64,000 bases of DNA, taken from positions 1,645 through 65,644 of the forward strand of contig JBAYVE010000005.1 in NCBI GenBank assembly GCA_041674765.1, given 5' to 3'. The stretch's first letter is position 1. Every line of letters starts with the position of its first letter. The translations under genes were made by a program, and so were the position numbers. The stretch is from Patescibacteria group bacterium (GTDB lineage: Bacteria; Patescibacteriota; UBA1384; XYA2-FULL-43-10; 1-14-0-10-43-13). This document shows positions 1-64,000 of this stretch, in pieces. The notes below the pieces were generated by a model. That model ran no database searches and was not told the origin of the DNA. It worked only from the letters and a program-made list of their open reading frames with translations.

Positions 1-370
1 CTTGGAGATAGGATAGACAGTCGACTCACCCAATTCCAAAGCAGAGAGATAAACCTTGATCTCTTTGTTATTCAGTCCAATTTGTTCAAATATTTTGTAA
101 TTCATTATTTTACTTCTCTTCCGCTCCTTTTCAAGGAGGGGTTAGGGGTGGTTTATTAATCCAATTCCTTATTTTGTAACTCAACTTCCTGGATTCCAGA
201 CCCATTCGGCTTCGCTCAGGGCAGGTTCTCAAAATACAGCCTGGAATGACAAACTATTTTTAGTCATTATTTTACGACAGTAATATCATTATATGTACTA
301 GCATTAATTTTGTCAACGGTAAACAATCGCAAATAGAAATTAAAATAAATAATAAAATCGTCACTAACTA

Positions 371-419
371 TTGACAAAATGCTTAAACTATGATACAATG
401 GCTTGTCACGATGAGAGAG
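371..419 (+). promoter_or_regulatory. Consensus sigma70-like promoter (TTGACA 371-376, 17-bp spacer, TACAAT 394-399) followed by conserved leader motif GGCYTGTCACGATGAGARAG (400-419)
   Basis: Perfect -35/-10 hexamers with 17-bp spacing, read directly. The same promoter plus the same 20-nt downstream motif recurs at 38473-38521. Confidence 0.55.
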
Positions 420-483
420 TTAAAGCTCGATCAAAGTGAAGTTGAGGCGCAGCCGGTCACCGGCGGCCTGGAGAGGAAACAAG

Positions 484-717
484 ATGAAATACCTTAAGCT
501 CAGAATATGGTGTTTACTAATAATTAGATTTTGTTCGTGGACAACCTTAGTGGTCGCAATGGTTATGTTCATTGGATTTCCGATTATGTTTCTGCCAGGC
601 TATTACAAGTGGCTAATGGTAATAACCGTTGTAGTATCGCCGTACGTGTACTTTCATCTCTTCGTTTTCGTGGATGACTGTCTGTTGCCGAAAATTGAAA
701 AATTATTGCTCGGCTAG
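484..717 (+). CDS. Small hydrophobic (2-TM) membrane protein; start moved to internal ATG (MKYLKL...) after RBS GGAGAGG
   Basis: ORF track 436..717. An internal Met is preceded by GGAGAGG and the product is hydrophobic. No recognisable family. Confidence 0.35.
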   Translation: MKYLKLRIWCLLIIRFCSWTTLVVAMVMFIGFPIMFLPGYYKWLMVITVVVSPYVYFHLFVFVDDCLLPKIEKLLLG

Positions 718-903
718 AAGGGGGAAGATATGAGGTTAATACGAGCTGGTCCCTTGCCATGAATTTGGTGGGGGACTTTTTTGTGTCTCAATTAGTTTAC
801 ATTGGAGTTTACATTAAAAATGAAGTTGTTTACATAAAATTCCATTGTTTTAAATACTGTCATACTATTGACATAATTTATTACAATTTGATAAATTAGA
901 ATA

Positions 904-1677
904 ATGATTATTACAAAAGAAAAAATTGGCAAGCGGATTCGGTCTATTCGGGAGCAGGTTGGGAGATCTCAGCAGGACGTGTCTGATATTTTGGAAATCC
1001 CGCGCGTCTCAGTTTCGCAGCTTGAGGCAGGGAAACGGGAACTGACCAGTATTGAGCTGGCCAAGTTGGCTGAGTATTTTGGTGTCCAGACGGATTATAT
1101 TCTATCTGGCCAAGATGTCGAGCAGGAAGTCGAGAAACCCAAGGAAGTAGAAGAAACTGAACGGATTGCTGTTCCGAAATTGAAAAAAGAAAAATTCCGG
1201 GAAGTATTACTCTATATCTTGGAAAAAACTGCAGGCAAACTTAATGTTGGGCAAACCGTTCTTTATAAACTTCTTTACTTTTCTGACTTTAATTACTACG
1301 AAAAATTTGAGGAGCAGCTTACCGGAGCCAAGTATATGAAGAATCACTTCGGGCCGACACCGGTAGCATTTAAGGGAGTGCTTGGTGAGATGATCGAGAG
1401 TGGTGAAGTGGCGGTTGATTGTAACAAATTTCACGGCAAAGATCAGACCAGATATATTGCGCTTCGGCGGTCAAATCTGCGAGCGATCAATGGCGCAGAG
1501 AAAGAGGTGATTGACGACGTTTTGCAGAAGTTATCAGATATGAACGCCAGTCAAATCAGCGCGTATTCTCACGATGACACGCCGTGGCAGATTGCCAGAG
1601 ACGGAGAACCGATTGATTATGAAGCTGTTTTTTACCGTTCGCCGCAGTACTCTGTTAAAGATTACGAAGAGCTCTAA
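904..1677 (+). CDS. HTH (XRE-type) + C-terminal Panacea/DUF4065-like domain protein (PanA/SocA-like antitoxin-type)
   Basis: The N-terminus reads IGKRIRSIREQVGRSQQDVSDIL...LEAGKRELTSIELAKLAEYFGV, an XRE HTH. The C-terminus reads YILEKTAG.LNVGQTVLYKLLYFSDFNYYEKFEEQLTGAKYMKNHFGP, matching the Panacea/DUF4065 signature (KLLYF.D, GP). Upstream there are 3 direct GTTTACAT repeats and a TTGACA box; the transcript may be leaderless. Confidence 0.65.
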   Translation: MIITKEKIGKRIRSIREQVGRSQQDVSDILEIPRVSVSQLEAGKRELTSIELAKLAEYFGVQTDYILSGQDVEQEVEKPKEVEETERIAVPKLKKEKFREVLLYILEKTAGKLNVGQTVLYKLLYFSDFNYYEKFEEQLTGAKYMKNHFGPTPVAFKGVLGEMIESGEVAVDCNKFHGKDQTRYIALRRSNLRAINGAEKEVIDDVLQKLSDMNASQISAYSHDDTPWQIARDGEPIDYEAVFYRSPQYSVKDYEEL

Positions 1678-1694
1678 TCTTTATCGGAGGGAAT

Positions 1695-2024
1695 ATGAAA
1701 TTCACTGAACTCGAAGAGTTTTCGAAGGATTACAAGAAACTTTGCCGTAAATATCCGTCATTACCAACTGATTTGAATTTGAGACAAGAAGTTCTTGCAA
1801 TGTTTCCAACTGGCCGCGGAAATGATGCTGTGCAAATTCCCGGCCTAAAAATTAAAAGTAAGATATTTAAGACAAGGCTTATGTGTCGTTCGGTCAAGGG
1901 AAAATCTTTTCGGCTAATTTATCACTATGACGACGTCAGACAAGAAATAATTCTAATCGAGCTTTATTTTAAAGGTGATAAAGAATTGGAAGATAGAGAT
2001 AGATTATTTAACAATTTCTCCTAA
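1695..2024 (+). CDS. RelE/HigB(Gp49)-like toxin-family protein
   Basis: The C-terminal half reads KIFKTRLMCRSVKGKSFRLIYHYDDVRQEIILIELYFKGDKE, which fits the RelE/ParE-HigB fold signature (GKS.G.RLIY...D...I.L...Y.K.DKE). It lies 17 nt downstream of the Panacea protein. Confidence 0.55.
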   Translation: MKFTELEEFSKDYKKLCRKYPSLPTDLNLRQEVLAMFPTGRGNDAVQIPGLKIKSKIFKTRLMCRSVKGKSFRLIYHYDDVRQEIILIELYFKGDKELEDRDRLFNNFS

Positions 2025-2389
2025 TGTTTGATAAAAAGAAAAACAAGCTGACGGGTAACAAGGGAGAGGAAATTGCGGCCAAATACCTCGAGCAGAAGGG
2101 CTATAAAATCATTGATAGAAATGTGAATTTTGAATTCGGGGAGATTGATATCCTGGCTCAGTTAAGTAAGACAATCGTGATTGTAGAAGTGAAAACTGTG
2201 CGGGGCAGCGGTTTCGGCCTGGCCCAGGATTTGGTTCGATTTGCCAAGCAGAACAAACTCCGGCTGTTGGCTCGAGCGGTTGAGCAGCAATATCCGAAGA
2301 GCCCCATTCGAATCGATGTTATTGGCGTTGATATGTCGTTGGGTCAGCCGGAGATTGAGCATATAGAATCAGCAGTTGAGGGACGATAA
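2024..2389 (+). CDS. yraN: YraN-family (UPF0102) endonuclease-like protein
   Basis: GEEIAAKYLEQKGYKIIDRNVNF..GEIDILAQ....IVIVEVKT is typical of YraN. Its start overlaps the upstream stop (TAATG). Confidence 0.65.
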   Translation: MFDKKKNKLTGNKGEEIAAKYLEQKGYKIIDRNVNFEFGEIDILAQLSKTIVIVEVKTVRGSGFGLAQDLVRFAKQNKLRLLARAVEQQYPKSPIRIDVIGVDMSLGQPEIEHIESAVEGR

Positions 2390-2476
2390 CTTCTAATTAT
2401 TAATTTCTAATTTCTAATCAAATCCCAATGTCTAAATGTTTAAAAATTAGATTCTTTAAAAATGAATAAAAAATAG
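2390..2476. repeat. ~87-bp 3'-flank element (TTCTAATTATTAATTTCTAATTTCTAATCAAATCCCAATGTCTAAATG...), near-identical copy at 59121-59215; followed by 2470-2572 composite palindromic elements (GTCATCC..GGATCC; TTTGTCATCTCGAG..CGAGAGATC)
   Basis: Both copies start directly after a TAA stop codon, of yraN and of iscS, and are about 85% identical over roughly 90 nt by eye. Confidence 0.7.
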
Positions 2477-2813
2477 TGTCATCCTCGGCGCAGGCGAAGC
2501 CATGACCCGGGGATCCAGTTCCTTATTTTTTGTCATCTCGAGTGGTGTTATTGGAGTCGAGAGATCTTATAGCTGACTGAACATCATTGTGTCGCAAAGG
2601 ATTTCACCCCCACTTCGCTTGCCAGCTACCACCCTTCGCTAAAGCTACGGAATGGCACGGCGAGGGGCACGGCGGCCGCAAGAACACGGAGTCGAAATGA
2701 CAATTAAATGAATTGGATTCCAGTCCGCCAGCTGGCGGATCGAGCTTACAGTCTGGAATGACATAACACACCTTACCGTTTATTTTTTTAATTGATTTTG
2801 CTATGGTAAGAGC

Positions 2814-4223
2814 ATGAACAAGAACATCATCACACGTTTTGCGCCGAGTCCTACCGGCGAGTTGCATATCGGCAACGCCAGAAGTGCACTTTTCGAATAT
2901 CTTTTCGCCAAGCATGACAAAGGGACCTTTTTGTTGCGTGTCGAGGACACTGATCGAGAGAGATTTGTTGAGGGCGCAACTGATCGTATTATCGAATCTT
3001 TGAAATGGCTTGGCTTTGCGCCTGATAATCTGGCCAAATTTCCGATTCAGTCTGAGAGACTAGATTTATATAAGAAACACGCCTTTGAATTGGTGAAGAA
3101 GGGCCATGCATACCTCTGTACCTGCTCGAAAGAGAAGCTGGATGAGGAGAGATCGAAGCTCGAAAAAGCGGGTAAAGCGCCGAGATATACAGGGACATGC
3201 AGAGATGCAGGAATCAAGATCGAGGACGTTGAAGAGGGAAAATACGTCATCCGTATGAAGATGCCAAAGAGCGGTAAAATTGTCGTCAACGACCTAATTC
3301 GAGGTCAAGTTGAGTTTGATTTATCTCTCGTTGACGATCAGGTCTTATTGAAATCAGATGGCTACCCAACTTATCATTTGGCCGCAATAGTTGATGATCA
3401 CGATATGGACATTACTCATGTGATTCGTGGTGAGGAATGGCTTTCATCGACCCCCAAGCATCTGACTCTGTACAAAATGTTTGGTTGGGAAGCTCCAGAA
3501 TTTGCCCACTTGCCGATGATTTTGGCACCAGACCGCACAAAATTATCGAAGCGACATGGTGCAACCAGCGTCGTAGAGTACAAAAACTTGGGCTATCTTC
3601 CTGAATCGCTCATAAATTTTATGGCATTTCTCGGTTGGAATCCCAAGGACGACAGGGAATATTTTACCTTGAAAGAGCTTGAAGACGAGTTTAAAATCGA
3701 GAATGTTAATAAGGCGCCGGCAATTTTCAATATTGATAAGCTAAATAATATTAATGAGCACTACATTGTCGAGCTAGCAAAAAGCGAAAAGCAAAAAGCG
3801 AAAAGCCTGTTAGAGGAATTTGGCGTTGGAAATGCAACAGACGGGGAAGTTCAATTGATCGGACGAGGTGGCTATAAGACTTTGAAGGAAGCGGCTGATT
3901 ACATTTTGGAACTGCGAAAAGAGCCGGAATATAAGGCTGAAATATTAATTTTTAAACGATCAGATAAGAAAAATACTATGCTGGCGCTTGAAACTGTCAG
4001 TGAAAAGTTGAAGGCTGAAAGCGAATGGACCTCTGATAATGTTCAGAAAGCTCTCGAATATACCGTGATTGAAAATGGCCTCTCAAATGGGGATGTTTTC
4101 TGGCCTATCCGTGTCGCTCTTTCCGGAGAGGAAAAGTCTCCTTCGCCGGTAGAATTGGCGGCAGCACTCGGCAAAGAAGAAAGCCTCAAGCGAATTCAAA
4201 AAGCTATTAGAAAATTAAGCTAA
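2814..4223 (+). CDS. gltX: Glutamyl-tRNA synthetase
   Basis: Class I HIGH motif (PTGELHIGNARSAL) and KMSKS-like motif (KLSKRHG). There is an in-frame AAAGC-7-mer insertion (ELAKSEKQKAKSLLEEF, ~3778-3810). Confidence 0.9.
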   Translation: MNKNIITRFAPSPTGELHIGNARSALFEYLFAKHDKGTFLLRVEDTDRERFVEGATDRIIESLKWLGFAPDNLAKFPIQSERLDLYKKHAFELVKKGHAYLCTCSKEKLDEERSKLEKAGKAPRYTGTCRDAGIKIEDVEEGKYVIRMKMPKSGKIVVNDLIRGQVEFDLSLVDDQVLLKSDGYPTYHLAAIVDDHDMDITHVIRGEEWLSSTPKHLTLYKMFGWEAPEFAHLPMILAPDRTKLSKRHGATSVVEYKNLGYLPESLINFMAFLGWNPKDDREYFTLKELEDEFKIENVNKAPAIFNIDKLNNINEHYIVELAKSEKQKAKSLLEEFGVGNATDGEVQLIGRGGYKTLKEAADYILELRKEPEYKAEILIFKRSDKKNTMLALETVSEKLKAESEWTSDNVQKALEYTVIENGLSNGDVFWPIRVALSGEEKSPSPVELAAALGKEESLKRIQKAIRKLS

Positions 4224-4316
4224 GGCCAAAGACTAAAATCAACTAAAAAACTAAAGGCGAATTTTGTTATTTCGTTTCTTTTCGCATTTAGCATTAATTT
4301 TTGTTAAAATAAAACC

Positions 4317-5447
4317 ATGCCAAAGATAAAGATCGTTCACATCATTGCTGACTCAAAAATTGGCGGGGGACCGAATCATGTCTTAGGGCTTTTGGCGAAT
4401 CTTGATAAGGCCAAATTCGACTGTTATCTTATCTGCCCTTCGGGGTATCTTTCTAAAGAAGCGAAGAAAATAGTTGGTTTGACTATTTTAAATATTTCAA
4501 TGTCCTCGAAGTTTGATTTTCTCTCTATCTTGGCATTGAAGAGAATAATTTCCAAAATAAAGATAGAGGGAAATCCCTTTGGTCCGTTGGTTATCCATTC
4601 TCATGGTCCTAGGGCTGGTTTGTTTGCGAGTATGATAGCTTCAAAAAATAATATTCATAAGATCTATACTGAACATCGTTATGGAGAGGGATTTAGATTA
4701 ACAAACTTTCTCAATGATTTTGTGCAACGTCAGATGATTAGAAAAATTTGCCGCAAACAAGATCTGGTTATTGCCGTCTCTACTGATGTCAGGAATTTCA
4801 TTATCAAAAACAAGTGGGCCTCTACTGCCAAGATCTCTGTAATATCAAACGCCATTGCCGCTAGTTGCCAAAAGAAAAAAATAAATACGTCTACCCGCGC
4901 ACCTATTATCGGCAATATTGGTAGCCTAAACAAACAAAAAGGGCAAATTCATCTGATCCGTGCTTTTGCCGGCGTCAATACAAAATACCCTCTGGCCACC
5001 TTAGAGATAATAGGAGACGGACCGGAATTGGAAGTATTGAAGGAGGAAGTTCGGAGGCTGAGTCTGAAAAAACATGTCACTTTTCTTGGAGAGAAGAAGG
5101 ATATTACAAGATATATGAGACACTGGAGCGTATTTGCTTTGCCTTCGATTGCAGAGACCTTCGGCATTGTTCTCTTAGAGGCAATGAATGCCGGTGTCCC
5201 AATAGTTGCGAGCAAGATCGGTGGTGTGGTAGATATAATAGAGGATGGAAAAGAGGGATTGCTGGCTGAACCGGCTAGCGAGAAGGACTTGGCCTTAAAG
5301 TTATTAGAAATTCTTGATCATCCAGCGCTGGCAGCTAAGTTAAAGCGGAATGCGTATGAAAGGGTCAAGGAATTTGATTGGACAAAAGTTATAAAAAAGA
5401 TTGAAGCAGCTTATTTGGGAGTAGCTCGAGAAAATGAAGAGGATTAG
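4317..5447 (+). CDS. Glycosyltransferase family 4 (GT-B fold)
   Basis: C-terminal GT4 signature ...FALPSIAETFGIVLLEAMNAGVPIVASKIGGVVDIIEDGKEGLL. Confidence 0.75.
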   Translation: MPKIKIVHIIADSKIGGGPNHVLGLLANLDKAKFDCYLICPSGYLSKEAKKIVGLTILNISMSSKFDFLSILALKRIISKIKIEGNPFGPLVIHSHGPRAGLFASMIASKNNIHKIYTEHRYGEGFRLTNFLNDFVQRQMIRKICRKQDLVIAVSTDVRNFIIKNKWASTAKISVISNAIAASCQKKKINTSTRAPIIGNIGSLNKQKGQIHLIRAFAGVNTKYPLATLEIIGDGPELEVLKEEVRRLSLKKHVTFLGEKKDITRYMRHWSVFALPSIAETFGIVLLEAMNAGVPIVASKIGGVVDIIEDGKEGLLAEPASEKDLALKLLEILDHPALAAKLKRNAYERVKEFDWTKVIKKIEAAYLGVARENEED

Positions 5448-5745
5448 AGTACTCGTTGACTCTTCTGGTGCCGAGGTTTACCGGGTCGAAGGTCAAAACA
5501 ACATAAAAATTCTAGAAAAAGAGATAGATTTTGCCGGCAATTATACAAAAAGCCGCGGGCTTAATTTTAACGATGAAGAGGCACTTGTGCGTTTTTTAGA
5601 GCGATTGGTGGCAAATTATTTTGATTATTCGGTCGAAGCCTATGCTGGCGGAATTTTTTCAGAATTAGGCGATCACGAGATAGGTGACCTTTTGAAAGAG
5701 GTCAAGAAAAGAGCTAGGATAGAGCTTGTTGTCGTCAAGAATTGA
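5434..5745 (+). CDS. Hypothetical protein
   Basis: ORF overlapping the GT4 stop by 14 nt. No recognisable motifs. Confidence 0.35.
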   Translation: MKRIRVLVDSSGAEVYRVEGQNNIKILEKEIDFAGNYTKSRGLNFNDEEALVRFLERLVANYFDYSVEAYAGGIFSELGDHEIGDLLKEVKKRARIELVVVKN

Positions 5746-5790
5746 GATATGTACTTGAGAATTTACTTCAAAAATGCTAACATCTTTTAG

Positions 5791-5812
5791 TTATTCCGAG
5801 ATCGTCTAGTGG
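5791..5812 (+). repeat. 22-bp direct repeat TTATTCCGAGATCGTCTAGTGG (copy 1), identical to 6104-6125, which is the 5' acceptor/D-arm of tRNA-Gln
   Basis: Exact 22/22 match read in the sequence. The two copies bracket the GIY-YIG ORF. Confidence 0.85.
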
Positions 5813-5864
5813 TCCGACTTGCCTTCGGCAGTCGAGATCTCGCCCTTTGGGCGGACATGACACC

Positions 5865-6122
5865 ATGTATTATATTTATGTTTTATACAGTATTCATTAT
5901 CCTAAGAGATATGTTGGATGTACGGGAGATATCCAGAGAAGACTTACCGAACATAATTCTGGCAAAATGTCGTTTACAAAAAGATACATGCCTTGGAAGT
6001 TGATTCACAGCGAAGGATTTGAAACTTTAGCGGAAGCGAGATGCAGGGAGAAATATTTGAAAACTGGTGCCGGCCGACGCTTCCTAAAAACAATTTCTAA
6101 TAATTATTCCGAGATCGTCTAG
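5865..6122 (+). CDS. Small standalone GIY-YIG nuclease-domain protein
   Basis: MYYIYVLYS...YVGCTGDIQRRLTEHN...KLIHSEGFETLAEARCREKYLK, a GIY-YIG / YhbQ-like signature. The last 15 nt of the ORF are the first 15 nt of tRNA-Gln. The longer ORF-track version starts at 5847. Confidence 0.7.
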   Translation: MYYIYVLYSIHYPKRYVGCTGDIQRRLTEHNSGKMSFTKRYMPWKLIHSEGFETLAEARCREKYLKTGAGRRFLKTISNNYSEIV

Positions 6123-6181
6123 TGGCAGGACAGCAGATTCTGGATCTGCTTACCTAGGTTCGAATCCTAGTCTCGGAACCA
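6108..6181 (+). tRNA. tRNA-Gln (anticodon CUG)
   Basis: Manually folded cloverleaf. Acceptor TCCGAGA/TCTCGGA is a perfect 7 bp with U1:A72, typical of bacterial tRNA-Gln. D-stem GTCT/GGAC. Anticodon stem GCAGA/TCTGC with loop TTCTGGA. T-arm CTAGG-TTCGAAT-CCTAG. Discriminator A then CCA. Confidence 0.85.
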
Positions 6182-6297
6182 CGAGAAACAGATCAGTGCA
6201 AGCTGGTCTTTTTCTTTAGGCAAAATTGATTCTCTGCTATTATGAGTTCTGACTTTTGCGTTTTTAGTTTTAAGTTTGGCGACCGAAGGGAGCCACT

Positions 6298-7722
6298 GTG
6301 TGTTTAACTATCCCAGGGAAAATTTTATCGATAAAGGACGGCATTGCGACTGTCAAATCATCAACTGAGACGGCTCAGATCGACCTCTCTTTTGTTTTGG
6401 ACGCCAAGCCGGGGGATTGGATACTCTTTGCCACAAACAGGGCTGTGAAGGTTATTTCTGAGTCTGATGCCAAGGAGATTATATCGCTGCTTGAGGATCA
6501 TTATTCTAAAGTAGATGTCTCAAAGCTACCCCTTAAATTTAAGAAAATAATCTTCAAGGTCAGAAGCCAACACTCCAATAATTCCTCGAATAAAATGAGA
6601 AGTTCTCGACAAGCTCGAACAATAATAGATGACTCGGTCTTGACGAAGGATGAGATTATTTATCTTTTGAATTTAAAAGGGAAAGAAAACCTGGAAACTC
6701 TTTTTGCGGAGGCCAACTCTATACGGAAAGAGAGGATAGAGGACTTTGTTTGCATCCACGGAATTATCGAGTTTTCAAATTTTTGCAAAAATGATTGTTT
6801 ATATTGTGGGCTTCGGAAAAGCAAAAAAACGAGTAGATATAGAATGACCTGTCGGGAAATAGAAAATGTTGCAAAAAAATCTGTTGAAGATGACAGCTAT
6901 AAATTATTGGTCTTACAAAGCGGCGAGGACGATCATTATTTGGATGATGATTTGATAAAAATTATCTTAAATATTCGAGCGAAGATGAAAGTCTTTATTT
7001 TCCTATCTGTCGGGGAAAGGAGCAAGTCTTTTTACGACAGGGCGAAAAAGGCTGGGGCGAGCGGGGCATTAATTCGTTTTGAGAGTTCAGATAACGATTT
7101 TTATGCCAAGATAAGGCCGGGCCATAAGTTGCAGGATAGATTGGATATTATTAATCATTTAAGGGACACCGGCTATTATGTCGCGACGGGTAGTCTCTTC
7201 GGCTTGCCTGGCCAAACCTTGGAGCAAATCGCTGACGATTTGCTGACGATTAAGAAGCTGGGCATCCCGATGATCTCGTCAGGACCATGGCTTGCTGCAA
7301 GTGGAACGCCACTTGCAGGCAAGAATTTCCAATTTCCAATTTCCAACTTCCAATCAAATCCCAAATATCAAATATCAAAAAAAATTTCAAACTTCACATG
7401 GCAAAATACAATATACAATATTCAAAATACTACTGAGAGGCTTGAGCTTGCCTTGAAATACATTGCCGTTGCCAGGTTTATGATGCCGGAGATTAAGATT
7501 CCGGTGACGACAGCGTTGGAAACATTGGATCCAGACGGACGGCACAAGGCACTGCTAGCTGGGGCGAATGCGCTAATGTTCAATTTGACTCCTGAAAAAT
7601 ATTGCGAGAAATATTCGATCTACGACAACAAGTATCGTGAACGTGAGAAAGTTTGGCAAAAGTATGGCCTTTTCAGCGGTGAAGAAAGCTGGGAGATGCT
7701 GGAGGAAAGATTGATGTTGTAA
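6298..7722 (+). CDS. Fusion protein: N-terminal HypC/HybG/HupF-like domain + HydE/BioB/PylB-like radical SAM domain
   Basis: The N-terminus MCLTIPGKILSIKDGIATV....IDLSFV....GDWILFATNRA aligns with HypC (MCIGVPGQI..IDG..A.V.....DL.LV....GQWVLVHVGFA). The radical SAM domain has IEFSNFCKNDCLYCGLRK (CX3CX2C) and a ...LQSGED block as in HydE/BioB. GTG start with RBS AAGGGAG. An in-frame TTTCCAA-repeat insertion lies at ~7321-7425. Confidence 0.7.
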   Translation: MCLTIPGKILSIKDGIATVKSSTETAQIDLSFVLDAKPGDWILFATNRAVKVISESDAKEIISLLEDHYSKVDVSKLPLKFKKIIFKVRSQHSNNSSNKMRSSRQARTIIDDSVLTKDEIIYLLNLKGKENLETLFAEANSIRKERIEDFVCIHGIIEFSNFCKNDCLYCGLRKSKKTSRYRMTCREIENVAKKSVEDDSYKLLVLQSGEDDHYLDDDLIKIILNIRAKMKVFIFLSVGERSKSFYDRAKKAGASGALIRFESSDNDFYAKIRPGHKLQDRLDIINHLRDTGYYVATGSLFGLPGQTLEQIADDLLTIKKLGIPMISSGPWLAASGTPLAGKNFQFPISNFQSNPKYQISKKISNFTWQNTIYNIQNTTERLELALKYIAVARFMMPEIKIPVTTALETLDPDGRHKALLAGANALMFNLTPEKYCEKYSIYDNKYREREKVWQKYGLFSGEESWEMLEERLML

Positions 7723-7761
7723 GCTCCACAAAAAAATAATCAACTAAAGTTGATTATTTTT

Positions 7762-7836
7762 TGGTAGCGTCATGGGGAATCGAACCCCAATTACCGCCGT
7801 GAGAGGGCGGCGTACTAACCGTTATACGATGACGCC
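7762..7836 (-). tRNA. tRNA-Glu (anticodon CUC)
   Basis: The reverse complement folds as acceptor GGCGTCA/TGACGCT, anticodon stem CCGCC/GGCGG with loop CTCTCAC, T-arm TGGGG-TTCGATT-CCCCA, then ACCA. The ORF-track 7772.. N-terminus is an artefact of reading through this tRNA. Confidence 0.8.
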
Positions 7837-7939
7837 AAATCAAGAAGATTTTAGCATAAAATTCTGCTTTGGGCAACCTTATTTAGGCGATAATATTTAT
7901 CATTTTGCAAAATCGGCGCTTAAGTTCTATAATTTAATT

Positions 7940-8932
7940 ATGAAAAAAGAGAGGGGATCAGCAATAATCATTGCAGTTCTTTTAATTACGGCCATCGGGA
8001 CGATTGCTTTTTCGTTTGGCCGGGTTTTTCTATTACAGGCGGCCAAGGCCGCTTTATATGAAAATGGCATTAGCGCCTATTATGCTGCAGAGTCAGGGCT
8101 TGAAGAGGCTTTCCTGAGATATCGTTTTGACAGGGAGAGTCAGGTGCCATTTGGCGGTGATATTGCCGCCAATGTTTTTAGATCGAATATGACTCTTACA
8201 AACGAGGAGGTTATCACTTCCGGTATAAATGGTGGAATCTATGAAGGAATTGCCAAAAGTAAAAACCTTCCGACGAATTGGGATATCAATAATCAAATTT
8301 ATGACCTGAAAATGGATAGCAAGAGTACCCAATTTGGCTCGCTGGATGCTACGGCTCCACATACGATTGGCAGGGATAATTCGGAGAAGATTGACACATC
8401 GCTCGTTTTTGCCGAAGTAGGCGGGGATCTCGATTTGACTTTCCGTCCGACGAACGTTTTGAATAATACCGTAAACGGTGTTAACAATTTTCAAGGGGAT
8501 TCAAGGTGCGCGTTGGTAGAGATCAAGATAATCGGTAAGACAAATGCTTCCAGCAGCCCTGTAGAGTTTAAGGGATTGTTTATGAATGCGGCCTCAAATT
8601 CTACGGTTTGCCCTGTTGCTTTCGGATTGAGAACAGCCTTTACCACCTTTCCAAATTCTGCCGATGGAACTTATTCTATAACAGGGCTTAGAAGCAGGCT
8701 TGGTTATACCGGTGTTCTAGAGCAATCGAGCCTTTTCATTAAACCTCTCGGCGCTGACATTCAAATAGTTTTAACAGGAGCAGATAACAACAATCTTTTT
8801 GGTGCATCAACACTGGTTACCTCTACCGGTTACTACGGAGGAGTCGCCCGTACTTTGGAGGCAAATATTGACCGGCAATCCGGGACATTGTATGATTTAT
8901 TTGATTATGTAATTTATAAGGCAAAGCCTTAG
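7940..8932 (+). CDS. PilX-like type IV pilus minor pilin / pilus assembly protein
   Basis: The internal start MKKERGSAIIIAVLLITAIGTIAF resembles the PilX N-terminal motif (RG.ALI..L). The product is secreted and Gly/Thr/Asn-rich. It is adjacent to the pilB-like ATPase. Confidence 0.5.
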   Translation: MKKERGSAIIIAVLLITAIGTIAFSFGRVFLLQAAKAALYENGISAYYAAESGLEEAFLRYRFDRESQVPFGGDIAANVFRSNMTLTNEEVITSGINGGIYEGIAKSKNLPTNWDINNQIYDLKMDSKSTQFGSLDATAPHTIGRDNSEKIDTSLVFAEVGGDLDLTFRPTNVLNNTVNGVNNFQGDSRCALVEIKIIGKTNASSSPVEFKGLFMNAASNSTVCPVAFGLRTAFTTFPNSADGTYSITGLRSRLGYTGVLEQSSLFIKPLGADIQIVLTGADNNNLFGASTLVTSTGYYGGVARTLEANIDRQSGTLYDLFDYVIYKAKP

Positions 8933-8940
8933 GAGGGAAG

Positions 8941-9324
8941 ATGTCAGCAGCAAAAATTTTATTGGTAGATGACGATTTAACACTTCATGAGATGTATGCA
9001 GAGAGACTCAGAGCCGAGGGATACGTAATTGTCTCTGCCTATGATGGCGAGGAGGCACTCGATAAGGCTAACTCCGAGATGCCAGATCTGATACTTCTCG
9101 ATATTATGATGCCAAAGCTAAATGGTATCGACGTGATGAAGAAACTACGTGAGGATGAAAAAACTTCAGGTATCCCTATAATTCTTCTTACAGCGTTGAT
9201 ACAGGAAGTCAATAAAGTCAAAGCGATGATGCAGGAATATGATGGCTATCTGATCAAAAGCGAGATTATGCCGGCAGATGTAATAAAGGCAATCGAGTCG
9301 TCACTGTCAAAAGTAAAAAAATAG
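8941..9324 (+). CDS. Single-domain response regulator receiver (CheY/PilH-like)
   Basis: Has the receiver-domain acidic pocket (DDD), the phospho-acceptor Asp in ILLDIMMP, and the conserved T (LLTA) and K. Confidence 0.8.
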   Translation: MSAAKILLVDDDLTLHEMYAERLRAEGYVIVSAYDGEEALDKANSEMPDLILLDIMMPKLNGIDVMKKLREDEKTSGIPIILLTALIQEVNKVKAMMQEYDGYLIKSEIMPADVIKAIESSLSKVKK

Positions 9325-9372
9325 CAGTCAAAAAAAGAAAGCGAACCTTTAAACGCTTTCTTTTTTATGGAA

Positions 9373-11271
9373 TTATATTTTTAGGAGTTCTTCGATAGTG
9401 GTTTCGCCGGTTAAAACTTTGCTTAGGCAATGTTGCCGCAATGTAATGAAACCATCTCTTTTGGCGGAGTCGATGACAGAATTAATCCTTCCTTTAATCA
9501 TAAGGGATCTCCTTTCATCATTGAGAGATAAAACCTCAAATATCGGAGTCATTCCCTTATAGCCACTATAGCCACATTTGGCACAGCCTTTACCGATATA
9601 GAACTTTGTTCTGTTCTTAACGCAGGTTTTCAATAGCGGTGGTAGGGACTCAATCTCTTTTTCGAGTTGTCTCTCAAGATTGCCCGCTGAGGCTTCCTCT
9701 TTGCAATAAGGGCAGACTTTCTTGACTAGCCTCTGATTCATATAACCAACCAATTTGGATCCATAATTTTCAAGATTAATTTTAAACCCTACTAATAATT
9801 TATAAAGCATCTCGAAGTCTCTAATGTTTAGTGATGCCATTGTTAAGCATCCTCTTGGCGCCTCCTCAAACATTAATTTGGTTATTTCTGAGCCATCGAG
9901 CTTGTCGATCATAATCACATCGGGAGATTGCAGAATTGCCGAACTATAGCCCGCGATATAGGTATAGCCCAAACTCTCATCTACCTGACTTTGGTTGACA
10001 CCGTCTAGTCTTGATTTGATTGGGTCCTCTAAAGTGATGATATTCAAACTTTCTGCTTCCATATTGGAAATTAATGCATAAGCGGTCGTGGTCTTACCGG
10101 AATTGGCCGGTCCTAATATTAGAAAAACTCCCTGTTTTTCCGTTAGCTCTTTTAGTGTCTTTTTTTGTAGGGGTAACAGGCCCAAATCGTCAAAATCAAT
10201 CAGGGAATTTTTCTCAGAATGGTCTACCCGAATTAATATTTTTTCCCCAAAAGCGAGCGGCATAGTCGAGACTTCAAAATTGATGTTATGGCCGTCGATC
10301 TGAAGAGAAAATTTACCTGTTTGCGGAAGACGGTTTTCTTCGTTTAGGCTAGCCAGGTTTTTTATCTTCATATTTATTGTCTCTCTAGAATGTGCCGGCA
10401 ATACCCCACGCTTGTAGAGAATTCCTTCAATTCGGAAACGGATTTGGATTTCATTACTAATCATATCAACATGGATTTCACTTGCCTCTTCGCGAACCGC
10501 TCTTTTAAAAAGAAGCGATAGGATCCTGTTGGGCGACTCAGAGGGCATCTTCTCTTGAGCAAAAGTGTTTCCTTCGGGGTAGACAGGGAAGATTTTTTCC
10601 AGATCCGTCTCACTTGCCAGAAAAGGAAGGATTATTTTTCCGGTGGTCTTCTCGAGCAGATCGATGGTGTCCAAATCACCTGGATCAGCCATCGCTAAAG
10701 AAATAACACCGTTCTTCTCATCAAAAGGAACGAGCCGACGTTCGACAGCAGTTTTCAGAGGAATCAGCGAAAGAATATCTTCTTTGATAGTTTGTTCGCC
10801 TAAATCGATATAGGCGACAGAGCTCATTTTCCTTGGCTGGAACTCATCGATGGTAGTTTCATGTCTGAAGACTCTAATAGGAATTTCGGAGTTTGGATCG
10901 GGCTTCTGTTCGGCCGTACTGTTCGCCATTAGTTGTTCTTTGATAATTTTGCTGGCGCCATGTGTCACAATCTTATCTGGCATCTCTATTCCCTTATCAA
11001 CAAGCTCTTTTACGTTGCCAGAGGGCATCCACTTGACGGCGTTTGTCGGGAGCATAATCATCTGTTTCTTTTTGCCAAGCACCGGATGGTAAATGATTTT
11101 GGAAGGATAGTGAACGGTATAAAAAGAACCGAAATTAGAGTAAATTACTTTTTCGCCTTTGGAGAGAGCATCAGTCACAACGGAGCCGAAACTGTCGATC
11201 AGTTCCTCGGCTTTTTTGTATGAAATATTGCATTTTTTTGATAATGCCTTTGCTAGTTCTTTTTTTGTCAT
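9373..11271 (-). CDS. Type II/IV secretion ATPase (GspE/PilB family) with N-terminal HU/IHF-like DNA-binding domain
   Basis: The N-terminal ~90 aa MTKKELAKALSKKCNISYKKAEELIDSFGSVVTDALSKGEKVIYSNFGSFYTVHYPSK...PTNAVKWMPSGNVKELV aligns position by position with HU (MNKTELI.AVAE...SKKDA..AVD.....I..AL..GDK.QL.GFG.FEV..R..). This is followed by a GspE_N domain, Walker A LILGPANSGKTTTAYALI, and a C-terminal Cys4 zinc motif (CPYC...CAKC). Start adjusted to ATG with RBS AAGGAG. Confidence 0.8.
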   Translation of the reverse strand: MTKKELAKALSKKCNISYKKAEELIDSFGSVVTDALSKGEKVIYSNFGSFYTVHYPSKIIYHPVLGKKKQMIMLPTNAVKWMPSGNVKELVDKGIEMPDKIVTHGASKIIKEQLMANSTAEQKPDPNSEIPIRVFRHETTIDEFQPRKMSSVAYIDLGEQTIKEDILSLIPLKTAVERRLVPFDEKNGVISLAMADPGDLDTIDLLEKTTGKIILPFLASETDLEKIFPVYPEGNTFAQEKMPSESPNRILSLLFKRAVREEASEIHVDMISNEIQIRFRIEGILYKRGVLPAHSRETINMKIKNLASLNEENRLPQTGKFSLQIDGHNINFEVSTMPLAFGEKILIRVDHSEKNSLIDFDDLGLLPLQKKTLKELTEKQGVFLILGPANSGKTTTAYALISNMEAESLNIITLEDPIKSRLDGVNQSQVDESLGYTYIAGYSSAILQSPDVIMIDKLDGSEITKLMFEEAPRGCLTMASLNIRDFEMLYKLLVGFKINLENYGSKLVGYMNQRLVKKVCPYCKEEASAGNLERQLEKEIESLPPLLKTCVKNRTKFYIGKGCAKCGYSGYKGMTPIFEVLSLNDERRSLMIKGRINSVIDSAKRDGFITLRQHCLSKVLTGETTIEELLKI

Positions 11272-11729
11272 ATCCACTCCTTTAATATTGAGGCGCAAAG
11301 AGGAAAATCGAGACTTTACGGGTCTAAATGAAGCCTTACTCCTCTTTCATATTACAGGCTCAAAGAAATATTTGCAATCGTTTTGTCCCCGAAAAAAGCG
11401 GAAATTAGAGTAGTTGCAAAGTTTTTGTAAAGCATTTTTATGGGAACTATAGAAATTTATCAATATCTATTAATCAGCTACTGTGTACATTCCTGTGGAT
11501 GAGTTGGGGACAAGTTTCTTATTATAAATTATGATTTATGAATTATGAATTAGGGACTTGCTTTCATGACTATCGAAAGCAAGGCATTTCTTAAGGATTG
11601 GAGAAAGACATATAATAGGTTAGTTCGTAAGGCCAGAAAGTCCCAGGTAGGTTATAAAGCTAGGACAGCATTACTACTTTATGAACTTAGTGCCTTATGA
11701 ACTTTTTACTAGCAAACCGGAGGTTTGTT

Positions 11730-13376
11730 ATGGCTTTTTACCAAAGATACCGTGCAAAAAACTTTAACGAGATGGTCGGTCAGCAACATGTGGTTGCGAC
11801 TCTTTTGGCGAGTATCAAAAGCGGAAGGCTGGTTCATGCTTATCTCTTGACGGGACCGCGGGGGATCGGCAAGACCTCTACGGCGCGGTTGCTGGCAAAA
11901 GCAATTAACTGCAAGGAAACAGATAAACTGCGAAAAAACGGTAAGGAGGTCAGCGGCGAACCTTGTAATGTTTGTGACGCATGTTCCGATATCAATTTAG
12001 GCCGCTCGATCGATGTTATCGAGATTGACGCTGCTTCAAATACGGGCGTTGACAATATCAGAGATTTGATCGAGAAAGCCAGGTTGATGCCCACCAATTC
12101 TTTGAAAAAGGTTTATATCATCGATGAAGTTCACATGCTTTCGAAAGGTGCCTTCAATGCACTCCTAAAGACGCTAGAGGAACCGCCCGAGCATGTCATT
12201 TTTATCATGGCTACGACTGAAGTTCACAAGATACCGGCTACCATTTTATCCCGGGCCCAACGTTATGATTTTAAACGCGCCAGCAAAGATGACCTGATCG
12301 AAAATCTGGAAAGAGTTTCCGAGTCTGAGAAGATGACTATCGATCGGGAAGTTCTAGATCTGATTGCTGCAGCGTCTGCCGGCGGCCATAGAGATGCCCT
12401 TAGTCTTTTGGAACAGCTCAACTCAATTTCGGGCAAGATCACTCTTGAAAAAGCGAGAGAGGTGCTTGGTCTAGCCAAATCGGAGGAAATTTTAAAGTTA
12501 ATCGGGACGATTTTTAATAACCAACCGGAGGAGGGATTAAAAATCGTCCAGAGCTTATATACAAACGGTTCTGATCTTGCTGAGTTTAATAAAGCAATGA
12601 TTGAAACAATGAGGCGGATATTGTTGCTGAAAGCGGCAGGAGAAGTGCTATTTGAGGATACGGAGGAGAATATCAAGGAGATGCGGCGACTGTCGGAAAC
12701 TATTGCCCTAGGACGTCTCGTAGAGATAATCGAAAATTTTATAGAAGCCAATTCTCTTTTAAAAAATGTTCATTTTCCGGTTATGCCGATCGAGATTGCT
12801 ATCATCAAGTCAATTCCTACGCCAGCTATTTTGCCCACAAATGAGGCTATCAAGCCTGATCCTCTACAGGCTAAGCCACCGGCAAGTCAGGCAGTCAGTA
12901 GGTCCCAATCAGAGGTCAGCCAATCTTCAACTAAAATATTAGTAAGCCGTCCAGACAGTGAGAGGGCCGATAAACCGGATTCGCCGGCTATGAAGTCAAC
13001 CGGCCCTGAGATTAGTGAATTGTCCGATCAATCTACTGTTCCGGTTCAGGTTCTGGAAATGACGAAGGACATCTGGAAATCAATCTTGGATAAAGTGAAG
13101 GTTGATAATGCGACACTTTTTGCTCTGCTTAAGGATGCTAACCCCGAAGGTATGACCGATGATGCACTGACTCTAGCGGTTAAATTTAAATTTCATCGGG
13201 AGAAAATCTCTGAGGGGAAAAATATGAAGGTTCTGGAAGATGCGATTAGAGAAATAGCAGGAAGGAAGCTCTCAGTTATTTGCAAAGAGCAAGGCGGTCA
13301 AAACCTATCTCGGGCAAAGATTGAGAAAATTGACCTGGAAAAAACAGTTGGCGAGGTCTTTCAAGTGGAGGAGTAG
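11730..13376 (+). CDS. dnaX: DNA polymerase III subunit gamma/tau
   Basis: MVGQQHVV...AYLLTGPRGIGKTSTARLLAKAINC, Zn-finger CNVCDAC, and an SRA box. Confidence 0.85.
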   Translation: MAFYQRYRAKNFNEMVGQQHVVATLLASIKSGRLVHAYLLTGPRGIGKTSTARLLAKAINCKETDKLRKNGKEVSGEPCNVCDACSDINLGRSIDVIEIDAASNTGVDNIRDLIEKARLMPTNSLKKVYIIDEVHMLSKGAFNALLKTLEEPPEHVIFIMATTEVHKIPATILSRAQRYDFKRASKDDLIENLERVSESEKMTIDREVLDLIAAASAGGHRDALSLLEQLNSISGKITLEKAREVLGLAKSEEILKLIGTIFNNQPEEGLKIVQSLYTNGSDLAEFNKAMIETMRRILLLKAAGEVLFEDTEENIKEMRRLSETIALGRLVEIIENFIEANSLLKNVHFPVMPIEIAIIKSIPTPAILPTNEAIKPDPLQAKPPASQAVSRSQSEVSQSSTKILVSRPDSERADKPDSPAMKSTGPEISELSDQSTVPVQVLEMTKDIWKSILDKVKVDNATLFALLKDANPEGMTDDALTLAVKFKFHREKISEGKNMKVLEDAIREIAGRKLSVICKEQGGQNLSRAKIEKIDLEKTVGEVFQVEE

Positions 13377-13377
13377 T

Positions 13378-13500
13378 CCAAAGCTAAAAGCTAAAGGCTA
13401 AAAGCTTAAAGCTGAAAGACGAAAGCCGAAAGCAAAAAGCTTAAAGTCGAAGGCTAAAAGCTAAAGGCTTAAAGCTTAAAGCTGAAAGCAAAAAGCGGGA
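13378..13500. repeat. AAAGCNA 7-mer microsatellite array (aaagctaaaggctaaaagcttaaagctgaaag...), family also at 15545-15610, 17043-17080, 52990-53070, 4230-4300 and in-frame in gltX, mnmA, recG
   Basis: Directly visible degenerate tandem heptamers. Several copies pair with an inverted copy, giving terminator-like hairpins. Confidence 0.8.
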
Positions 13501-13528
13501 AAGTTTATCAAGTAAAGTGTAGGTAAAT

Positions 13529-14932
13529 ATGGCGCGGGAGAAGAATTACAATCAAAAACCGGAAAGCGGAATGTCGAAGCCGCTGACTCTTCGAATGCCG
13601 CCTCAAAACAGTGAAGCGGAAAGAAGTGTGTTGGGTGCGGTACTAATCGATCCGGATGCATTGATAAAAATTGCTGATATTGTGCATGATGATGATTTCT
13701 ATGATAGCCGTCACGGTTCGATCTTCATGGCGATGATCAATCTCTTTGAGAAGCGGATGCCAGTCGATATCGTCACTCTGTCGGAAATCCTGGAAACGGC
13801 AGGTCAAATCAAGGCGGTGGGCGGTTCCGCTTATTTGGCGGAGATTGTCAACTCCACACCTTCGGCAGCAAATATTGTCCACTATGCCCAAATAGTTCGG
13901 GACAAAGCAATTCTGAGGCGCCTGATCTCAGCCGGGGTCGAGATCACGGAGGCTGGCTATGACGAAGATGCCGATATCTCAGAAACCCTCGATGAAGCGG
14001 AAAAAAGATTGTTCGCTGTATCCCAGAATTCACTGAAGAACAAGTTCGCTGCGATTAAGGATGTCCTGACTGACGCTTTTGACAGAATCGATAAAATTCA
14101 CAAAGACAAAGACTCCGGCGCTTTACGGGGTGTTCCGAGCGGTTTCCGTGATTTGGATAGTGTGACCGCCGGTTTCCAAAAGTCTGATCTAATTATCCTA
14201 GCTGCCAGACCTTCGATGGGTAAAACTTCTTTTGCTCTAAACTTAGCCGAAAACGCCGCAATCGACGAAAAAATTCCCGTCGCTGTATTTTCACTTGAAA
14301 TGAGTCAGGATCAGCTTGTGGATCGTCTGCTCTCCTCCCAGGCGGGTGTTGATTCGTGGAAGCTCCGGACCGGCAACTTATCCGACGACGACTTTCCAAA
14401 GATTGGCTATGCGATGGGGGTCTTGTCGGAGTCTCCGATATTTATCGATGATTCGCCCGGCGGCAATATTATGGAGATCAGAGCCAAAGCCAGACGTCTT
14501 CAGATGGAGCATGGCCTTGGTTTGATTATTATTGACTATTTGCAGTTAATGTCAGGCCGTTCAAAAAGTAGCGATAACAGGGTACAGGAGATTTCTGAAA
14601 TATCGAGAGGACTGAAGGGACTTGCCCGTGAGTTGAATGTACCGATAATAGCGTTGTCGCAGCTTTCGCGTGCTGTAGAACACCGTGACGACAAACGGCC
14701 GCTTCTGTCGGACTTGAGAGAATCGGGCTCGATCGAGCAGGACGCCGACGTTGTCATGTTCCTCTATCGTGACGAATACTATAACCCGGAGAGCGATAGG
14801 AAGGGCATTACCGAGATTTTGATCCGCAAGCATAGAAATGGTCCGACTGGCAACACTGAGCTGTTCTTCAATCCGGCTCAGATGAGATTTAGCGATTTGG
14901 AAAAAAGGCGAGAATTCACTCCGGCCGAATAA
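13529..14932 (+). CDS. dnaB: Replicative DNA helicase
   Basis: DnaB N-terminal domain (ERSVLGAVLIDPDAL), Walker A ARPSMGKTSFALN, and RecA-like motifs (SLEMS; IIIDYLQLM). Confidence 0.9.
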   Translation: MAREKNYNQKPESGMSKPLTLRMPPQNSEAERSVLGAVLIDPDALIKIADIVHDDDFYDSRHGSIFMAMINLFEKRMPVDIVTLSEILETAGQIKAVGGSAYLAEIVNSTPSAANIVHYAQIVRDKAILRRLISAGVEITEAGYDEDADISETLDEAEKRLFAVSQNSLKNKFAAIKDVLTDAFDRIDKIHKDKDSGALRGVPSGFRDLDSVTAGFQKSDLIILAARPSMGKTSFALNLAENAAIDEKIPVAVFSLEMSQDQLVDRLLSSQAGVDSWKLRTGNLSDDDFPKIGYAMGVLSESPIFIDDSPGGNIMEIRAKARRLQMEHGLGLIIIDYLQLMSGRSKSSDNRVQEISEISRGLKGLARELNVPIIALSQLSRAVEHRDDKRPLLSDLRESGSIEQDADVVMFLYRDEYYNPESDRKGITEILIRKHRNGPTGNTELFFNPAQMRFSDLEKRREFTPAE

Positions 14933-15036
14933 ATTTTAGTTCGGAAAATTTAATACTTGAGCTCATCATCATACTAAATTTGCACCTTTTCGTTTTTACT
15001 TGCTATAATCGATTGTAAGATAAACAAGGAGTCGTT

Positions 15037-15546
15037 ATGTTTGGGCACAACAAAGCATCGCTTGAACAGATAATGAACCGTTTCAATCAAGATAGTGAGG
15101 GCCTGAAGGCACGTAAGGAGGAAGAGAAGAAGTCACAGGATGAATTTGCAGCAAAGTTTGAAGAGACGAAGAAAGAAATAATCTGGCCTGCTTTTGTGGA
15201 TATAGGAAATCAGCTAAATGGATATGGGCATGATTATCATATTTCCGAGGCACAAGAGTATGTCGATGCGACAGCTCACTTTACTCCCTCTTCGATCACC
15301 CTGAATATTTATCCGGCTGTTGTCGACAAAGCATTCTACAAACCTGACTGTACTCCCTATGTTTCTTTTATCGCCAACAGATATGCCAAGAAGGTGGGCA
15401 TTACTGTCTCGACGATGATGCCAGAGGATGGTGGTGCTATCGGTTCTCACGGGGAGTTTGAACTTGAACAGATTACCGGTGAATTCGTGGAGCAGGAAGT
15501 AGTCAAAGTATTGCAAAACACGTTGATATTCCATAAGGAAGGCTGA
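15037..15546 (+). CDS. Hypothetical protein
   Basis: ORF with plausible RBS (AAGGAG). No recognised motifs. Confidence 0.4.
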   Translation: MFGHNKASLEQIMNRFNQDSEGLKARKEEEKKSQDEFAAKFEETKKEIIWPAFVDIGNQLNGYGHDYHISEAQEYVDATAHFTPSSITLNIYPAVVDKAFYKPDCTPYVSFIANRYAKKVGITVSTMMPEDGGAIGSHGEFELEQITGEFVEQEVVKVLQNTLIFHKEG

Positions 15547-15628
15547 AAGCCCAAAGCTTAAGGCCAAAAGTAAAAATAATATATTTACGCTTTAAGCTTT
15601 TTGCTTTTAGCTAATAAATTGGAGGAAC

Positions 15629-16024
15629 ATGGACATTGCGACAATTCAGAAGAGGATTGAACAACTCGAAAAACTTGAACAGGAATTCAAGATTAATAAA
15701 GAGATGTTGAAGGGCGAGCTTGAAAACGAGGTAACTTATCTTGAAGTTGCCGAAGAGGTAAAAGCCGCTGTTCAAAAGAGAAAACAAATCAAAGACGAGA
15801 TTCTTTCCAAGGGACCAAATCAGGAAGTCGTTTCTAATATCAAATCCACTCAGGAGGAGATAGGAACTCTCAAAGAGATATTATCAGCCGAGCTGACAGA
15901 GATATATAGAGAGAATCAGACTGACGAGATAGCCGGTCGTAAGTTCAAAATCAATGCCAAGCTTTTGCCGAAGAAAGGTGAGTTTCGGAATGATTATGGA
16001 CAATTTACGCCACAGGGAGAGTAG
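15629..16024 (+). CDS. Hypothetical coiled-coil protein
   Basis: Charged, heptad-like composition. RBS GGAGGAA. It is followed by a TTTCTAA repeat. Confidence 0.4.
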   Translation: MDIATIQKRIEQLEKLEQEFKINKEMLKGELENEVTYLEVAEEVKAAVQKRKQIKDEILSKGPNQEVVSNIKSTQEEIGTLKEILSAELTEIYRENQTDEIAGRKFKINAKLLPKKGEFRNDYGQFTPQGE

Positions 16025-16212
16025 ACGCAAAATTTCTAATTTCTAACTTTCTAATTTCTAAACAAAAAACTTTCAGTTTTTAGTTATTGGTGCTTGTTTA
16101 AGTTAATTAGTCCGCCGGCTGGCGGATCAGGCCAATTAGGTTAATTTTAATTAATAAACTAGTCTCATCCTGTCAAATTCCATATTACACCACTTTTATA
16201 TCCCCAATCCCT

Positions 16213-16241
16213 TGACAAGTTATGGCTTGGTTTGGTACAAT
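16213..16241 (+). promoter_or_regulatory. Consensus sigma70-like promoter (TTGACA-17-TACAAT) heading an ~850-nt ORF-poor, A-rich region
   Basis: Perfect hexamers and spacing, read directly. Confidence 0.5.
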
Positions 16242-16249
16242 AATTTAAT

Positions 16250-17095
16250 TTCCAAAAAGAAAAACGAACATTAACAACTTAAGAGCGAAACGACTGGAGG
16301 GTTAAATAAACAATATTAAATATTGCGCCCTCTAAAGAGAGCGCTTTTTATTATCAAAAATAATTTTCCTTGAATTGAGAATTGTCAATTGATAATTAAA
16401 AATTGCGAGCATTTGCGAGAATGAGATGGGGAAGGACCGGTTCCCTCCGCCTGTCCTTATGAGGAGAGAAATAATCGTTAAAATTACTGGTTATTTTCAA
16501 AATTTCTATAAAGTCATAGTAATATGAATTGATAGATAAACTCCTCCCCAGCTCATTCTTGCAAACAATGGAAAGAGTCCCAACGTAAGTCGGGATTCCC
16601 ATTACATTGGAACAAGAATAAAAACAAAAACGTAGTAATCTTCGAAAAGTAACAGAAGTTATTTAAGAGGAGCTACTAAAAAATATCCTCCTTCGCTGGA
16701 AAAGCTACGGAGGACAAGAAAAAGCACTGGCCGAGTTTGATATAAATAATCAAAAGACTCGAAAAGCCAAAAAAGTGCAAAAAACAGGCTGAAAACCAAG
16801 CAAATTGAAAACAAACTACTGAAAAGAAGAAAAAAACGCCCCGATGATTTAAATAAATATCGGGATGCAAGCAGAAATCATAAGAGGCCAAGATCAGTCT
16901 CTCCTAAGGGATGCAAATCTTTTGGGGGAAACACAAAAATCGTAACCTCTTAAAAAGGGCATAAGTTGCCGGCCGAGACATATTATAAAAAAAAGTATTC
17001 TCGATTAGTCCTTCAGCTTACGCCCAACCTAAAAAATCCCATCAAAAGCAGAAAGCCAAAAGCTCAAAGCAAAAAGATTGGGATTTTTTATTTAT
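16250..17095 (+). ncRNA. Candidate long noncoding transcript (purine/A-rich, no ORF >70 aa on either strand) ending in hairpin + T-run terminator (17035-17095)
   Basis: Promoter at 16213. Only junk poly-F/K ORFs. Hairpin AATCCCATC...GATTGGGATT followed by TTTTTTATTT. Confidence 0.3.
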
Positions 17096-17206
17096 AAAAT
17101 TATACAACACCTTCATAACAATTGTCAGAATGACAAATAAATGTTAAATAAAGTAGGAAGCGGAGTATCAGGTGAACTCTGCTATCTCTTTTTGGAGGGC
17201 TTATAA

Positions 17207-17782
17207 ATGCCGACGTTTGATTCACAGGCATTTCCACTGGATCCGACAAGGTTGACAGATGCTACCAGGGTGGTTTTTGTCTTCGGGAGCGAAAACGACT
17301 ACCTCGCTACCGAAAAAGATCGGGCACGGGTCGCTCGGCTCTTTGAAGTAATGAATCTGTCCCCTGATTGCTATGATGTCACGGTGATTTCCGCCGACCG
17401 GAATGGCCAGGAAATCGATCAGTATGCTGAGGCGCTGAGTCAGCTCAAGAATCTCCGGGCAGTGATCGCCATCGCGGGAATGAGTGCAATTTTACCGCGG
17501 GTCTTGCCACGGAAGACGGGCTTCACTGTACCAATCCTGGCGGTCGGAATGCCCTCAAATGGCTACCCCGATGGCGATGACGCGCGCCTGACTATTACCA
17601 GAGTGCCGGGCGGCGTCTGCCCACCCGCCTATTTTGAGACACTTTATGCCGCCGCCATGTTTGCGGTTCAAATCATCTGTGTCTCACATGACATTCCGGA
17701 ATACTTGGGGCGATTCCAGAATTACATGGCAAATAGCCCCGACGTGGTGAGGGATGCGCTGGGCGGTTTGCCGCTCTACTAA
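17207..17782 (+). CDS. PurE-family (AIR carboxylase/mutase-like) protein, divergent (SADRN instead of SAHRT)
   Basis: VVFVFGSENDY...VTVISADRNGQ...AVIAIAGMSAILPRVLP..T..PILAVGMPSNG...ITRVPGGV aligns with the PurE core (GS.SD / SAHRTP / AGGAAHLPGM / PVIGVP / MP.GIP). GC is about 52-55%. Confidence 0.55.
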   Translation: MPTFDSQAFPLDPTRLTDATRVVFVFGSENDYLATEKDRARVARLFEVMNLSPDCYDVTVISADRNGQEIDQYAEALSQLKNLRAVIAIAGMSAILPRVLPRKTGFTVPILAVGMPSNGYPDGDDARLTITRVPGGVCPPAYFETLYAAAMFAVQIICVSHDIPEYLGRFQNYMANSPDVVRDALGGLPLY

Positions 17783-17839
17783 CGCCAAAAGAATCGTAGT
17801 TCTATGGGACTGCTCTCCTCGGAGGGCGGTCCTATTTTT

Positions 17840-18534
17840 TTAGAGACCAAGCAGCTTTTCCAAATAAGTCTTCATCTCCAGCTGGGAGGGGATATCATTT
17901 TCCATCTCTAAGGCGATATAATCGCCGAAGTAATTTTTCGGATAAGCTCTCAAATAATTGAGCTCAGAAGTGCTTTTTGGAAAATGGTTATCATAGCAAA
18001 TACGTTCATAGTTATGGGCGTCATTATGCTCTGGCTTAGCAGTCACACCGTTGATATGATTGGCACCGATCGAAAATTTTCCGAGAATATTTATAGTTTG
18101 TATATATTTGTCAGGGAAGAGGCGGCGGGCGTTTTCCAGGTGAGAGGTGTCAAGGCAAATACCAGCAAACTTTGCTACTTCCTCTTCTTGCAATGGTTCC
18201 GGGCCGGCATTTTCCATATACATAATGCTGTTATTTTTTTCCAGTTTGGATTCGTTTTTCTCTCGATGGAAGGGTGAATATTGCAGCGTTCCATGCCAAA
18301 GCGTTCGACTAGGTAGCCTATCTCTTCGTCTTCAAAATCAGAGCGGATATGAGCAAAGGGGATTTTGATATCCTTCAATTTTTCCAGAAAGCGGTAGAGC
18401 TTCTGCCTTTGTGCCATTTCGAAACAGGTCGGGAAAATTGCGAACTCTTTGATCTGAAGACGTTTAATATCTTCAAGCTGTTTCTCTGAAGGATCATTGA
18501 TTGTAGTCACACTGACTAATATTTTCTTTTTCAT
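17840..18534 (-). pseudogene. Frameshifted gene (two overlapping ORFs 18175..18534 and 17840..18223), probable xylose-isomerase-like TIM-barrel / sugar phosphate isomerase family
   Basis: Two same-strand ORFs overlap by ~50 nt. The motif ICLDTSHLE resembles the CLDT.H metal-site motif of the AP-endonuclease-2 / TIM-barrel family. Confidence 0.35.
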
Positions 18535-18622
18535 AAGGATAGAGTAACTTTTTTGGGATCAAAAATAAAGCAGCGCACCCAATGGAGGTAGGATGCGCTG
18601 TGCAGGTGCCGCTGAAATAGAG

Positions 18623-19585
18623 TTAGACGGCGAGGGTCGTGCCGGTAATCCGGTGGTAGGCTTCCAGGTACTTTGCCCTGGTATTCATCACCACTTCCTC
18701 GGGGAGGGTTGGTGCGGGTGGTTCCTTGTTCCAACCGAGCGTTTCCAGGTAATCGCGCAGATACTGCTTGTCGAAGCTGTCCTGTGGACGCCCCGGTTCG
18801 TATCTTTCCATGTCCCAGAAGCGGGAGGAGTCAGGCGTCAGTACTTCATCGGCGAGTACGATGTTGCCGTGTATCGGATCAATGCCGAACTCAAATTTCG
18901 TGTCGGCGATGATGATGCCTCGCGTGCCAGCGTATGCAGCAGCGGCTGAGTAGATCTCAATGCTGAGTTCGGCGAGATTCGCGATAACATTAGCTGGGCT
19001 CATATCGCATTTGATACGATTATCAGTCATCCACTTGTCAACCACACCAACCGCTGTCGCAGGGGAGATATTTTCGTCATGACCGATCTCTGCTTTGGTG
19101 GTTGGCGTGAAGATTGGTTGGGGTAGACGATCTGATTCACGTAGTCCCGGGAACAGAATGTTCCCACATACACCCCCGGTTCGCTGATATTCCTTCCAGC
19201 CGCCTCCTGCAAGGTACCGGCGGACGATGCACTCAATAGGGATGATGTTCAGCCGTTTGACGATCATGCTTCGTCCTTCGAGTTGGCCGCAATAGGGCTG
19301 AAGCGGTGTGGGGAATACATTGATATCGGCGTCGAGCATGTGGTGTCGGAAGCCGGTTACCCTGCCCGGCAAATGTCCGAACCAGAATTGAGATATTTGC
19401 GTCAGCACACGGCCTTTGTCAGGTATGCCATTTGGCATTACGACATCGAAGGCAGAGATGCGGTCGCTGGCGACGAAGAGTATTCGGTTCTCGTCGACTG
19501 CATATACATCGCGGACCTTTCCGCGGCCAAGCAGTTCCAATCCGGGAAGATCGGAACGCAGGAGGGCAGAACTCTGTTCAGGCAT
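18623..19585 (-). CDS. purC: Phosphoribosylaminoimidazole-succinocarboxamide synthase (SAICAR synthetase)
   Basis: LLGRGKVRDVY......VASDRISAFDVVM...IPDKGRVLTQISQFWF, a PurC signature. Start set at MPEQSS. A strong hairpin terminator lies at 19650-19690 downstream of the upstream minus-strand gene. Confidence 0.8.
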   Translation of the reverse strand: MPEQSSALLRSDLPGLELLGRGKVRDVYAVDENRILFVASDRISAFDVVMPNGIPDKGRVLTQISQFWFGHLPGRVTGFRHHMLDADINVFPTPLQPYCGQLEGRSMIVKRLNIIPIECIVRRYLAGGGWKEYQRTGGVCGNILFPGLRESDRLPQPIFTPTTKAEIGHDENISPATAVGVVDKWMTDNRIKCDMSPANVIANLAELSIEIYSAAAAYAGTRGIIIADTKFEFGIDPIHGNIVLADEVLTPDSSRFWDMERYEPGRPQDSFDKQYLRDYLETLGWNKEPPAPTLPEEVVMNTRAKYLEAYHRITGTTLAV

Positions 19586-19713
19586 TTTTTTTAGTTTCCT
19601 CTCAGTAGATTGTCCGAAGACTGCTATAATAAAACATTTTATCACTCGTATGTCAATTTAATAAAAAAATATGGCCGTCATCGCGGTGAAGCGATGCCGG
19701 CCATATGACAATA

Positions 19714-19974
19714 CTATCTCCCGGACTGGGAGATAGGGGCAAGGGTTGAAATTGGCAACCAATGGCTACCAGAGTGGTCACCAGGATGGATGATCACCTC
19801 GACATATCCCTTCCATTGAGGGAGATCATTGTTATCGGGCATCTTGCCTAGGACACCGGCGCAGCCGCCAAAGACGCCAGATGGAATCGAAACTGAATCA
19901 AACGGTAAGAACTCTCCGATTTTTTCATCGGTGTACGGAAGCCGTCCTTTAGGGGAATCGAATTTGTTCTGCAA
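19714..19974 (-). CDS. Hypothetical protein
   Basis: ORF with a rho-independent terminator downstream (minus-strand hairpin + T-run at ~19650-19700). Confidence 0.3.
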   Translation of the reverse strand: MQNKFDSPKGRLPYTDEKIGEFLPFDSVSIPSGVFGGCAGVLGKMPDNNDLPQWKGYVEVIIHPGDHSGSHWLPISTLAPISQSGR

Positions 19975-20221
19975 CTTAACCTCCTGTGCAATAGTAACTG
20001 TCCCTTATTCTTTGCCACAAAATCTGATGAAAGTCAATCTGATGTTTGGAATTTGTTCGTATTTTCGGGTATAATAGAGTTATAAAGTTCATCAAGTTTG
20101 TAAAGTTTATAAAGTAGAAAGTTAATACAGTTCGTCAGGTTTATAAAGTCGGAAGTTTGTAAAGTCCGAAGTCCAAGATGTCATTCTGAGGGTGTTGGCG
20201 AAGAATCTAGGGCGGATGCCG

Positions 20222-20358
20222 GCTCAGACGAGCTGAGAGATCCTTCGCTTTGCTCAGGATGACAAAAAGTAAGCTCAGATGACAAAAATAAGCTTATGAT
20301 GACAAAATAACTTCAGGGTGACGGAATAATCTCAGAATGACAAAGTAATCTTGGGATG
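20222..20358 (+). repeat. Six degenerate tandem ~19-20-nt repeats (CTCAGRATGACAAARTAAG) immediately upstream of and running into the uvrD start codon; preceded by GATCCTTCG...CTCAGGATGACA element
   Basis: Read directly: tgctcaggatgacaaaaagtaag / ctcagatgacaaaaataag / cttatgatgacaaaataa / cttcagggtgacggaataat / ctcagaatgacaaagtaat / cttgggatgaagacaaat. Confidence 0.75.
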
Positions 20359-23300
20359 AAGACAAATATGAATGATTTATTGCAAAATTTAAACGAGCCT
20401 CAACGTCAAGCAGTTTTGAATACCGAGGGACCCGTGCTGGTTCTTGCGGGGGCGGGGAGCGGTAAGACAAAAGCGTTGACGCATAGAATTGCTTATTTGA
20501 TTCGCGAAAAGCATATTTCGCCCTATAATATTTTGGCGGTGACTTTTACGAATAAAGCAGCAGCCGAGATAGCTGCTCGTGTACAACAGCTACTCGGAAA
20601 TTCCAATTTCCAAAATCCAATTTCCAATCAATTTCCAAAATCCAATGACCAAAAATATAAATTACCTTGGGCTGGGACTTTTCACTCTGTTTGTGTTAGA
20701 ATATTGCGCCGTGAGGCCGACTACGTGGGCTTTTCCCGCTCTTTTACTATCTATGACGAGAATGACAAGCTATCGGTAATAAAGCGTCTGCAGAAGGACC
20801 TGGGGGTTGATCCGAAGCATTACAATCCAAATTCGATCGGCTACTTCATCTCTGGCGCCAAAAATGAGCTGATCGACGCTAAGGAATATAAGAAGTACAC
20901 GAATTCGCCTTTTGAGCAGATAACCGCCAAGATCTATGAGCGTTATGAAAAATATATGCACGAAGTGAATGCGCTGGATTTTGACGACCTGATTATGCAG
21001 TGCGTGGTTTTGTTCCAAAATAACCCTCAAATTCTCGAAAAATATCAAAATTTATTTAAATACATTTTGATTGACGAGTACCAGGATACCAATCAGGCGC
21101 AATACATTTGGGCGAAGTTACTCGCTTCCAAGCACAATAATATTATGGTGGTGGGCGATGATTATCAGTGTCTAGTGCCGAATACTGATATCTATATTGA
21201 TCAAGAGACATTTCTGCCAATCAAAGCATTGGATAAGGGAAATTTGGTTATGGCGGCCTCAGGTTGGGGCAGTATTTGTCCTGATTTGGTACAGAAAATT
21301 CACAAAACCAAATACTCTGGTTACTTGATTAGGGTCAAGACCAAAGGCGGACGGATATTGGAATTGACGCCGAATCATAAATTGTTTGCAAATCTTCAGT
21401 CTAAGCCAAGTCTTTATTCTGTTTATTTGATGTTTCGCCAGGATAAGGGATATAGGATTGGGATTACACAAGGGGTCAGAAGCAAAAAAGATCAGATTGT
21501 AAGTGGCTTAATGGTGAGAATAAATCAGGAAAGAGGCGATAGAATTTGGTTGCTTCAGTCGTGCAAAACGCTTGGAGATGCTATGTATTTAGAGCAGTTT
21601 TATGCCTTTAAATATGGTATCCCCACAACAATTTTTGAAGATTCTGGCAAAAAGGCTGTTTATTCTCAGGAAAAAATTGATTCTTTATATCAAAATATCC
21701 CGACTGTTGAAAGAGCGCTCAAATTGGCACTAGATATCGATTTAGATCTTGCATTTCCTCATTATCAACCGCAGGCCGTGATTAAAAATGGTAAGGGGCG
21801 GAAGTTGGTCAACTTGGTAATGTTCGGAGAAAACCGAAAATTTGAGAATCGTCCTTGGCATGCTCACCGAATCTGCCTAAATACAACAGACATCAATCTC
21901 AAGGATAAATTGACTGGTTTATATCCTATAAGAAATGGTCAAAGAGGTACTTGGCGAGTAGAAACCTCCAGAAAAGACTATGATCAAGCCGTTGCATATG
22001 CTGAAGGATTATTCAGCTATGATGATGAACTATTGTTGAATCAACGGGCCAGGCTTTTAAGTGATAAGTCATTCAATGTTTTGCCGGCCAAAAATCTTCG
22101 AATTGGAATGGTCGTTCCTGTTTTGAAGGGTAGTAATCTCGACGAGGACGAGATAATTGCTATCGAAAAATTTGATTATGCCGGTGATCTTTATGATCTA
22201 GATATCGCAAATCTTCATAATTATATAGCCAATGGAATGGTTGTTCATAATAGTATTTACTCATGGCGGGGTGCCAATTTCCGCAATATTTTGAACTTTG
22301 AGAAGGATTACAAAAATGCGGTTGTAATCAAGCTTGAACAGAATTATCGCTCGACCAAGACTATTCTGGAGGCGGCCAACGACGTTATTAAATTCAATGA
22401 AAACAAGACTGACAAGAAGCTCTGGACGGAAAATGACACCGGCAGGGCCATTTCTGTTTATGAAGCAATGAACGAGAAGGATGAGGCTGAATTTGTCGCA
22501 ATGGAGGTCAAATCATCGGTCGAAAGTCGGAGGTCGAAAGTCGGAGGCAATTTTACCTCAAACCTCAAACCTCAAACCTCAAGCTATTTCGATTTTGCGG
22601 TTTTGTATCGGACCAATGCCCAGTCTCGAGCAGTTGAAGAAGCGTTTTTGCGGTTTAAGATCCCTTACAAGGTAGTCGGAGGAATGCGCTTTTATGAGCG
22701 CAAGGAGATCAAAGACATTATTTCATTTCTTAGATTGATAAATAACCAGATGGATTTAGAGGCATTAACCAGGGCCGTGTCATGTATGCCAAGGGGAATT
22801 GGCGATAAAACGATCGATAAAATTAGAGAATACATTTCCGCTAACTTTGTCATCTCGAGCGGTGTTCTTGGAGCCGAGAGATCTTTTGACTTGCCAAAGA
22901 TTTCTCCAACCTCGAGTACGAGGGGTCGAAATGATAATTTATTTTTGGTTTTATCTCGGAATGATGCTTTTCCCTCCAAGGTCACCGATTTCTTCAAATT
23001 ACTTTACGAGTTCTATAAACTTTATGAACTCTCAACTCCCTTAGATCAGTTAATTCTGAAAATTGCCGAAAAAACCGGCTATCGAAAGTATCTGCAAGAC
23101 GGTACGCCGGAAGGAGAGGGAAGATGGGAGAATGTATTAGAGCTTTCAACCGTAGCCGCACAGGTTGAAGCTCAAATTACCAATTACCAATTACCAATTA
23201 CCACTCAAATCCCAAGTTCCAATTCTCAAGATTTAGATATTGATCATTCATTGGAAATTGAAAATTATAAAATTGAAAATTCTGAAAGCGGTTTTGAGAA

Positions 23301-23658
23301 CGAAACAACACCATTAGAAAAATTTCTTGAACAGGTGTCGTTGGTGCAAGATACGGACTCGCTTTCAGGCGAGGCTGGTGTTGTGACATTGATGACGCTT
23401 CATTCAGCCAAGGGCCTGGAATTTAAGACAGTTTTCATCGTCGGTGTCGAGGAAGGACTATTCCCACATTCTCGGGCATTGATGGATAATTCAGAGATGG
23501 AGGAGGAGCGACGCCTGGCCTATGTCGGCATTACCCGTGCCAAAGAACTATTATATTTGCTCTATGCTACAGAGCGTAATCTCTACGGCCGGCTTCAATG
23601 GAACGAAAAATCAAGGTTTATTGAGAATATTCCAGAGCACTTGTTGGATGAAATTTAA
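20356..23658 (+). CDS. uvrD: UvrD/PcrA-family ATP-dependent DNA helicase carrying an intein and multiple in-frame repeat insertions
   Basis: Walker A AGAGSGKTKALTHRIAYL, motif ILIDEYQDTNQAQY, and VVGDDYQ...SIYSWRGA split by the intein. C-terminal motifs VTLMTLHSAKGLEF and YVGITRAKE. Confidence 0.85.
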   Translation: MKTNMNDLLQNLNEPQRQAVLNTEGPVLVLAGAGSGKTKALTHRIAYLIREKHISPYNILAVTFTNKAAAEIAARVQQLLGNSNFQNPISNQFPKSNDQKYKLPWAGTFHSVCVRILRREADYVGFSRSFTIYDENDKLSVIKRLQKDLGVDPKHYNPNSIGYFISGAKNELIDAKEYKKYTNSPFEQITAKIYERYEKYMHEVNALDFDDLIMQCVVLFQNNPQILEKYQNLFKYILIDEYQDTNQAQYIWAKLLASKHNNIMVVGDDYQCLVPNTDIYIDQETFLPIKALDKGNLVMAASGWGSICPDLVQKIHKTKYSGYLIRVKTKGGRILELTPNHKLFANLQSKPSLYSVYLMFRQDKGYRIGITQGVRSKKDQIVSGLMVRINQERGDRIWLLQSCKTLGDAMYLEQFYAFKYGIPTTIFEDSGKKAVYSQEKIDSLYQNIPTVERALKLALDIDLDLAFPHYQPQAVIKNGKGRKLVNLVMFGENRKFENRPWHAHRICLNTTDINLKDKLTGLYPIRNGQRGTWRVETSRKDYDQAVAYAEGLFSYDDELLLNQRARLLSDKSFNVLPAKNLRIGMVVPVLKGSNLDEDEIIAIEKFDYAGDLYDLDIANLHNYIANGMVVHNSIYSWRGANFRNILNFEKDYKNAVVIKLEQNYRSTKTILEAANDVIKFNENKTDKKLWTENDTGRAISVYEAMNEKDEAEFVAMEVKSSVESRRSKVGGNFTSNLKPQTSSYFDFAVLYRTNAQSRAVEEAFLRFKIPYKVVGGMRFYERKEIKDIISFLRLINNQMDLEALTRAVSCMPRGIGDKTIDKIREYISANFVISSGVLGAERSFDLPKISPTSSTRGRNDNLFLVLSRNDAFPSKVTDFFKLLYEFYKLYELSTPLDQLILKIAEKTGYRKYLQDGTPEGEGRWENVLELSTVAAQVEAQITNYQLPITTQIPSSNSQDLDIDHSLEIENYKIENSESGFENETTPLEKFLEQVSLVQDTDSLSGEAGVVTLMTLHSAKGLEFKTVFIVGVEEGLFPHSRALMDNSEMEEERRLAYVGITRAKELLYLLYATERNLYGRLQWNEKSRFIENIPEHLLDEI
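21169..22251 (+). mobile_element. Intein (361 aa) inserted in the UvrD motif between VVGDDYQ and SIYSWRG
   Basis: Begins with Cys (CLVPNTDIYID, block A). TPNHKLF is block B (T..H). Ends ...DLYDLDIANLHNYIANGMVVHN followed by Ser (blocks F/G, terminal HN + nucleophile). The central region is a possibly degenerate homing-endonuclease domain. The extein motif is restored upon excision. Confidence 0.8.
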
Positions 23659-23682
23659 TTCCCTCGGAATTCATACTTCTTT

Positions 23683-26214
23683 TCAAAGTAATCTTTTTCT
23701 TGACCTTAAAAAAAGGTATGATCCCATAACGATTGCCAGAGAGCCTAAGATATAAATGGGGTAGTTGTTTGACTCATTGCTTGACTGGTCTTTCTGGACT
23801 ATTTGATTAGAGATTTCTGGAATTTCAATTAAGTTTTCGATTGGGTCGCCAGCTAAATCGCTAATTGATTCAGCAGTTTGAGGGTCATCAGACTGAGCAT
23901 TTGCAGGCTGACTCGACGAAACGCTTCTTAAAATATTTGCAACCGGACTTGAGATAATATTTGTCGCATTGCTACTACTGTCAGATATTATGAGGGCATT
24001 TTGAACGACAAAGGATCCATTATAAACAATGCCCGTGTTATTTGTTCCTGTTGCTTCAGTTTCAAAATGAGTGGTAATATCTGTTTCAATATTGGTAGAA
24101 CTGGCTTCTGCAACATAGGTATGAGCTCCAACTGTTGCGTCAGAAGGCAAAGCGTAGCTTCCAGTCCAGACAGTGTCGCCGCTATCATTTGTTGAAGAGT
24201 AAGCAAGCGGGATCTTTATTGAATTATCTAAATAAATTTGAACACTGTTTTCTGTTTTCTCTAACGGATCGGTCTGGAGCATCGAAGTGGTGACTGAGAA
24301 ATTAACCGTTTCGCCGGCAGAATAAGTTGAATCATCGCTTGAACCAATAATTGTCCACGGCGCCATGGCCATGTATTTCACCCACTGTTCATCGGGATAA
24401 GAAACATAATCGAATAAATTGCCAGTAGAAACTGTTTTTCCAAGTGCAAGGTAAACCCAACCGTCTTCATCGATCATTTCTCTACTTTTACTTAAAACTA
24501 CATTGCGATTTAGTTCATCAGTGGTTGAATAAAAAGTATTAAATTTCCATCTCTCCTCAAAAGTATCCATATTCATATAGCCAAAGTAATTATTAAACAA
24601 ATTATTTCCACTATCAGTGACTTTAGAATAATAAATGTTATTTTTAGCATCTACAAATTTCGGAGATATATCACTAATAGAATCTACCGTCTTAATTAAA
24701 ACTCCGTTCTCACTACTGACTTCTAGCATTGAAGTTGTCACACTGAGAATTTCAAAACCATTTAGCTCGTAGCTATAAGATTTAAAATAAAGTTTATCAT
24801 TTATTTGTATCATATCTTGAAAACCATTTATTCCAGGACCACTCTCATATACCCACTTTGGAGTGCCAGTATCCCCATCTATTGCATATATTTTCTTTGG
24901 ATTCTCTTTATCGGCAATAGTGTAATCGGAAAAATAAAGTATATTGTCGTTTCCTATCGTTAAGGAGTTCAATGCAAAAGGTCCAGCCTCGTATACCCAT
25001 TTCGTGCTGCCATCTGTAGGATTTATTGCGAAGAGTTTTGAATTTGATAAAACATACAATGTGCCATCTATTCCCTGTACTATTGGGCCAGGACTCGAGA
25101 CTGTGTTATCTATCATCTGCCTGAATTTTTCGGTGCCGTCAGGATTTAAAGCAAAAAGGGTCATATCATATGGTGCGCTTGTTTTAACTAAAATATAATA
25201 AATCGTTCCGTCAGCCCCAAGCGCAATACCTGCTCCATGAGGAAAATTTTGCGATTGAAATGTCCACTTAAAGCTGCCGTCAGTTAAATCAATGGCCATT
25301 GCCATATCTGCGGTTATAGTATAGGCATACAAAGTCCCGTTTTCTCCAGTAACAAATTGTCCTATCGTATCACTAAAAGGAATTTCCCAAACAGTTTCTC
25401 CGGTTCTTCGATCGGCCGCGACAAGTTTCGGATTGCTTGACCAAGTATGATAAACCACTAAGTCATTATATATAATTCTTGTCGAGATCATTGAATTTCT
25501 CTCGTATAGATTGGTCCACCGTGGGGTGGAATAAACACTATTATTTGCATAATCTGAGGATAATAAACCGTTTGGCTTGGGAGATCCATAAAATCCCCAT
25601 GGGGAACCGGAAACGGTTGTCGCTGAAAGGTCACCTTGACGAGTTGTCCAAGTGAAGTTAATACTGTCGATTAAAGGCGTTACGGTTGTACTGTTTGTAG
25701 TTAGAATAAATTTGAGTCTTATTTTTCCGATCTTGCCGCCGCCGTTATGTTTTGTCATGGGAAGAGCCGAAATATCAACCGGCGAGGAAAGATCGAAACC
25801 AGTAGAGTTGCCGGCTAAAACCGTGTCAGGGAAAAGACCACTGGCGCTATCGAGGACTTGAACTTTAATACTGGTACCCTCTGGAATGGTGGTTTGGGCA
25901 CTAATCGTGCCCCATTCTACTGCGCTAAAACCTAAGTAATCACCGATTGTTTTAGTGGTAACCGCACCTGTTAACCGATATGGTGTTGTAAACAAGGTCG
26001 TGCTTCCCTCTTTAAGAAGTTGAACTTTACCGGTTACAGTGTTTACACGAGCGCCTGCATTAGTCACAATTCCCAAGGCATCGGCAAAATCGTCCGTGTA
26101 AGTACCGGTTTCTATATTAGTCGTAACTGTTGCCGAAGTCTTGGACGAATAAGATTGTAGTACCAAGAGAAAGAATAAACAAAAGACTATTAGTTTAATT
26201 AAATTGAACTTCAC
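23683..26214 (-). CDS. Large secreted beta-propeller (PQQ-like repeat) surface protein with C-terminal TM anchor
   Basis: N-terminal signal peptide MKFNLIKLIVFCLFFLLVLQSYS. Repeated DGT.Y/ DG..KW propeller-blade motifs. C-terminal hydrophobic segment + RSRKRLL. Confidence 0.55.
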   Translation of the reverse strand: MKFNLIKLIVFCLFFLLVLQSYSSKTSATVTTNIETGTYTDDFADALGIVTNAGARVNTVTGKVQLLKEGSTTLFTTPYRLTGAVTTKTIGDYLGFSAVEWGTISAQTTIPEGTSIKVQVLDSASGLFPDTVLAGNSTGFDLSSPVDISALPMTKHNGGGKIGKIRLKFILTTNSTTVTPLIDSINFTWTTRQGDLSATTVSGSPWGFYGSPKPNGLLSSDYANNSVYSTPRWTNLYERNSMISTRIIYNDLVVYHTWSSNPKLVAADRRTGETVWEIPFSDTIGQFVTGENGTLYAYTITADMAMAIDLTDGSFKWTFQSQNFPHGAGIALGADGTIYYILVKTSAPYDMTLFALNPDGTEKFRQMIDNTVSSPGPIVQGIDGTLYVLSNSKLFAINPTDGSTKWVYEAGPFALNSLTIGNDNILYFSDYTIADKENPKKIYAIDGDTGTPKWVYESGPGINGFQDMIQINDKLYFKSYSYELNGFEILSVTTSMLEVSSENGVLIKTVDSISDISPKFVDAKNNIYYSKVTDSGNNLFNNYFGYMNMDTFEERWKFNTFYSTTDELNRNVVLSKSREMIDEDGWVYLALGKTVSTGNLFDYVSYPDEQWVKYMAMAPWTIIGSSDDSTYSAGETVNFSVTTSMLQTDPLEKTENSVQIYLDNSIKIPLAYSSTNDSGDTVWTGSYALPSDATVGAHTYVAEASSTNIETDITTHFETEATGTNNTGIVYNGSFVVQNALIISDSSSNATNIISSPVANILRSVSSSQPANAQSDDPQTAESISDLAGDPIENLIEIPEISNQIVQKDQSSNESNNYPIYILGSLAIVMGSYLFLRSRKRLL

Positions 26215-26367
26215 TATTTTAAACCCTCCATCTTTTTATAGGATACCAAAACTATTACAAAAAACAAAACAAGCGCAAGCGAAATCACTTTGTTGGATTA
26301 CCCTAATAGAATCTGCCCTCACTTTTCACCAATTCCCTACCACATTAAAAATAAAAAGGAGGGAAAG

Positions 26368-27366
26368 GTGAAAAAAGAGCAGAAGAGAGGCGAGATTATA
26401 ATTTATAACTCTGATGGCGATAACGGGAAAGTTGAAGTTAGGGTAGAGGGCGAAACGTTATGGTTGAGCCAAAATCAAATGGCGGATCTTTTTGGAGTAA
26501 ATCAGCCGGCAATTGCAAAGCATTTATCCAATGTCTTTAAATCAGGAGAATTAGAAGAGAAATCAGTTCATTCCATTTTGGAATATACTGCTAAGGATGG
26601 TAAAAAATATAAAACAAAATTTTATAATCTAGACGGAATTATTTCTGTGGGGTATCGGGTCAATTCTAGAGAAGCGACGCAATTCCGGATCTGGGCCACG
26701 AGGACACTAAAAGACCATTTGACCAAAGGATATACACTTAACAAAAGGATTCTAGCCAGGTATCGAGAGAAGTTTTTGGAAGCGCGAAAGACTTTGGCGA
26801 TGATAGCTTCTAAATCAGATTTTGAGCTTTTGCAAGGACACGAGAAAGAGCTCATAGAATTAATCTCTGAATATTCCAAATCTTTCAAAGTCTTGGAGGA
26901 ATTTGATGAGCGAAAAATTGAAATTAAAAAGTTGAACAAGGAAGTTAAGTTTGAAATTTCGTATGACGGTGTATTGGAGATAATCGGTCAGATGAAAAAC
27001 CGACTGGCGAAATTGCGGGTCAATGTCTATATGTTCGGGACTGAGGTCGGACACAAATTGTCTTCGACAATCGGTTCAATAAATCAAACCTTTGACGGCC
27101 AAGATCTCTATCCAAGCGTCGAAGAGAAGGCAGCAAATTTACTATATTTGGTGATCAAGGATCATCCCCTGACGGATGGCAACAAGAGAGTAGCCTCGAT
27201 GCTTTTTGTTTATTTTCTGGAGAACAACAGTTATCTATATCGTACCAGCGGTGAAAGAAAAATCTCAGACAATACTCTGATTGCCTTAGCCCTTCTTGTC
27301 GCTACCAGTGATCCAAAAGAGAAAGATAATATAGTTCGGCTAATAATGAATTTGATCCAGAATTAG
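26368..27366 (+). CDS. RhuM-family N-terminal domain + Fic/Doc-family protein
   Basis: ETLWLSQNQMADLFGV.....KHL.NVF..GEL......F......GK.Y.T.FYNLD.IISVGYRVNS..ATQFRIWAT is a RhuM signature. The C-terminal HPLTDGNKRVASML is a Fic/Doc motif (HP..DGNKR). GTG start after AGGAGG. Confidence 0.7.
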   Translation: MKKEQKRGEIIIYNSDGDNGKVEVRVEGETLWLSQNQMADLFGVNQPAIAKHLSNVFKSGELEEKSVHSILEYTAKDGKKYKTKFYNLDGIISVGYRVNSREATQFRIWATRTLKDHLTKGYTLNKRILARYREKFLEARKTLAMIASKSDFELLQGHEKELIELISEYSKSFKVLEEFDERKIEIKKLNKEVKFEISYDGVLEIIGQMKNRLAKLRVNVYMFGTEVGHKLSSTIGSINQTFDGQDLYPSVEEKAANLLYLVIKDHPLTDGNKRVASMLFVYFLENNSYLYRTSGERKISDNTLIALALLVATSDPKEKDNIVRLIMNLIQN

Positions 27367-27409
27367 AAAACCAGCCCTGCACGATGCGAGGGCTGGCGGG
27401 TGTGATGTC

Positions 27410-28807
27410 TCACGGGAGGCAATTTTCGGTTTCGATGAGGCTATTCGCGGCGAGGAAGCCTTTTTCCATCCGTCGGTATCCTACCTCAAACTCGGGGAAA
27501 TGTTGAAGCATCCTCCTTCTGTTTTTGAGATAGGCATTCTCGAAGAACGCCCTCATCAAATATTTTCGAGCCCATAATTGGTCGAAACCGACATCGAGTA
27601 CGGGGTGAGCCGTATCCCAGTGCCTCAGATCGTGATCGATGACCATTGCTTGAATCGTAGGGTCTGATCCGCTCTTTGACGCCAAGAATGGGGTAAAAGA
27701 GGAGCACCGAAATCCTGTTGCGGAGCAGGTCTTTACCCATTCTGCGGTTGCCTCAATGTCTTTTACTGTTTGCCCTGGAATGCCGATGACATTGAGACAT
27801 CTGGTGGCGATCCCATTATCGGTGCACAGCTCGAAAATCGCATTGGGATCGCTTTCTCCTCGATATGCTTGCTTGTTCATACGCCGCCGCTCGCTCACAG
27901 AGGGACTTTCGACACCAATCGAGAGCATGCACCAGCCGGCAGCACGCATGGCGGGGATGATTTCGTCCGCATGAGAGAGAGCCGGATTATATAGTCCTCC
28001 CATCACAACATGTTTATTTAGTCCACGCTTGATGATCTCATCGCAGACCGACATAAGCCATCGGAAATTGAGATTTATATTGAGGTCATCCCAATCAATG
28101 GAACGATATCCTTGTGTAACCAAGTATTCGATCTCATTGACAACATGTGCGGGTTCGCGGGAGACCACGTTTTTTCCCCATGCCTCACGTGACTCACAGA
28201 AACTGCAGTCGAAGGGACAGCCTCTCCGGCCGATTATTGAAGTTGGCATCTGTTCCTCTATCTCAAGCGGCCAGATATCTCTCATATGGAGGAAAGGTAC
28301 TATACTTGGATCTCGAAAGGGATAGATCGCTCCTGTCCAATTGAGATCGCGCCCACTCCGAACAATGCCTTTCGCCTGTCTCCTTTCGACTATTGCTTTG
28401 ACGGCCAGTTCGCCCTCGCCCACCACGACCCAGTCGAAGGTATCGATGAGATATTGTGGTATAGAGGTTGCGCCAGGTCCGCCTACAATTAGCTTAACTT
28501 CAGGGCACTCTGTCCGGATTGTTTTGGCGATTTCGTTGGCTTCATCTAGGGTCCAGGTCATGCAGCTTATACCCACATAAGCACAGTTCTTGGCCTTTTC
28601 AACGATCTCCCGGGTAGTGAAAGATCGAATGGCAAGGTCGATCACCTCGACGTCGAAGCCCATGTGCATCAACATAGAAGCGATATATAGAAGTCCTAAG
28701 TTTGGCAGATTTGCATTGCCAAAGAGATTCTTCCGGCCTGAGCCGGCGCTGATAAGCAGTACTTTTTTCAAAGGAGCCTCCTTTCGGTTGTAAGTGTGCC
28801 AATTCAT
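27410..28807 (-). CDS. B12-binding-domain radical SAM (class B) enzyme
   Basis: N-terminal Rossmann-like B12-binding region (KKVLLISAGS...VEVIDLA). Radical SAM cysteine triad RRGCPFDCSFC. Confidence 0.7.
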   Translation of the reverse strand: MNWHTYNRKEAPLKKVLLISAGSGRKNLFGNANLPNLGLLYIASMLMHMGFDVEVIDLAIRSFTTREIVEKAKNCAYVGISCMTWTLDEANEIAKTIRTECPEVKLIVGGPGATSIPQYLIDTFDWVVVGEGELAVKAIVERRQAKGIVRSGRDLNWTGAIYPFRDPSIVPFLHMRDIWPLEIEEQMPTSIIGRRGCPFDCSFCESREAWGKNVVSREPAHVVNEIEYLVTQGYRSIDWDDLNINLNFRWLMSVCDEIIKRGLNKHVVMGGLYNPALSHADEIIPAMRAAGWCMLSIGVESPSVSERRRMNKQAYRGESDPNAIFELCTDNGIATRCLNVIGIPGQTVKDIEATAEWVKTCSATGFRCSSFTPFLASKSGSDPTIQAMVIDHDLRHWDTAHPVLDVGFDQLWARKYLMRAFFENAYLKNRRRMLQHFPEFEVGYRRMEKGFLAANSLIETENCLP

Positions 28808-29073
28808 GGCAAAATTGACCGATCCATGGAATTGGCCATCATAACATCGAACCGATTATCGGACATTGATTTAAGACAAATTGACAAAATAATGCTTAAT
28901 TGTTATCTTGAGAAGAGGAATGTTGACCAAAAAATGGACAAACTGTGGTAGCTCATAAAGTTTGTAAAGCAGAAAGTTCATCAAGTAAAAAGAGGGGTCA
29001 TCCTGAATTTGATTCAGGATCCAGTTATTATTAGATAGATTCCGGATCGAGTCCGGAATGACAGGACGAACAT

Positions 29074-29787
29074 ATGAAAAATTTGGAAATTGAGGGATTA
29101 AATCAAAAAGAGCTCGAAGTTTATGAGAATTTGCTGACCCTAAAGCGGGCGACAGTTTTGCAATTGACACAAGTTTCAAACGAAAAAAGAACAACTTTGT
29201 ATAGAATCTTGGAGTCCTTACTGTTCAAGGGGCTGGTCAGCGAGATCTATGAAAGGAAGAAGCACTTTTATATTGCCGAATCCCCAAAGAAATTATTGGA
29301 ATTTATCAATAATGAAAAAGAAAAGATAAAGAATATTCTTCCTGACCTAGAAGCATTGGAGCAGCAAGCACTGGAGCGGCCAAAAATTAAATTCTGTGAA
29401 GGCAAGGAGGCCTTAAAAAGTTTTTATAATGAAATTTATGCTGGCCGGAAAGAGGTTCGTGCAGTTGGCGCCCCCGAAAGACTCGTTAAAGACATTAATT
29501 TCCATAATGAGCAGGTGGCCAAAAGGGTGCGATTGAAAATACCGGCTCGAGTGATTTATTCCGATACTCCTTTCTCCAGAAAAAGGGCGGAGACGGAAGC
29601 TCTTCGTGAAGTTAGAATATCTAAACACTTAAGACCGCTGGATGCGACCTTTATGTTCTCTAGTAATAAAGTAATGGCTTTTTCCCATAAAAATTGGGTC
29701 ACCGGTGTTCTAATTGAAAACAAAGAGATTGCGTCTGGACTCGAAGCAATATTTGATGCATTGTGGGAAGAGCTGGAAAATAAATAA
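29074..29787 (+). CDS. TrmB-like winged-helix transcriptional regulator
   Basis: N-terminal LNQKELEVYENLLTLKRATVLQLTQVSNEKRTTLYRILESLLFKGLV is a TrmB-type HTH. A hairpin GACCCTAGG-GGTGAA-CCTAGGGTC lies at 29798-29821. Confidence 0.55.
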   Translation: MKNLEIEGLNQKELEVYENLLTLKRATVLQLTQVSNEKRTTLYRILESLLFKGLVSEIYERKKHFYIAESPKKLLEFINNEKEKIKNILPDLEALEQQALERPKIKFCEGKEALKSFYNEIYAGRKEVRAVGAPERLVKDINFHNEQVAKRVRLKIPARVIYSDTPFSRKRAETEALREVRISKHLRPLDATFMFSSNKVMAFSHKNWVTGVLIENKEIASGLEAIFDALWEELENK

Positions 29788-30299
29788 TTAAAAAAAAGAC
29801 CCTAGGGGTGAACCTAGGGTCCGGCAACTTGCAATTGGCTCCCGTGTATATGGCATGTACCCGCACAAAGGCTAAGGTATCACTCGTATAGGGGGTGAGC
29901 TCTCTGCAAGTCGGCTTTCTATCTATTTAGCATTTAAATATCAGATTTTCAACAATTACCTCGACCCCCTTGATACTTAATACCTATCCCTTTATACTAA
30001 TAATATAGAGCTCATGGAGGGATTTTCTACTATTGGTAGGCCCTTGTTGCTAGCGAGCAGTTTCTGATTAAGCCGGAAACCCTTAGTTATCAACAATCTT
30101 GTTTTGGCTTATCAAAAAAGTTGCAAAAATCGTGTTTAATGAATTTAATTTTGCATCAGTGGAAATGCTAATTTTTGAATACTTGAGAAATGCCAATCAT
30201 CGGCATAAACAAGGGAAATTATTAGATGATTATTCGCGAACTAAGCTAAAATAAGATCTAGCTATTGATTATTTATCCTGCTAGGTATATAAATTCTCT

Positions 30300-30527
30300 A
30301 ATCCTACCCCCGAAAGGAGTACCCGCGAATGGCACCGACTACCAAGCCAATTTGGAGGGTATTCTACGCAATGGTCCGAGCCCCCTTGGGTTTGCTTTGG
30401 GCCATTTGGATCGGTCTTCGCTGGCTGTTCTACGACAGCTTCTGGCAACCGGCCGATCACGACTCCAAGGAGGGCCACGGCCCTTCGTGATATTCGCCTC
30501 CGCTGCCCTCGGGCAGCGGAGTTCTTT
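30300..30527 (+). promoter_or_regulatory. Structured GC-rich 5' leader / candidate riboswitch with intrinsic terminator (CCGCTGCCC-TCG-GGCAGCGG + T-run, ~30495-30527) upstream of cell-wall gene; possibly cyclic-di-AMP (ydaO-like) class
   Basis: Candidate promoter TTGATT..TATATAAAT at ~30267-30300. A ~58% GC stretch in an AT-rich intergenic region. The terminator sits 35 nt before the ATG of the G5/3D-domain gene. Contains CCGAAAGG and CCCGC..ACCGAC..GGAGG segments reminiscent of ydaO RNAs, a weak match from memory only. Confidence 0.35.
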
Positions 30528-30562
30528 TTTATTAGGCATGTCTTTGGTACAATACCTTTAGT

Positions 30563-31528
30563 ATGAAATTTAATTTCAAATGGCTTCTTGCCGGGATGGT
30601 GTTGCCGGTGGGGGCACTTACAATATTTTCTGATAAACCAATAGCAGATAATTTTGAGACCAAGGCATTGCCCAGGCCTTACATTGTTGAGGCAATTTCT
30701 CCGGAGGGCAATATAGCTGAATTTAAGGGCTTGAGTTTGTCCGGAGCGCCTTTTGAAATCGCGGGTGATCTAGGCGCCTTGCCAAACAAAGCAGACAAAT
30801 TTACTGCTTTTCCTGAAATTAAAATGGGTATTGGTAGCAAAATTACGCTCTATCGTGCACCGCATTCTATTGTCGTTGATGGCAAAAAAGCGACTACTTA
30901 CTATAGTTGGGCAAATACTGTCGGCGAATTATTCTCGCAGAATATGATTGAATTAGGCAAAGACGATAAGATAAATTTCTCGCTCGACACTGCACTGGAA
31001 AACAATATGGAGATCAAAATCGTAAGAGTGGCGAAGACCACGGTCGTAGAGACGGAGAATATAGATTTCAAAACCGTCAAAAGAAGCAACTCCAATATTG
31101 AAAAAGGGAATAAGAAAACATTGCAGGCGGGACAGAAGGGGAAAAGAGCAAAAACTTACGCTGTGACGAGAGAGGACGGAGTCCAAATTTCAAAAGTCCT
31201 TATTAAGTCGGAAATTGCCGAGGCACCAATTGAAGAAATTATTGAAGTCGGGACCAAAGTGGCTGTCTATGGCAGCGGCAAGGCGACTTGGTACGGTTGG
31301 CCAAAGATGGAGAAGAAAAACGCGTATTATGCTGCCCACAAGAACTTGCCGAAGGGTACTGAAGTCTGGGTGGTCAATACTGCCAATGGAAAAGGTGTGA
31401 AAGTGACAATTCTCGACCGAGTGTCGGCGAATGTTGAAATTGACCTTTCAACTGTTGCTTTCAAGGAGATTGGCAGTCTCGGCTCCGGAGTCATCAATGT
31501 GAGAGTTGAGAAATATTATCCAGAATAG
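30563..31528 (+). CDS. Secreted cell-wall protein with G5 domain and C-terminal 3D/RlpA-like (DPBB) domain (YabE/Rpf-like architecture)
   Basis: Signal peptide. G5-like block (TVVETENIDFKTVKRSNSNIEKG...LQAGQKGKR..TYAV). C-terminal ATWYG...NGKGVKVTILDRV...IDLS matches RlpA/3D domains. Confidence 0.6.
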   Translation: MKFNFKWLLAGMVLPVGALTIFSDKPIADNFETKALPRPYIVEAISPEGNIAEFKGLSLSGAPFEIAGDLGALPNKADKFTAFPEIKMGIGSKITLYRAPHSIVVDGKKATTYYSWANTVGELFSQNMIELGKDDKINFSLDTALENNMEIKIVRVAKTTVVETENIDFKTVKRSNSNIEKGNKKTLQAGQKGKRAKTYAVTREDGVQISKVLIKSEIAEAPIEEIIEVGTKVAVYGSGKATWYGWPKMEKKNAYYAAHKNLPKGTEVWVVNTANGKGVKVTILDRVSANVEIDLSTVAFKEIGSLGSGVINVRVEKYYPE

Positions 31529-31661
31529 GTAATCTTTCAGAAAATGATTGATGTTTACTCCCTTAATACCTAATACATAATACTCAAATAAAAAATAAAT
31601 TTGACTGAGATCCTTCGCAAGGATGCTCAGGATGACAAAGAAGGGGCTCGGATTATAAAAA

Positions 31662-32600
31662 ATGATTGACTTATCAAACAAAACTGAACTGACTTCATAT
31701 CTTAAAGAAAAGGGTCTCTGGGCAAAGCATGGCCTCGGGCAAAATTTTTTGGTTGATAGAGATGCGCTTGATAAAATTATCGATACAGCTTTTGATACAC
31801 CCCACCCAACCTCCCCTCACGAAGGGGAGGAGTCGTTGATTATTGAAGTTGGGCCGGGGGTAGGGACGATGACGGAGGAGCTTGTCAAACATGCGAAGAA
31901 GGTGATTGCGGTTGAATTGGATGAGAAATTAAAGCAATTGTTAAATGGCTATATTGCTGAATTGCTTAAGAACAACAATATAACAATAGAACAATATAAC
32001 AATTTTGAATTAATCAATGCCGATGTACTCAAGGTCAATATTCCCGAATTAGTCGGTGATCAGAAGTACAAGGTTGTGGCCAATATTCCGTATTATATTA
32101 CCTCCAAAATTTTGCAATTATTCTTGACGCTTGAAAATAAGCCGGAGAGTATTACTTTGCTCGTGCAAAAAGAGGTAGCAGAGCGGATTTGTGCTAAACC
32201 TGGTGAGATGTCGGTGCTGGCAGTTTCCGTGCAAGTTTACGGCGAGCCAAGAATTGCCGGCATTGTGAAGAAGGAATCATTTTTCCCCTCGCCAAAAGTG
32301 GACTCGGCAATATTGCATATCGCAATTTCCAATTTTCAATTTCCAATTTTCAATCAATTTCTAAATTACAATTTCCAAACGAAAGAAGCGTTTGAGAAGG
32401 CTTTTTTCCGCCTTGTTCATATCGGTTTTGCGGCAAGAAGAAAAACGCTCGCTAATAACCTCTCAAACGGCTACCATATAGACAAGAAGACAGCAGAGGA
32501 TATAATTAGATCAATGGGATTTTCTGTAAGCATTCGTGCGCAAGAATTATCAGTAGACGACTGGAAGAAGCTGGCAAAAGTCGTATTAGGTATTACGTAG
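31662..32600 (+). CDS. rsmA: 16S rRNA (adenine1518/1519-N6)-dimethyltransferase
   Basis: GQNFLVD....KI.......EVGPG.G.MT..L; NIPYYITS. Two in-frame element insertions: hairpin element at ~31797-31840 (DTPHPTSPHEGEESL) and TTTCCAA repeats at ~32325-32385. Confidence 0.85.
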   Translation: MIDLSNKTELTSYLKEKGLWAKHGLGQNFLVDRDALDKIIDTAFDTPHPTSPHEGEESLIIEVGPGVGTMTEELVKHAKKVIAVELDEKLKQLLNGYIAELLKNNNITIEQYNNFELINADVLKVNIPELVGDQKYKVVANIPYYITSKILQLFLTLENKPESITLLVQKEVAERICAKPGEMSVLAVSVQVYGEPRIAGIVKKESFFPSPKVDSAILHIAISNFQFPIFNQFLNYNFQTKEAFEKAFFRLVHIGFAARRKTLANNLSNGYHIDKKTAEDIIRSMGFSVSIRAQELSVDDWKKLAKVVLGIT

Positions 32601-32776
32601 TACGTATTAAGTATTAAGTATTAAGTGGTAGGTGTTATGTGGAGGAAGGCGCTGGGGAATGTACTAAGGGGTAAATATTAAGTATTATGCAAGAGAACAA
32701 AAAAATCGAATCTGAATATTTATTTGTCATTCCAGACTGTGGCTCGATCCGCCAACTGGCGGACTGGAATCCAGCC

Positions 32777-33160
32777 ATGCCCTTCGTAGCTGTCAAGCGA
32801 AGTGGGAGAGTGAAGTCATACTATATTTACATTATGGCTAGTCGAAGGAAAGGCACATTGTATATCGGTGTGACGAATGATTTGATCAGAAGAATCTGGC
32901 AGCACAAGAATAAAGTTATTGATGGATTTACGAAAGATTATAATGTCTCCTTATTGGTTTATTATGAAGAAACAGCAGATATTAAATCAGCAATCAAAAG
33001 AGAAAAGCAATTGAAGTCTTGGAATCGACAATGGAAGATAGAATTGATTGAGAAAACAAACCCTGATTGGCATGATTTGTACAGAGAGATAGCTGGATCC
33101 TCGGGTATTACTCTCGAGAGCACCGCCGATCCCGAGGATGACAGGGGAGTGATTCCATAA
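32777..33160 (+). CDS. Small GIY-YIG nuclease-domain protein (YhbQ-like)
   Basis: SYYIYIMASRRKGTLYIGVTNDLIRRIWQHK...LVYYEE......AIKREKQLKSWNR.WK. The 5' region 32700-32776 is a palindromic repeat element (the same element, inverted, is at 2707-2760). Confidence 0.65.
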   Translation: MPFVAVKRSGRVKSYYIYIMASRRKGTLYIGVTNDLIRRIWQHKNKVIDGFTKDYNVSLLVYYEETADIKSAIKREKQLKSWNRQWKIELIEKTNPDWHDLYREIAGSSGITLESTADPEDDRGVIP

Positions 33161-33248
33161 CATGTAATATATACCCTTTTATACACTGGTTTCGTGCCTA
33201 ATACATACTACCTAATACATAATACATAATACTAACAAGTGAGGGAAT

Positions 33249-34775
33249 ATGCCTGAAGTTTTAAATCCGAAGGAGCCTTTAGCCGACAAAATCGTCGGAG
33301 TTATTCAGCGAGCTGATGCTGATTTTACGATGCCAGAGCCTTTGAAACTTTTTACGATCTCTGAGTTTCGACATGAGCTTGGTATTCCGCTAGTTCTGGC
33401 TCGTAAATTGATCGTTTGGGGCTTGGTCAAGGTAGTTCGGACGACCGATGGCACAATTCAGATTACTGAGGGTGAACTTTTGGAAACGAAGGAGTTCTTG
33501 AAGAGCCCCTGGCAGAGAACTAAATTGTTTGTCCGCGCCCTGGGCCCCGGCTTAATTACTGGCGCTTCAGACGATGATCCCGGGGGAATTGCCACTTATT
33601 CTGCTGTTGGTGCGGCTTTTGGCTACAAGATGCTCTGGATGGCACTCTGGCTTTTGCCATTGATGACCGCCGTGCAGGAGGCCTGTGCCCGTATCGGCAT
33701 TGTGACCAACAAGGGGCTTTCCGGAGTACTAAAGAAGCACTATGCCAAATGGGTCGTCTTTCTGGTTGTTTTGTTCCTAATTGTTGCCAATGTCGTTAAT
33801 ATCGGTGCCGATCTAGGGGCAATGGCTGCGTCCCTAAAACTGGTTTGGGATGTCAATTTTACCGCTGCCGCCTTTGGCTTTGCGCTTCTTATTTTGTTGA
33901 TTGAGGTGGCAATCCCATATCGATATTATGCCTCGGTTCTGAAATGGCTGACAATCTCAATTTTTGCTTATGTAGTGACAGGGTTCATTATCAGGCCTGA
34001 GTGGCTATCTGTTTTTAAGGAAGCGCTGGTGCCGGACTTCATCCTTTCCAAGGACTATATTTTTGCAATAGTCGCTGTTTTCGGCACAACGATCACGCCT
34101 TACCTTTTCTTCTGGCAGGCTTCAGAGGAGGTCGAGGAGGGCAAAATGACGCCAAAGAGCGATGAGGCGGGCAAGCCGATTGCTTACAGATTGACTGACC
34201 GGATCGCTCATATGAGGACGGATGTACGCACGGGCATGGCTTTAGCAAACTTAGTTTTCTTCTTCATCATTCTAACTACGGCCAAGGTGTTGCATCAAAA
34301 CGGTATTACCTCGATCGAAACCGCCGAGCAGGCAGCAGAGGCGCTCCGTCCCTTTGCCGGCGATCAAGCCTTTCTTTTATTTGCCCTGGGAATAATTGGC
34401 ACAGGTCTTCTGGCAGTACCAATCCTAGCCGGTTCCGGAGCTTACGCCCTTGCAGAATTGATGGGATGGCGAGAAGGTCTTGGCAAGAAATTCTCAGAGG
34501 CCAAAGCGTTTTATATGGTGATTGCGATTTCGATTTTGGTAGGCTTGGGCTTAAATTTCGTCGGCATCAGTCCGATCACGGCGCTTTATTACTCCGCCTT
34601 CCTAAACGGAGTTATTGCAGTACCGCTCCTCTTTGTTATTATGATAGTAGGCGGTGATAAGAAGATTATGGGGCGGGAGACACACCCCAATTGGGTCAAA
34701 TTCTTCGGCTGGGCGGCCTTTATCTTCTCAGCAATCGCCGTGCTTTCGATAATTATTATGCAGTTTATAAAATAA
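33249..34775 (+). CDS. mntH: NRAMP/MntH-family divalent metal transporter with ~85-aa N-terminal extra domain
   Basis: LGPGLITGASDDDPGGIATYSAVGAAFGYKMLWMALWLLPLMTAVQEACARIGIVTNKGL is an NRAMP consensus. There are 11-12 TM segments. The N-terminal soluble extension has an unclear fold. Confidence 0.7.
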   Translation: MPEVLNPKEPLADKIVGVIQRADADFTMPEPLKLFTISEFRHELGIPLVLARKLIVWGLVKVVRTTDGTIQITEGELLETKEFLKSPWQRTKLFVRALGPGLITGASDDDPGGIATYSAVGAAFGYKMLWMALWLLPLMTAVQEACARIGIVTNKGLSGVLKKHYAKWVVFLVVLFLIVANVVNIGADLGAMAASLKLVWDVNFTAAAFGFALLILLIEVAIPYRYYASVLKWLTISIFAYVVTGFIIRPEWLSVFKEALVPDFILSKDYIFAIVAVFGTTITPYLFFWQASEEVEEGKMTPKSDEAGKPIAYRLTDRIAHMRTDVRTGMALANLVFFFIILTTAKVLHQNGITSIETAEQAAEALRPFAGDQAFLLFALGIIGTGLLAVPILAGSGAYALAELMGWREGLGKKFSEAKAFYMVIAISILVGLGLNFVGISPITALYYSAFLNGVIAVPLLFVIMIVGGDKKIMGRETHPNWVKFFGWAAFIFSAIAVLSIIIMQFIK

Positions 34776-34779
34776 AATT

Positions 34780-37506
34780 ATGCCAAGACAGCCGGAACAA
34801 TCTATGCCTGGTGACACACATCCGCCTTTTGCTGATCCTAGTACTGGTTTTTGGAAAGACAATGAAGCTTTTGATCGTAGATTTTCAACATACGGTCCAG
34901 CGATAAAATCAGCTGTTGAACAGATGATTTATATGGGCCACAGCACGGACTGGGTTATCAATGGTCAGATTGGCGATAATCCCGAATTTGATGCTGACAG
35001 TAGCGCCGATATGGAAAATATTTATCAAACAAATTCTTATTCGCTCCTACCGAACGAACAAAAGGCTGCTTTGATGAAAGAGATAATTCGAGAAATGTTT
35101 CGACAAATTAAAGATTTTCAAAGCAGGCTTTCTGAAGAGGGGAGCAAAAAGGTAGAAAGATTAAAATCTAGTAATTTCTTTGAATCGGATTATTCTAGAT
35201 ATAACGAGATTGATGATCCTTGGGCGGGAGTGGATCTGTCAGATGTCTATCCAGATTGGAGAGATGAAGGAGATTTGCAAGCACCCAAGAATCCTGAGGA
35301 TAATAGCGGTGAGTTTCCGGAGAACGGAACTTACGATTTTGTTATCAAGCAGGCGATTAATGAACTGAAAAATTTAGGGCAAGGTCCCGCTACTATAGAT
35401 TTTTTAATGGATTTCTGGAATGCAAGCCGCGATCCTTATTTTGGTCCGGCAATTGCCAATACGATCTCAGAGATCAATCCTGAATATGGGGTAAAAAAGA
35501 TCTTAGAGGGCATTGGGACTGCAGAAGAGGAAGACCAAACAAGATTATTGTCCTTGCTTTATCGTATGGAGCTCGGGAAAGTGGGTATCTCTGAGCAGGG
35601 AGTAAATTATCTCGGCCGCATTTTCGAGGTTGGCGTTAATGAAGGAAGCGTATCGCGTCTTACTGCCGATGGAAAAGTAGGAGTCTTTAACGATTTAAAG
35701 CAACTAATTGGTTTTTTTAAATTAGAAGGCGCCGACTTTACTGTAGAACAGCAAGGAGCCATAAAAAAACAGCTCGAAGCGATTACTATTGATATGCTTT
35801 TCATTCCCAGAACAGATGAGACCAGGGAAGACATTGCGGAAAAAGAGAAATTACTGGCTGAGTTTAAGCAAAAATATTTTCAAATATATCTTGAAGCGTT
35901 TTCAAAACACGATGATAAAGCCGATTTTAGATTCAATAATCTCTCACTTCCCGAGCAGGGCTTTGTTCTTAAATTCTTAAGCCAACACGATGAGGGCGAC
36001 CCCAGAAGAGAAGAATTTTTTAATTTTATCGTGAAATTTGGGGAAAATGGCCTTAGAGCATTTCGTTCAATCGAATTTGATCCTGATGCAGGAGAAAAAA
36101 TATTGGATCTCCAGGCAAACTTAAGCGATCAAGAAGCTGAAATTTTGTTTACTGAATATGGTAAAATTTATCAAATTGCCGAGGAAGTGGCTATCTGGGT
36201 TAAAAAAGTTCTATTTACTGATGCTGATAATCTCACTGCCAAAGACTTATTGGAAGTGAATATTCTAAGAGAGCAGATACTGAGGAAAGCTCAGGACGCC
36301 TTGTTGCACCCCATTGAAGAGAATAGTGGGACAAGATTCTTGCCTGGACGCGACCGACTATTTTTCATGCGCAATGAGTTGGAAAAAGTTGTCTCAAACG
36401 AGCCAACCATCGATAATTTTGAGATGGCTCAATTTATTTTAAATCGCTATTTTGCAGATAATGTGCCATCCGGAGAAAGATTATCTTTGTCTGAACAGGT
36501 TATTTCTGATGGCTTAGCCAAACTCTATAACAATCAGGAATTTTCTTTGCGAGATTACGAAGGGAAAACCAGTGACACCAGTAGGAGTTTGAGCGCTTTG
36601 TTGCATGAGATGAACGAAATGCCAGCGCAAGAAATGACAGGAGACCCGGAGGAGCGTTTGATTTATGATATTGGGGCGGGTGATGGCAGAATTGCTATTC
36701 CTTTGGCGTTATCGGGGGCAAATGTTGTCGGCATTGATTACTCTGAGAGAATGGTCGCTGATTCCAGAACTCGGCCGATTGAATTTGCTCGTACTTTAAG
36801 AAATGGAGAAGATGATCATCTTGCCGACTCGGCGAGGAGCGCTTTTGATCAAAACGGATTGAAGATTACTGAAGAGGCAATCGCAAAATTGCCAAAGAAA
36901 ATCGACATCAGACACGGTAATTTCTTTGATTTTGATAAGGAGAAATTTAAGACAAATTTTGGCGAAAGGCAGCCAGACGCCATTGTAATTATGTGGCACA
37001 CGCTCGGTTTTGCCGGCGATTTAGATGGAATCAGACGAGTTTTGAAAAATGCCTATGGGATATTACGACCCGGAGGCAGGATATTTATAGAGATGCCTGA
37101 TAGGAATTTTGGCGGCTACGCCAGGGCAATTCGAGAATTCCATGAAACCCATCCGGATAAACCTTTCGGCAGCATTCAGGATGCTCCGTCAAAAAGCAGT
37201 AACAGCCCAACAGAACAAAATGATGAATTAGCGACTTGGCGTTATTTTCCTAAAAACAGCGAGATTGAGGGCGCCCTGGAAGAAACTGGATTTGATCCTC
37301 ATGTTTCTCATCTTGGGTCTTATTTTGTTGCTGCGGAAGCCGGAGAAAACGCAAAATTGCTTATCAAAGAAAATATGTTTATTGCAGAAAAACCTCTTGA
37401 TCCTATTCGTCAGAAAAAGATGTTGGAATGGGCTCAAAATGTTGACAAAGATCAAGGACAACAGGAACAGCTGGATAGAATAAGGAAAGAGATAAGGGCC
37501 GCTTAG
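34780..37506 (+). CDS. Large (908 aa) cytoplasmic protein with C-terminal class I SAM-dependent methyltransferase domain; N-terminal ~600 aa unknown
   Basis: MTase motif I LIYDIGAGDGRIAIPLALSGANVVGIDYSERMV and motif post-I/II (AIVIMWHTLGF). The start overlaps the mntH stop by 4 nt, so the two are co-transcribed. Confidence 0.55.
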   Translation: MPRQPEQSMPGDTHPPFADPSTGFWKDNEAFDRRFSTYGPAIKSAVEQMIYMGHSTDWVINGQIGDNPEFDADSSADMENIYQTNSYSLLPNEQKAALMKEIIREMFRQIKDFQSRLSEEGSKKVERLKSSNFFESDYSRYNEIDDPWAGVDLSDVYPDWRDEGDLQAPKNPEDNSGEFPENGTYDFVIKQAINELKNLGQGPATIDFLMDFWNASRDPYFGPAIANTISEINPEYGVKKILEGIGTAEEEDQTRLLSLLYRMELGKVGISEQGVNYLGRIFEVGVNEGSVSRLTADGKVGVFNDLKQLIGFFKLEGADFTVEQQGAIKKQLEAITIDMLFIPRTDETREDIAEKEKLLAEFKQKYFQIYLEAFSKHDDKADFRFNNLSLPEQGFVLKFLSQHDEGDPRREEFFNFIVKFGENGLRAFRSIEFDPDAGEKILDLQANLSDQEAEILFTEYGKIYQIAEEVAIWVKKVLFTDADNLTAKDLLEVNILREQILRKAQDALLHPIEENSGTRFLPGRDRLFFMRNELEKVVSNEPTIDNFEMAQFILNRYFADNVPSGERLSLSEQVISDGLAKLYNNQEFSLRDYEGKTSDTSRSLSALLHEMNEMPAQEMTGDPEERLIYDIGAGDGRIAIPLALSGANVVGIDYSERMVADSRTRPIEFARTLRNGEDDHLADSARSAFDQNGLKITEEAIAKLPKKIDIRHGNFFDFDKEKFKTNFGERQPDAIVIMWHTLGFAGDLDGIRRVLKNAYGILRPGGRIFIEMPDRNFGGYARAIREFHETHPDKPFGSIQDAPSKSSNSPTEQNDELATWRYFPKNSEIEGALEETGFDPHVSHLGSYFVAAEAGENAKLLIKENMFIAEKPLDPIRQKKMLEWAQNVDKDQGQQEQLDRIRKEIRAA

Positions 37507-38306
37507 CCCCCGGCTCCTCTCCAGGCAAGTTCAAAAAGCCCTCTCATGCTCTCGGCTATGTTCTTGTTGTCTATAATAACGGCGACTAGGACATCATCCT
37601 TGTTGTAATTGCAGAATGAGACCTTGTTGCCATATATTTGAATCTCAAGTTTACATGTAAACAAACTTTTCTTAACTACCCTTGTTTCTCTCAATTCGGT
37701 CTTGTCGTGAGCCAGATAGTCGGCCGTGTTTTTATCCTCGCCCGACGAGACAATAACTCGTGCCGGAATATTTGCTTTCACTCTTCTCTCTACATAGTGG
37801 TCTCGAAGCCATCGCCAAACTTTAGGATCAGACTCGGCTGCTTCCAAAAAGGCGTCGATTGGTTTGCCGACTTTGAGTGTGTCTTCGTATAATTCTTTGA
37901 TACCTTCATATCCTTCCATTACCCTGACCACCGGACGTTCGGTCGTCATCTTAAACATCTCTGACAAGCCGGGGAGTACAGAGTCGATGAGGGAATCTGC
38001 TTCTCGGAATTTTTGTTCTTGGTCAACGATATATTCCTTTAATCGATATGGATCTCTAGGGCGAAATTGAATTTTCTTATTCTTGATTGTTTGTTCTATC
38101 ACGCTCTTGTCGCGGAGGGAATAGAGGATATTGTAAAGATCGCCCCTTTTGTAAGGGGTTTTTGGTGTTAGGTCGCGTACTCCAAGCTGGCCACTAGAAA
38201 GTAATACCTCGTAAACTATAGCCTCTTTTTCCGATAGTCCTGCGCGGGATAAGACATCCTGATACTTGGAAATAGATTCCTTTTTTGGAGTTTTGTCATC
38301 TTGCAT
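37503..38306 (-). CDS. TrmB-like winged-helix transcriptional regulator (paralog of 29074..29787)
   Basis: N-terminal ...LSEKEAIVYEVLLSSGQLGVRDLTPKTPYKRGDLYNILYSLRDKSVI. Similar overall architecture to the 29074 protein. Confidence 0.5.
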   Translation of the reverse strand: MQDDKTPKKESISKYQDVLSRAGLSEKEAIVYEVLLSSGQLGVRDLTPKTPYKRGDLYNILYSLRDKSVIEQTIKNKKIQFRPRDPYRLKEYIVDQEQKFREADSLIDSVLPGLSEMFKMTTERPVVRVMEGYEGIKELYEDTLKVGKPIDAFLEAAESDPKVWRWLRDHYVERRVKANIPARVIVSSGEDKNTADYLAHDKTELRETRVVKKSLFTCKLEIQIYGNKVSFCNYNKDDVLVAVIIDNKNIAESMRGLFELAWRGAGG

Positions 38307-38472
38307 TGCCTAATTGTATTATTAATCACAATAATTTGTCAAGAATATTTGACACATTGTTAATACAAAAACAGTGTTAATTATTGGTTTATTAAGTACA
38401 GTATTTATAAATTTAAACAAAAATAGGTAGTCAATTTTGTAATTAATCTTGATTAAAACTGTTATAACCCCT

Positions 38473-38521
38473 TGACAAATAAAGCAAGCTGTTGTATAAT
38501 GGCCTGTCACGATGAGAAAGG
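38473..38521 (+). promoter_or_regulatory. Second copy of consensus promoter (TTGACA 38473-38478, 17 bp, TATAAT 38496-38501) + conserved leader motif GGCCTGTCACGATGAGAAAG, heading ~1 kb repeat-rich region with no ORF
   Basis: Direct sequence comparison with 371-419. Confidence 0.55.
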
Positions 38522-38555
38522 CGAACAGTGCCAGGAGCACTAGGCCGCGACTCAA

Positions 38556-39520
38556 AAGGACAGAACATTAAAAATTCAACAGTATAAAGGTCGAAGTATA
38601 GAGTATATAGGTAGAGATCAAAATCCCTAAATACTAAATACTAACCCCTTAATACTAATAAAAGAGGGCAAGAAAAAGACAAGCCCAAACCCAGTATTAA
38701 GTATTCTGTATATAGTTATAGGCATATCGGAAATCCGGCATTGCCACTTAGGTAATCGCATCTTTTAGCCGATATATTCCCCTAAATACTAAATACTAAT
38801 CACTTAATACTAATATCATCCCACTTCGCTCCTATCGGAGCTTCGCGGGATCTTCGAGTAATAGATTTATCCTTGACACAGGAGTTTAGAGATAAGTCTG
38901 AAACCAAGCGTTGAGCAATAAGCTAATAAGAATTAGTCATTTTGCTGAATGTGAAAGTGGACGAATATAAACTCAATTACTCGTAAATATTTTATTGTTC
39001 GAACGGAGCGAGAACTTCTCGTTTACGCTCGAAGAATAAACGGTGCTTATTCCGGCGCGCGCTCTTAGGAGGGGCAAACGCCAGAATTCCGGCCTTTGTG
39101 CTCATTTTGAGCATGGGTCAAACACAAATGGCGTGAATTAACGCCGTCCTTCGCATAAAGCTACGGACGGCATCGCCACAATTCCTCTGTCATCCTCGGG
39201 CTCGACCCGGGGATCCCAGACATCTTTTCGGATTTCGATATTCGAATTTCGAAATTTCCAGCATCACTTGCATAGCAAGTTGGTGCCGGATGGCTTGTCT
39301 CCTTCTTGCCCTCATATGCCGAGTGATCGGCATAGTATAAAGGGAAAAGTAGAAAGTATCATGGTTACCGTTCGAGCAGCCGTAAGGCATGCGAGAACTC
39401 CCAAAGTACTTAATACTAACCTCTTAATACTAAACATATATATCTGGCTCTCGCTTGAATCTGCCGAGACTACCATGTCATCCCCGGGCTTGACCCGGGG
39501 ATGACATGAGGCTTTTTAAT
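38556..39520. repeat. ~1 kb ORF-free region packed with TAATACT/AGTATTA microsatellites and palindromic elements (GTCATCCTCGGGCTCGACCCGGGGATCC at 39187-39215; CATGTCATCCCCGGGCTTGACCCGGGGATGACATG at 39477-39510; AAAGCTACGGA; CGAACGGAGCGAGAACTTCTCG)
   Basis: Visible repeats. This region forms the left border of the GC-rich island. Confidence 0.7.
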
Positions 39521-39846
39521 TTGCGCCTAAATTTATGAAAGGTAAGCAATAATCAGTCTTCGTCTTGGACTTTGAGCGAGAGTTGGAAAATTTCCCCTTA
39601 TATGTTGTCATTTCGACCCATTGAGAGCCCGCCGCTGGCGGTATGAATCAAGGCGAGAAATCCCATCGTATATTGGAAAAACAATTTAAAGAATAATAAA
39701 AGTAATTTTTGGTGCTGCATAGTTGGTTGGTCCTGCGAATGCGGGAGGAGCTGACTACGCTTCACAAAACATTATTCCTTTGTGGGACGTCTAGCTGGTA
39801 TTCCAGCTTGATTTGTGAGCCCCGTAGGAGAAGAAAGGAGTGAAGA

Positions 39847-40044
39847 ATGAAACACATAGGGTGTTTTATTATGATTGCAGTGTTTTTTACAGCTTTCATA
39901 TGGCGAGCGGTGGAAATGCTGATGGTGAAGAAAGTCTGGCCAGGGATGCCAGGCTTTTGGAGTATGATCATCGCTACCACGATCACAAGTGTGGTCATGG
40001 GTAGCGTCTGCTGGGCAGCAATGAAGCTGTCTAGCCGCAAATAA
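39847..40044 (+). CDS. Small membrane protein (2 TM)
   Basis: Hydrophobic ORF with RBS AAGGAG 8 nt upstream. Confidence 0.35.
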   Translation: MKHIGCFIMIAVFFTAFIWRAVEMLMVKKVWPGMPGFWSMIIATTITSVVMGSVCWAAMKLSSRK

Positions 40045-40314
40045 TATCTGCCAGAGCGCCTTTGCCTGCGAGAGCAGGACTTGTATAAGGATGTACATGA
40101 GGTGCTCTGGACCAATCTTTTGAGAAATGAAGGATTTATTCTTCGAACGTAGTGAGGAGTTCTCGACTTCTAGAACATCGCTCGAGCAATAAGTTATTTT
40201 TCCTCAAAATTTTTTTAGAGGAGTCTATGTGTCTCGCCTCAGGCGAGCCGAAAGCCTTCAAGGACATAGACTAGCCGGTCTTCGATAAATGAAGTGAAGA
40301 TCGGTGGAGGGAAT

Positions 40315-41361
40315 GCGATGACACGCATTTTCTTGAGTTCCAACCCCGAAAATCTGGCGGCTGAGTTGGCCGCTTTCCGCCTGACCGCAACGGTTGAGGC
40401 AGAATTCGGCGACACGGTCGTCGAAGGGTCAATTCTGACTCTCGCGCATCACGGCGCCCGGTCGGCGAACTCGGCTCCCTGCCTCGCCAGCAATGGTGTG
40501 GCCGGTGACCCGGTGCAGGTCGAGGCGATTGGCGTGAGCCACATCGACCTCGATTCCCTGGGCGGCGTAATGGCCGTCCTCGGGTCCAAGCCGGAATCGG
40601 TCGGCTTCTGGGCCTTGTCGGCCTTCGTCGATACGAATGGCCCCCACAAGTTGGCCCAGGCCGGCGCCGAGGCAGCGGATGTCGCCCGGCTCTACGCCTT
40701 TTGGGCGTATAGCCAGGCGCACCGGCTCATGCCGGATCGTTCCGGCGCCGTCACGGATGTGACCGAGCAGGTCACCGAGGCCATGGAGGCAATCGCGGCC
40801 ATCCTGGCCGACGACCCCGCCATGCTGGCCGCCGGCAATGATTTCCGCTCGGCGGAGGATTCGCTGAACAAGCGATCCTTTGTCGAGATGGTGGGAGGCG
40901 TTGGCGTCCGCGTTGCGGACGTTTTCGTCAGCCACCTCTATGGCTCGCCGGAAGGCGAGCTGGCGAAGGCCGTCGTGGCCTTTAACACCGTCACGGGTAC
41001 CGTGACGGTTTCCCTTGCTGATCCCATCCCCGGGGTCAGCGCCTGCACGATTGTGCAGGGAATCTGGGGGACGGAAGCCGGCGGGCATGCCGGCATCGCG
41101 GGTAGTCCCCGCGGTCGCCGCATGACTTTGGCTGATCTTGCCCGGGCGGCGGAAGCCGTCCGGGAGGTCATCGCCTCCACTTCGGTGGAGTGCGAGGACT
41201 GCGGGCAGGTGGTCTCCGACCTCCTGCCCGGCCAAATCCCCGACGGTTGGGGCACCGTCGGGTGCTACGAGGATTGCCCCAAGCACGAGGAGGCGTATTG
41301 CCCCTCGTGCTTGCCCGCCGCTCAGGCGGCGGGGCGTCATCGCTGTGGGCATGACCACTAG
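40315..41361 (+). CDS. Hypothetical protein (62% GC island) with C-terminal Cys/His-rich metal-binding tail; weak DHH-phosphoesterase-like motifs
   Basis: RBS GGAGGGA. Contains GVSHIDLDSLGG (similar to DHH motif I H..D.D..G) and GGHAGIAGS (similar to DHH-family GGGH motif), but no DHH triad. C-terminal CEDCGQ...CYEDCPKHEEAYCPSC...HRCGHDH. The antisense 333-aa ORF is judged a GC-shadow. Confidence 0.45.
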   Translation, partial: AMTRIFLSSNPENLAAELAAFRLTATVEAEFGDTVVEGSILTLAHHGARSANSAPCLASNGVAGDPVQVEAIGVSHIDLDSLGGVMAVLGSKPESVGFWALSAFVDTNGPHKLAQAGAEAADVARLYAFWAYSQAHRLMPDRSGAVTDVTEQVTEAMEAIAAILADDPAMLAAGNDFRSAEDSLNKRSFVEMVGGVGVRVADVFVSHLYGSPEGELAKAVVAFNTVTGTVTVSLADPIPGVSACTIVQGIWGTEAGGHAGIAGSPRGRRMTLADLARAAEAVREVIASTSVECEDCGQVVSDLLPGQIPDGWGTVGCYEDCPKHEEAYCPSCLPAAQAAGRHRCGHDH

Positions 41362-41560
41362 CGATGACGGAAGGCTTTGCTTGTTGAGCCAATCCAACAA
41401 GCTGCTTCGCTTGAGGCAGGAAGAAATCAAGCAACAACCCGCTCCGACCTTTTAGTCGGAGCACCAGAGCCTGCCCTAGGACAAGAAGTTCTAGGGCACT
41501 CCTTATTCAATTTAATTTCGATTGAATTGAATAAAAGAGAATGGCTTCAAAGAAGTTTTG

Positions 41561-41647
41561 CAAAAATTACTGTCTTATAAATTGATCTATCAGATTAGTT
41601 ATAAGGCAATAATGCCTTGATTGTGAGTCGAAAGGAGAAAGACCATG
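41561..41647 (+). promoter_or_regulatory. AT-rich regulatory element inside GC-rich island: AAATTACTGTCTTATAAATTGATCTA...TTATAAGGCAATAATGCCTT...GAAAGGAGAAA-ATG; second copy at 42719-42805
   Basis: The two ~85-nt copies are about 85% identical. Each contains the palindrome AAGGCAATAATGCCTT and an RBS, and ends at the ATG of a small ORF. Confidence 0.7.
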
Positions 41648-41830
41648 GCTTACAATTGCAAAAAGACGGACCATGATGGTCCGAAGCGTGGCGCTGGCGC
41701 CTTTCGGGGTCGCCGCGCCGACGCAAAAGTGGCGGCTTCGCGCCGCCGCCGCCAGGATGGCCGCAATGAAGCGGCCAAAGGACTGGCAGAACAGGGGAAC
41801 GCTCAGGAGGGCGTTCCCAAACCATTTTGA
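41645..41830 (+). CDS. Small basic protein (61 aa, Arg/Ala-rich)
   Basis: ORF immediately following the repeated regulatory element + RBS AAAGGAG. Confidence 0.35.
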   Translation: MAYNCKKTDHDGPKRGAGAFRGRRADAKVAASRRRRQDGRNEAAKGLAEQGNAQEGVPKPF

Positions 41831-41916
41831 TTAAGATTTAGAGTTTTTTGATTTAAAATTCCAATCTTCATCAAATCCCATTATGGCCATTGAGTCTGAG
41901 GGAATGGAGGTGAAGT

Positions 41917-42204
41917 ATGTTGAAACATTTTTTACGGTTTTTAAACCGTATAGCTAAAGCCGAGGTCGTAAAGGCCGAAGCGGAAGCTATGGCGGCCAAA
42001 GTGGCCGCCGACGAAGCCGCAAGGAAGGCGGCACGAGAAAATCACGAAGCGCAGGAAGCGCTTTTGGTCGTAACTGCCCTGAAGGATTCGGGGCGGTTGA
42101 TCTCATCCATCACAGAATTCACTGGTGGGTGTGATCGGGGTGCGTGGCACCCCACGAAGATTTGGAGTCTTGATGGGCAACAGATTGCCCACTGGACTCT
42201 TTGA
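41917..42204 (+). CDS. Hypothetical protein; 5' leader (41860-41916) shares a conserved motif with leader of 46971 gene
   Basis: Leader ...CTTCATCAAA.C.CATTGAG.CTGAG.G.A.GGAGGTGAAGTATG is shared with 46913-46970. Confidence 0.4.
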   Translation: MLKHFLRFLNRIAKAEVVKAEAEAMAAKVAADEAARKAARENHEAQEALLVVTALKDSGRLISSITEFTGGCDRGAWHPTKIWSLDGQQIAHWTL

Positions 42205-42331
42205 AAAGGATTGGCCGGACGACGCGGCCATAAGCTACTCAAATGATTGAGTAGCACAGTCGAGCCATGCAGCCTCGCGGTATCGGGAATAAGCTCATAG
42301 AGCCCCAACCGCAAAAAGGAGGTGTAGTGCA

Positions 42332-42529
42332 GTGGCAAAAGACGCTCAGGCGGCCATGAGGCCGTCTGTCATCCCCATTCTCATCGAGAAGGGGATGAGC
42401 CGCGAGGAGTTGATGCTTCTCGTAGATCGTCTCGTTGGCGAGGTGGAAACCTACGCTAATGGGCCGTTCTCGGCAGAAGCACTCCGTGGCGAAATCACGG
42501 CAGTGCAGAATACCGTTGTAAAACGGTAG
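42332..42529 (+). CDS. Hypothetical small protein
   Basis: ORF with RBS AAGGAGG (42317-42323). Confidence 0.35.
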   Translation: MAKDAQAAMRPSVIPILIEKGMSREELMLLVDRLVGEVETYANGPFSAEALRGEITAVQNTVVKR

Positions 42530-42802
42530 ACTGCTGGGTACAAAACTTTGCTCCGACGGGTTAGATCGGGGCGGCGCCAGTCAAGGTGTCTGGGCGGGGA
42601 CTTTCCTATAAGTTGTCTTCATGGCAGCGATGAAATGGAAAGCGAAACCACAAAAATCCGCAACTATGCGACAAATAGTGAAATATTCCCGAGGAGCCCC
42701 AGCTGGGGCTCCTCAAATCCAAAATTACTGTCTTATAAATTGATCTAATTTGATCAGTAATAAGGCAATAATGCCTTCTGGCGCATATGAAAGGAGAAAA
42801 TT

Positions 42803-42937
42803 ATGATCGTATGCGTATATTGTAAAACGCCCCCGGATGGGGCAGCCGTGTGCCCGTGTTGCGGCCACACGATGGACTCCTCCACCATGGAATGGGTGGA
42901 GGAGCAGGATAACTCTCCCAAGGATGGGGAGAAATAA
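42803..42937 (+). CDS. 44-aa zinc-ribbon protein (CVYC...CPCC), not in ORF track (<60 aa)
   Basis: Translation MIVCVYCKTPPDGAAVCPCCGHTMDSSTMEWVEEQDNSPKDGEK, read manually. Preceded by the second copy of the regulatory element + RBS AAAGGAG. Confidence 0.4.
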   Translation: MIVCVYCKTPPDGAAVCPCCGHTMDSSTMEWVEEQDNSPKDGEK

Positions 42938-43197
42938 ACAAACCGATTTATCCGTGAGAGGCATCGGGCATGACGTCCTTTGCCTCTCAAATTTTTCTCT
43001 TTATCAAACTGCTCTCGAACTTCGAGAGCAGTTTCAGTATAGAGTTTTCTTGGGCCACCCTGCCCATTTGCCCTGACGCGCCGTCCGTAGATTTACGCAG
43101 AGGATGGACTTGTTTGGCTTGAAACACTAGCCGGACTGGAGGGAAGTCGATTAAATTCGGCCAGGCAGGGGTGGGTGATAATCCCCGGTCTGAGGAG

Positions 43198-45150
43198 ATG
43201 AAGATGAATAAAAGTCTTCCGATCGCCGACTATCGCGAGCAGATTCTGCAAGCGATAGAGGTAAACTCGGCGGTGGTGATCACTGCCGAAACGGGAGCTG
43301 GGAAATCGACCCAGGTACCCCAATTCCTTATGGAAGCGGGATATCGAGTGGTCGTGACCCAGCCACGGCGTCTTGCCGCAAGGACAGTGGCCGAGCGTGT
43401 AGCCGAAGAAGTCGGTTGCCAGCTTGGTGAAGAAGTCGGCTTTCGAACTGGCTTCGAGCGTAAGGACTCGGCTCAAACCAAAGTGCTTTTTTGCACGGAT
43501 GGTTTGCAGCTCGTCCGCGAGTTGACCGGCAACGGTGCCACCGACGTTCTTGTTATTGATGAAGTCCATGAGTGGAACATCAACATCGAGACGTTGGTCG
43601 CCTGGACGCGCAAGCGTTTGGGTGAAGGTGTCGACTTCAAGGTTGTGCTGATGAGTGCGACCTTGGATGCCGAGAGGCTTGCCGCGTTCTTTGGCGAGAC
43701 AGTGCCGGTGATCTCGGTGCCAGGTCGACTTTTTCCGGTCGAAACAAAAAGTGGCAGGACGAGCGAACTGGTGCCGACCGTGCGTGGACTGGTAGCTGAG
43801 GGCAGAAATGTCCTTATTTTCCAGCCTGGCAAGCGGGAGATCGAGGCGACGGTTCGGGAATTAACCGGGCTGAACGTTGAAGTCCTCCCCCTGCATGGGG
43901 ATATGGAATCGGCCGATCAGCGCCGAGCGTTTCGTCACTATGACCGTCCCAAAGTGGTCGTGGCGACGAATGTGGCCCAGACCTCCATTACCATCGATGA
44001 TATCGATGCGGTGGTGGATAGTGGGGTCGAGCGGCGGGTTGAGTTGGTTGACGGGATTGAAGGTCTTTACCTCAAGCCCATTAGCCAAGCAGATTGCAAG
44101 CAGCGCGCCGGTCGAGCCGGACGTTGCAAAGAGGGCATTTATGTTCTCTGCTCTGATTCGTCACTGGAAAGCCGTCCGGCATATCCCAAGGCGGAGATCG
44201 AGCGAAGTCGTCTCGACCAGTTGGTACTGCGTTTGGCGGTGACTGGCTTTGATGCTACAGCATTAGAGTTTTTTCATCAGCCGGAGCGGGCTGTGCTGGA
44301 AGATGCGAAGCGTGCCTTGCATGCATTGGGGGCGATGTCGGAGGACGGCCAGGTCACGAAGATCGGGCGTCAGATGGCAAAACTGCCGATCAGCGTGCAG
44401 TATGCGCGCATGGTGATCGAAGCGGCTCGTCTCGGCGAAGAAGAGGACGTAACGACGATTGTCGCACTCCTCGAAGCCGGCGGATTGCGTGCCAGCAAGG
44501 ATGATCGCTGGCGGAAATTGACGGCGGAGATACAGAGTGATCTGCTTGCCGAGCTGGACCTCTTTGAGGCCTGTCAAGGCTTCTCTGGCGAGGATTTCCG
44601 TGAAAACGGCGTCTTTGCCAAGGCCTATTTTCGGGCAAAGGAGATTCGGGCGAAGCTCCGTCAGGCGCTTGTCAGTGCGGGGATCAGTTTTGACCGGTCG
44701 GAGAAACACGACCGGCAAGCGATCATGAAGGCCTGCGTTGCTGGGATGGTGGACCACCTTTATCACACAGACGGGTGGAGTGATTACCATAACGGTAGTG
44801 GGGGCACGCGCCAAAAAGCGCGCGAAAGTGTTGTCTCCGGTTCGCCGGAGTGGGTCGTGGGCTTGCCCAAAGATATTGGGTTTAAGGATCGCCGCGGTTA
44901 TGACCGCGTCCTGAACCTGGTGGCGATGGTGACGGCCGTCGACCCAATGTGGCTTGCCGAGGTGGCGCCGCAGCTAGTGCGGCTGGATACGGGACTTTCC
45001 CCTCACTTCGACTCCGAGAAGGACCTGGTTGTTTCGACGACACAGACATTCTTCAAAGAGTCGAAGATCGGGGAGGAAATTATCCCTGATCCGGCGCACG
45101 CAGAGGCGGCGTCGGTGTTTGCAAACTGGCTCGCCAGCCAGTGCCTTTAA
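43198..45150 (+). CDS. DEAH-box (HrpA/HrpB/DHX-like) ATP-dependent RNA/DNA helicase
   Basis: Motif I ETGAGKSTQVPQFL, Ia VVVTQPRRLAARTVAERVA, DEVH (VLVIDEVHE), SAT (LMSATL), motif V VVVATNVAQTSITIDDIDAVVDSG, motif VI QRAGRAGRCKEG. Start set at MKMNKS after RBS GAGGAG. Confidence 0.8.
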   Translation: MKMNKSLPIADYREQILQAIEVNSAVVITAETGAGKSTQVPQFLMEAGYRVVVTQPRRLAARTVAERVAEEVGCQLGEEVGFRTGFERKDSAQTKVLFCTDGLQLVRELTGNGATDVLVIDEVHEWNINIETLVAWTRKRLGEGVDFKVVLMSATLDAERLAAFFGETVPVISVPGRLFPVETKSGRTSELVPTVRGLVAEGRNVLIFQPGKREIEATVRELTGLNVEVLPLHGDMESADQRRAFRHYDRPKVVVATNVAQTSITIDDIDAVVDSGVERRVELVDGIEGLYLKPISQADCKQRAGRAGRCKEGIYVLCSDSSLESRPAYPKAEIERSRLDQLVLRLAVTGFDATALEFFHQPERAVLEDAKRALHALGAMSEDGQVTKIGRQMAKLPISVQYARMVIEAARLGEEEDVTTIVALLEAGGLRASKDDRWRKLTAEIQSDLLAELDLFEACQGFSGEDFRENGVFAKAYFRAKEIRAKLRQALVSAGISFDRSEKHDRQAIMKACVAGMVDHLYHTDGWSDYHNGSGGTRQKARESVVSGSPEWVVGLPKDIGFKDRRGYDRVLNLVAMVTAVDPMWLAEVAPQLVRLDTGLSPHFDSEKDLVVSTTQTFFKESKIGEEIIPDPAHAEAASVFANWLASQCL

Positions 45151-45161
45151 AGGAGGGCAAA

Positions 45162-46676
45162 ATGAGCGAAAAACTCCTAGAGGTGCTGGCGGCAAACAAA
45201 GCGCGACAAGATCGCGCCCGCCAGCTTAATATTCGGGCCGGGGCAGAAATGTTTCCCGTGCTCGACCAGGCGCAAATGAGAGCCTGGATGACCGATAAGG
45301 CAGCGGGAGCGCGCCGGATGGCAGAGATTGCCGATCCTGAAGCTCTACGCTTGCCTGCCCTCGACGAGGTTTTGGTTCAAACGGTGATTCGCGAGAACCC
45401 CGACGAGATCGAGCTTCTCGGGGCGATGCGAACAGTGGATTACAAGGATAGTTACGGCCGTTCCAGGCCGAATCCGCGGGTCCGCATTGACTTCAGGGGA
45501 GAGAATGCCAACGACTGGCAAAGGCTCCCCGACGAGATCCGGTTGCCGGGTGGCCGTGAGGTTTGCCTGTATTCCGCCATTGACGGATATGGGTATTACA
45601 TCGAGGCTGTGCCCTCTGAGTTTAAGGCAAAAGTGCGTGATTGCCTAAACCAGGCTCAATGGGACAACTGGCCTCAGGCCGATCGACCGGAGATCCCAGT
45701 TCTCGACCCGGCCGACGACGAGGCGGCTATCCCTGAAATCACCACTGTCCAGTACGGGCAGTGCGTGGTGACGGGCGAGCCGCTCATCGCCTTTGGTACT
45801 TTGGCTCCGAAGAGCCGATACTACACGACGGACCCATATTTCGTGGTCCAGTGGTACCGGTCGATTGAGGAGGCCGAAGTGTCTCGGGTAAAGGCCGTCG
45901 AAACGCTCGAGAAAGAGCTAGCGGCTGTCCGGGAGTGCCGGGAACTGGAGATCGCCAAGCAGGAAGCTGAAGCGGTCAAATTAATATTCGAGTCACTCTA
46001 CCGCGAAGTAGATAATACCCGCGAGTGGCTTGAGTTGCCGGATGAATTGAGGAATCGTCTTCGTAGCCGGCATTGTAGCTATGTACCATCCTCATTGCTG
46101 GAAATCCGCCAATGGCAAGCAGAGACAGAGGCGTTAATCGCTGAGGTAGGGCCAGCTTTGGTGGAAATCAAGCGTCAGCAGGCGGAAGCCGAGCGTCAGG
46201 CACGCGAAGAGCAGGAAGCTGCTGTTCGTGCCGAAGAAGCTCGGCGGGTTCGTGAGGAGGAAGCCCATCGTGGGCAGATGGAAGAGATTCTGACTGCCAT
46301 GCGGGGTGTCCTCGGGTATGTGCCTGTAATCCGTTGCGACTTTGAAGAAGTCGCCGGCAAGAATGGTACATACTTGGAAAATTGGGGCCGCCTCACAGGT
46401 ATTAACTGTGATGGCGAGTCCGACTCGTACTGTGACGGCCGTAATGCCGTGGTGGTGCAGTCTGTTGAAACCACCGGCGGTGTGCTGGAGTTCCTGGCCT
46501 ACTGGAAGTATGGCAATTGGAACTTGGCCGCTCGCTGGCGAGAACTTTCCGAAGCCGCGGCACACGCCGTTGAGATTGGGGAGGTTCGGGCGGAGGATCT
46601 GGAAGATCCGAAGCCAGTAGAAGATCTGGGGGCGTCGCTTGCGGCGCTCCAGGCGAAGTTCAAAGGATTGAACTAA
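45162..46676 (+). CDS. Hypothetical protein with central coiled-coil (ERQAREEQEAAVRAEEARRVREEEAHR)
   Basis: RBS AGGAGGG. The start is 12 nt after the helicase stop. No recognised domain. Confidence 0.45.
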   Translation: MSEKLLEVLAANKARQDRARQLNIRAGAEMFPVLDQAQMRAWMTDKAAGARRMAEIADPEALRLPALDEVLVQTVIRENPDEIELLGAMRTVDYKDSYGRSRPNPRVRIDFRGENANDWQRLPDEIRLPGGREVCLYSAIDGYGYYIEAVPSEFKAKVRDCLNQAQWDNWPQADRPEIPVLDPADDEAAIPEITTVQYGQCVVTGEPLIAFGTLAPKSRYYTTDPYFVVQWYRSIEEAEVSRVKAVETLEKELAAVRECRELEIAKQEAEAVKLIFESLYREVDNTREWLELPDELRNRLRSRHCSYVPSSLLEIRQWQAETEALIAEVGPALVEIKRQQAEAERQAREEQEAAVRAEEARRVREEEAHRGQMEEILTAMRGVLGYVPVIRCDFEEVAGKNGTYLENWGRLTGINCDGESDSYCDGRNAVVVQSVETTGGVLEFLAYWKYGNWNLAARWRELSEAAAHAVEIGEVRAEDLEDPKPVEDLGASLAALQAKFKGLN

Positions 46677-46970
46677 TCGCCAATTTCCGTCCATCACCCT
46701 TCCTTCGGGAGCGGTGATGGACACTTCAACCTGCCCGTGATGGCTATTCTACATGTTTGTCTATTAGATGATCATGCAGGATACTCCTGAGCCATTGCCG
46801 GCAGATTAGAAGAATTTGGAAACAGTGCGTCTTAAACCTTTCTATCTTTTGATGCAGATTTAGAGTGATTAACTTTATAACTTTCAGCTTTATGAACTTT
46901 ATAAACTAATTTTCCAACCTTCATCAAAGCGCATTGAGCCCAATTGAGGCTGAGCGGGAGGAGGTGAAGT

Positions 46971-47762
46971 ATGGCGAAAGATGGGGATGTGAGATATTCC
47001 GTTTCCCCAAGTTGTTATACCGGCTGTTATTGTATTCGCCGGTGTTTGTACAACGCCAAGGTCAGGAGACCAAGGTGGGAGAGAAGTTGTGACGAAGATG
47101 TCTACGGCATTGAAAGTGCCATAGAGGTTTTTATAAGTAAACTTCTTTCAGAAACTCCTGGAACTTTCCAAGTTGAAGTTTCCAAGGAGATCCTGGAACA
47201 TGTTCCGGGCTTGATCTCAGCAGAGGGGGAGATTGACTTGGATGTCTGCCGCTCCTTTCTCCAAAAATTGGATGAAGAAAAAAAGCGAGCTGAGCAGGAG
47301 GAAGCAAGGCTTGCTGAAATCGAGCGCCGAGAAATTGCGGAGATGATTGCTGCGAGCAACGATCAGTTCCGCAACCGGTTCTCGGAGTTGGTGGGAAAAA
47401 CCGTCTCCGGGCTGGAACTTTCCGGTGACCAAACAGGCTTATGCCTTCGATTCACGGATGGATCGGAAGTCTGTTGGGAGGCTGCTCCGGGCTGCTGGTC
47501 CTGCGCTGAGGCTTGGTGGAACGACGGCATCGGCGTGGAAAATTTGTTCGGTACTCCCGTCACGGAGGTCTTACAGTTGGAGCTGCCGAATACTTCACAG
47601 CAGCGAGTCAGTGCTGTGGCTTATGGGGTTCAATTCCGAACCAGCAAAGGGGTGACGACCTTTGCTTTTCGGGGCAATCACGAGCATTACGGAGCTTCCA
47701 TTGAGATCATTGAGAAGAGCGAACTCGATGGATGGTCTCCAGTACAGGATGATTGGGGCTAG
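46971..47762 (+). CDS. Hypothetical Cys-rich N-terminus protein
   Basis: Shares its 5' leader with 41917. Followed by a rho-independent terminator at 47881-47915 (AATCCCC...GGGGATTTTTTGTT). Confidence 0.4.
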   Translation: MAKDGDVRYSVSPSCYTGCYCIRRCLYNAKVRRPRWERSCDEDVYGIESAIEVFISKLLSETPGTFQVEVSKEILEHVPGLISAEGEIDLDVCRSFLQKLDEEKKRAEQEEARLAEIERREIAEMIAASNDQFRNRFSELVGKTVSGLELSGDQTGLCLRFTDGSEVCWEAAPGCWSCAEAWWNDGIGVENLFGTPVTEVLQLELPNTSQQRVSAVAYGVQFRTSKGVTTFAFRGNHEHYGASIEIIEKSELDGWSPVQDDWG

Positions 47763-47880
47763 GCTCTCCAACCCACCGTTTCGGCGGTGGGTTGGAAATT
47801 TAAACCTGCTTTCAATGGCGGTTCTGCATAGTTTACTGCGCGGGACACTCCTGCGCCATTGTTGGCAGATTTAAAGCAAA

Positions 47881-47915
47881 AAATCCCCAACCGGAACGGA
47901 AGGGGATTTTTTGTT
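47881..47915 (+). terminator. Intrinsic terminator closing the GC-rich island
   Basis: AAAAAATCCCCAACCGGAACGGAAGGGGATTTTTTGTT: hairpin + T-run. Confidence 0.7.
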
Positions 47916-48130
47916 GCACGAGGATAGAACTTACTTATGTAATCTTTCACGCTAAAGCGCGGGCTACAAATTTTCTTCTGAGTGAAGGATTTGTCCTGCT
48001 TACAAGCTAAAGCTTGGGCTACAACCGTTTTTTAGGCCTTGAATCTGATTTTTTGTTGTCCACTTTTTTAAATTTTGGAACCGGTTTATAATTAACCCGA
48101 TGATAGATTGCCACGGCTCTTGGCCTCGCA

Positions 48131-48589
48131 ATGACTAATAAAAACAATGAATTCCAAAATGTTATGGCTTTGACAAAGGATGATTTACAAGCGATTGGCA
48201 ACATAATCGACAATAAGATCGATGATTTTGCTGTGACTGTGGCGGCTGGTTTTGGCGATATGAAAGAATATATGGACAAACGGTTCGATCAAGTCGACAA
48301 GCGTTTTGAACAAGTAGACCAACGATTTAAGCAAGTCGATAAACGCTTTGAACAAGTTGACCAGCGCTTTGATCAAGTCGACAAACGCTTCGACTCTATG
48401 GATTTTAAGATTGGTTTGATGCAAACAGATATCAAGGAGATCAGGGCGGAAATTGTCAAATTAAATTTGAGATTAGATATAATAGAGAAGAGAACCTTTG
48501 AAGATACTGATCTGACTCTTAGGGAAATCGAGAAGGTTAAAAAAAGAGTTTTATTGCTAGAAAAGATAGTGAAAATAAAGACCGCCTGA
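48131..48589 (+). CDS. Heptad-repeat protein (tandem DKRFEQV/DQRFKQV x5 = 21-nt DNA repeats) with C-terminal coiled-coil
   Basis: KRFDQVDKRFEQVDQRFKQVDKRFEQVDQRFDQVDKRFDSMD, read directly. The underlying DNA has period 21. Confidence 0.55.
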   Translation: MTNKNNEFQNVMALTKDDLQAIGNIIDNKIDDFAVTVAAGFGDMKEYMDKRFDQVDKRFEQVDQRFKQVDKRFEQVDQRFDQVDKRFDSMDFKIGLMQTDIKEIRAEIVKLNLRLDIIEKRTFEDTDLTLREIEKVKKRVLLLEKIVKIKTA

Positions 48590-48886
48590 ATTTTTATTCC
48601 CGACAAGGAGTATTTCAGTGCGGTTTTTTGTTATAGAAAATAAGGGGGGATTATGATAGGATTGACGGAAGTATTAAGGGCTTAGTATTAAGTATTAAGT
48701 ATAGAGTATAGAGTATTAAGTTAGCAGGTGGATCATACCCCACCTAGCCTCCCCTTTCTAAGGGGAGGAATAACTGGACGACATCAAATATTAGGTATTA
48801 GGTTGGGCAGAGCAATGTTTCGGGCAGGAGATTTCTCCGCCTACGCCTTCGGCGGAGAGTCAAAATGACAACAGGATAATAACCAA

Positions 48887-49735
48887 GTGCCAAGAAACAA
48901 TAATCAAAAAAATAACAATACAACAATGAAACAATCGAACAATAAAAATTTGAACAGGGAGATCCTTCGGCAAGCTCAGGATGACAACGAAAGGGTCGGG
49001 ATCCTATATATCGTTGCTACTCCCATTGGAAATTTGCAGGACGTAACGCTTAGGGCATTGGAGACGCTCAAGTCTGTGGATTTGATAGCCGCCGAAGATA
49101 CCAGAAATACCGGTCAGCTTTTGAAACATTTTGGTATTGAAAAGCCGATGATTTCTTATTTTCAGCACTCGAAATTGTCTAAGATCGACTATATCATTGA
49201 GCAATTATTAAGCGGTAAAAACATTGCATTGGTGACCGATGCCGGAACACCGGGGATCTCTGATCCAGGACAGGAGCTGGTAGCGCGTATTAGGTATTAC
49301 GTATTAGGTATTGGGAATGAAAATTTGGGTCATGATGAAGAAATACAGAATACAAAATACATAATACATAATACGAACATAAAGATTGTGCCCATTCCTG
49401 GTCCTTCGGCGCTGACGGCGGCGGCCTCGGTTTCGGGAATGATCGAGAAGGAATTTTACTTCGCAGGGTTTTTGCCGAAGAAGAAAGGCCGCCAAACGCA
49501 ATTTAAGCGTTTGTCGACATTGGACGTGCCAATAGTCATCTATGAGTCGGCAATGCGACTAGAGCGCACCTTGGGGGATATTAGGACTTATTTTGGAGAT
49601 AATACCGAGGTGTTTATCGCTCGGGAAATTACAAAGATGTTTGAGGAATATTGGGGCGGCAGTATTATAGAAGTAATTGATAGCTTGGGAAAACATCAAT
49701 TGAAAGGTGAAATAGTTTTGATAGTTAGAAGATAG
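48887..49735 (+). CDS. rsmI: 16S rRNA (cytidine1402-2'-O)-methyltransferase
   Basis: GILYIVATPIGNLQDVTLRALETLKSVDLIAAEDTRNTGQLLKHFGI is an RsmI signature. N-terminal low-complexity extension. In-frame insertions at 48962-49005 (GATCCTTCG..CTCAGGATGACA element giving REILRQAQDDNERVG) and 49290-49385 (GTATTA/ATAATAC microsatellites). Confidence 0.8.
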   Translation: MPRNNNQKNNNTTMKQSNNKNLNREILRQAQDDNERVGILYIVATPIGNLQDVTLRALETLKSVDLIAAEDTRNTGQLLKHFGIEKPMISYFQHSKLSKIDYIIEQLLSGKNIALVTDAGTPGISDPGQELVARIRYYVLGIGNENLGHDEEIQNTKYIIHNTNIKIVPIPGPSALTAAASVSGMIEKEFYFAGFLPKKKGRQTQFKRLSTLDVPIVIYESAMRLERTLGDIRTYFGDNTEVFIAREITKMFEEYWGGSIIEVIDSLGKHQLKGEIVLIVRR

Positions 49736-49834
49736 TAGATAGTAGCTGGTAGTTAGTAGCTAGAAGTTAGAAGTTAGTAGATAGGGATTAGTAGCGGTAG
49801 CGGGGAATTACAAATAATTGGAAGGAGGGAAAAT

Positions 49835-50197
49835 ATGAAAATTTTGAACTTTACTGATCTATTGGTTTGGAAAGAGGGACATTCCCTAGTCCTGGCAATC
49901 TACGAAGCTACTAAGAGTTTTCCTCGTGAAGAAATGTTTGGGCTAACAAGTCAAATCCGTCGAGCTGTCATTTCTATCACCTCTAATATTGCTGAGGGTT
50001 TTGGGCGAAAATCAAAGAAAGAAAAAGTTAATTTTTACAATATATCTTCAGGATCTCTCACTGAAGTTCAAAATCAATTAATGATTGCAAAAGATCTGGG
50101 ATATATCTCATGTTCTCAATTTGACCTTATGCTTAATAAGAGTGTTGGCGTTTACAAGATGTTAAATGGACTGATAAGATCCATTTCGGTCGACTAG
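49835..50197 (+). CDS. Four-helix-bundle protein (TIGR02436 / so-called 23S rRNA-intervening-sequence protein, Avd-like)
   Basis: ...LVWKEGHSLVLAIYEATKSFPREEMFGLTSQIRRAVISITSNIAEGFGR......F..IS.GSL.EV.NQL..A matches this family. Flanked by TAGTAGCTA-word repeats (49736-49815) and an inverted copy (50200-50232). Confidence 0.7.
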   Translation: MKILNFTDLLVWKEGHSLVLAIYEATKSFPREEMFGLTSQIRRAVISITSNIAEGFGRKSKKEKVNFYNISSGSLTEVQNQLMIAKDLGYISCSQFDLMLNKSVGVYKMLNGLIRSISVD

Positions 50198-50250
50198 CGG
50201 CTAGCTACAAACTACTAGCTACTAATGATGTTTTCTGCTAGGATTTTACT

Positions 50251-51804
50251 ATGAGCAAATACTATATCACTACACCGATCTACTATATTAATGACGTGCC
50301 GCATATCGGGCATGCTTATACTACAATTGCCGCTGATGTCTTGGCCCGGTATTACCGCAAGAAGGGCGACAATGTTTTTTTTCTGACTGGCACTGATGAG
50401 CATGGCGCCAAAATTGCGGAAGCGGCAGAGAAAGCCGGCAAAGAGCCGAAAGCTTTTGTCGATGCATTGGTGCCCAAATTTGAGGAAGCCTGGAAGAATT
50501 TGAACATTTCATATGATCAATTTTTTCGTACCACTAACCCAAAGCATGAGAAATTGGTGCAGGAATTTGTCCAGAAATTGAAGGACAGAGGCTTTGTCGA
50601 GAAAAGATCGTATGAAGGGCTTTACTGCGTTGGCTGCGAGAAATTCTTGAAGGAATCAGAGCTTGTAGAAGGGCTTTGTCCTGATCACAAAAAAGCACCG
50701 GTGAAGCAGAAAGAGGAGAACTTTTTTTTCAAACTATCAGAATTTGCCGAACCGTTATTAAACAAAATCAAATCAAAAGAATTTGAAATAGGCCCGGAAG
50801 CTCGACAAAATGAAGTTCTTGGCAAGATCGAGGTCGGCCTTGAAGACGTTAGTATTTCACGTGCGGCCGTCGAATGGGGAGTTCCTTTTCCAGGCGATGA
50901 GTCACAGACGATTTACGTTTGGATTGATGCGCTTCTAAATTATTACACGGCGACTGAAATATACAGTAAAAAGGAATTGGATCCCCGGGTCATGGCTGCC
51001 GCCTGCTCCGAGGATGACAATAAAGAGGCTCGTGCCTGCTCCGAGGATGACAATAATTCCAATACACCCCCTCTAGCTCCCCCTCGAAAAGGGGGAGAAG
51101 TTCCTGAATGGCCGGCGGATTTGCATCTGATGGCCAAGGATATTCTCTGGTTCCATGCTGTTATTTGGCCGGCAATGCTTTTGGCACTTGATTTGCCATT
51201 GCCGAAGAAGGTTTTTGCTCACGGCTTTTTTACCATCGGCGGTCAGAAGATGAGTAAGACGATCGGTAATGTGCTCGATCCAAACCAGATGGTAGAAAAA
51301 TTCGGCGCCGATGCCGTCCGTTATGCACTTCTTCGGGAATTTCCATTTGGCGAGGATGGAGATATTTCAGAGGAAAAGATAGCTAGCCAGTACAATTCTT
51401 TGGCCAACAATATCGGCAATTTGTTCCAGAGGGTTTTGAGCATGATAGATAGGTATAACGTATTAGGTAGTACGTATTACGCAGAGAACAGGGAAAGCCT
51501 AATACATAATACAAAATACCAAATACCGGTTGATAAGGAACTTATCAATCTTGATTTTATGGGTGCGCTAAAAAAGATTGACGATTATGCGATGGAATTA
51601 AATAAATATATCGCCGAGAAGGCTCCCTGGACGCTGGCAAAAGAAGGCAAGCAGGAAGAATTGAGTGAGGTTTTAGTTACGGCATACGAAAGATTATTCC
51701 CAATCGCCGAAGGATTAGAGTCGTTTATGCCGGATACCGCCAAGAAAATGAAGGATCAATTAAAGTCGCTAAATCCAGAGCCATTATTTCCAAAACAATA
51801 CTAA
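50251..51804 (+). CDS. metG: Methionyl-tRNA synthetase
   Basis: YYITTPIYYINDVPHIGHAYTT (HIGH); Zn knuckle CVGCEKF...CPDH; KMSKTIGN. ~130-nt in-frame composite insertion at ~50970-51100 (KKELDPRVMAAACSEDDNKEARACSEDDNNSNTPPLAPPRKGGEVPEW) and microsatellite insertion at ~51450-51510. Confidence 0.9.
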   Translation: MSKYYITTPIYYINDVPHIGHAYTTIAADVLARYYRKKGDNVFFLTGTDEHGAKIAEAAEKAGKEPKAFVDALVPKFEEAWKNLNISYDQFFRTTNPKHEKLVQEFVQKLKDRGFVEKRSYEGLYCVGCEKFLKESELVEGLCPDHKKAPVKQKEENFFFKLSEFAEPLLNKIKSKEFEIGPEARQNEVLGKIEVGLEDVSISRAAVEWGVPFPGDESQTIYVWIDALLNYYTATEIYSKKELDPRVMAAACSEDDNKEARACSEDDNNSNTPPLAPPRKGGEVPEWPADLHLMAKDILWFHAVIWPAMLLALDLPLPKKVFAHGFFTIGGQKMSKTIGNVLDPNQMVEKFGADAVRYALLREFPFGEDGDISEEKIASQYNSLANNIGNLFQRVLSMIDRYNVLGSTYYAENRESLIHNTKYQIPVDKELINLDFMGALKKIDDYAMELNKYIAEKAPWTLAKEGKQEELSEVLVTAYERLFPIAEGLESFMPDTAKKMKDQLKSLNPEPLFPKQY

Positions 51805-51822
51805 TTTTTTTAAAGGAGGGAT

Positions 51823-52152
51823 ATGGGTTATAGTAAGAACAAATTTTTTAATTTTCTTATTGTGGTAACAAAGTATGTGGCACCAGCAATATTTGTGTTG
51901 GAAATTATTAGAATGGTTAATGGATTTAATCAATTTGCAGAGTCTTTTTACAAACCCCTGGCTATCGTCACCGCAATTCCAGCATTAGCGGCATTTGGAT
52001 TATCAACAATCTTTTTGTGGAAAATAAAAAAACCAACTAATTTTAAAAATTTTTTATTAGCTGTCATATTTTTGCTTGTCTATGGTTATATACTTTTTGC
52101 TCTTTTAGATCTCAGTAATTTCATCAAGTATTATTTAGGTATCGGAAACTAA
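51823..52152 (+). CDS. Small integral membrane protein (3 TM)
   Basis: Hydrophobic ORF with RBS AAAGGAGG. Confidence 0.4.
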   Translation: MGYSKNKFFNFLIVVTKYVAPAIFVLEIIRMVNGFNQFAESFYKPLAIVTAIPALAAFGLSTIFLWKIKKPTNFKNFLLAVIFLLVYGYILFALLDLSNFIKYYLGIGN

Positions 52153-52153
52153 C

Positions 52154-52993
52154 ATGTTTGCGGCTTTTATATCAGCAATTAGTAGCGCCAGCAACGATGT
52201 AATGTTAAAGACATTGCTCGGCAAATGGAAAGTACCGCTAAAGCAGTATTTACCTGGCATTTTTATATTACTGGCAATCTGTATGCTCGCGATCTCTCCT
52301 TTCGGGTTTCAATTTGACGGGGAGAAAGCGTTTACGCTCAAATTTATCCTATTCTTTGCCGGAATGATCGGAACTGCTGTCATCTGGAATACATTGATTG
52401 CCAAAAGTCTGCAAAAGGAAGCACTTCATGAATACGAACTGATTATCCTGATGGCCCCTCTAATCACGATGCTGATGGCGGGAATTCTTTTCCCCGAGGA
52501 GCGGGAATCGAAGGCTTTTATTGCCGGTGTTGTGGCCTCCGTCGCCTTGGCAGTATCGAGAATCAGAAAACATCATCTGGTTTTTTCTACGAGTGCCAAA
52601 GGTACTTTATTAGCTGTCTTTTTTATGGGAGTCGAGTCAATCTTTGTGAAGGAACTTCTCGTCGTTTTCTCGCCAGTCTTGCTAAACTGCGCTAGAGTCA
52701 TAGTCATTGCCATAGTTTTTTTGTACATTTATAAGCCATCTTTCAAAAATATCGCGCCGAAAAATGTTGGGTTGATGGCGGTTTCAGCTGTGTTCGGGGC
52801 GATGATTATGGTTGCCAAATTTACTGCTTTTAAGCAGATCGGCGTAGTTCAAACGACTTTGATTTTATTGCTCGGACCGGTTTTAACTTATGCTGCCTCT
52901 TATTTTTATTTTAAAGAAAAAAAGAATTTTATGAGGGATGCTTTGGCGGCAGCGGTAGTGATCATCGCCATCGCTTATGTTAATATAATATAG
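52154..52993 (+). CDS. Integral membrane protein (DMT/EamA-like, ~8-10 TM)
   Basis: Two similar halves of hydrophobic helices. No firm family assignment. Confidence 0.45.
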   Translation: MFAAFISAISSASNDVMLKTLLGKWKVPLKQYLPGIFILLAICMLAISPFGFQFDGEKAFTLKFILFFAGMIGTAVIWNTLIAKSLQKEALHEYELIILMAPLITMLMAGILFPEERESKAFIAGVVASVALAVSRIRKHHLVFSTSAKGTLLAVFFMGVESIFVKELLVVFSPVLLNCARVIVIAIVFLYIYKPSFKNIAPKNVGLMAVSAVFGAMIMVAKFTAFKQIGVVQTTLILLLGPVLTYAASYFYFKEKKNFMRDALAAAVVIIAIAYVNII

Positions 52994-53077
52994 CTCAAAG
53001 CAAAAAGCTAAAAGCGCAAAGTAAATGCAATTTTCTTTCGGCTTTTGACTTTAAGCTTTAAACTTTTGGCTAATGTA

Positions 53078-53866
53078 ATGTTTATCGACACTCACGCACA
53101 TTTAGATTTTCCTGAATTCAAGACCGAAGTTCCGGCTGTGCTTGGACGTGCCAAAGAAGCAGGGGTCGAGCGGATTATCAATGTCGGAGTCGATACAGAG
53201 AGTTCAAAACATTCTGTTGATCTAGCCAGGAAATACCCGGAGGTCTATGCCACTGTCGGCATTCACCCTCACTGCGCCAAGGAACTTGATATAGAGACTA
53301 GGGGAAAACTGTTCACCTTCGCCAATCATGAGAAGGTGATTGCGGTCGGTGAGATAGGATTGGATTACTATTATCTAAAAAGATCATCAAAATATGCCCA
53401 CTACCCTACGAGAGAGGAGCAGATTTTCTGTTTCGAGCAAATGCTTGATTTTGCTCTCGAAACGAACCTGCCAGCCATAATTCACGCCAGAGAGGCTTCG
53501 GCTGATATGCTGGGGATTTTGAAATCATATCATGGTCAACTTAGGGCAGTTCTGCACTGTTTCGCCGGAAATTGGGATTACGCTGAAAAACTGCTTGATT
53601 TGGGCTTTTCTCTCTCATTCACTGGCAACATCACCTTCAAAAACAACCCTGATATTGAGGAAGTGATCCGTAAAATGCCATTAGCTTCGATCATGATTGA
53701 AACTGATTGCCCCTATCTTTCACCTGAGCCATATCGCGGTAAGCGTAACGAGCCTGCTTACGTGGTCGAGGTAGCCAGGAAGATCGCTCAGATCAAAAAA
53801 ATCAGCCTCTCGGAAGTCGAGGCTGAAACCACTAAAAAAGCGATGAAATTTTTCGGGCTCAAATAA
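53078..53866 (+). CDS. tatD: TatD-family metal-dependent DNase/hydrolase
   Basis: MFIDTHAHLDF; GEIGLDYYY; IIHAREA; LHCFAG are TatD motifs. Confidence 0.85.
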   Translation: MFIDTHAHLDFPEFKTEVPAVLGRAKEAGVERIINVGVDTESSKHSVDLARKYPEVYATVGIHPHCAKELDIETRGKLFTFANHEKVIAVGEIGLDYYYLKRSSKYAHYPTREEQIFCFEQMLDFALETNLPAIIHAREASADMLGILKSYHGQLRAVLHCFAGNWDYAEKLLDLGFSLSFTGNITFKNNPDIEEVIRKMPLASIMIETDCPYLSPEPYRGKRNEPAYVVEVARKIAQIKKISLSEVEAETTKKAMKFFGLK

Positions 53867-53984
53867 TTTTGGGATCTTAAGTTTCTAATTCAATAAAATG
53901 ATTATTCTTGGGACCCCTCGATGCTTCGAGGTCGGAGAAGTTCTCCACCCGCAAGAACACGGAGTCGAACAATAATTTTTTCTG

Positions 53985-54542
53985 TTACCGGACGATTACA
54001 GCATAATTATTGCCTGCAGCAGGAGCGTCGTTACATTGAGTTTTAGCTTCAGTGTAAGTAGCGATGTCGGAAGCAGATGGCTTTTCAAGTTGAGCGTAAA
54101 TGACACCTCCATCAACGAAATTTATGTTACCAGAGAAATGACATTGATAAACCATATACTGTGGGCGTTCGCTCAATGCAATACCGTTCTCAACTTTTAA
54201 TTTTGGATCCTTCGGCTCCGTGCTCAAATACCCCTTTTCAACCAAAAACTTGGCGATGGATTTTGGATATGAGACGGCGTCTTTTGCGTTGAAATATCCC
54301 TCGCCGGTACCAAGATACCCAGACCCTGTAAGAATCCAACTCTTTTCGTTTTGATGATACATAGTCAGGGCGATAGAGATGCTCTCCAAATCGGCCTTTC
54401 TCCTGCTATCTCTGGCGGCTGTGCTCACTCTATCATAGCCCACGATCGAAATTGAAGCCAAGATGCCGATGACGGTGATAACGATTAATATCTCAATCAG
54501 TGTAAAACCCTTCGATACCCTCAGGGCAAATCCTTTTTTCAT
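53985..54542 (-). CDS. Type IV pilin / pseudopilin (prepilin-type N-terminal cleavage/methylation domain)
   Basis: KGFTLIEILIVITVIGILA: the canonical G/FTLIE motif with a hydrophobic helix. Confidence 0.8.
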   Translation of the reverse strand: MKKGFALRVSKGFTLIEILIVITVIGILASISIVGYDRVSTAARDSRRKADLESISIALTMYHQNEKSWILTGSGYLGTGEGYFNAKDAVSYPKSIAKFLVEKGYLSTEPKDPKLKVENGIALSERPQYMVYQCHFSGNINFVDGGVIYAQLEKPSASDIATYTEAKTQCNDAPAAGNNYAVIVR

Positions 54543-54632
54543 ATTCCTCCTAGAGCAATTATTTGCTTTTCTATTATAACACCTTCTAGTCCCAAAAAAG
54601 CAATAAGGCTCCTTTTTGTATTGACAAAACTA

Positions 54633-55358
54633 ATGCAAAAACTAGTCTATGGTCGAGCCTTCCTGGCGTTGTCGGTTATTCTTTGCTTTGTCTTCATCTG
54701 TCTTATCGGCAGTGGATGCAACAAGAATACCCGCAGCAATCAGGCGGCGACGACCGAGGCCAGGGACATTACTCTCCTGGTCTACGTCGACAGAAGCGAA
54801 TCGATCATGAGCTACCCCGGTGGCTTGGATGCGATCCGCAATGATTACAAGAGCATAGCTCAGGGATTTTTGAAGCCGATCTTGCAACGGCGTGACGGAG
54901 TCATCGTTGAAGCAAGAGCCTTCGTATGCGAAGATGTGATACTCTTCGACAAGAAGGTTGACAAGTGGGAGCAGATCCGGAAATCGATAAATGATGAGAT
55001 CGATAAGGATCCGTATCCTGCCGGAGAGGTGTCGAAGACGCTTTTCTCCAACTTGTTGGTAAGACTTCAGAAGGAATGCAAGCAGCGTTCTAGCCAGGAC
55101 GTCTATGTGTTAGTTCTTACAGACGGCCATCCGGATGAGCCCTTCAAGGCTATCAGTGATGCAGCCAAGGAACTCGCTAAAGACGACACTGGTAATCTGA
55201 AAGCGCTGGTTGTAGCGCCAGTCGCGGCGGATATGAAACGCCGGTGGCGGGAAAACTTGATTGAGGCTCTATCACCCATTAGTTGTTCCACGGTAGCGAA
55301 CGCGGAAGATTTCCGAACTGCAGTGGACAACGCGACAAAGACCCTGGAAGGAGAGTAG
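54633..55358 (+). CDS. Lipoprotein with von Willebrand factor A (vWA) domain
   Basis: Signal + lipobox (FICLIGSGC). MIDAS motifs LLVYVDRSESI (D.S.S) and VLVLTDGHPDE (TDG). GC about 52%, above its neighbours. The ORF track starts at TTG 54621, which coincides with a TTGACA box; ATG 54633 is preferred. Confidence 0.55.
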   Translation: MQKLVYGRAFLALSVILCFVFICLIGSGCNKNTRSNQAATTEARDITLLVYVDRSESIMSYPGGLDAIRNDYKSIAQGFLKPILQRRDGVIVEARAFVCEDVILFDKKVDKWEQIRKSINDEIDKDPYPAGEVSKTLFSNLLVRLQKECKQRSSQDVYVLVLTDGHPDEPFKAISDAAKELAKDDTGNLKALVVAPVAADMKRRWRENLIEALSPISCSTVANAEDFRTAVDNATKTLEGE

Positions 55359-55359
55359 C

Positions 55360-56901
55360 ATGTTGAATATTCTGACTACACTGGTGCCGGGCGTTAAGAG
55401 AACCTGGACCATCATAAATCAGTCTGACGTTGAAAATCGGATTGCCGAGCTTAGACGTTCGATTGAAGAGGGTCATGAGGCTGAATTGAATGCATATCGT
55501 CAGCGGGAGCCCGAAAAAACCGCTGATGTCGCCTCAATCCTCGGGTGGGAAAACGAAGGCCGATTAATGGCCACCACCCATCGCGATGAATTGATCGCAT
55601 TCGAGAGTCAATGGCAGGATCTGCTAGGCAAAGTCGGACGGCTAAATGGCCTGTTCGGCGATTATGGCACTGCCTATGCAAGGCTCGTTACCGCGATTGA
55701 CGATGCACGGACAAGCGCAGACACCGAGCTCCAGCCACTCATACAGGAACAAAATGAGCTGGATACACTCAAAGCTTGCGTGATCGAGGGCTGGGAGAAA
55801 ATAAACCAGCAACTCAACGGACTTGGGGTCTGTGGCCTAAGCGATCGATTTGACGGTTGGGAGTCACTGGCTCGGAAAGCCTTCCTGCGGGAAGCCTGTC
55901 AGGCCAGGAGAATTGACCCTGACAATCGTCCGCAAGTGCCGGAACAGCCGGCAACGCCGGTACCGCCCACGCCGACAACATCAAGAACGATCGTCGAAAA
56001 ATCGTTCGGTATCCACGATCTGGCGATGCTGGTTGGCGGACTGGCCTTTGGTTCGTCGATCGGTGCTGCAATCGGCGGGATCAGTTTTGACAGTGATGGG
56101 TGGCATTTTTCCCTCATCTTCTGGATAATGCTGGCCGTTGCCACGCTGGCCGTGTATACGGTGGGAAGAATGGTTTTCCCGCGCTTGTCGATAGTTCGTC
56201 AGCTTGATAGTATCGATTGCTATCCATATCTGCCAGTAACAAATGAAACCATGCTGGCAAAGGAGACGAGGGAAAAGAATGCCAGACTCGCGCTCTATGG
56301 AATTATCGCGATCTTCGCTATTCTTTGCCTGGCTGACTTTTATGGCTGGTGGCGGGCTGTTACAGAGCAAAACGCCGCTTATAGTGGTGATAACGGAGCG
56401 GTGTTTCTGAACCCTATCTGGGCCGGGCTCGCGGTGATGTTCATCACCTCTCTAATGGCATTCGTGAAGCTGGCTGGGGTTACCGCTCTTGTCAATGCAC
56501 AACGTTATCTTCTCATGGATGAGATAACGAAGAATGCGATCGAATACAGCGACGAAGCGCGAAAGTTCAAGGCTCTCGATGAGGCATTCATACAAGCACA
56601 GGTAACAGCGAAGGAATACGATGATAAATTCGTCGAAGCTGAGGCCAATGCTGATCTTCGCTTCCGTCGGGAGATGGCTGATCTATCTCAGCAGATCGAT
56701 CGTTATCGCAAGCTAGCCGAGGGGTATGAAACCCAGGCAGACAATGGATTGCGGGAGCGGATTCAGCAGATCATCAACGCAGCGCTTTTGAGCGTTCAAC
56801 CGGAGCGGACTACACTGGCGGCGATCGAGTTTAAGATCGATGACATTTATCAAAAGACCGGCAGCCTGATGGTCGCCGAGTCTGACGCGCAGATTGTCTA
56901 A
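55360..56901 (+). CDS. Membrane protein with N-terminal cytoplasmic coiled-coil region, Pro/Thr linker, 4-5 TM segments and C-terminal coiled-coil; forms operon with vWA lipoprotein
   Basis: The start is 1 nt after the vWA stop. Hydrophobic segments at ~aa 215-245, 250-275, 315-340, 350-380. Terminator hairpin + T-run at ~56928-56962. Confidence 0.45.
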   Translation: MLNILTTLVPGVKRTWTIINQSDVENRIAELRRSIEEGHEAELNAYRQREPEKTADVASILGWENEGRLMATTHRDELIAFESQWQDLLGKVGRLNGLFGDYGTAYARLVTAIDDARTSADTELQPLIQEQNELDTLKACVIEGWEKINQQLNGLGVCGLSDRFDGWESLARKAFLREACQARRIDPDNRPQVPEQPATPVPPTPTTSRTIVEKSFGIHDLAMLVGGLAFGSSIGAAIGGISFDSDGWHFSLIFWIMLAVATLAVYTVGRMVFPRLSIVRQLDSIDCYPYLPVTNETMLAKETREKNARLALYGIIAIFAILCLADFYGWWRAVTEQNAAYSGDNGAVFLNPIWAGLAVMFITSLMAFVKLAGVTALVNAQRYLLMDEITKNAIEYSDEARKFKALDEAFIQAQVTAKEYDDKFVEAEANADLRFRREMADLSQQIDRYRKLAEGYETQADNGLRERIQQIINAALLSVQPERTTLAAIEFKIDDIYQKTGSLMVAESDAQIV

Positions 56902-57039
56902 CGCGTCTGGACCAACCGAGGCCCTACTCCAGGAGTCATTCTGGAGCGGGGCTTTTTTTATTATCTTACAGTACTTGTAATGTAAGACTTTTTTTGTTAA
57001 TATCAGTACTAACGATGGCGAATGGGTTTGCAGATTAAT

Positions 57040-57085
57040 AAACCACCCCTAGCCCCTCCTTGAAAAGGAGGGGAAGTAAAGGAAA
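57040..57085 (+). repeat. Hairpin element AAACCACCCCTAGCCCCTCCTTGAAAAGGAGGGGAAG (family CCCCTC-GAAAAG-GGGGAG) supplying SD-like sequence to downstream gene
   Basis: Same family as 51063-51100, 58340-58385, 58663-58712, 31797-31840, 48738-48775 and 120-160 (inverted). Confidence 0.75.
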
Positions 57086-57297
57086 TGATGAAAAAGATTA
57101 CTACCAACAAATTGCAAGATGGACTTTCAAAGGTTATCAAGGAAGTTGAGACAGGAGAAGTTTATGAAGTCAGCCGCTATTCCAAGGCGGTGGCTTATCT
57201 TGTTTCCAAAGAGCAATTTGAAAAACTGATTTCCGGTAGCGAGTGCAAAGAGTGTATGAATGATTTGCGGAAAATTGCAGAAAAACTCAAAAGGTAA
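57085..57297 (+). CDS. Phd/YefM-like antitoxin-fold protein
   Basis: ITTNKLQDGLSKVIKEVETGEVYEVSRYSKAVAYLVSKEQFEKL aligns with YefM/Phd (IS.SEAR.NLS......E.....I.TR.G...VL.S.EEY..L). Confidence 0.5.
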   Translation: MMKKITTNKLQDGLSKVIKEVETGEVYEVSRYSKAVAYLVSKEQFEKLISGSECKECMNDLRKIAEKLKR

Positions 57298-57318
57298 AAC
57301 GAAAAAGGAAAAACTACA

Positions 57319-57669
57319 ATGGAAAACGAAAAAGTTTACGATTTGAGAAAACGCTCATTTAATTTTTCTTTAGATATTATTGAATTCTTGAAATCTCTTC
57401 CAAATAATTATATTGATCAAGTCCTTTGTAAACAGCTTTTGCGTTGTGCAACAAGTATTGGGGCGAACATAATCGAAGCACAGGCAGCTCCAAGTAAAAA
57501 AGATTTCGCTAACTTTTATAACATTTCACTCAAATCAGCGAACGAGACAAAATATTGGCTGATGCTTATTGAAGAAAGTTCCATTGCTGATACGAGTCTA
57601 TTTTTAGTAGAAGCAGAGGAATTAGCCAAGATTTTAGCAAAAAGCTTATTAACAATGAGGGGAAAATAG
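57319..57669 (+). CDS. Four-helix-bundle protein (TIGR02436 family, paralog of 49835..50197)
   Basis: ...QLLRCATSIGANIIEAQAAPSKKDFANFYNISLKSANETKYWLMLI matches the same family. Starts 21 nt after the Phd-like gene. Confidence 0.7.
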   Translation: MENEKVYDLRKRSFNFSLDIIEFLKSLPNNYIDQVLCKQLLRCATSIGANIIEAQAAPSKKDFANFYNISLKSANETKYWLMLIEESSIADTSLFLVEAEELAKILAKSLLTMRGK

Positions 57670-57719
57670 TTTTTAATTATTACTTGTGGTTCTTCGTTAT
57701 TATTTTTTAGTTTTGACTT

Positions 57720-59120
57720 ATGAATAGGATTTATTTAGACAATGCAGCGACAACTAAGCCGGCGCCGGAAGTAATTGAGTTTATGGCGAAGGCCCAAGAA
57801 AAATATTGGGGCAATCCCTCCTCAATCCACACTTTTGGCCAGGAGGCTCGGAGAGTGGTTGACGATGCGAGAAGGCTCGTTAGCTTTTTCATTGGCTGCG
57901 AGCAGGAAGAGGTTATTTTTACATCAGGCGGAAGTGAGAGCGACAACCTGGCGATACGAGGCATCATTAGTTCTGTCATTCCAGCCCCCGATCAGGTCGA
58001 GGGTAAAACTCCGGCTGGAATCCAGACAAATAAGGAATTGGATTCCGGATCTCAAGCTACAGTCCGGAATGACACTATTTTAAAGCCGCATGTAATCACT
58101 TCCGCAGTCGAACATCATGCGGTGCTACATACAGTGCAGGAACTTGAAAAAGAGGGGAAGATCGAGGCTACTTATATCAAACCAGATGGCGAAGGATTGA
58201 TTACCCCAGAAATGGTGAAAGCTGCGATTCGAGACAACACAATATTGGTTTCCATCATTTATGTTAATAACGAAACTGGTGTTGTAACCCCTATTCGCGA
58301 GATTGGATTGATGCTGGAAGTTGAGAACAACAAGAGGTTAACAATAAACCCCACCCAACCTCCCCTTGAAAAGGGGCGGAGTAAAAGGATCTATTTCCAT
58401 ACCGATGCGGTGCAGGCGGCGGAATTCTTCGAGATTTCACCTGAATATTTGAAGGTAGATTTACTTTCTCTGACTGCTCATAAATTTCATGGACCTAGAG
58501 GAATCGGTGTTCTATATGTCAAGAAAGGGACTCCAGTCAAAGCGCAAATTACCGGTGGCGATCATGAATTTCGACTGCGAGCCGGGACGGAAAATACGCC
58601 GGCCATTGCAGGCCTCGCTAAAGCAGTTGATCTGATTTTGAAAGAACGAGATAATTCTATTAATACACCCCCTCTAAATCCCCCTCGAAAAGGGGGAGAA
58701 TATAAGGAGAACGGGGCGTTGCCAGAATTGATTATTTCAAATGAATGTTTGCGGCTATCAAATTTGCGGGACAAACTGATTCAAGGCATTGTTGAGCAAA
58801 TTCCTGATGCTTATTTAAATGGCAGTGAAATCAGACGAAGCCCTAATATTGTAAATATTAGTTTCTTCAATGCTGAAGGCGAGGCAATCGTCTTGAACCT
58901 AGATTTCATGGGTATTGCAGTTAGCTCTGGCTCGGCTTGCACCTCGAGATCTCTGGACCCCAGTCACGTTTTGTCAGCGATGGGCATTCCGCCGGAAAAG
59001 GCCCACGGCTCGATCCGTTTTTCGCTCAGCCGTGAGACAACAGAGGAAGAAATTGACAAAGTGCTGGAAGTGTTACCGGGAATCATCGATAAACTGCGAT
59101 TGATGTCGCCGTTTAACTAA
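57720..59120 (+). CDS. iscS: Cysteine desulfurase (IscS/NifS family)
   Basis: IYLDNAATT; SGGSESDNLA; LSLTAHKFHGPRGIG; active-site SSGSACTS. Three in-frame element insertions (~57985-58078, 58340-58385, 58663-58740). Confidence 0.85.
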   Translation: MNRIYLDNAATTKPAPEVIEFMAKAQEKYWGNPSSIHTFGQEARRVVDDARRLVSFFIGCEQEEVIFTSGGSESDNLAIRGIISSVIPAPDQVEGKTPAGIQTNKELDSGSQATVRNDTILKPHVITSAVEHHAVLHTVQELEKEGKIEATYIKPDGEGLITPEMVKAAIRDNTILVSIIYVNNETGVVTPIREIGLMLEVENNKRLTINPTQPPLEKGRSKRIYFHTDAVQAAEFFEISPEYLKVDLLSLTAHKFHGPRGIGVLYVKKGTPVKAQITGGDHEFRLRAGTENTPAIAGLAKAVDLILKERDNSINTPPLNPPRKGGEYKENGALPELIISNECLRLSNLRDKLIQGIVEQIPDAYLNGSEIRRSPNIVNISFFNAEGEAIVLNLDFMGIAVSSGSACTSRSLDPSHVLSAMGIPPEKAHGSIRFSLSRETTEEEIDKVLEVLPGIIDKLRLMSPFN

Positions 59121-59228
59121 ATTTCTAATTATTAATTTCTAATTTCTAATCAAATCCTAATGTCAATTCTCAAATGTTAAAAATTAGAGTTTTAAAATTG
59201 AATAAAAATTAAATAACAAATAAAAATT

Positions 59229-59708
59229 ATGAATGGATATACAAAAGAAGTGATGGATCATTTTATGAATCCTCGCAATATCGGGGAGATTGAAAATGCC
59301 GACGGGATCGGCGAAGTCGGTAATATGAAATGCGGCGATGTGATGTACGTTTATATTAAAATTGGTCGTCGGCCAATTTTAAGTCAAAAGTCAAAAGTCA
59401 AAAGTCAAAATGGCGGTAGCCTCTCCGAGGCTGGTCAAAAAGAGATAGGAAACTTACAAGAAGAATTTATTGAGGATATTAAATTCAAGACGCTCGGTTG
59501 CGCGGCGGCGATCGCTTCTTCCTCGATGATGACAGAGCTGGCCAAGGGTAAAAGTCTAGAGGAGGCGAAATTAATTTCCAGAGATGATATAAATGAAGCA
59601 TTGGGAATTTTGCCTCAGCAAAAATATCATTGTTCGATCCTGTCGGCAGAGGGAATACAGAAGGCAATAACTAACTTTGAGAATAACAAAAAAACAAAAA
59701 TCAAATAA
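59229..59708 (+). CDS. iscU: Fe-S cluster scaffold protein (IscU/NifU N-terminal domain)
   Basis: HFMNPRNIGEIENADGIGEVGNMKCGDVMYVYIKI ... KFKTLGCAAAIASSSMMTELAKGKSLEEA. In-frame AGTCAAA x4 repeat (SQKSKVKSQ) at ~59385-59412. Confidence 0.8.
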   Translation: MNGYTKEVMDHFMNPRNIGEIENADGIGEVGNMKCGDVMYVYIKIGRRPILSQKSKVKSQNGGSLSEAGQKEIGNLQEEFIEDIKFKTLGCAAAIASSSMMTELAKGKSLEEAKLISRDDINEALGILPQQKYHCSILSAEGIQKAITNFENNKKTKIK

Positions 59709-59797
59709 CAAATAATTTACAAAATTCAAATTCCAGTTGTTTGGTATTTAGAATTTGAGATTTATTTGAAGTTTGGTGCTTGATATTTGGAGTTTAA

Positions 59798-60673
59798 ATG
59801 GAAAATTTATTTGACGGTAGAAAAATCAGAGATGAGATTTTGGGCGAATTATCTAAAGAGATCAAACTAAGAGACAGAGCTCCTCACTTGGCTGTTTTTT
59901 TGATTGGCGAAAATCCGGTTTGCGAAAGCTATGTAGAGCTGAAGAAGAAACAGGCCGAGAAAATTGGCGTTACATTCAGTTTGTACCGATTTGATGACGA
60001 TGACAGTGAAGAAGGAATATTTGAGTGTATTGATTTCTTAAATAAGGATGAAGAAGTCGATGGCATTATGATTCAAATCCCCATATCAGAGAAATTTGAC
60101 CGCAACAAATTGATTGGAAAAATATCTCCAGCAAAGGATATCGATGGCCTTAGATATTGTCTTGGACTCGATTCCAATTTCAAGCCGCCGGTCGTTTTGG
60201 CAATTATGAAAGCACTCGAATTAAGTTCCACATTCCAAGAAACAGCAACAACCAATCAAACTCCAAACTTCAAAATAGAAAAATTGCAAAATAAAAAAAT
60301 TGTCCTCGTTGGTCATGGTTTTCTGGTAGGAGCGCCGTTAGCTAGGGCGCTGGAAGAGATTGGTGTTGAGCCAATTGTCGTTCTGAACGAAGTGAACAAT
60401 CTCAAAGAGAATGAGAGATCCTTCGCTGATGCTCAGGATGACATTGGAGGTGCTGATATAATTGTCTCTGCCACCGGCCAGCCCAATATTATCAAGGAAG
60501 AGATGGTCAAAGAGGGAGTTGTGTTAGTGGACGCCGGAACAGCGGAATTTAACGGCCAGCTTGTTGGTGATATCGAACCCGAAGCTTACAAGAAATCATC
60601 ATATTATACGCCAGTTCCAGGCGGTATTGGTCCGGTCACGGTGGCAATGTTGTTTAAAAATTTAATAAAGTAG
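59798..60673 (+). CDS. folD: Bifunctional methylenetetrahydrofolate dehydrogenase/cyclohydrolase
   Basis: LAVFLIGENPVCESYVELKKKQAEKIGV...; PAKDIDG; IVLVGHGFLVGAPLA; TPVPGGIGPVTVAMLFKN. In-frame insertions at ~60195-60300 and 60415-60455 (GATCCTTCG..CTCAGGATGACA giving RSFADAQDDIGG). Confidence 0.85.
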   Translation: MENLFDGRKIRDEILGELSKEIKLRDRAPHLAVFLIGENPVCESYVELKKKQAEKIGVTFSLYRFDDDDSEEGIFECIDFLNKDEEVDGIMIQIPISEKFDRNKLIGKISPAKDIDGLRYCLGLDSNFKPPVVLAIMKALELSSTFQETATTNQTPNFKIEKLQNKKIVLVGHGFLVGAPLARALEEIGVEPIVVLNEVNNLKENERSFADAQDDIGGADIIVSATGQPNIIKEEMVKEGVVLVDAGTAEFNGQLVGDIEPEAYKKSSYYTPVPGGIGPVTVAMLFKNLIK

Positions 60674-60831
60674 GACTTGTCTTCTCGACTCCAAGAACAC
60701 CGCTCGAAGAATAAAGTGGTTATACACCGCTTGAAGAACAGAGAGCGCAAACAAAAAAAGGCTTATGGGATAAGACAAGCAATCCTCATGGAATATATTG
60801 AATGATTATTGTTCGACCTTGTGGAGAACAA

Positions 60832-61101
60832 ATGGCCAATTGGCATTGGTATGTATATATTATCGAATGTCTTGATAAGACCTATTATACTGGGATGACT
60901 TGGAATGTAGCTAATCGGCTGGATCAGCATGTTTCTGGATTAGGTTCGAAATATACAGGGAAACACGGAGTTTCTAAGCTTGCTTATTATGAGGAATTTA
61001 ATGATTTGGAAATGGCTCGTAATAGGGAGAAGCAGTTAAAAGGCTGGAGTCAGGAAAAGAAAAGGAAGCTGATCTCCGGTGAATGGGGAAAAGAATGGTG
61101 A
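60832..61101 (+). CDS. Small GIY-YIG nuclease-domain protein (YhbQ-like), third paralog
   Basis: WYVYIIECLDKTYYTGMTWNVANRLDQH......LAYYEEF....ARNREKQLKGWSQEKK. Confidence 0.65.
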   Translation: MANWHWYVYIIECLDKTYYTGMTWNVANRLDQHVSGLGSKYTGKHGVSKLAYYEEFNDLEMARNREKQLKGWSQEKKRKLISGEWGKEW

Positions 61102-61121
61102 TTGTGTAAAGGATAAGGTCA

Positions 61122-61208
61122 TATTTATTCTTCGACTCCTCGGTCTTCGAGGTTGGAGAAGTACAAATACTGTTAGTTCTCCACCCGCAAGCACACGGAG
61201 TCGAACAA
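61122..61208 (+). repeat. ~85-nt structured element TTCTTCGACTCCTCGGTCTTCGAGGTTGGAGAAGTACAAATACTGTTAGTTCTCCACCCGCAAGCACACGGAGTCGAACAATAA; near-identical direct copy at 62446-62530; partial copies at 53925-53995, 2655-2695, 60680-60700
   Basis: The two copies differ at ~3 positions and flank mnmA. Internal hairpins are CCTCGGTCTTCGAGG and GGAGAAG...TTCTCC, with an outer pairing TTCGACTCC/GGAGTCGAA. Confidence 0.8.
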
Positions 61209-61262
61209 TAAAGACGAGACAAGAACACGAGTCGAAGAATAAAGAAACAACGCATCTTAATT

Positions 61263-62438
61263 ATGAAATCCAAAAATTCTACAATTAAAGTCGCGGTTGG
61301 TATGTCGGGTGGAGTGGACTCGTCTGTGTCGGCGATGCTTTTGAAAGAGGCTGGTTATGATGTAATCGGCGTATTTTTGAAATTCTGGTTTGACTCGACT
61401 TGCAATGGATCTCGGGAAAATGCCTGCTGCAATGATCAGGCGCTGATAGACGCACGGGCAGTCGCTGATAAAATCGGTATACCGCTCTATACTGTCGACG
61501 CCCGAGAGCCGTTCAAGAAAGAAGTGACCGACTATTTTGTTGATGAATACAAAAATTTGAGGACGCCAAATCCGTGTGTCGTTTGCAATAAGAAAATTAA
61601 ATTTGGCTGGTTTCTCGATTTTGCGGAGAAATTGGGCTGTGATTTTGTAGCCACGGGACACTACGCTCGAATTGCAAGGGGCAATTCGAGCAGTATTAAG
61701 GGATCAGTATTAAGTATTAAGCATAATACAGAATACAAAATACATAATACGGATACGCCCTTGTGGCTTTTGAAAGGCGTAGCTCCCGCCAAGGATCAAT
61801 CCTATTTTCTCTACCAGCTTGATCAACGTCAGCTTTCAAAAATACTTTTTCCTGTCGGCGAAATGACAAAGGTGGAGGTGCGAGCGCTAGCAAAGAAATA
61901 CGATTTACCGGTATTTGAAAAAGTAGAAAGCCAGGAAGTTTGTTTTATCCAAGATGAAGATTACCGCGGTTTTCTGCACCGTCATCTCGGCGAGAAGGCA
62001 TTTAAACCTGGAAACATCGTCGGCAAAGAGGGCAATATTATCGGTAAGCACGAAGGATTGATTAATTATACGATCGGACAGAGGCGAGGAATTGACCAGA
62101 GCCGAAAGCAAAAAGCCGAAAGCAAAAAGCCACTTTATGTCACCGGCTTTGACGTTGAGAAGAATGAACTTATCGTTGGGAATAATAAAGAGCTATTTAG
62201 AGATGAATTTACGATTGAAAAGGCATGTTTTAGTACTAAGTTCGAAGTTCTAAGTACTGAGAAAATGACAGTTAAAATCCGCTATCAGGCTGAGGCTGTC
62301 TCGTGTATTATTGAACCCATAATACATAATACAAAATACCTAATACGACTAAGCTCGCCCCAGCGTGCCATTACTCCCGGCCAGAGTGCGGTCTTTTATG
62401 ACAGTGATCGTGTTGTTGGCGGAGGAATCATTAGTTAG
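61263..62438 (+). CDS. mnmA: tRNA 2-thiouridine(34) synthase
   Basis: VAVGMSGGVDSSVSA (PP-loop SGGxDS); CNDQ; CVVCNKKIKF. In-frame microsatellite insertions at ~61690-61760 (SSIKGSVLSIKHNTEYKIHNTDTP), 62100-62132 (SRKQKAESKK) and 62315-62345 (IIHNTKYLIR). Confidence 0.85.
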   Translation: MKSKNSTIKVAVGMSGGVDSSVSAMLLKEAGYDVIGVFLKFWFDSTCNGSRENACCNDQALIDARAVADKIGIPLYTVDAREPFKKEVTDYFVDEYKNLRTPNPCVVCNKKIKFGWFLDFAEKLGCDFVATGHYARIARGNSSSIKGSVLSIKHNTEYKIHNTDTPLWLLKGVAPAKDQSYFLYQLDQRQLSKILFPVGEMTKVEVRALAKKYDLPVFEKVESQEVCFIQDEDYRGFLHRHLGEKAFKPGNIVGKEGNIIGKHEGLINYTIGQRRGIDQSRKQKAESKKPLYVTGFDVEKNELIVGNNKELFRDEFTIEKACFSTKFEVLSTEKMTVKIRYQAEAVSCIIEPIIHNTKYLIRLSSPQRAITPGQSAVFYDSDRVVGGGIIS

Positions 62439-62581
62439 AAGCCTATTCTTCGACTCCTCGGTCTCCGAGGTTGGAGAAGTGCAAATACTGTTAGTCCTCC
62501 ACCCGCAAGCACACGGAGTCGAACAATAATTGGCAAAAACTCATGATTTATCATTTTGGTCTTAAACATTATACTAGAGCT

Positions 62582-64000
62582 AATGAATCGAAATTTACTC
62601 GACAAATCTATTGCTGATTTTAGCGGCGTGGGTGAAAAAACGGCGGCGAAATTAGCGAAGCTTGGCCTTTTGACGGTTCGTGACCTTATTTTTTATTTCC
62701 CACGCAGATACGAGGACTACATGCACATCACGCCAATAGGAAAATTGGCGGATGTAATTTCTAATTCCAAATTTCTAAATTCCAATCAATTTTCAAATTC
62801 TAATTCTCAATTGACAAAAGGAGACGCTTTTACCATAAAAGGGGATTTGCTAGGCATAGCTAACAAAAAGACACGCAGACGCGGTTTTACGGTCACTGAG
62901 GGGGTAGTTACCGATGAGTCTGGCTCGATAAAGATAGTCTGGTTCAATCAGCCGTTTTTAGCGAAAATGCTGCAGCCTGGTAGCGAGCTAATTCTTTCCG
63001 GCAAGGTCAGTTTTGACTCATTTCAGCAAACTTATGTGATGGAATCGCCGACAAGATCAAACAGGCCCAGGATTATTCCTGTTTATGGCGAGACAGCCGG
63101 ACTGTCCAGTTTTTTTATCTCCAAATTATTTGCAAAGGCCAAAACAGCTGTTGCGGAGGTGGAAGAATGGTTGCCAGGAGAATTTACGTGTCATCCTGAA
63201 CTCGTTTCAGGATCCCAAAAAAAGGAATTGGATCCCCGGGTCACCGTTCGACCCCGAGCGGCTCAAGGTCGAGGGGAGCCCGAGGATGACACTATTTTAC
63301 TCAAAAGTTGTGTTGACAATAAGACTGATGGACCATCCGACTATCCGACCATCGGACTGAGTCTAATGCCTCTTCGGGAAGCCATTCTTGCGCTTCACGA
63401 GCCGAAAAGCACAGAGCAATTGGAGACGGCACGCCGACGTCTGGCCTTTGATGAACTATTTATGATCTCGCTTCGGGCCAATGTGGCGAAAGTTGAAAGC
63501 TCAAAGCTGAAAGCGAAAAGCATAAAGATTGATATTGAAGAAGTTAAAGATCTTATATCTAAATTACCGTTTGAGTTGACAGTTGATCAGAAGAAGGCAC
63601 TCTGGCAGATACTGAAAGATTTAGAGAAGGATGCGCCGATGAGCCGCCTTCTGAATGGTGATGTCGGGAGCGGAAAGACAGTTGTTGCGGCTATTGCGGC
63701 GTTCATCGCCAAGGCGGCCGGGCAAAAAACACTGCTGATGGTGCCGACTTCGATCTTGGCTAGTCAGCACTATGAGACATTCTGCAAACTATTTGAGAAT
63801 CATGAAGATATTACGATTGGTTTGAAAACGTCTGATCGAGCCTGTCATTCCGGACTTGATCCGGAATCCAGTAATAAGGAATTGGATCCTGAATGGACGA
63901 CTGCGTCGGTTCAGGATGACATTATAAGAATCAAAAATCCAAAAAAGCATAATACCAAATACCAAATACCTAATACGGACATAATCATCGGCACTCAAGC
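62582..64000 (+). CDS. recG: ATP-dependent DNA helicase RecG (5' partial; runs off window end)
   Basis: FYFPRRYEDY (RecG wedge region), Walker A GDVGSGKTVVA, ...IIIGTQ (motif II region). Frame verified by hand across 1.4 kb. At least 5 in-frame repeat insertions (62755-62815, 63225-63300, 63490-63525, 63850-63930, 63940-63975). Not in the ORF track, probably because no stop codon lies in the window. Confidence 0.75.

Follow-up and report, generated by a model that had tools for sequence, protein, structure and literature searches.

The short inverted-repeat elements scattered through the 64,000-nt stretch of Patescibacteria DNA analysed here (hereafter, the window) are very probably hairpin repeats related to the nuclease Ssn and of the same kind as the NTS/dRS3 repeats of Neisseria, a reading to which we give a probability of about 0.85 from sequence comparison. 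In the published system, Ssn is a 94-aa protein with a single GIY-YIG domain (Y6, Y17 and E64), which binds its hairpin as single-stranded DNA only, in a single orientation, and cleaves a few nucleotides to its 5' side (PMC11893778). The NTS, defined there as CGTCATTCCCGCGMAVGCGGGAATCYRG, contains the Neisseria dRS3 repeat, its arrays form the NIME mosaics, and the nuclease gene lies in an NTS-ssnA-NTS architecture; the roles of Ssn and of the repeat outside Neisseria are stated as unknown (Chenal et al., Nat Commun 2025, PMC11893778). Two observations in the present dataset go beyond that work: essential genes have been colonised in frame, as is the case with the Rickettsia palindromic elements, and in five lineages the synonymous sites of a pair of units embedded in folD are conserved.

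A family of oriented hairpin units

An earlier note on this DNA had proposed a dispersed repeat family with many copies, and the shuffle statistics bear this out. The exact motif GAGATCCTTCG-N(5-8)-CTCAGGATGACA occurs four times in the window, always on the + strand (Table 1), where none is expected and 100 dinucleotide-preserving shuffles produced none. Allowing at most one mismatch, CTCAGGATGAC was found at 10 sites against 0.66 expected, and TGTCATYC was found 26 times on the two strands of the window against 4.0 +/- 1.9 expected, with a shuffle maximum of 9. There are about 28 units in the window, some 13 of them in frame within conserved housekeeping genes. Judged on these 64 kb, the copy number per genome is far above chance; the family has many copies here and in other genomes, and the density of 4-8 repeats per 10 kb is also that of L001, L204 and L205. 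The content that had been described was found at every listed position, and the related words at 2470-2530, 2700-2760, 28998-29066, 39187-39215, 39477-39510, 57985-58078, 63225-63300 and 63850-63930 are all hairpin units.

The unit of this superfamily consists of 5'-(T)GTC, a stem that starts with ATYC, an inner stem and loop that vary, a closing GRAT and then C, often as CCAG. The 'QDD' word, laid out as ATCCT, a tandem mismatch, GC-loop-GC and AGGAT, is the opposite strand of a GA-type subtype, whose stem has 5 bp, a tandem G·A/A·G and GC/GC closing a GNA-type loop. This word and the GTCATYC..GRATGAC composites had been assigned to two families, but they are subtypes or orientations of a single one. 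The composites are made of two units in inverted orientation, the same arrangement as that around the ssn gene at 32810-33091, and can therefore be regarded as cassettes without the gene. The word described as palindromic is a hairpin unit but not itself a palindrome, being one oriented unit with asymmetric flanks, namely a non-palindromic 5' GTC and a C directly 3' of the palindrome. Among 159 GA-type instances, T stands before GTCAT in 124 and after GGATC in 133, and the spacer is mostly CGCAG, CGAAG or CGTAG, with its first and last bases pairing in 87%.

Several window units share GTCATTCC...GGAATCCAG with the Neisseria NTS, including the unit TGTCATTCCGGACTTGATCCGGAATCCAG, in which these words are found 5' and 3', respectively. 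The published degenerate pattern for SRM (Ssn-related motif) repeats, HGTCWYN(0-2)YYVSBRHN(0-5)WNVSBRGN(0-2)RNCYNB, which was built by hand from 29 genomes of 4 phyla (PMC11893778), has one match in the window, outside these elements; NTS-like units are one substitution away from it and the GA type two, against none for the Neisseria NTS. NTS-like units are predicted to form single-stranded DNA hairpins with z from -2.6 to -4.3 (-2.2 for the unit upstream of ssn), and the predicted hairpin energies of GA-type units are weak, with z close to 0. Before uvrD, the GA-type units at 20179-20210 and 20237-20264 pair with each other in a predicted 91-nt fold (-19.9 kcal/mol, z -4.05).

Table 1. Repeat units and the ssn gene in the window (positions refer to the window)
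Feature	Position	Strand	Basis or detail
NTS-like unit whose loop contains a GA-type core	192..251	-	
Intergenic mosaic without a gene	2477..2763	.	forward units 2477-2518 and 2531-2569 (variant); reverse unit 2713-2763
Forward GA-type unit before uvrD, TGTCATTCTGAGG-GTGTTG-GCGAAGAATCTAG	20179..20210	+	
Intergenic GA-type unit before uvrD, 'QDD' word on the + strand	20237..20264	-	exact motif match
Tandem array of 5' half-sites, GCTCAGGATGACAAAAATAA on the + strand	20252..20359	-	Tandem Repeats Finder: period 19-20, about 5.6 copies
Variant unit TGTCATCTCGAGCGGTGTTCTTGGAGCCGAGAGATC in the uvrD reading frame, no stop codons (FVISSGVLGAERSF)	22848..22886	+	position in frame; putative in-gene copy
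Inverted pair, GGTCATCCTGAATTTGATTCAGGATCCAG ... reverse TGTCATTCCGGACTCGATCCGGAATCTAT	28996..29063	.	intergenic
Intergenic GA-type unit before ksgA (rRNA adenine dimethylase)	31607..31637	-	exact motif match; ksgA from Pfam RrnaAD
NTS-like unit 5' of ssn, forward, TGTCATTCCAG...CTGGAATCCAG	32725..32773	+	ssDNA hairpin, -10 kcal/mol, z -2.2
ssn	32810..33091	+	94-aa single-domain GIY-YIG nuclease homologue
NTS-like unit 3' of ssn, inverted, TGTCATCCTCGGG...CCCGAGGATCCAG on the - strand	33093..33143	-	sequence, fold
NTS-like unit TGTCATCCTCGGGCTCGACCCGGGGATCCCAG	39188..39219	+	intergenic; hairpin z -2.6; one substitution off the SRM pattern
Perfect 12-bp palindromic hairpin TGTCATCCCCGGGCTTGACCCGGGGATGACA	39476..39506	.	
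GA-type unit in frame in rsmI, peptide EILRQAQDDN	48959..48986	-	exact motif match
NTS-like unit in frame in metG (KKELDPRVMAAACSEDDNKEARACSEDDN), 3' tail AAGGAATTGG, 33-nt partial duplication	50968..51052	-	
Inverted pair in frame in iscS (VIPAPDQVEGKTPAGIQTNKELDSGSQATVRNDT)	57974..58074	.	forward 57974-58025, reverse 58038-58074
Degenerate forward arm in folD, VVLNEVNNL	60394..60420	+	intact as GTCATTCTGAACGAAGTGAAGAATCT in orthologues L204-L207
GA-type unit in frame in folD, ERSFADAQDD	60415..60443	-	exact motif match
Inverted pair in frame in recG (CHPELVSGSQKKELDPRV...EPEDDT)	63189..63291	.	fold z -3.2
Second inverted pair in frame in recG (CHSGLDPESSNKELDPEWTTASVQDDI)	63843..63921	.	forward unit z -4.3

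The ssn cassette and its counterparts in other genomes

The protein encoded at 32810-33091, which lies within a longer mechanically called ORF (32687-33160) and for which GTG at 32810 is the probable start, is a homologue of Ssn and a predicted nuclease. It shares 57% identity with the 94-aa SsnA orthologue of N. gonorrhoeae over 89 aa (E 3e-39; homology to the Ssn family, single-domain GIY-YIG proteins of the cd10448 type, was defined in PMC11893778 by blastp E < 1e-10), and in this gap-free alignment its Y7, Y18 and E65 match the catalytic Y6, Y17 and E64. Its two flanking units, which are NTS-like and not of the GA type, give a repeat-ssn-repeat arrangement as in PMC11893778, and the upstream one has an inverted, near-identical copy (97%) in the mosaic at 2713-2763. 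The gonococcal SsnA orthologue sits among 9 dRS3/NTS copies in 1.1 kb. As a separate observation, three GIY-YIG proteins are encoded in the window, each with its own flanking repeat, and one of these paralogues seems to have inserted into a tRNA gene with duplication of 23 nt.

Searching metagenomic sequences, we found 80 homologues of the window Ssn, of which 75 loci were examined for flanking units. Of the 75 loci, 52 have a forward GTCATYC in the 200 nt upstream, 40 have GRATGAC in the 200 nt downstream and 33 have both, against a background of 0.02-0.04 unit words per 200 nt. Around the homologues, unit density is orientation-specific; it is highest within the first 100 nt and has dropped to zero at about 600 nt. 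Among the flanking units are the exact Neisseria NTS (on both sides in L160), the NTS-like variants of the window and the GA type, and half-site arrays adjoin ssn homologues in L124-L131, L125 and L144/145. The GA-type motif itself was found in at least 120 genomes from many phyla, with an Ssn-like gene 27-126 nt away in four of these loci; it adjoins Ssn-like genes in L010, L080, L082, L098, L137, L167, L168, L175, L178 and L186, and, ABC ATPases aside, no gene family other than Ssn is found repeatedly in its vicinity. The repeat-ssn-repeat architecture is found here and in dozens of other genomes.

These data bear on the identification of the elements as MITE-like, which the earlier note had favoured. 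Classical MITEs would be non-autonomous derivatives of insertion sequences, mobilised in trans by a transposase that recognises TGTCATCC/GGATGACA, and would leave target-site duplications. Composites of 70-110 nt with inverted ends, near-identical copies (I8 97%, I14 and I21 93%) and the different occupancy of sites between lineages would agree with such an origin. However, no transposase or integrase family was matched among the 20 ORFs tested and the contig-end gene list, and in the approximately 77 kb inspected we found no transposase, no transposase-encoding parent element with matching ends and no other classical MITE feature. Single units and half-site arrays are as frequent as pairs, and the 20-nt core is common to many phyla, unlike the ends of insertion sequences. 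Moreover, the gene bracketed by the units, here and in the 33 loci with both flanks, encodes a 94-aa GIY-YIG nuclease and not a transposase. We therefore consider a MITE origin unlikely; the units match the NTS/SRM repeats, the cognate single-stranded DNA sites of Ssn, and an ssn gene lies in the window.

A somewhat lower probability attaches to REP/BIME-like repeats served by a RAYT (a Y1 HUH transposase of the IS200/IS605 type), or to targets of a Piv/IS110-type recombinase. REPs also are short hairpin repeats recognised as single-stranded DNA, and they too cluster in mosaics and flank the gene for the enzyme that recognises them; the authors of the Ssn study mention the resemblance and cite dRS3 as a phage recombinase target. 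Nevertheless, no gene of either kind was seen in the 64-77 kb inspected, the gene that keeps turning up beside the repeats encodes the GIY-YIG protein Ssn and not an HUH transposase, and REPs are extragenic, whereas these units are often intragenic.

Elements acting at the RNA level, as terminators, attenuators or protein-binding hairpins in transcripts, are less probable again. The four single GA-type copies all lie on the sense strand of + strand genes, two of them just upstream of genes, and on the opposite strand the tandem G·A and GNRA-like loop would suit an RNA motif, but the mRNA strand of these four copies carries the weak U·C/C·U version. Besides, the elements have no match in Rfam and no terminator-like or promoter-like context, units are found inside coding regions and may point either way relative to genes, and SsnA does not bind RNA (PMC11893778).

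Units within protein-coding genes

That copies lie in frame inside essential genes is confirmed for rsmI, folD, metG, iscS and recG by insertions relative to solved structures and syntenic relatives. As previously read, the rsmI and folD copies both give ...AQDD... in frame, and the duplicated CSEDDN peptide of metG is present. The folD copy is an insertion of about 10 residues with respect to solved FolD structures, and its peptide is modelled as a structured strand-loop-helix; residues 237-285 of MetG and 85-122 of IscS are insertions with respect to 2csx and 9wep, respectively. In each of the six independent in-gene events it is the ..DD.. frame, and not the other open one, that is read.

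Empty sites were found in relatives, which share about 65% protein identity and are too diverged in their DNA to give nucleotide-level insertion boundaries or a definable target-site signature. The syntenic relative L203 lacks the ssn cassette and the insertions in rsmI (21 aa, N-terminal), metG (43 aa), iscS and recG, and its repeat density is at background (1.0 vs 4-8 per 10 kb). At the iscS site, orthologues carry different VI..(R/Q)(N/D)D elements, and at the recG site 63189-63291, L205 has a GA-type pair. These differences in site occupancy between related lineages point to repeated gain and loss of the elements.

The earlier note regarded the copies as tolerated inside essential genes; their in-frame location stands, but mere tolerance does not describe the folD copy. 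Its peptide is kept in six lineages, among them L203, the single repeat-poor lineage, in which the DNA motif has decayed. Across five lineages that are 60-76% identical, codons are identical for 142 of 160 identical residues (89%) within the element vs 677 of 1585 (43%) elsewhere, counted over non-independent sequence pairs, and the spacer between the two arms has diverged.

Protein-level convergence, in which the ..RSFADAQDD.. and ..VIP..RND.. peptides are selected and the DNA likeness is a by-product, could draw on the persistence of the folD peptide in L203, its modelled fold and the shared ..DD.. frame, but as an origin this least probable reading is essentially refuted by the identical DNA words in intergenic positions and both orientations, by the conserved synonymous sites and by the translation of one word in different frames in different genes (VIL/VIP vs CHPE/CHSG), and what remains of it is secondary selection acting on old copies.

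If the elements are Ssn-related hairpin repeats, they would multiply without a transposase, probably by a route linked to nicking by Ssn and to repair or recombination. Insertions into genes would survive only when the frame is kept, the stop-containing frame is avoided and a permissive loop is hit, giving rise to peptides that are hydrophilic and contain ..DD... Certain old copies, that in folD for example, may have become parts of proteins, with the DNA hairpin still under selection in repeat-rich genomes.

A stronger proposal, which we regard as tentative and rather doubtful at present, is that in Patescibacteria the copies embedded in essential genes are not just tolerated, and that purifying selection at synonymous sites holds the hairpin DNA across deeply diverged lineages, with decay only after loss of the repeat system. 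If true, this would imply a chromosome-wide role for the Ssn/repeat system in these DNA-scavenging, probably naturally competent bacteria, possibly to mark or parcel out self DNA when DNA is taken up and recombined. The repeat system would also contribute heavily to the formation of new protein segments, and the three GIY-YIG paralogues of the window would represent a few related mobile modules, each made up of a nuclease and its site, with differing specificities.

Relation to known systems and biological meaning

With the Neisseria NTS/SRM repeats and Ssn, the window shares the oriented hairpin with 5' GTC(AT) and a C after the palindrome, the dozens of copies, the mosaics, the wide phyletic spread and the inverted units that bracket the single-domain GIY-YIG gene. 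It differs in its host, a metagenome-assembled genome of Patescibacteria, a group absent from PMC11893778, and in units that fail the published SRM pattern, including the GA type with its tandem-mismatch stem. Nearly half of the units (about 13 of 28) are in frame within housekeeping genes, which is absent from the main text of that paper, and the system is known here from sequence.

Small dispersed repeats of cyanobacteria likewise include very small repeats within genes that leave the frame unbroken. Very small repeats inside genes, with the frame intact, are also found among the enterobacterial intragenic MITEs ERIC and RU (PMC2759123). Both groups are unrelated in sequence to the units described here. 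No GIY-YIG partner is known for either of them.

A behavioural resemblance, RPEs being compared by description, links the units to the Rickettsia palindromic elements (RPE; Ogata et al. 2000, reviewed in PMC10969869), which are also palindromic repeats lying in frame in unrelated housekeeping genes of a reduced genome, translated into extra peptides compatible with the fold and inserted in lineage-specific patterns; here, too, conserved genes carry in-frame insertions, with occupied and empty sites in related lineages. RPEs form families of about 100-150 bp in Rickettsia, whereas the units described here measure 25-60 nt and are tied to Ssn. Rickettsia is listed among the genomes with >300 SRMs (PMC11893778), and the RPE and SRM phenomena may overlap.

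These findings place the system in Patescibacteria (candidate phyla radiation), with repeats written into FolD, MetRS, IscS, RsmI and RecG. For annotation, peptides such as ..RSFA.AQDDK.., ..VIPA.AGIQ.. and ..LDSRFRGNDK.. are repeat-derived and should not be taken for domain features or spurious genes. The nuclease partner provides a concrete mechanistic lead for the many odd protein insertions in these bacteria, and possibly for the Rickettsia palindromic elements. Finally, the hairpin conserved at synonymous sites in folD, set against a sister lineage that keeps the peptide only, offers a natural test case for whether such repeats are selected as DNA.

Identification of the repeats and their partner nuclease

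The contig, from a Patescibacteria MAG (G+C 44%; ENA counterpart ERZ27247358 k141_2101786), carries repeats far in excess of chance. The exact word GAGATCCTTCG-N5-8-CTCAGGATGACA occurs four times, on the + strand only (20237, 31607, 48959 and 60415), with no match in 100 shuffles of the window; CTCAGGATGAC with at most one mismatch was observed at 10 sites against 0.66 expected, and TGTCATYC at 26 against 4.0. When hairpins were sought with a permissive criterion (5 or more of 8 stem pairs), 55 matches were obtained against about 24 expected; given this high background, the result served only for locating candidates, the units then being curated by eye. The sequence described in an earlier note, which had proposed a palindromic, MITE-like family with related composite elements lying in frame inside essential genes, was present at every one of its coordinates.

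Searching the literature literally for a related word, GTCATTCCCGC, pointed to the Neisseria Transformation Sequence (NTS), CGTCATTCCCGCGMAVGCGGGAATCYRG, which includes dRS3, and to the broader class of Ssn-related motifs (SRM) (Chenal et al. 2025, PMC11893778). In that study, Ssn proteins are a family of 94-aa single-domain GIY-YIG proteins (cd10448) that modulate transformation in Neisseria. They recognise the hairpin in one orientation and solely in single-stranded form, and cut a few nucleotides upstream of it; the three bases 5' of the palindrome are important for cutting, the C directly 3' of it for binding, and the typical gene is bracketed by repeats (NTS-ssnA-NTS). The window encodes a protein 57% identical, without gaps, to the 94-aa gonococcal SsnA orthologue (E 3e-39), whose Y7, Y18 and E65 fall at the alignment positions where that study had introduced mutations, and its gene stands in the same repeat-ssn-repeat bracket. 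The reference came from a gonococcal chromosome filed in a plasmid collection, where nine dRS3/NTS copies lie within 1.1 kb at the ssnA locus. The second GIY-YIG gene of the window was rejected as the best Ssn candidate in favour of this one, having no NCBIfam match and only UPF0213 proteins as matches in the Protein Data Bank.

The hand-built degenerate SRM pattern of the published study matched none of the window's units exactly and gave no true match, NTS-like units lying one substitution and GA-type units two from it; the association with ssn was therefore tested directly in other genomes. Judged by sequence, the window elements belong to the NTS/SRM repeats that accompany an Ssn nuclease, and they extend this known kind to another group of hosts. 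The earlier interpretation was right about the repeats and their insertion in frame and needs correction as to their MITE-like nature.

All units share an oriented frame, (T)GTC-ATYC...GRAT-C(CAG). The 3' tail CCARTTCCTTATT is conserved in several of them, and a supposed spacer, AAGGAATTGG, is this tail as it appears in an inverted unit. The word previously called palindromic is indeed repeated but does not form a palindrome alone. Read from the complementary strand, the GA type is TGTC-ATCCT-GA-GC-loop-GC-GA-AGGAT-CTC, in which a 5-bp stem leads through a tandem G·A/A·G mismatch to two G-C pairs and then a short loop. Among the matches listed when each species was represented by a single genome, 159 instances from 120 genomes have a variable spacer that is usually CGCAG, CGAAG or CGTAG, with terminal bases able to pair in 87%, giving a GCGNAGC core. 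This core is that of d(GCGAAGC), a DNA mini-hairpin of unusual stability. With nearest-neighbour DNA parameters, GA-type units have weak hairpin energies (z about 0) and the other units form clear hairpins (z -2.6 to -4.3; for example TGTCATTCCGGACTTGATCCGGAATCCAG, TGTCATCCTGAACTCGTTTCAGGATCCCA and TGTCATCCTCGGGCTCGACCCGGGGATCCCAG). Other repeat sequences of the window read TGTCATCCTGAGCAAAGCGAAGGATCTC and TTATTGTTCGACTCC...GGAGAAC.

In the composites, a forward unit precedes an inverted one, which is the ssn-cassette architecture minus the gene, and by this layout they are gene-less cassettes. At 2713-2763, a 47-nt unit differs little from the one upstream of ssn, consistent with recent copying. 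Half-site arrays, comprising TGTCATYC and the first stem bases only with a period of 18-24, adjoin a complete unit at its GTC end. Similar arrays stand beside ssn homologues in genomes unrelated to one another (loci L124-L131, L125, L144 and L145) and may be the trace left by successive rounds of cleavage and repair immediately 5' of the hairpin.

Features of the window and of one further locus on its contig (L001)
Feature	Position	Description
Third small GIY-YIG gene	5865-6110	33% identity to SsnA, E 7e-8
SRM-like hairpin TGTCATGTCCGCCCAAAGGGCGAGATCTCG	5833-5862	- strand; just upstream of the third GIY-YIG gene
tRNA-Gln	6108-6181	5' end is the second copy of TTATTCCGAGATCGTCTAGTGG
5' half-site tandem array	20252-20359	period 19-20, ~5.6 copies
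UvrD	20356-23658	1100 aa, because of an intein (Pfam Intein_splicing, residues 310-632)
Forward unit, upstream of ssn	32725-32773	repeat-ssn-repeat bracket
ssn	32810-33091	nested in mechanical ORF 32687-33160
Inverted unit, downstream of ssn	33093-33143	repeat-ssn-repeat bracket
Second GIY-YIG gene	60832-61101	UPF0213-like, 36% identity to SsnA
TTATTGTTCGAC(TCC)...GGAGAAC family	60679-61211, 62444-62529	flanks the second GIY-YIG gene; copies bracket mnmA
In-frame sites of other repeat families	49280-49380, 51450-51540, 61690-61760, 62310-62350, 51061-51099, 58343-58381, 58662-58700, 31794-31832	
bAvd-family copies	49835-50197, 57319-57669; L001 16002-16349	

Association of ssn and repeats in other genomes

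Homologues of the window Ssn were found at 80 metagenomic loci (52-74% identity), 75 of which had enough flank. The sense-strand word GTCATYC occurred within 200 nt upstream of the gene in 52/75 and GRATGAC within 200 nt downstream in 40/75, with both in 33, against a background of 0.02-0.04 per 200 nt. Density peaked within 100 nt of the gene (7.2 and 5.6 per kb), was orientation-specific and was gone by about 600 nt. Among the units beside the gene are the Neisseria NTS in its exact form, every NTS-like variant of the window and the GA type (GTCATYCYGAGCGNAGCGARGRATCT).

For the reverse test, GATCCTTCG-N-CTCAGGATGAC was scanned in one genome per species and found at no fewer than 120 loci, often as inverted pairs. 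The matches listed include Chloroflexota, Acidobacteriota, Bacteroidota, Clostridia, Planctomycetota, Omnitrophota, Saccharibacteria, Gemmatimonadota, Pseudomonadota and others. An Ssn-like gene is found 27-126 nt away from the motif at four of the loci, and unbiased clustering of all ORFs near it among the matches listed returned only two families in more than two loci, this GIY-YIG family (4) and the ubiquitous ABC ATPases (6).

In-frame insertions in housekeeping genes

The 64 kb contain roughly 28 curated units, of which about 13 fall inside the reading frames of conserved housekeeping genes and leave them unbroken. Twelve are shown to be insertions by solved structures and syntenic relatives, which bears out the earlier claim of in-frame copies inside essential genes; the thirteenth, in uvrD, is a candidate insertion that lies in an unbroken reading frame. 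The gene names also held, MetRS, IscS and FolD by alignment to solved structures, KsgA/RrnaAD and UvrD by Pfam matches in the window itself, RecG by a Pfam match at L001 and RsmI solely via a TP_methylase Pfam match on the syntenic L203 and L204 orthologues. Compared with solved structures, FolD has some 10 extra residues (ERSFADAQDD), MetRS 49 (237-285) and IscS 38 (85-122) plus two more insertions.

Gene order (ksgA-Nramp-rsmI-metG-...-iscS-nifU-folD-mnmA-recG) is common to the window and its syntenic relatives, and site occupancy is lineage-specific. In the repeat-poor relative L203, the insertions in RsmI (21 aa) and MetRS (43 aa), the element in IscS and the two in RecG are all missing; no ssn cassette separates ksgA from Nramp, and no GIY-YIG gene separates folD from mnmA. 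Other relatives carry VIS...QNDK, VIA...RNDN or VIS...RDDN in IscS; L205 has a GA-type pair at RecG site 1, only L204 has MnmA ...PEDDK, and distant FolD orthologues read RSFTDVQDDK, RSFAGAQDDK, LDSRFRGNDK, or PEDDK in another loop. Such differing units and empty sites indicate many rounds of gain and loss at these positions. As regards insertion boundaries and target duplications, intergenic DNA is unalignable with that of L203 at the nucleotide level.

The reverse unit is read in the ..DD.. frame in 6/6 independent in-gene events of the window; its other open frame (L-R-M-T) is used in none of the six, and the third contains a stop codon. This bias fits selection for hydrophilic loop peptides, and the in-gene units behave like Rickettsia palindromic elements.

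The folD element is a forward and inverted pair (VILNEVKNL...RSFADAQDD) common to six orthologues that are mutually only 60-76% identical. In five of these lineages, identical residues use identical codons in 142/160 cases (89%) inside the element, and in 95% in its reverse arm, against 677/1585 (43%) in the rest of the gene, which suggests that the embedded hairpin pair is conserved at the DNA level. The spacer between the arms has diverged in length and sequence, arguing against recent segment transfer, and the loop is orthologous among lineages, with no homogenisation towards copies elsewhere in the genome, arguing against gene conversion from those copies. In L203, where repeat density is at background (1.0 vs 4-8 per 10 kb), FolD keeps the peptide (KSFADAQDD) and the DNA word has decayed. 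Convergence at the protein level cannot explain this synonymous conservation, nor the intergenic copies and the use of both strands.

In an AlphaFold model of FolD (mean pLDDT 91.8), residues 193-217, which the element encodes, form a confidently predicted strand-loop-helix of the Rossmann domain; the model predicts the window-specific insertion at 147-161 to be disordered. A native 'V.V...TKNL' segment coincides in position with the forward arm: an orthologue without the insertion (L208 1373-2167, compared with window 60385-60446) reads VILNSNENRSDI where occupied genes read VILNEVKNL....RSFADAQDDI. Microhomology with the native sequence may have guided the insertion, or the native-like segment may be what a deletion left behind.

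Origin, spread and neighbouring elements

A role at the RNA level is unlikely, given that Rfam at gathering thresholds matched two tRNAs only in the window, rejecting a known RNA family, that a promoter/terminator scan around the uvrD-proximal copies stayed at shuffle level, and that SsnA does not bind RNA (PMC11893778). Classical MITEs have no support in the part of the genome covered, no transposase being present in the ORFs examined, and neither have REP/RAYT-like elements.

Other elements share the region. A 23-nt direct repeat, TTATTCCGAGATCGTCTAGTGG, stands on either side of the third GIY-YIG gene (5791-6126), in what looks like a nuclease mini-cassette of about 290 nt integrated in a tRNA gene with target duplication. 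The second, absent from syntenic relatives, may encode a paralogue with its own cognate repeat, from a different family that also brackets mnmA with 86-nt copies (97% identical) and shares the core TCGAGCGGTGTTCTTGGAGYCGAGA with variant units at 2531-2569 and 22848-22886. In-frame runs of the AATACATAATAC heptamer encode (I)HNTKY peptides in RsmI, MetRS, MnmA and RecG, and CCCCTCC-loop-GGAGGGG hairpins encode PPL.PPRKGGE in MetRS, IscS (twice) and KsgA. Several copies of the '23S rRNA intervening sequence protein'/bAvd family (PF05635, PF22296; four-helix bundle) stand between housekeeping genes. The 40000-48000 region (G+C 55% vs about 43% elsewhere), with long ORFs overlapping on both strands and a DEAD/HA2 helicase, may be foreign DNA.

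GC skew is positive across the window and the + strand carries most genes; the predicted cleavable strand of the four single GA-type copies, the - strand, would thus be the presumed leading-strand template and the transcribed strand. This bias may reflect avoidance of self-cutting, four copies being too few for a test.

From the lack of a transposase in the ORFs examined we infer that the NTS/SRM repeats spread without one, perhaps by nick-induced repair or template switching. Surviving copies would be those passing a filter of reading frame and protein structure, and some inserted peptides would later have been exapted. In the literature searched, on palindromic elements in candidate-phyla-radiation bacteria and on Patescibacteria repeats, no account of this phenomenon appeared, and the main text of PMC11893778 mentions neither intragenic or in-frame copies nor Patescibacteria. 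The wholesale in-frame colonisation of essential genes is an addition beyond that work and, like the DNA-level conservation of the hairpin pair embedded in folD, is worth follow-up.
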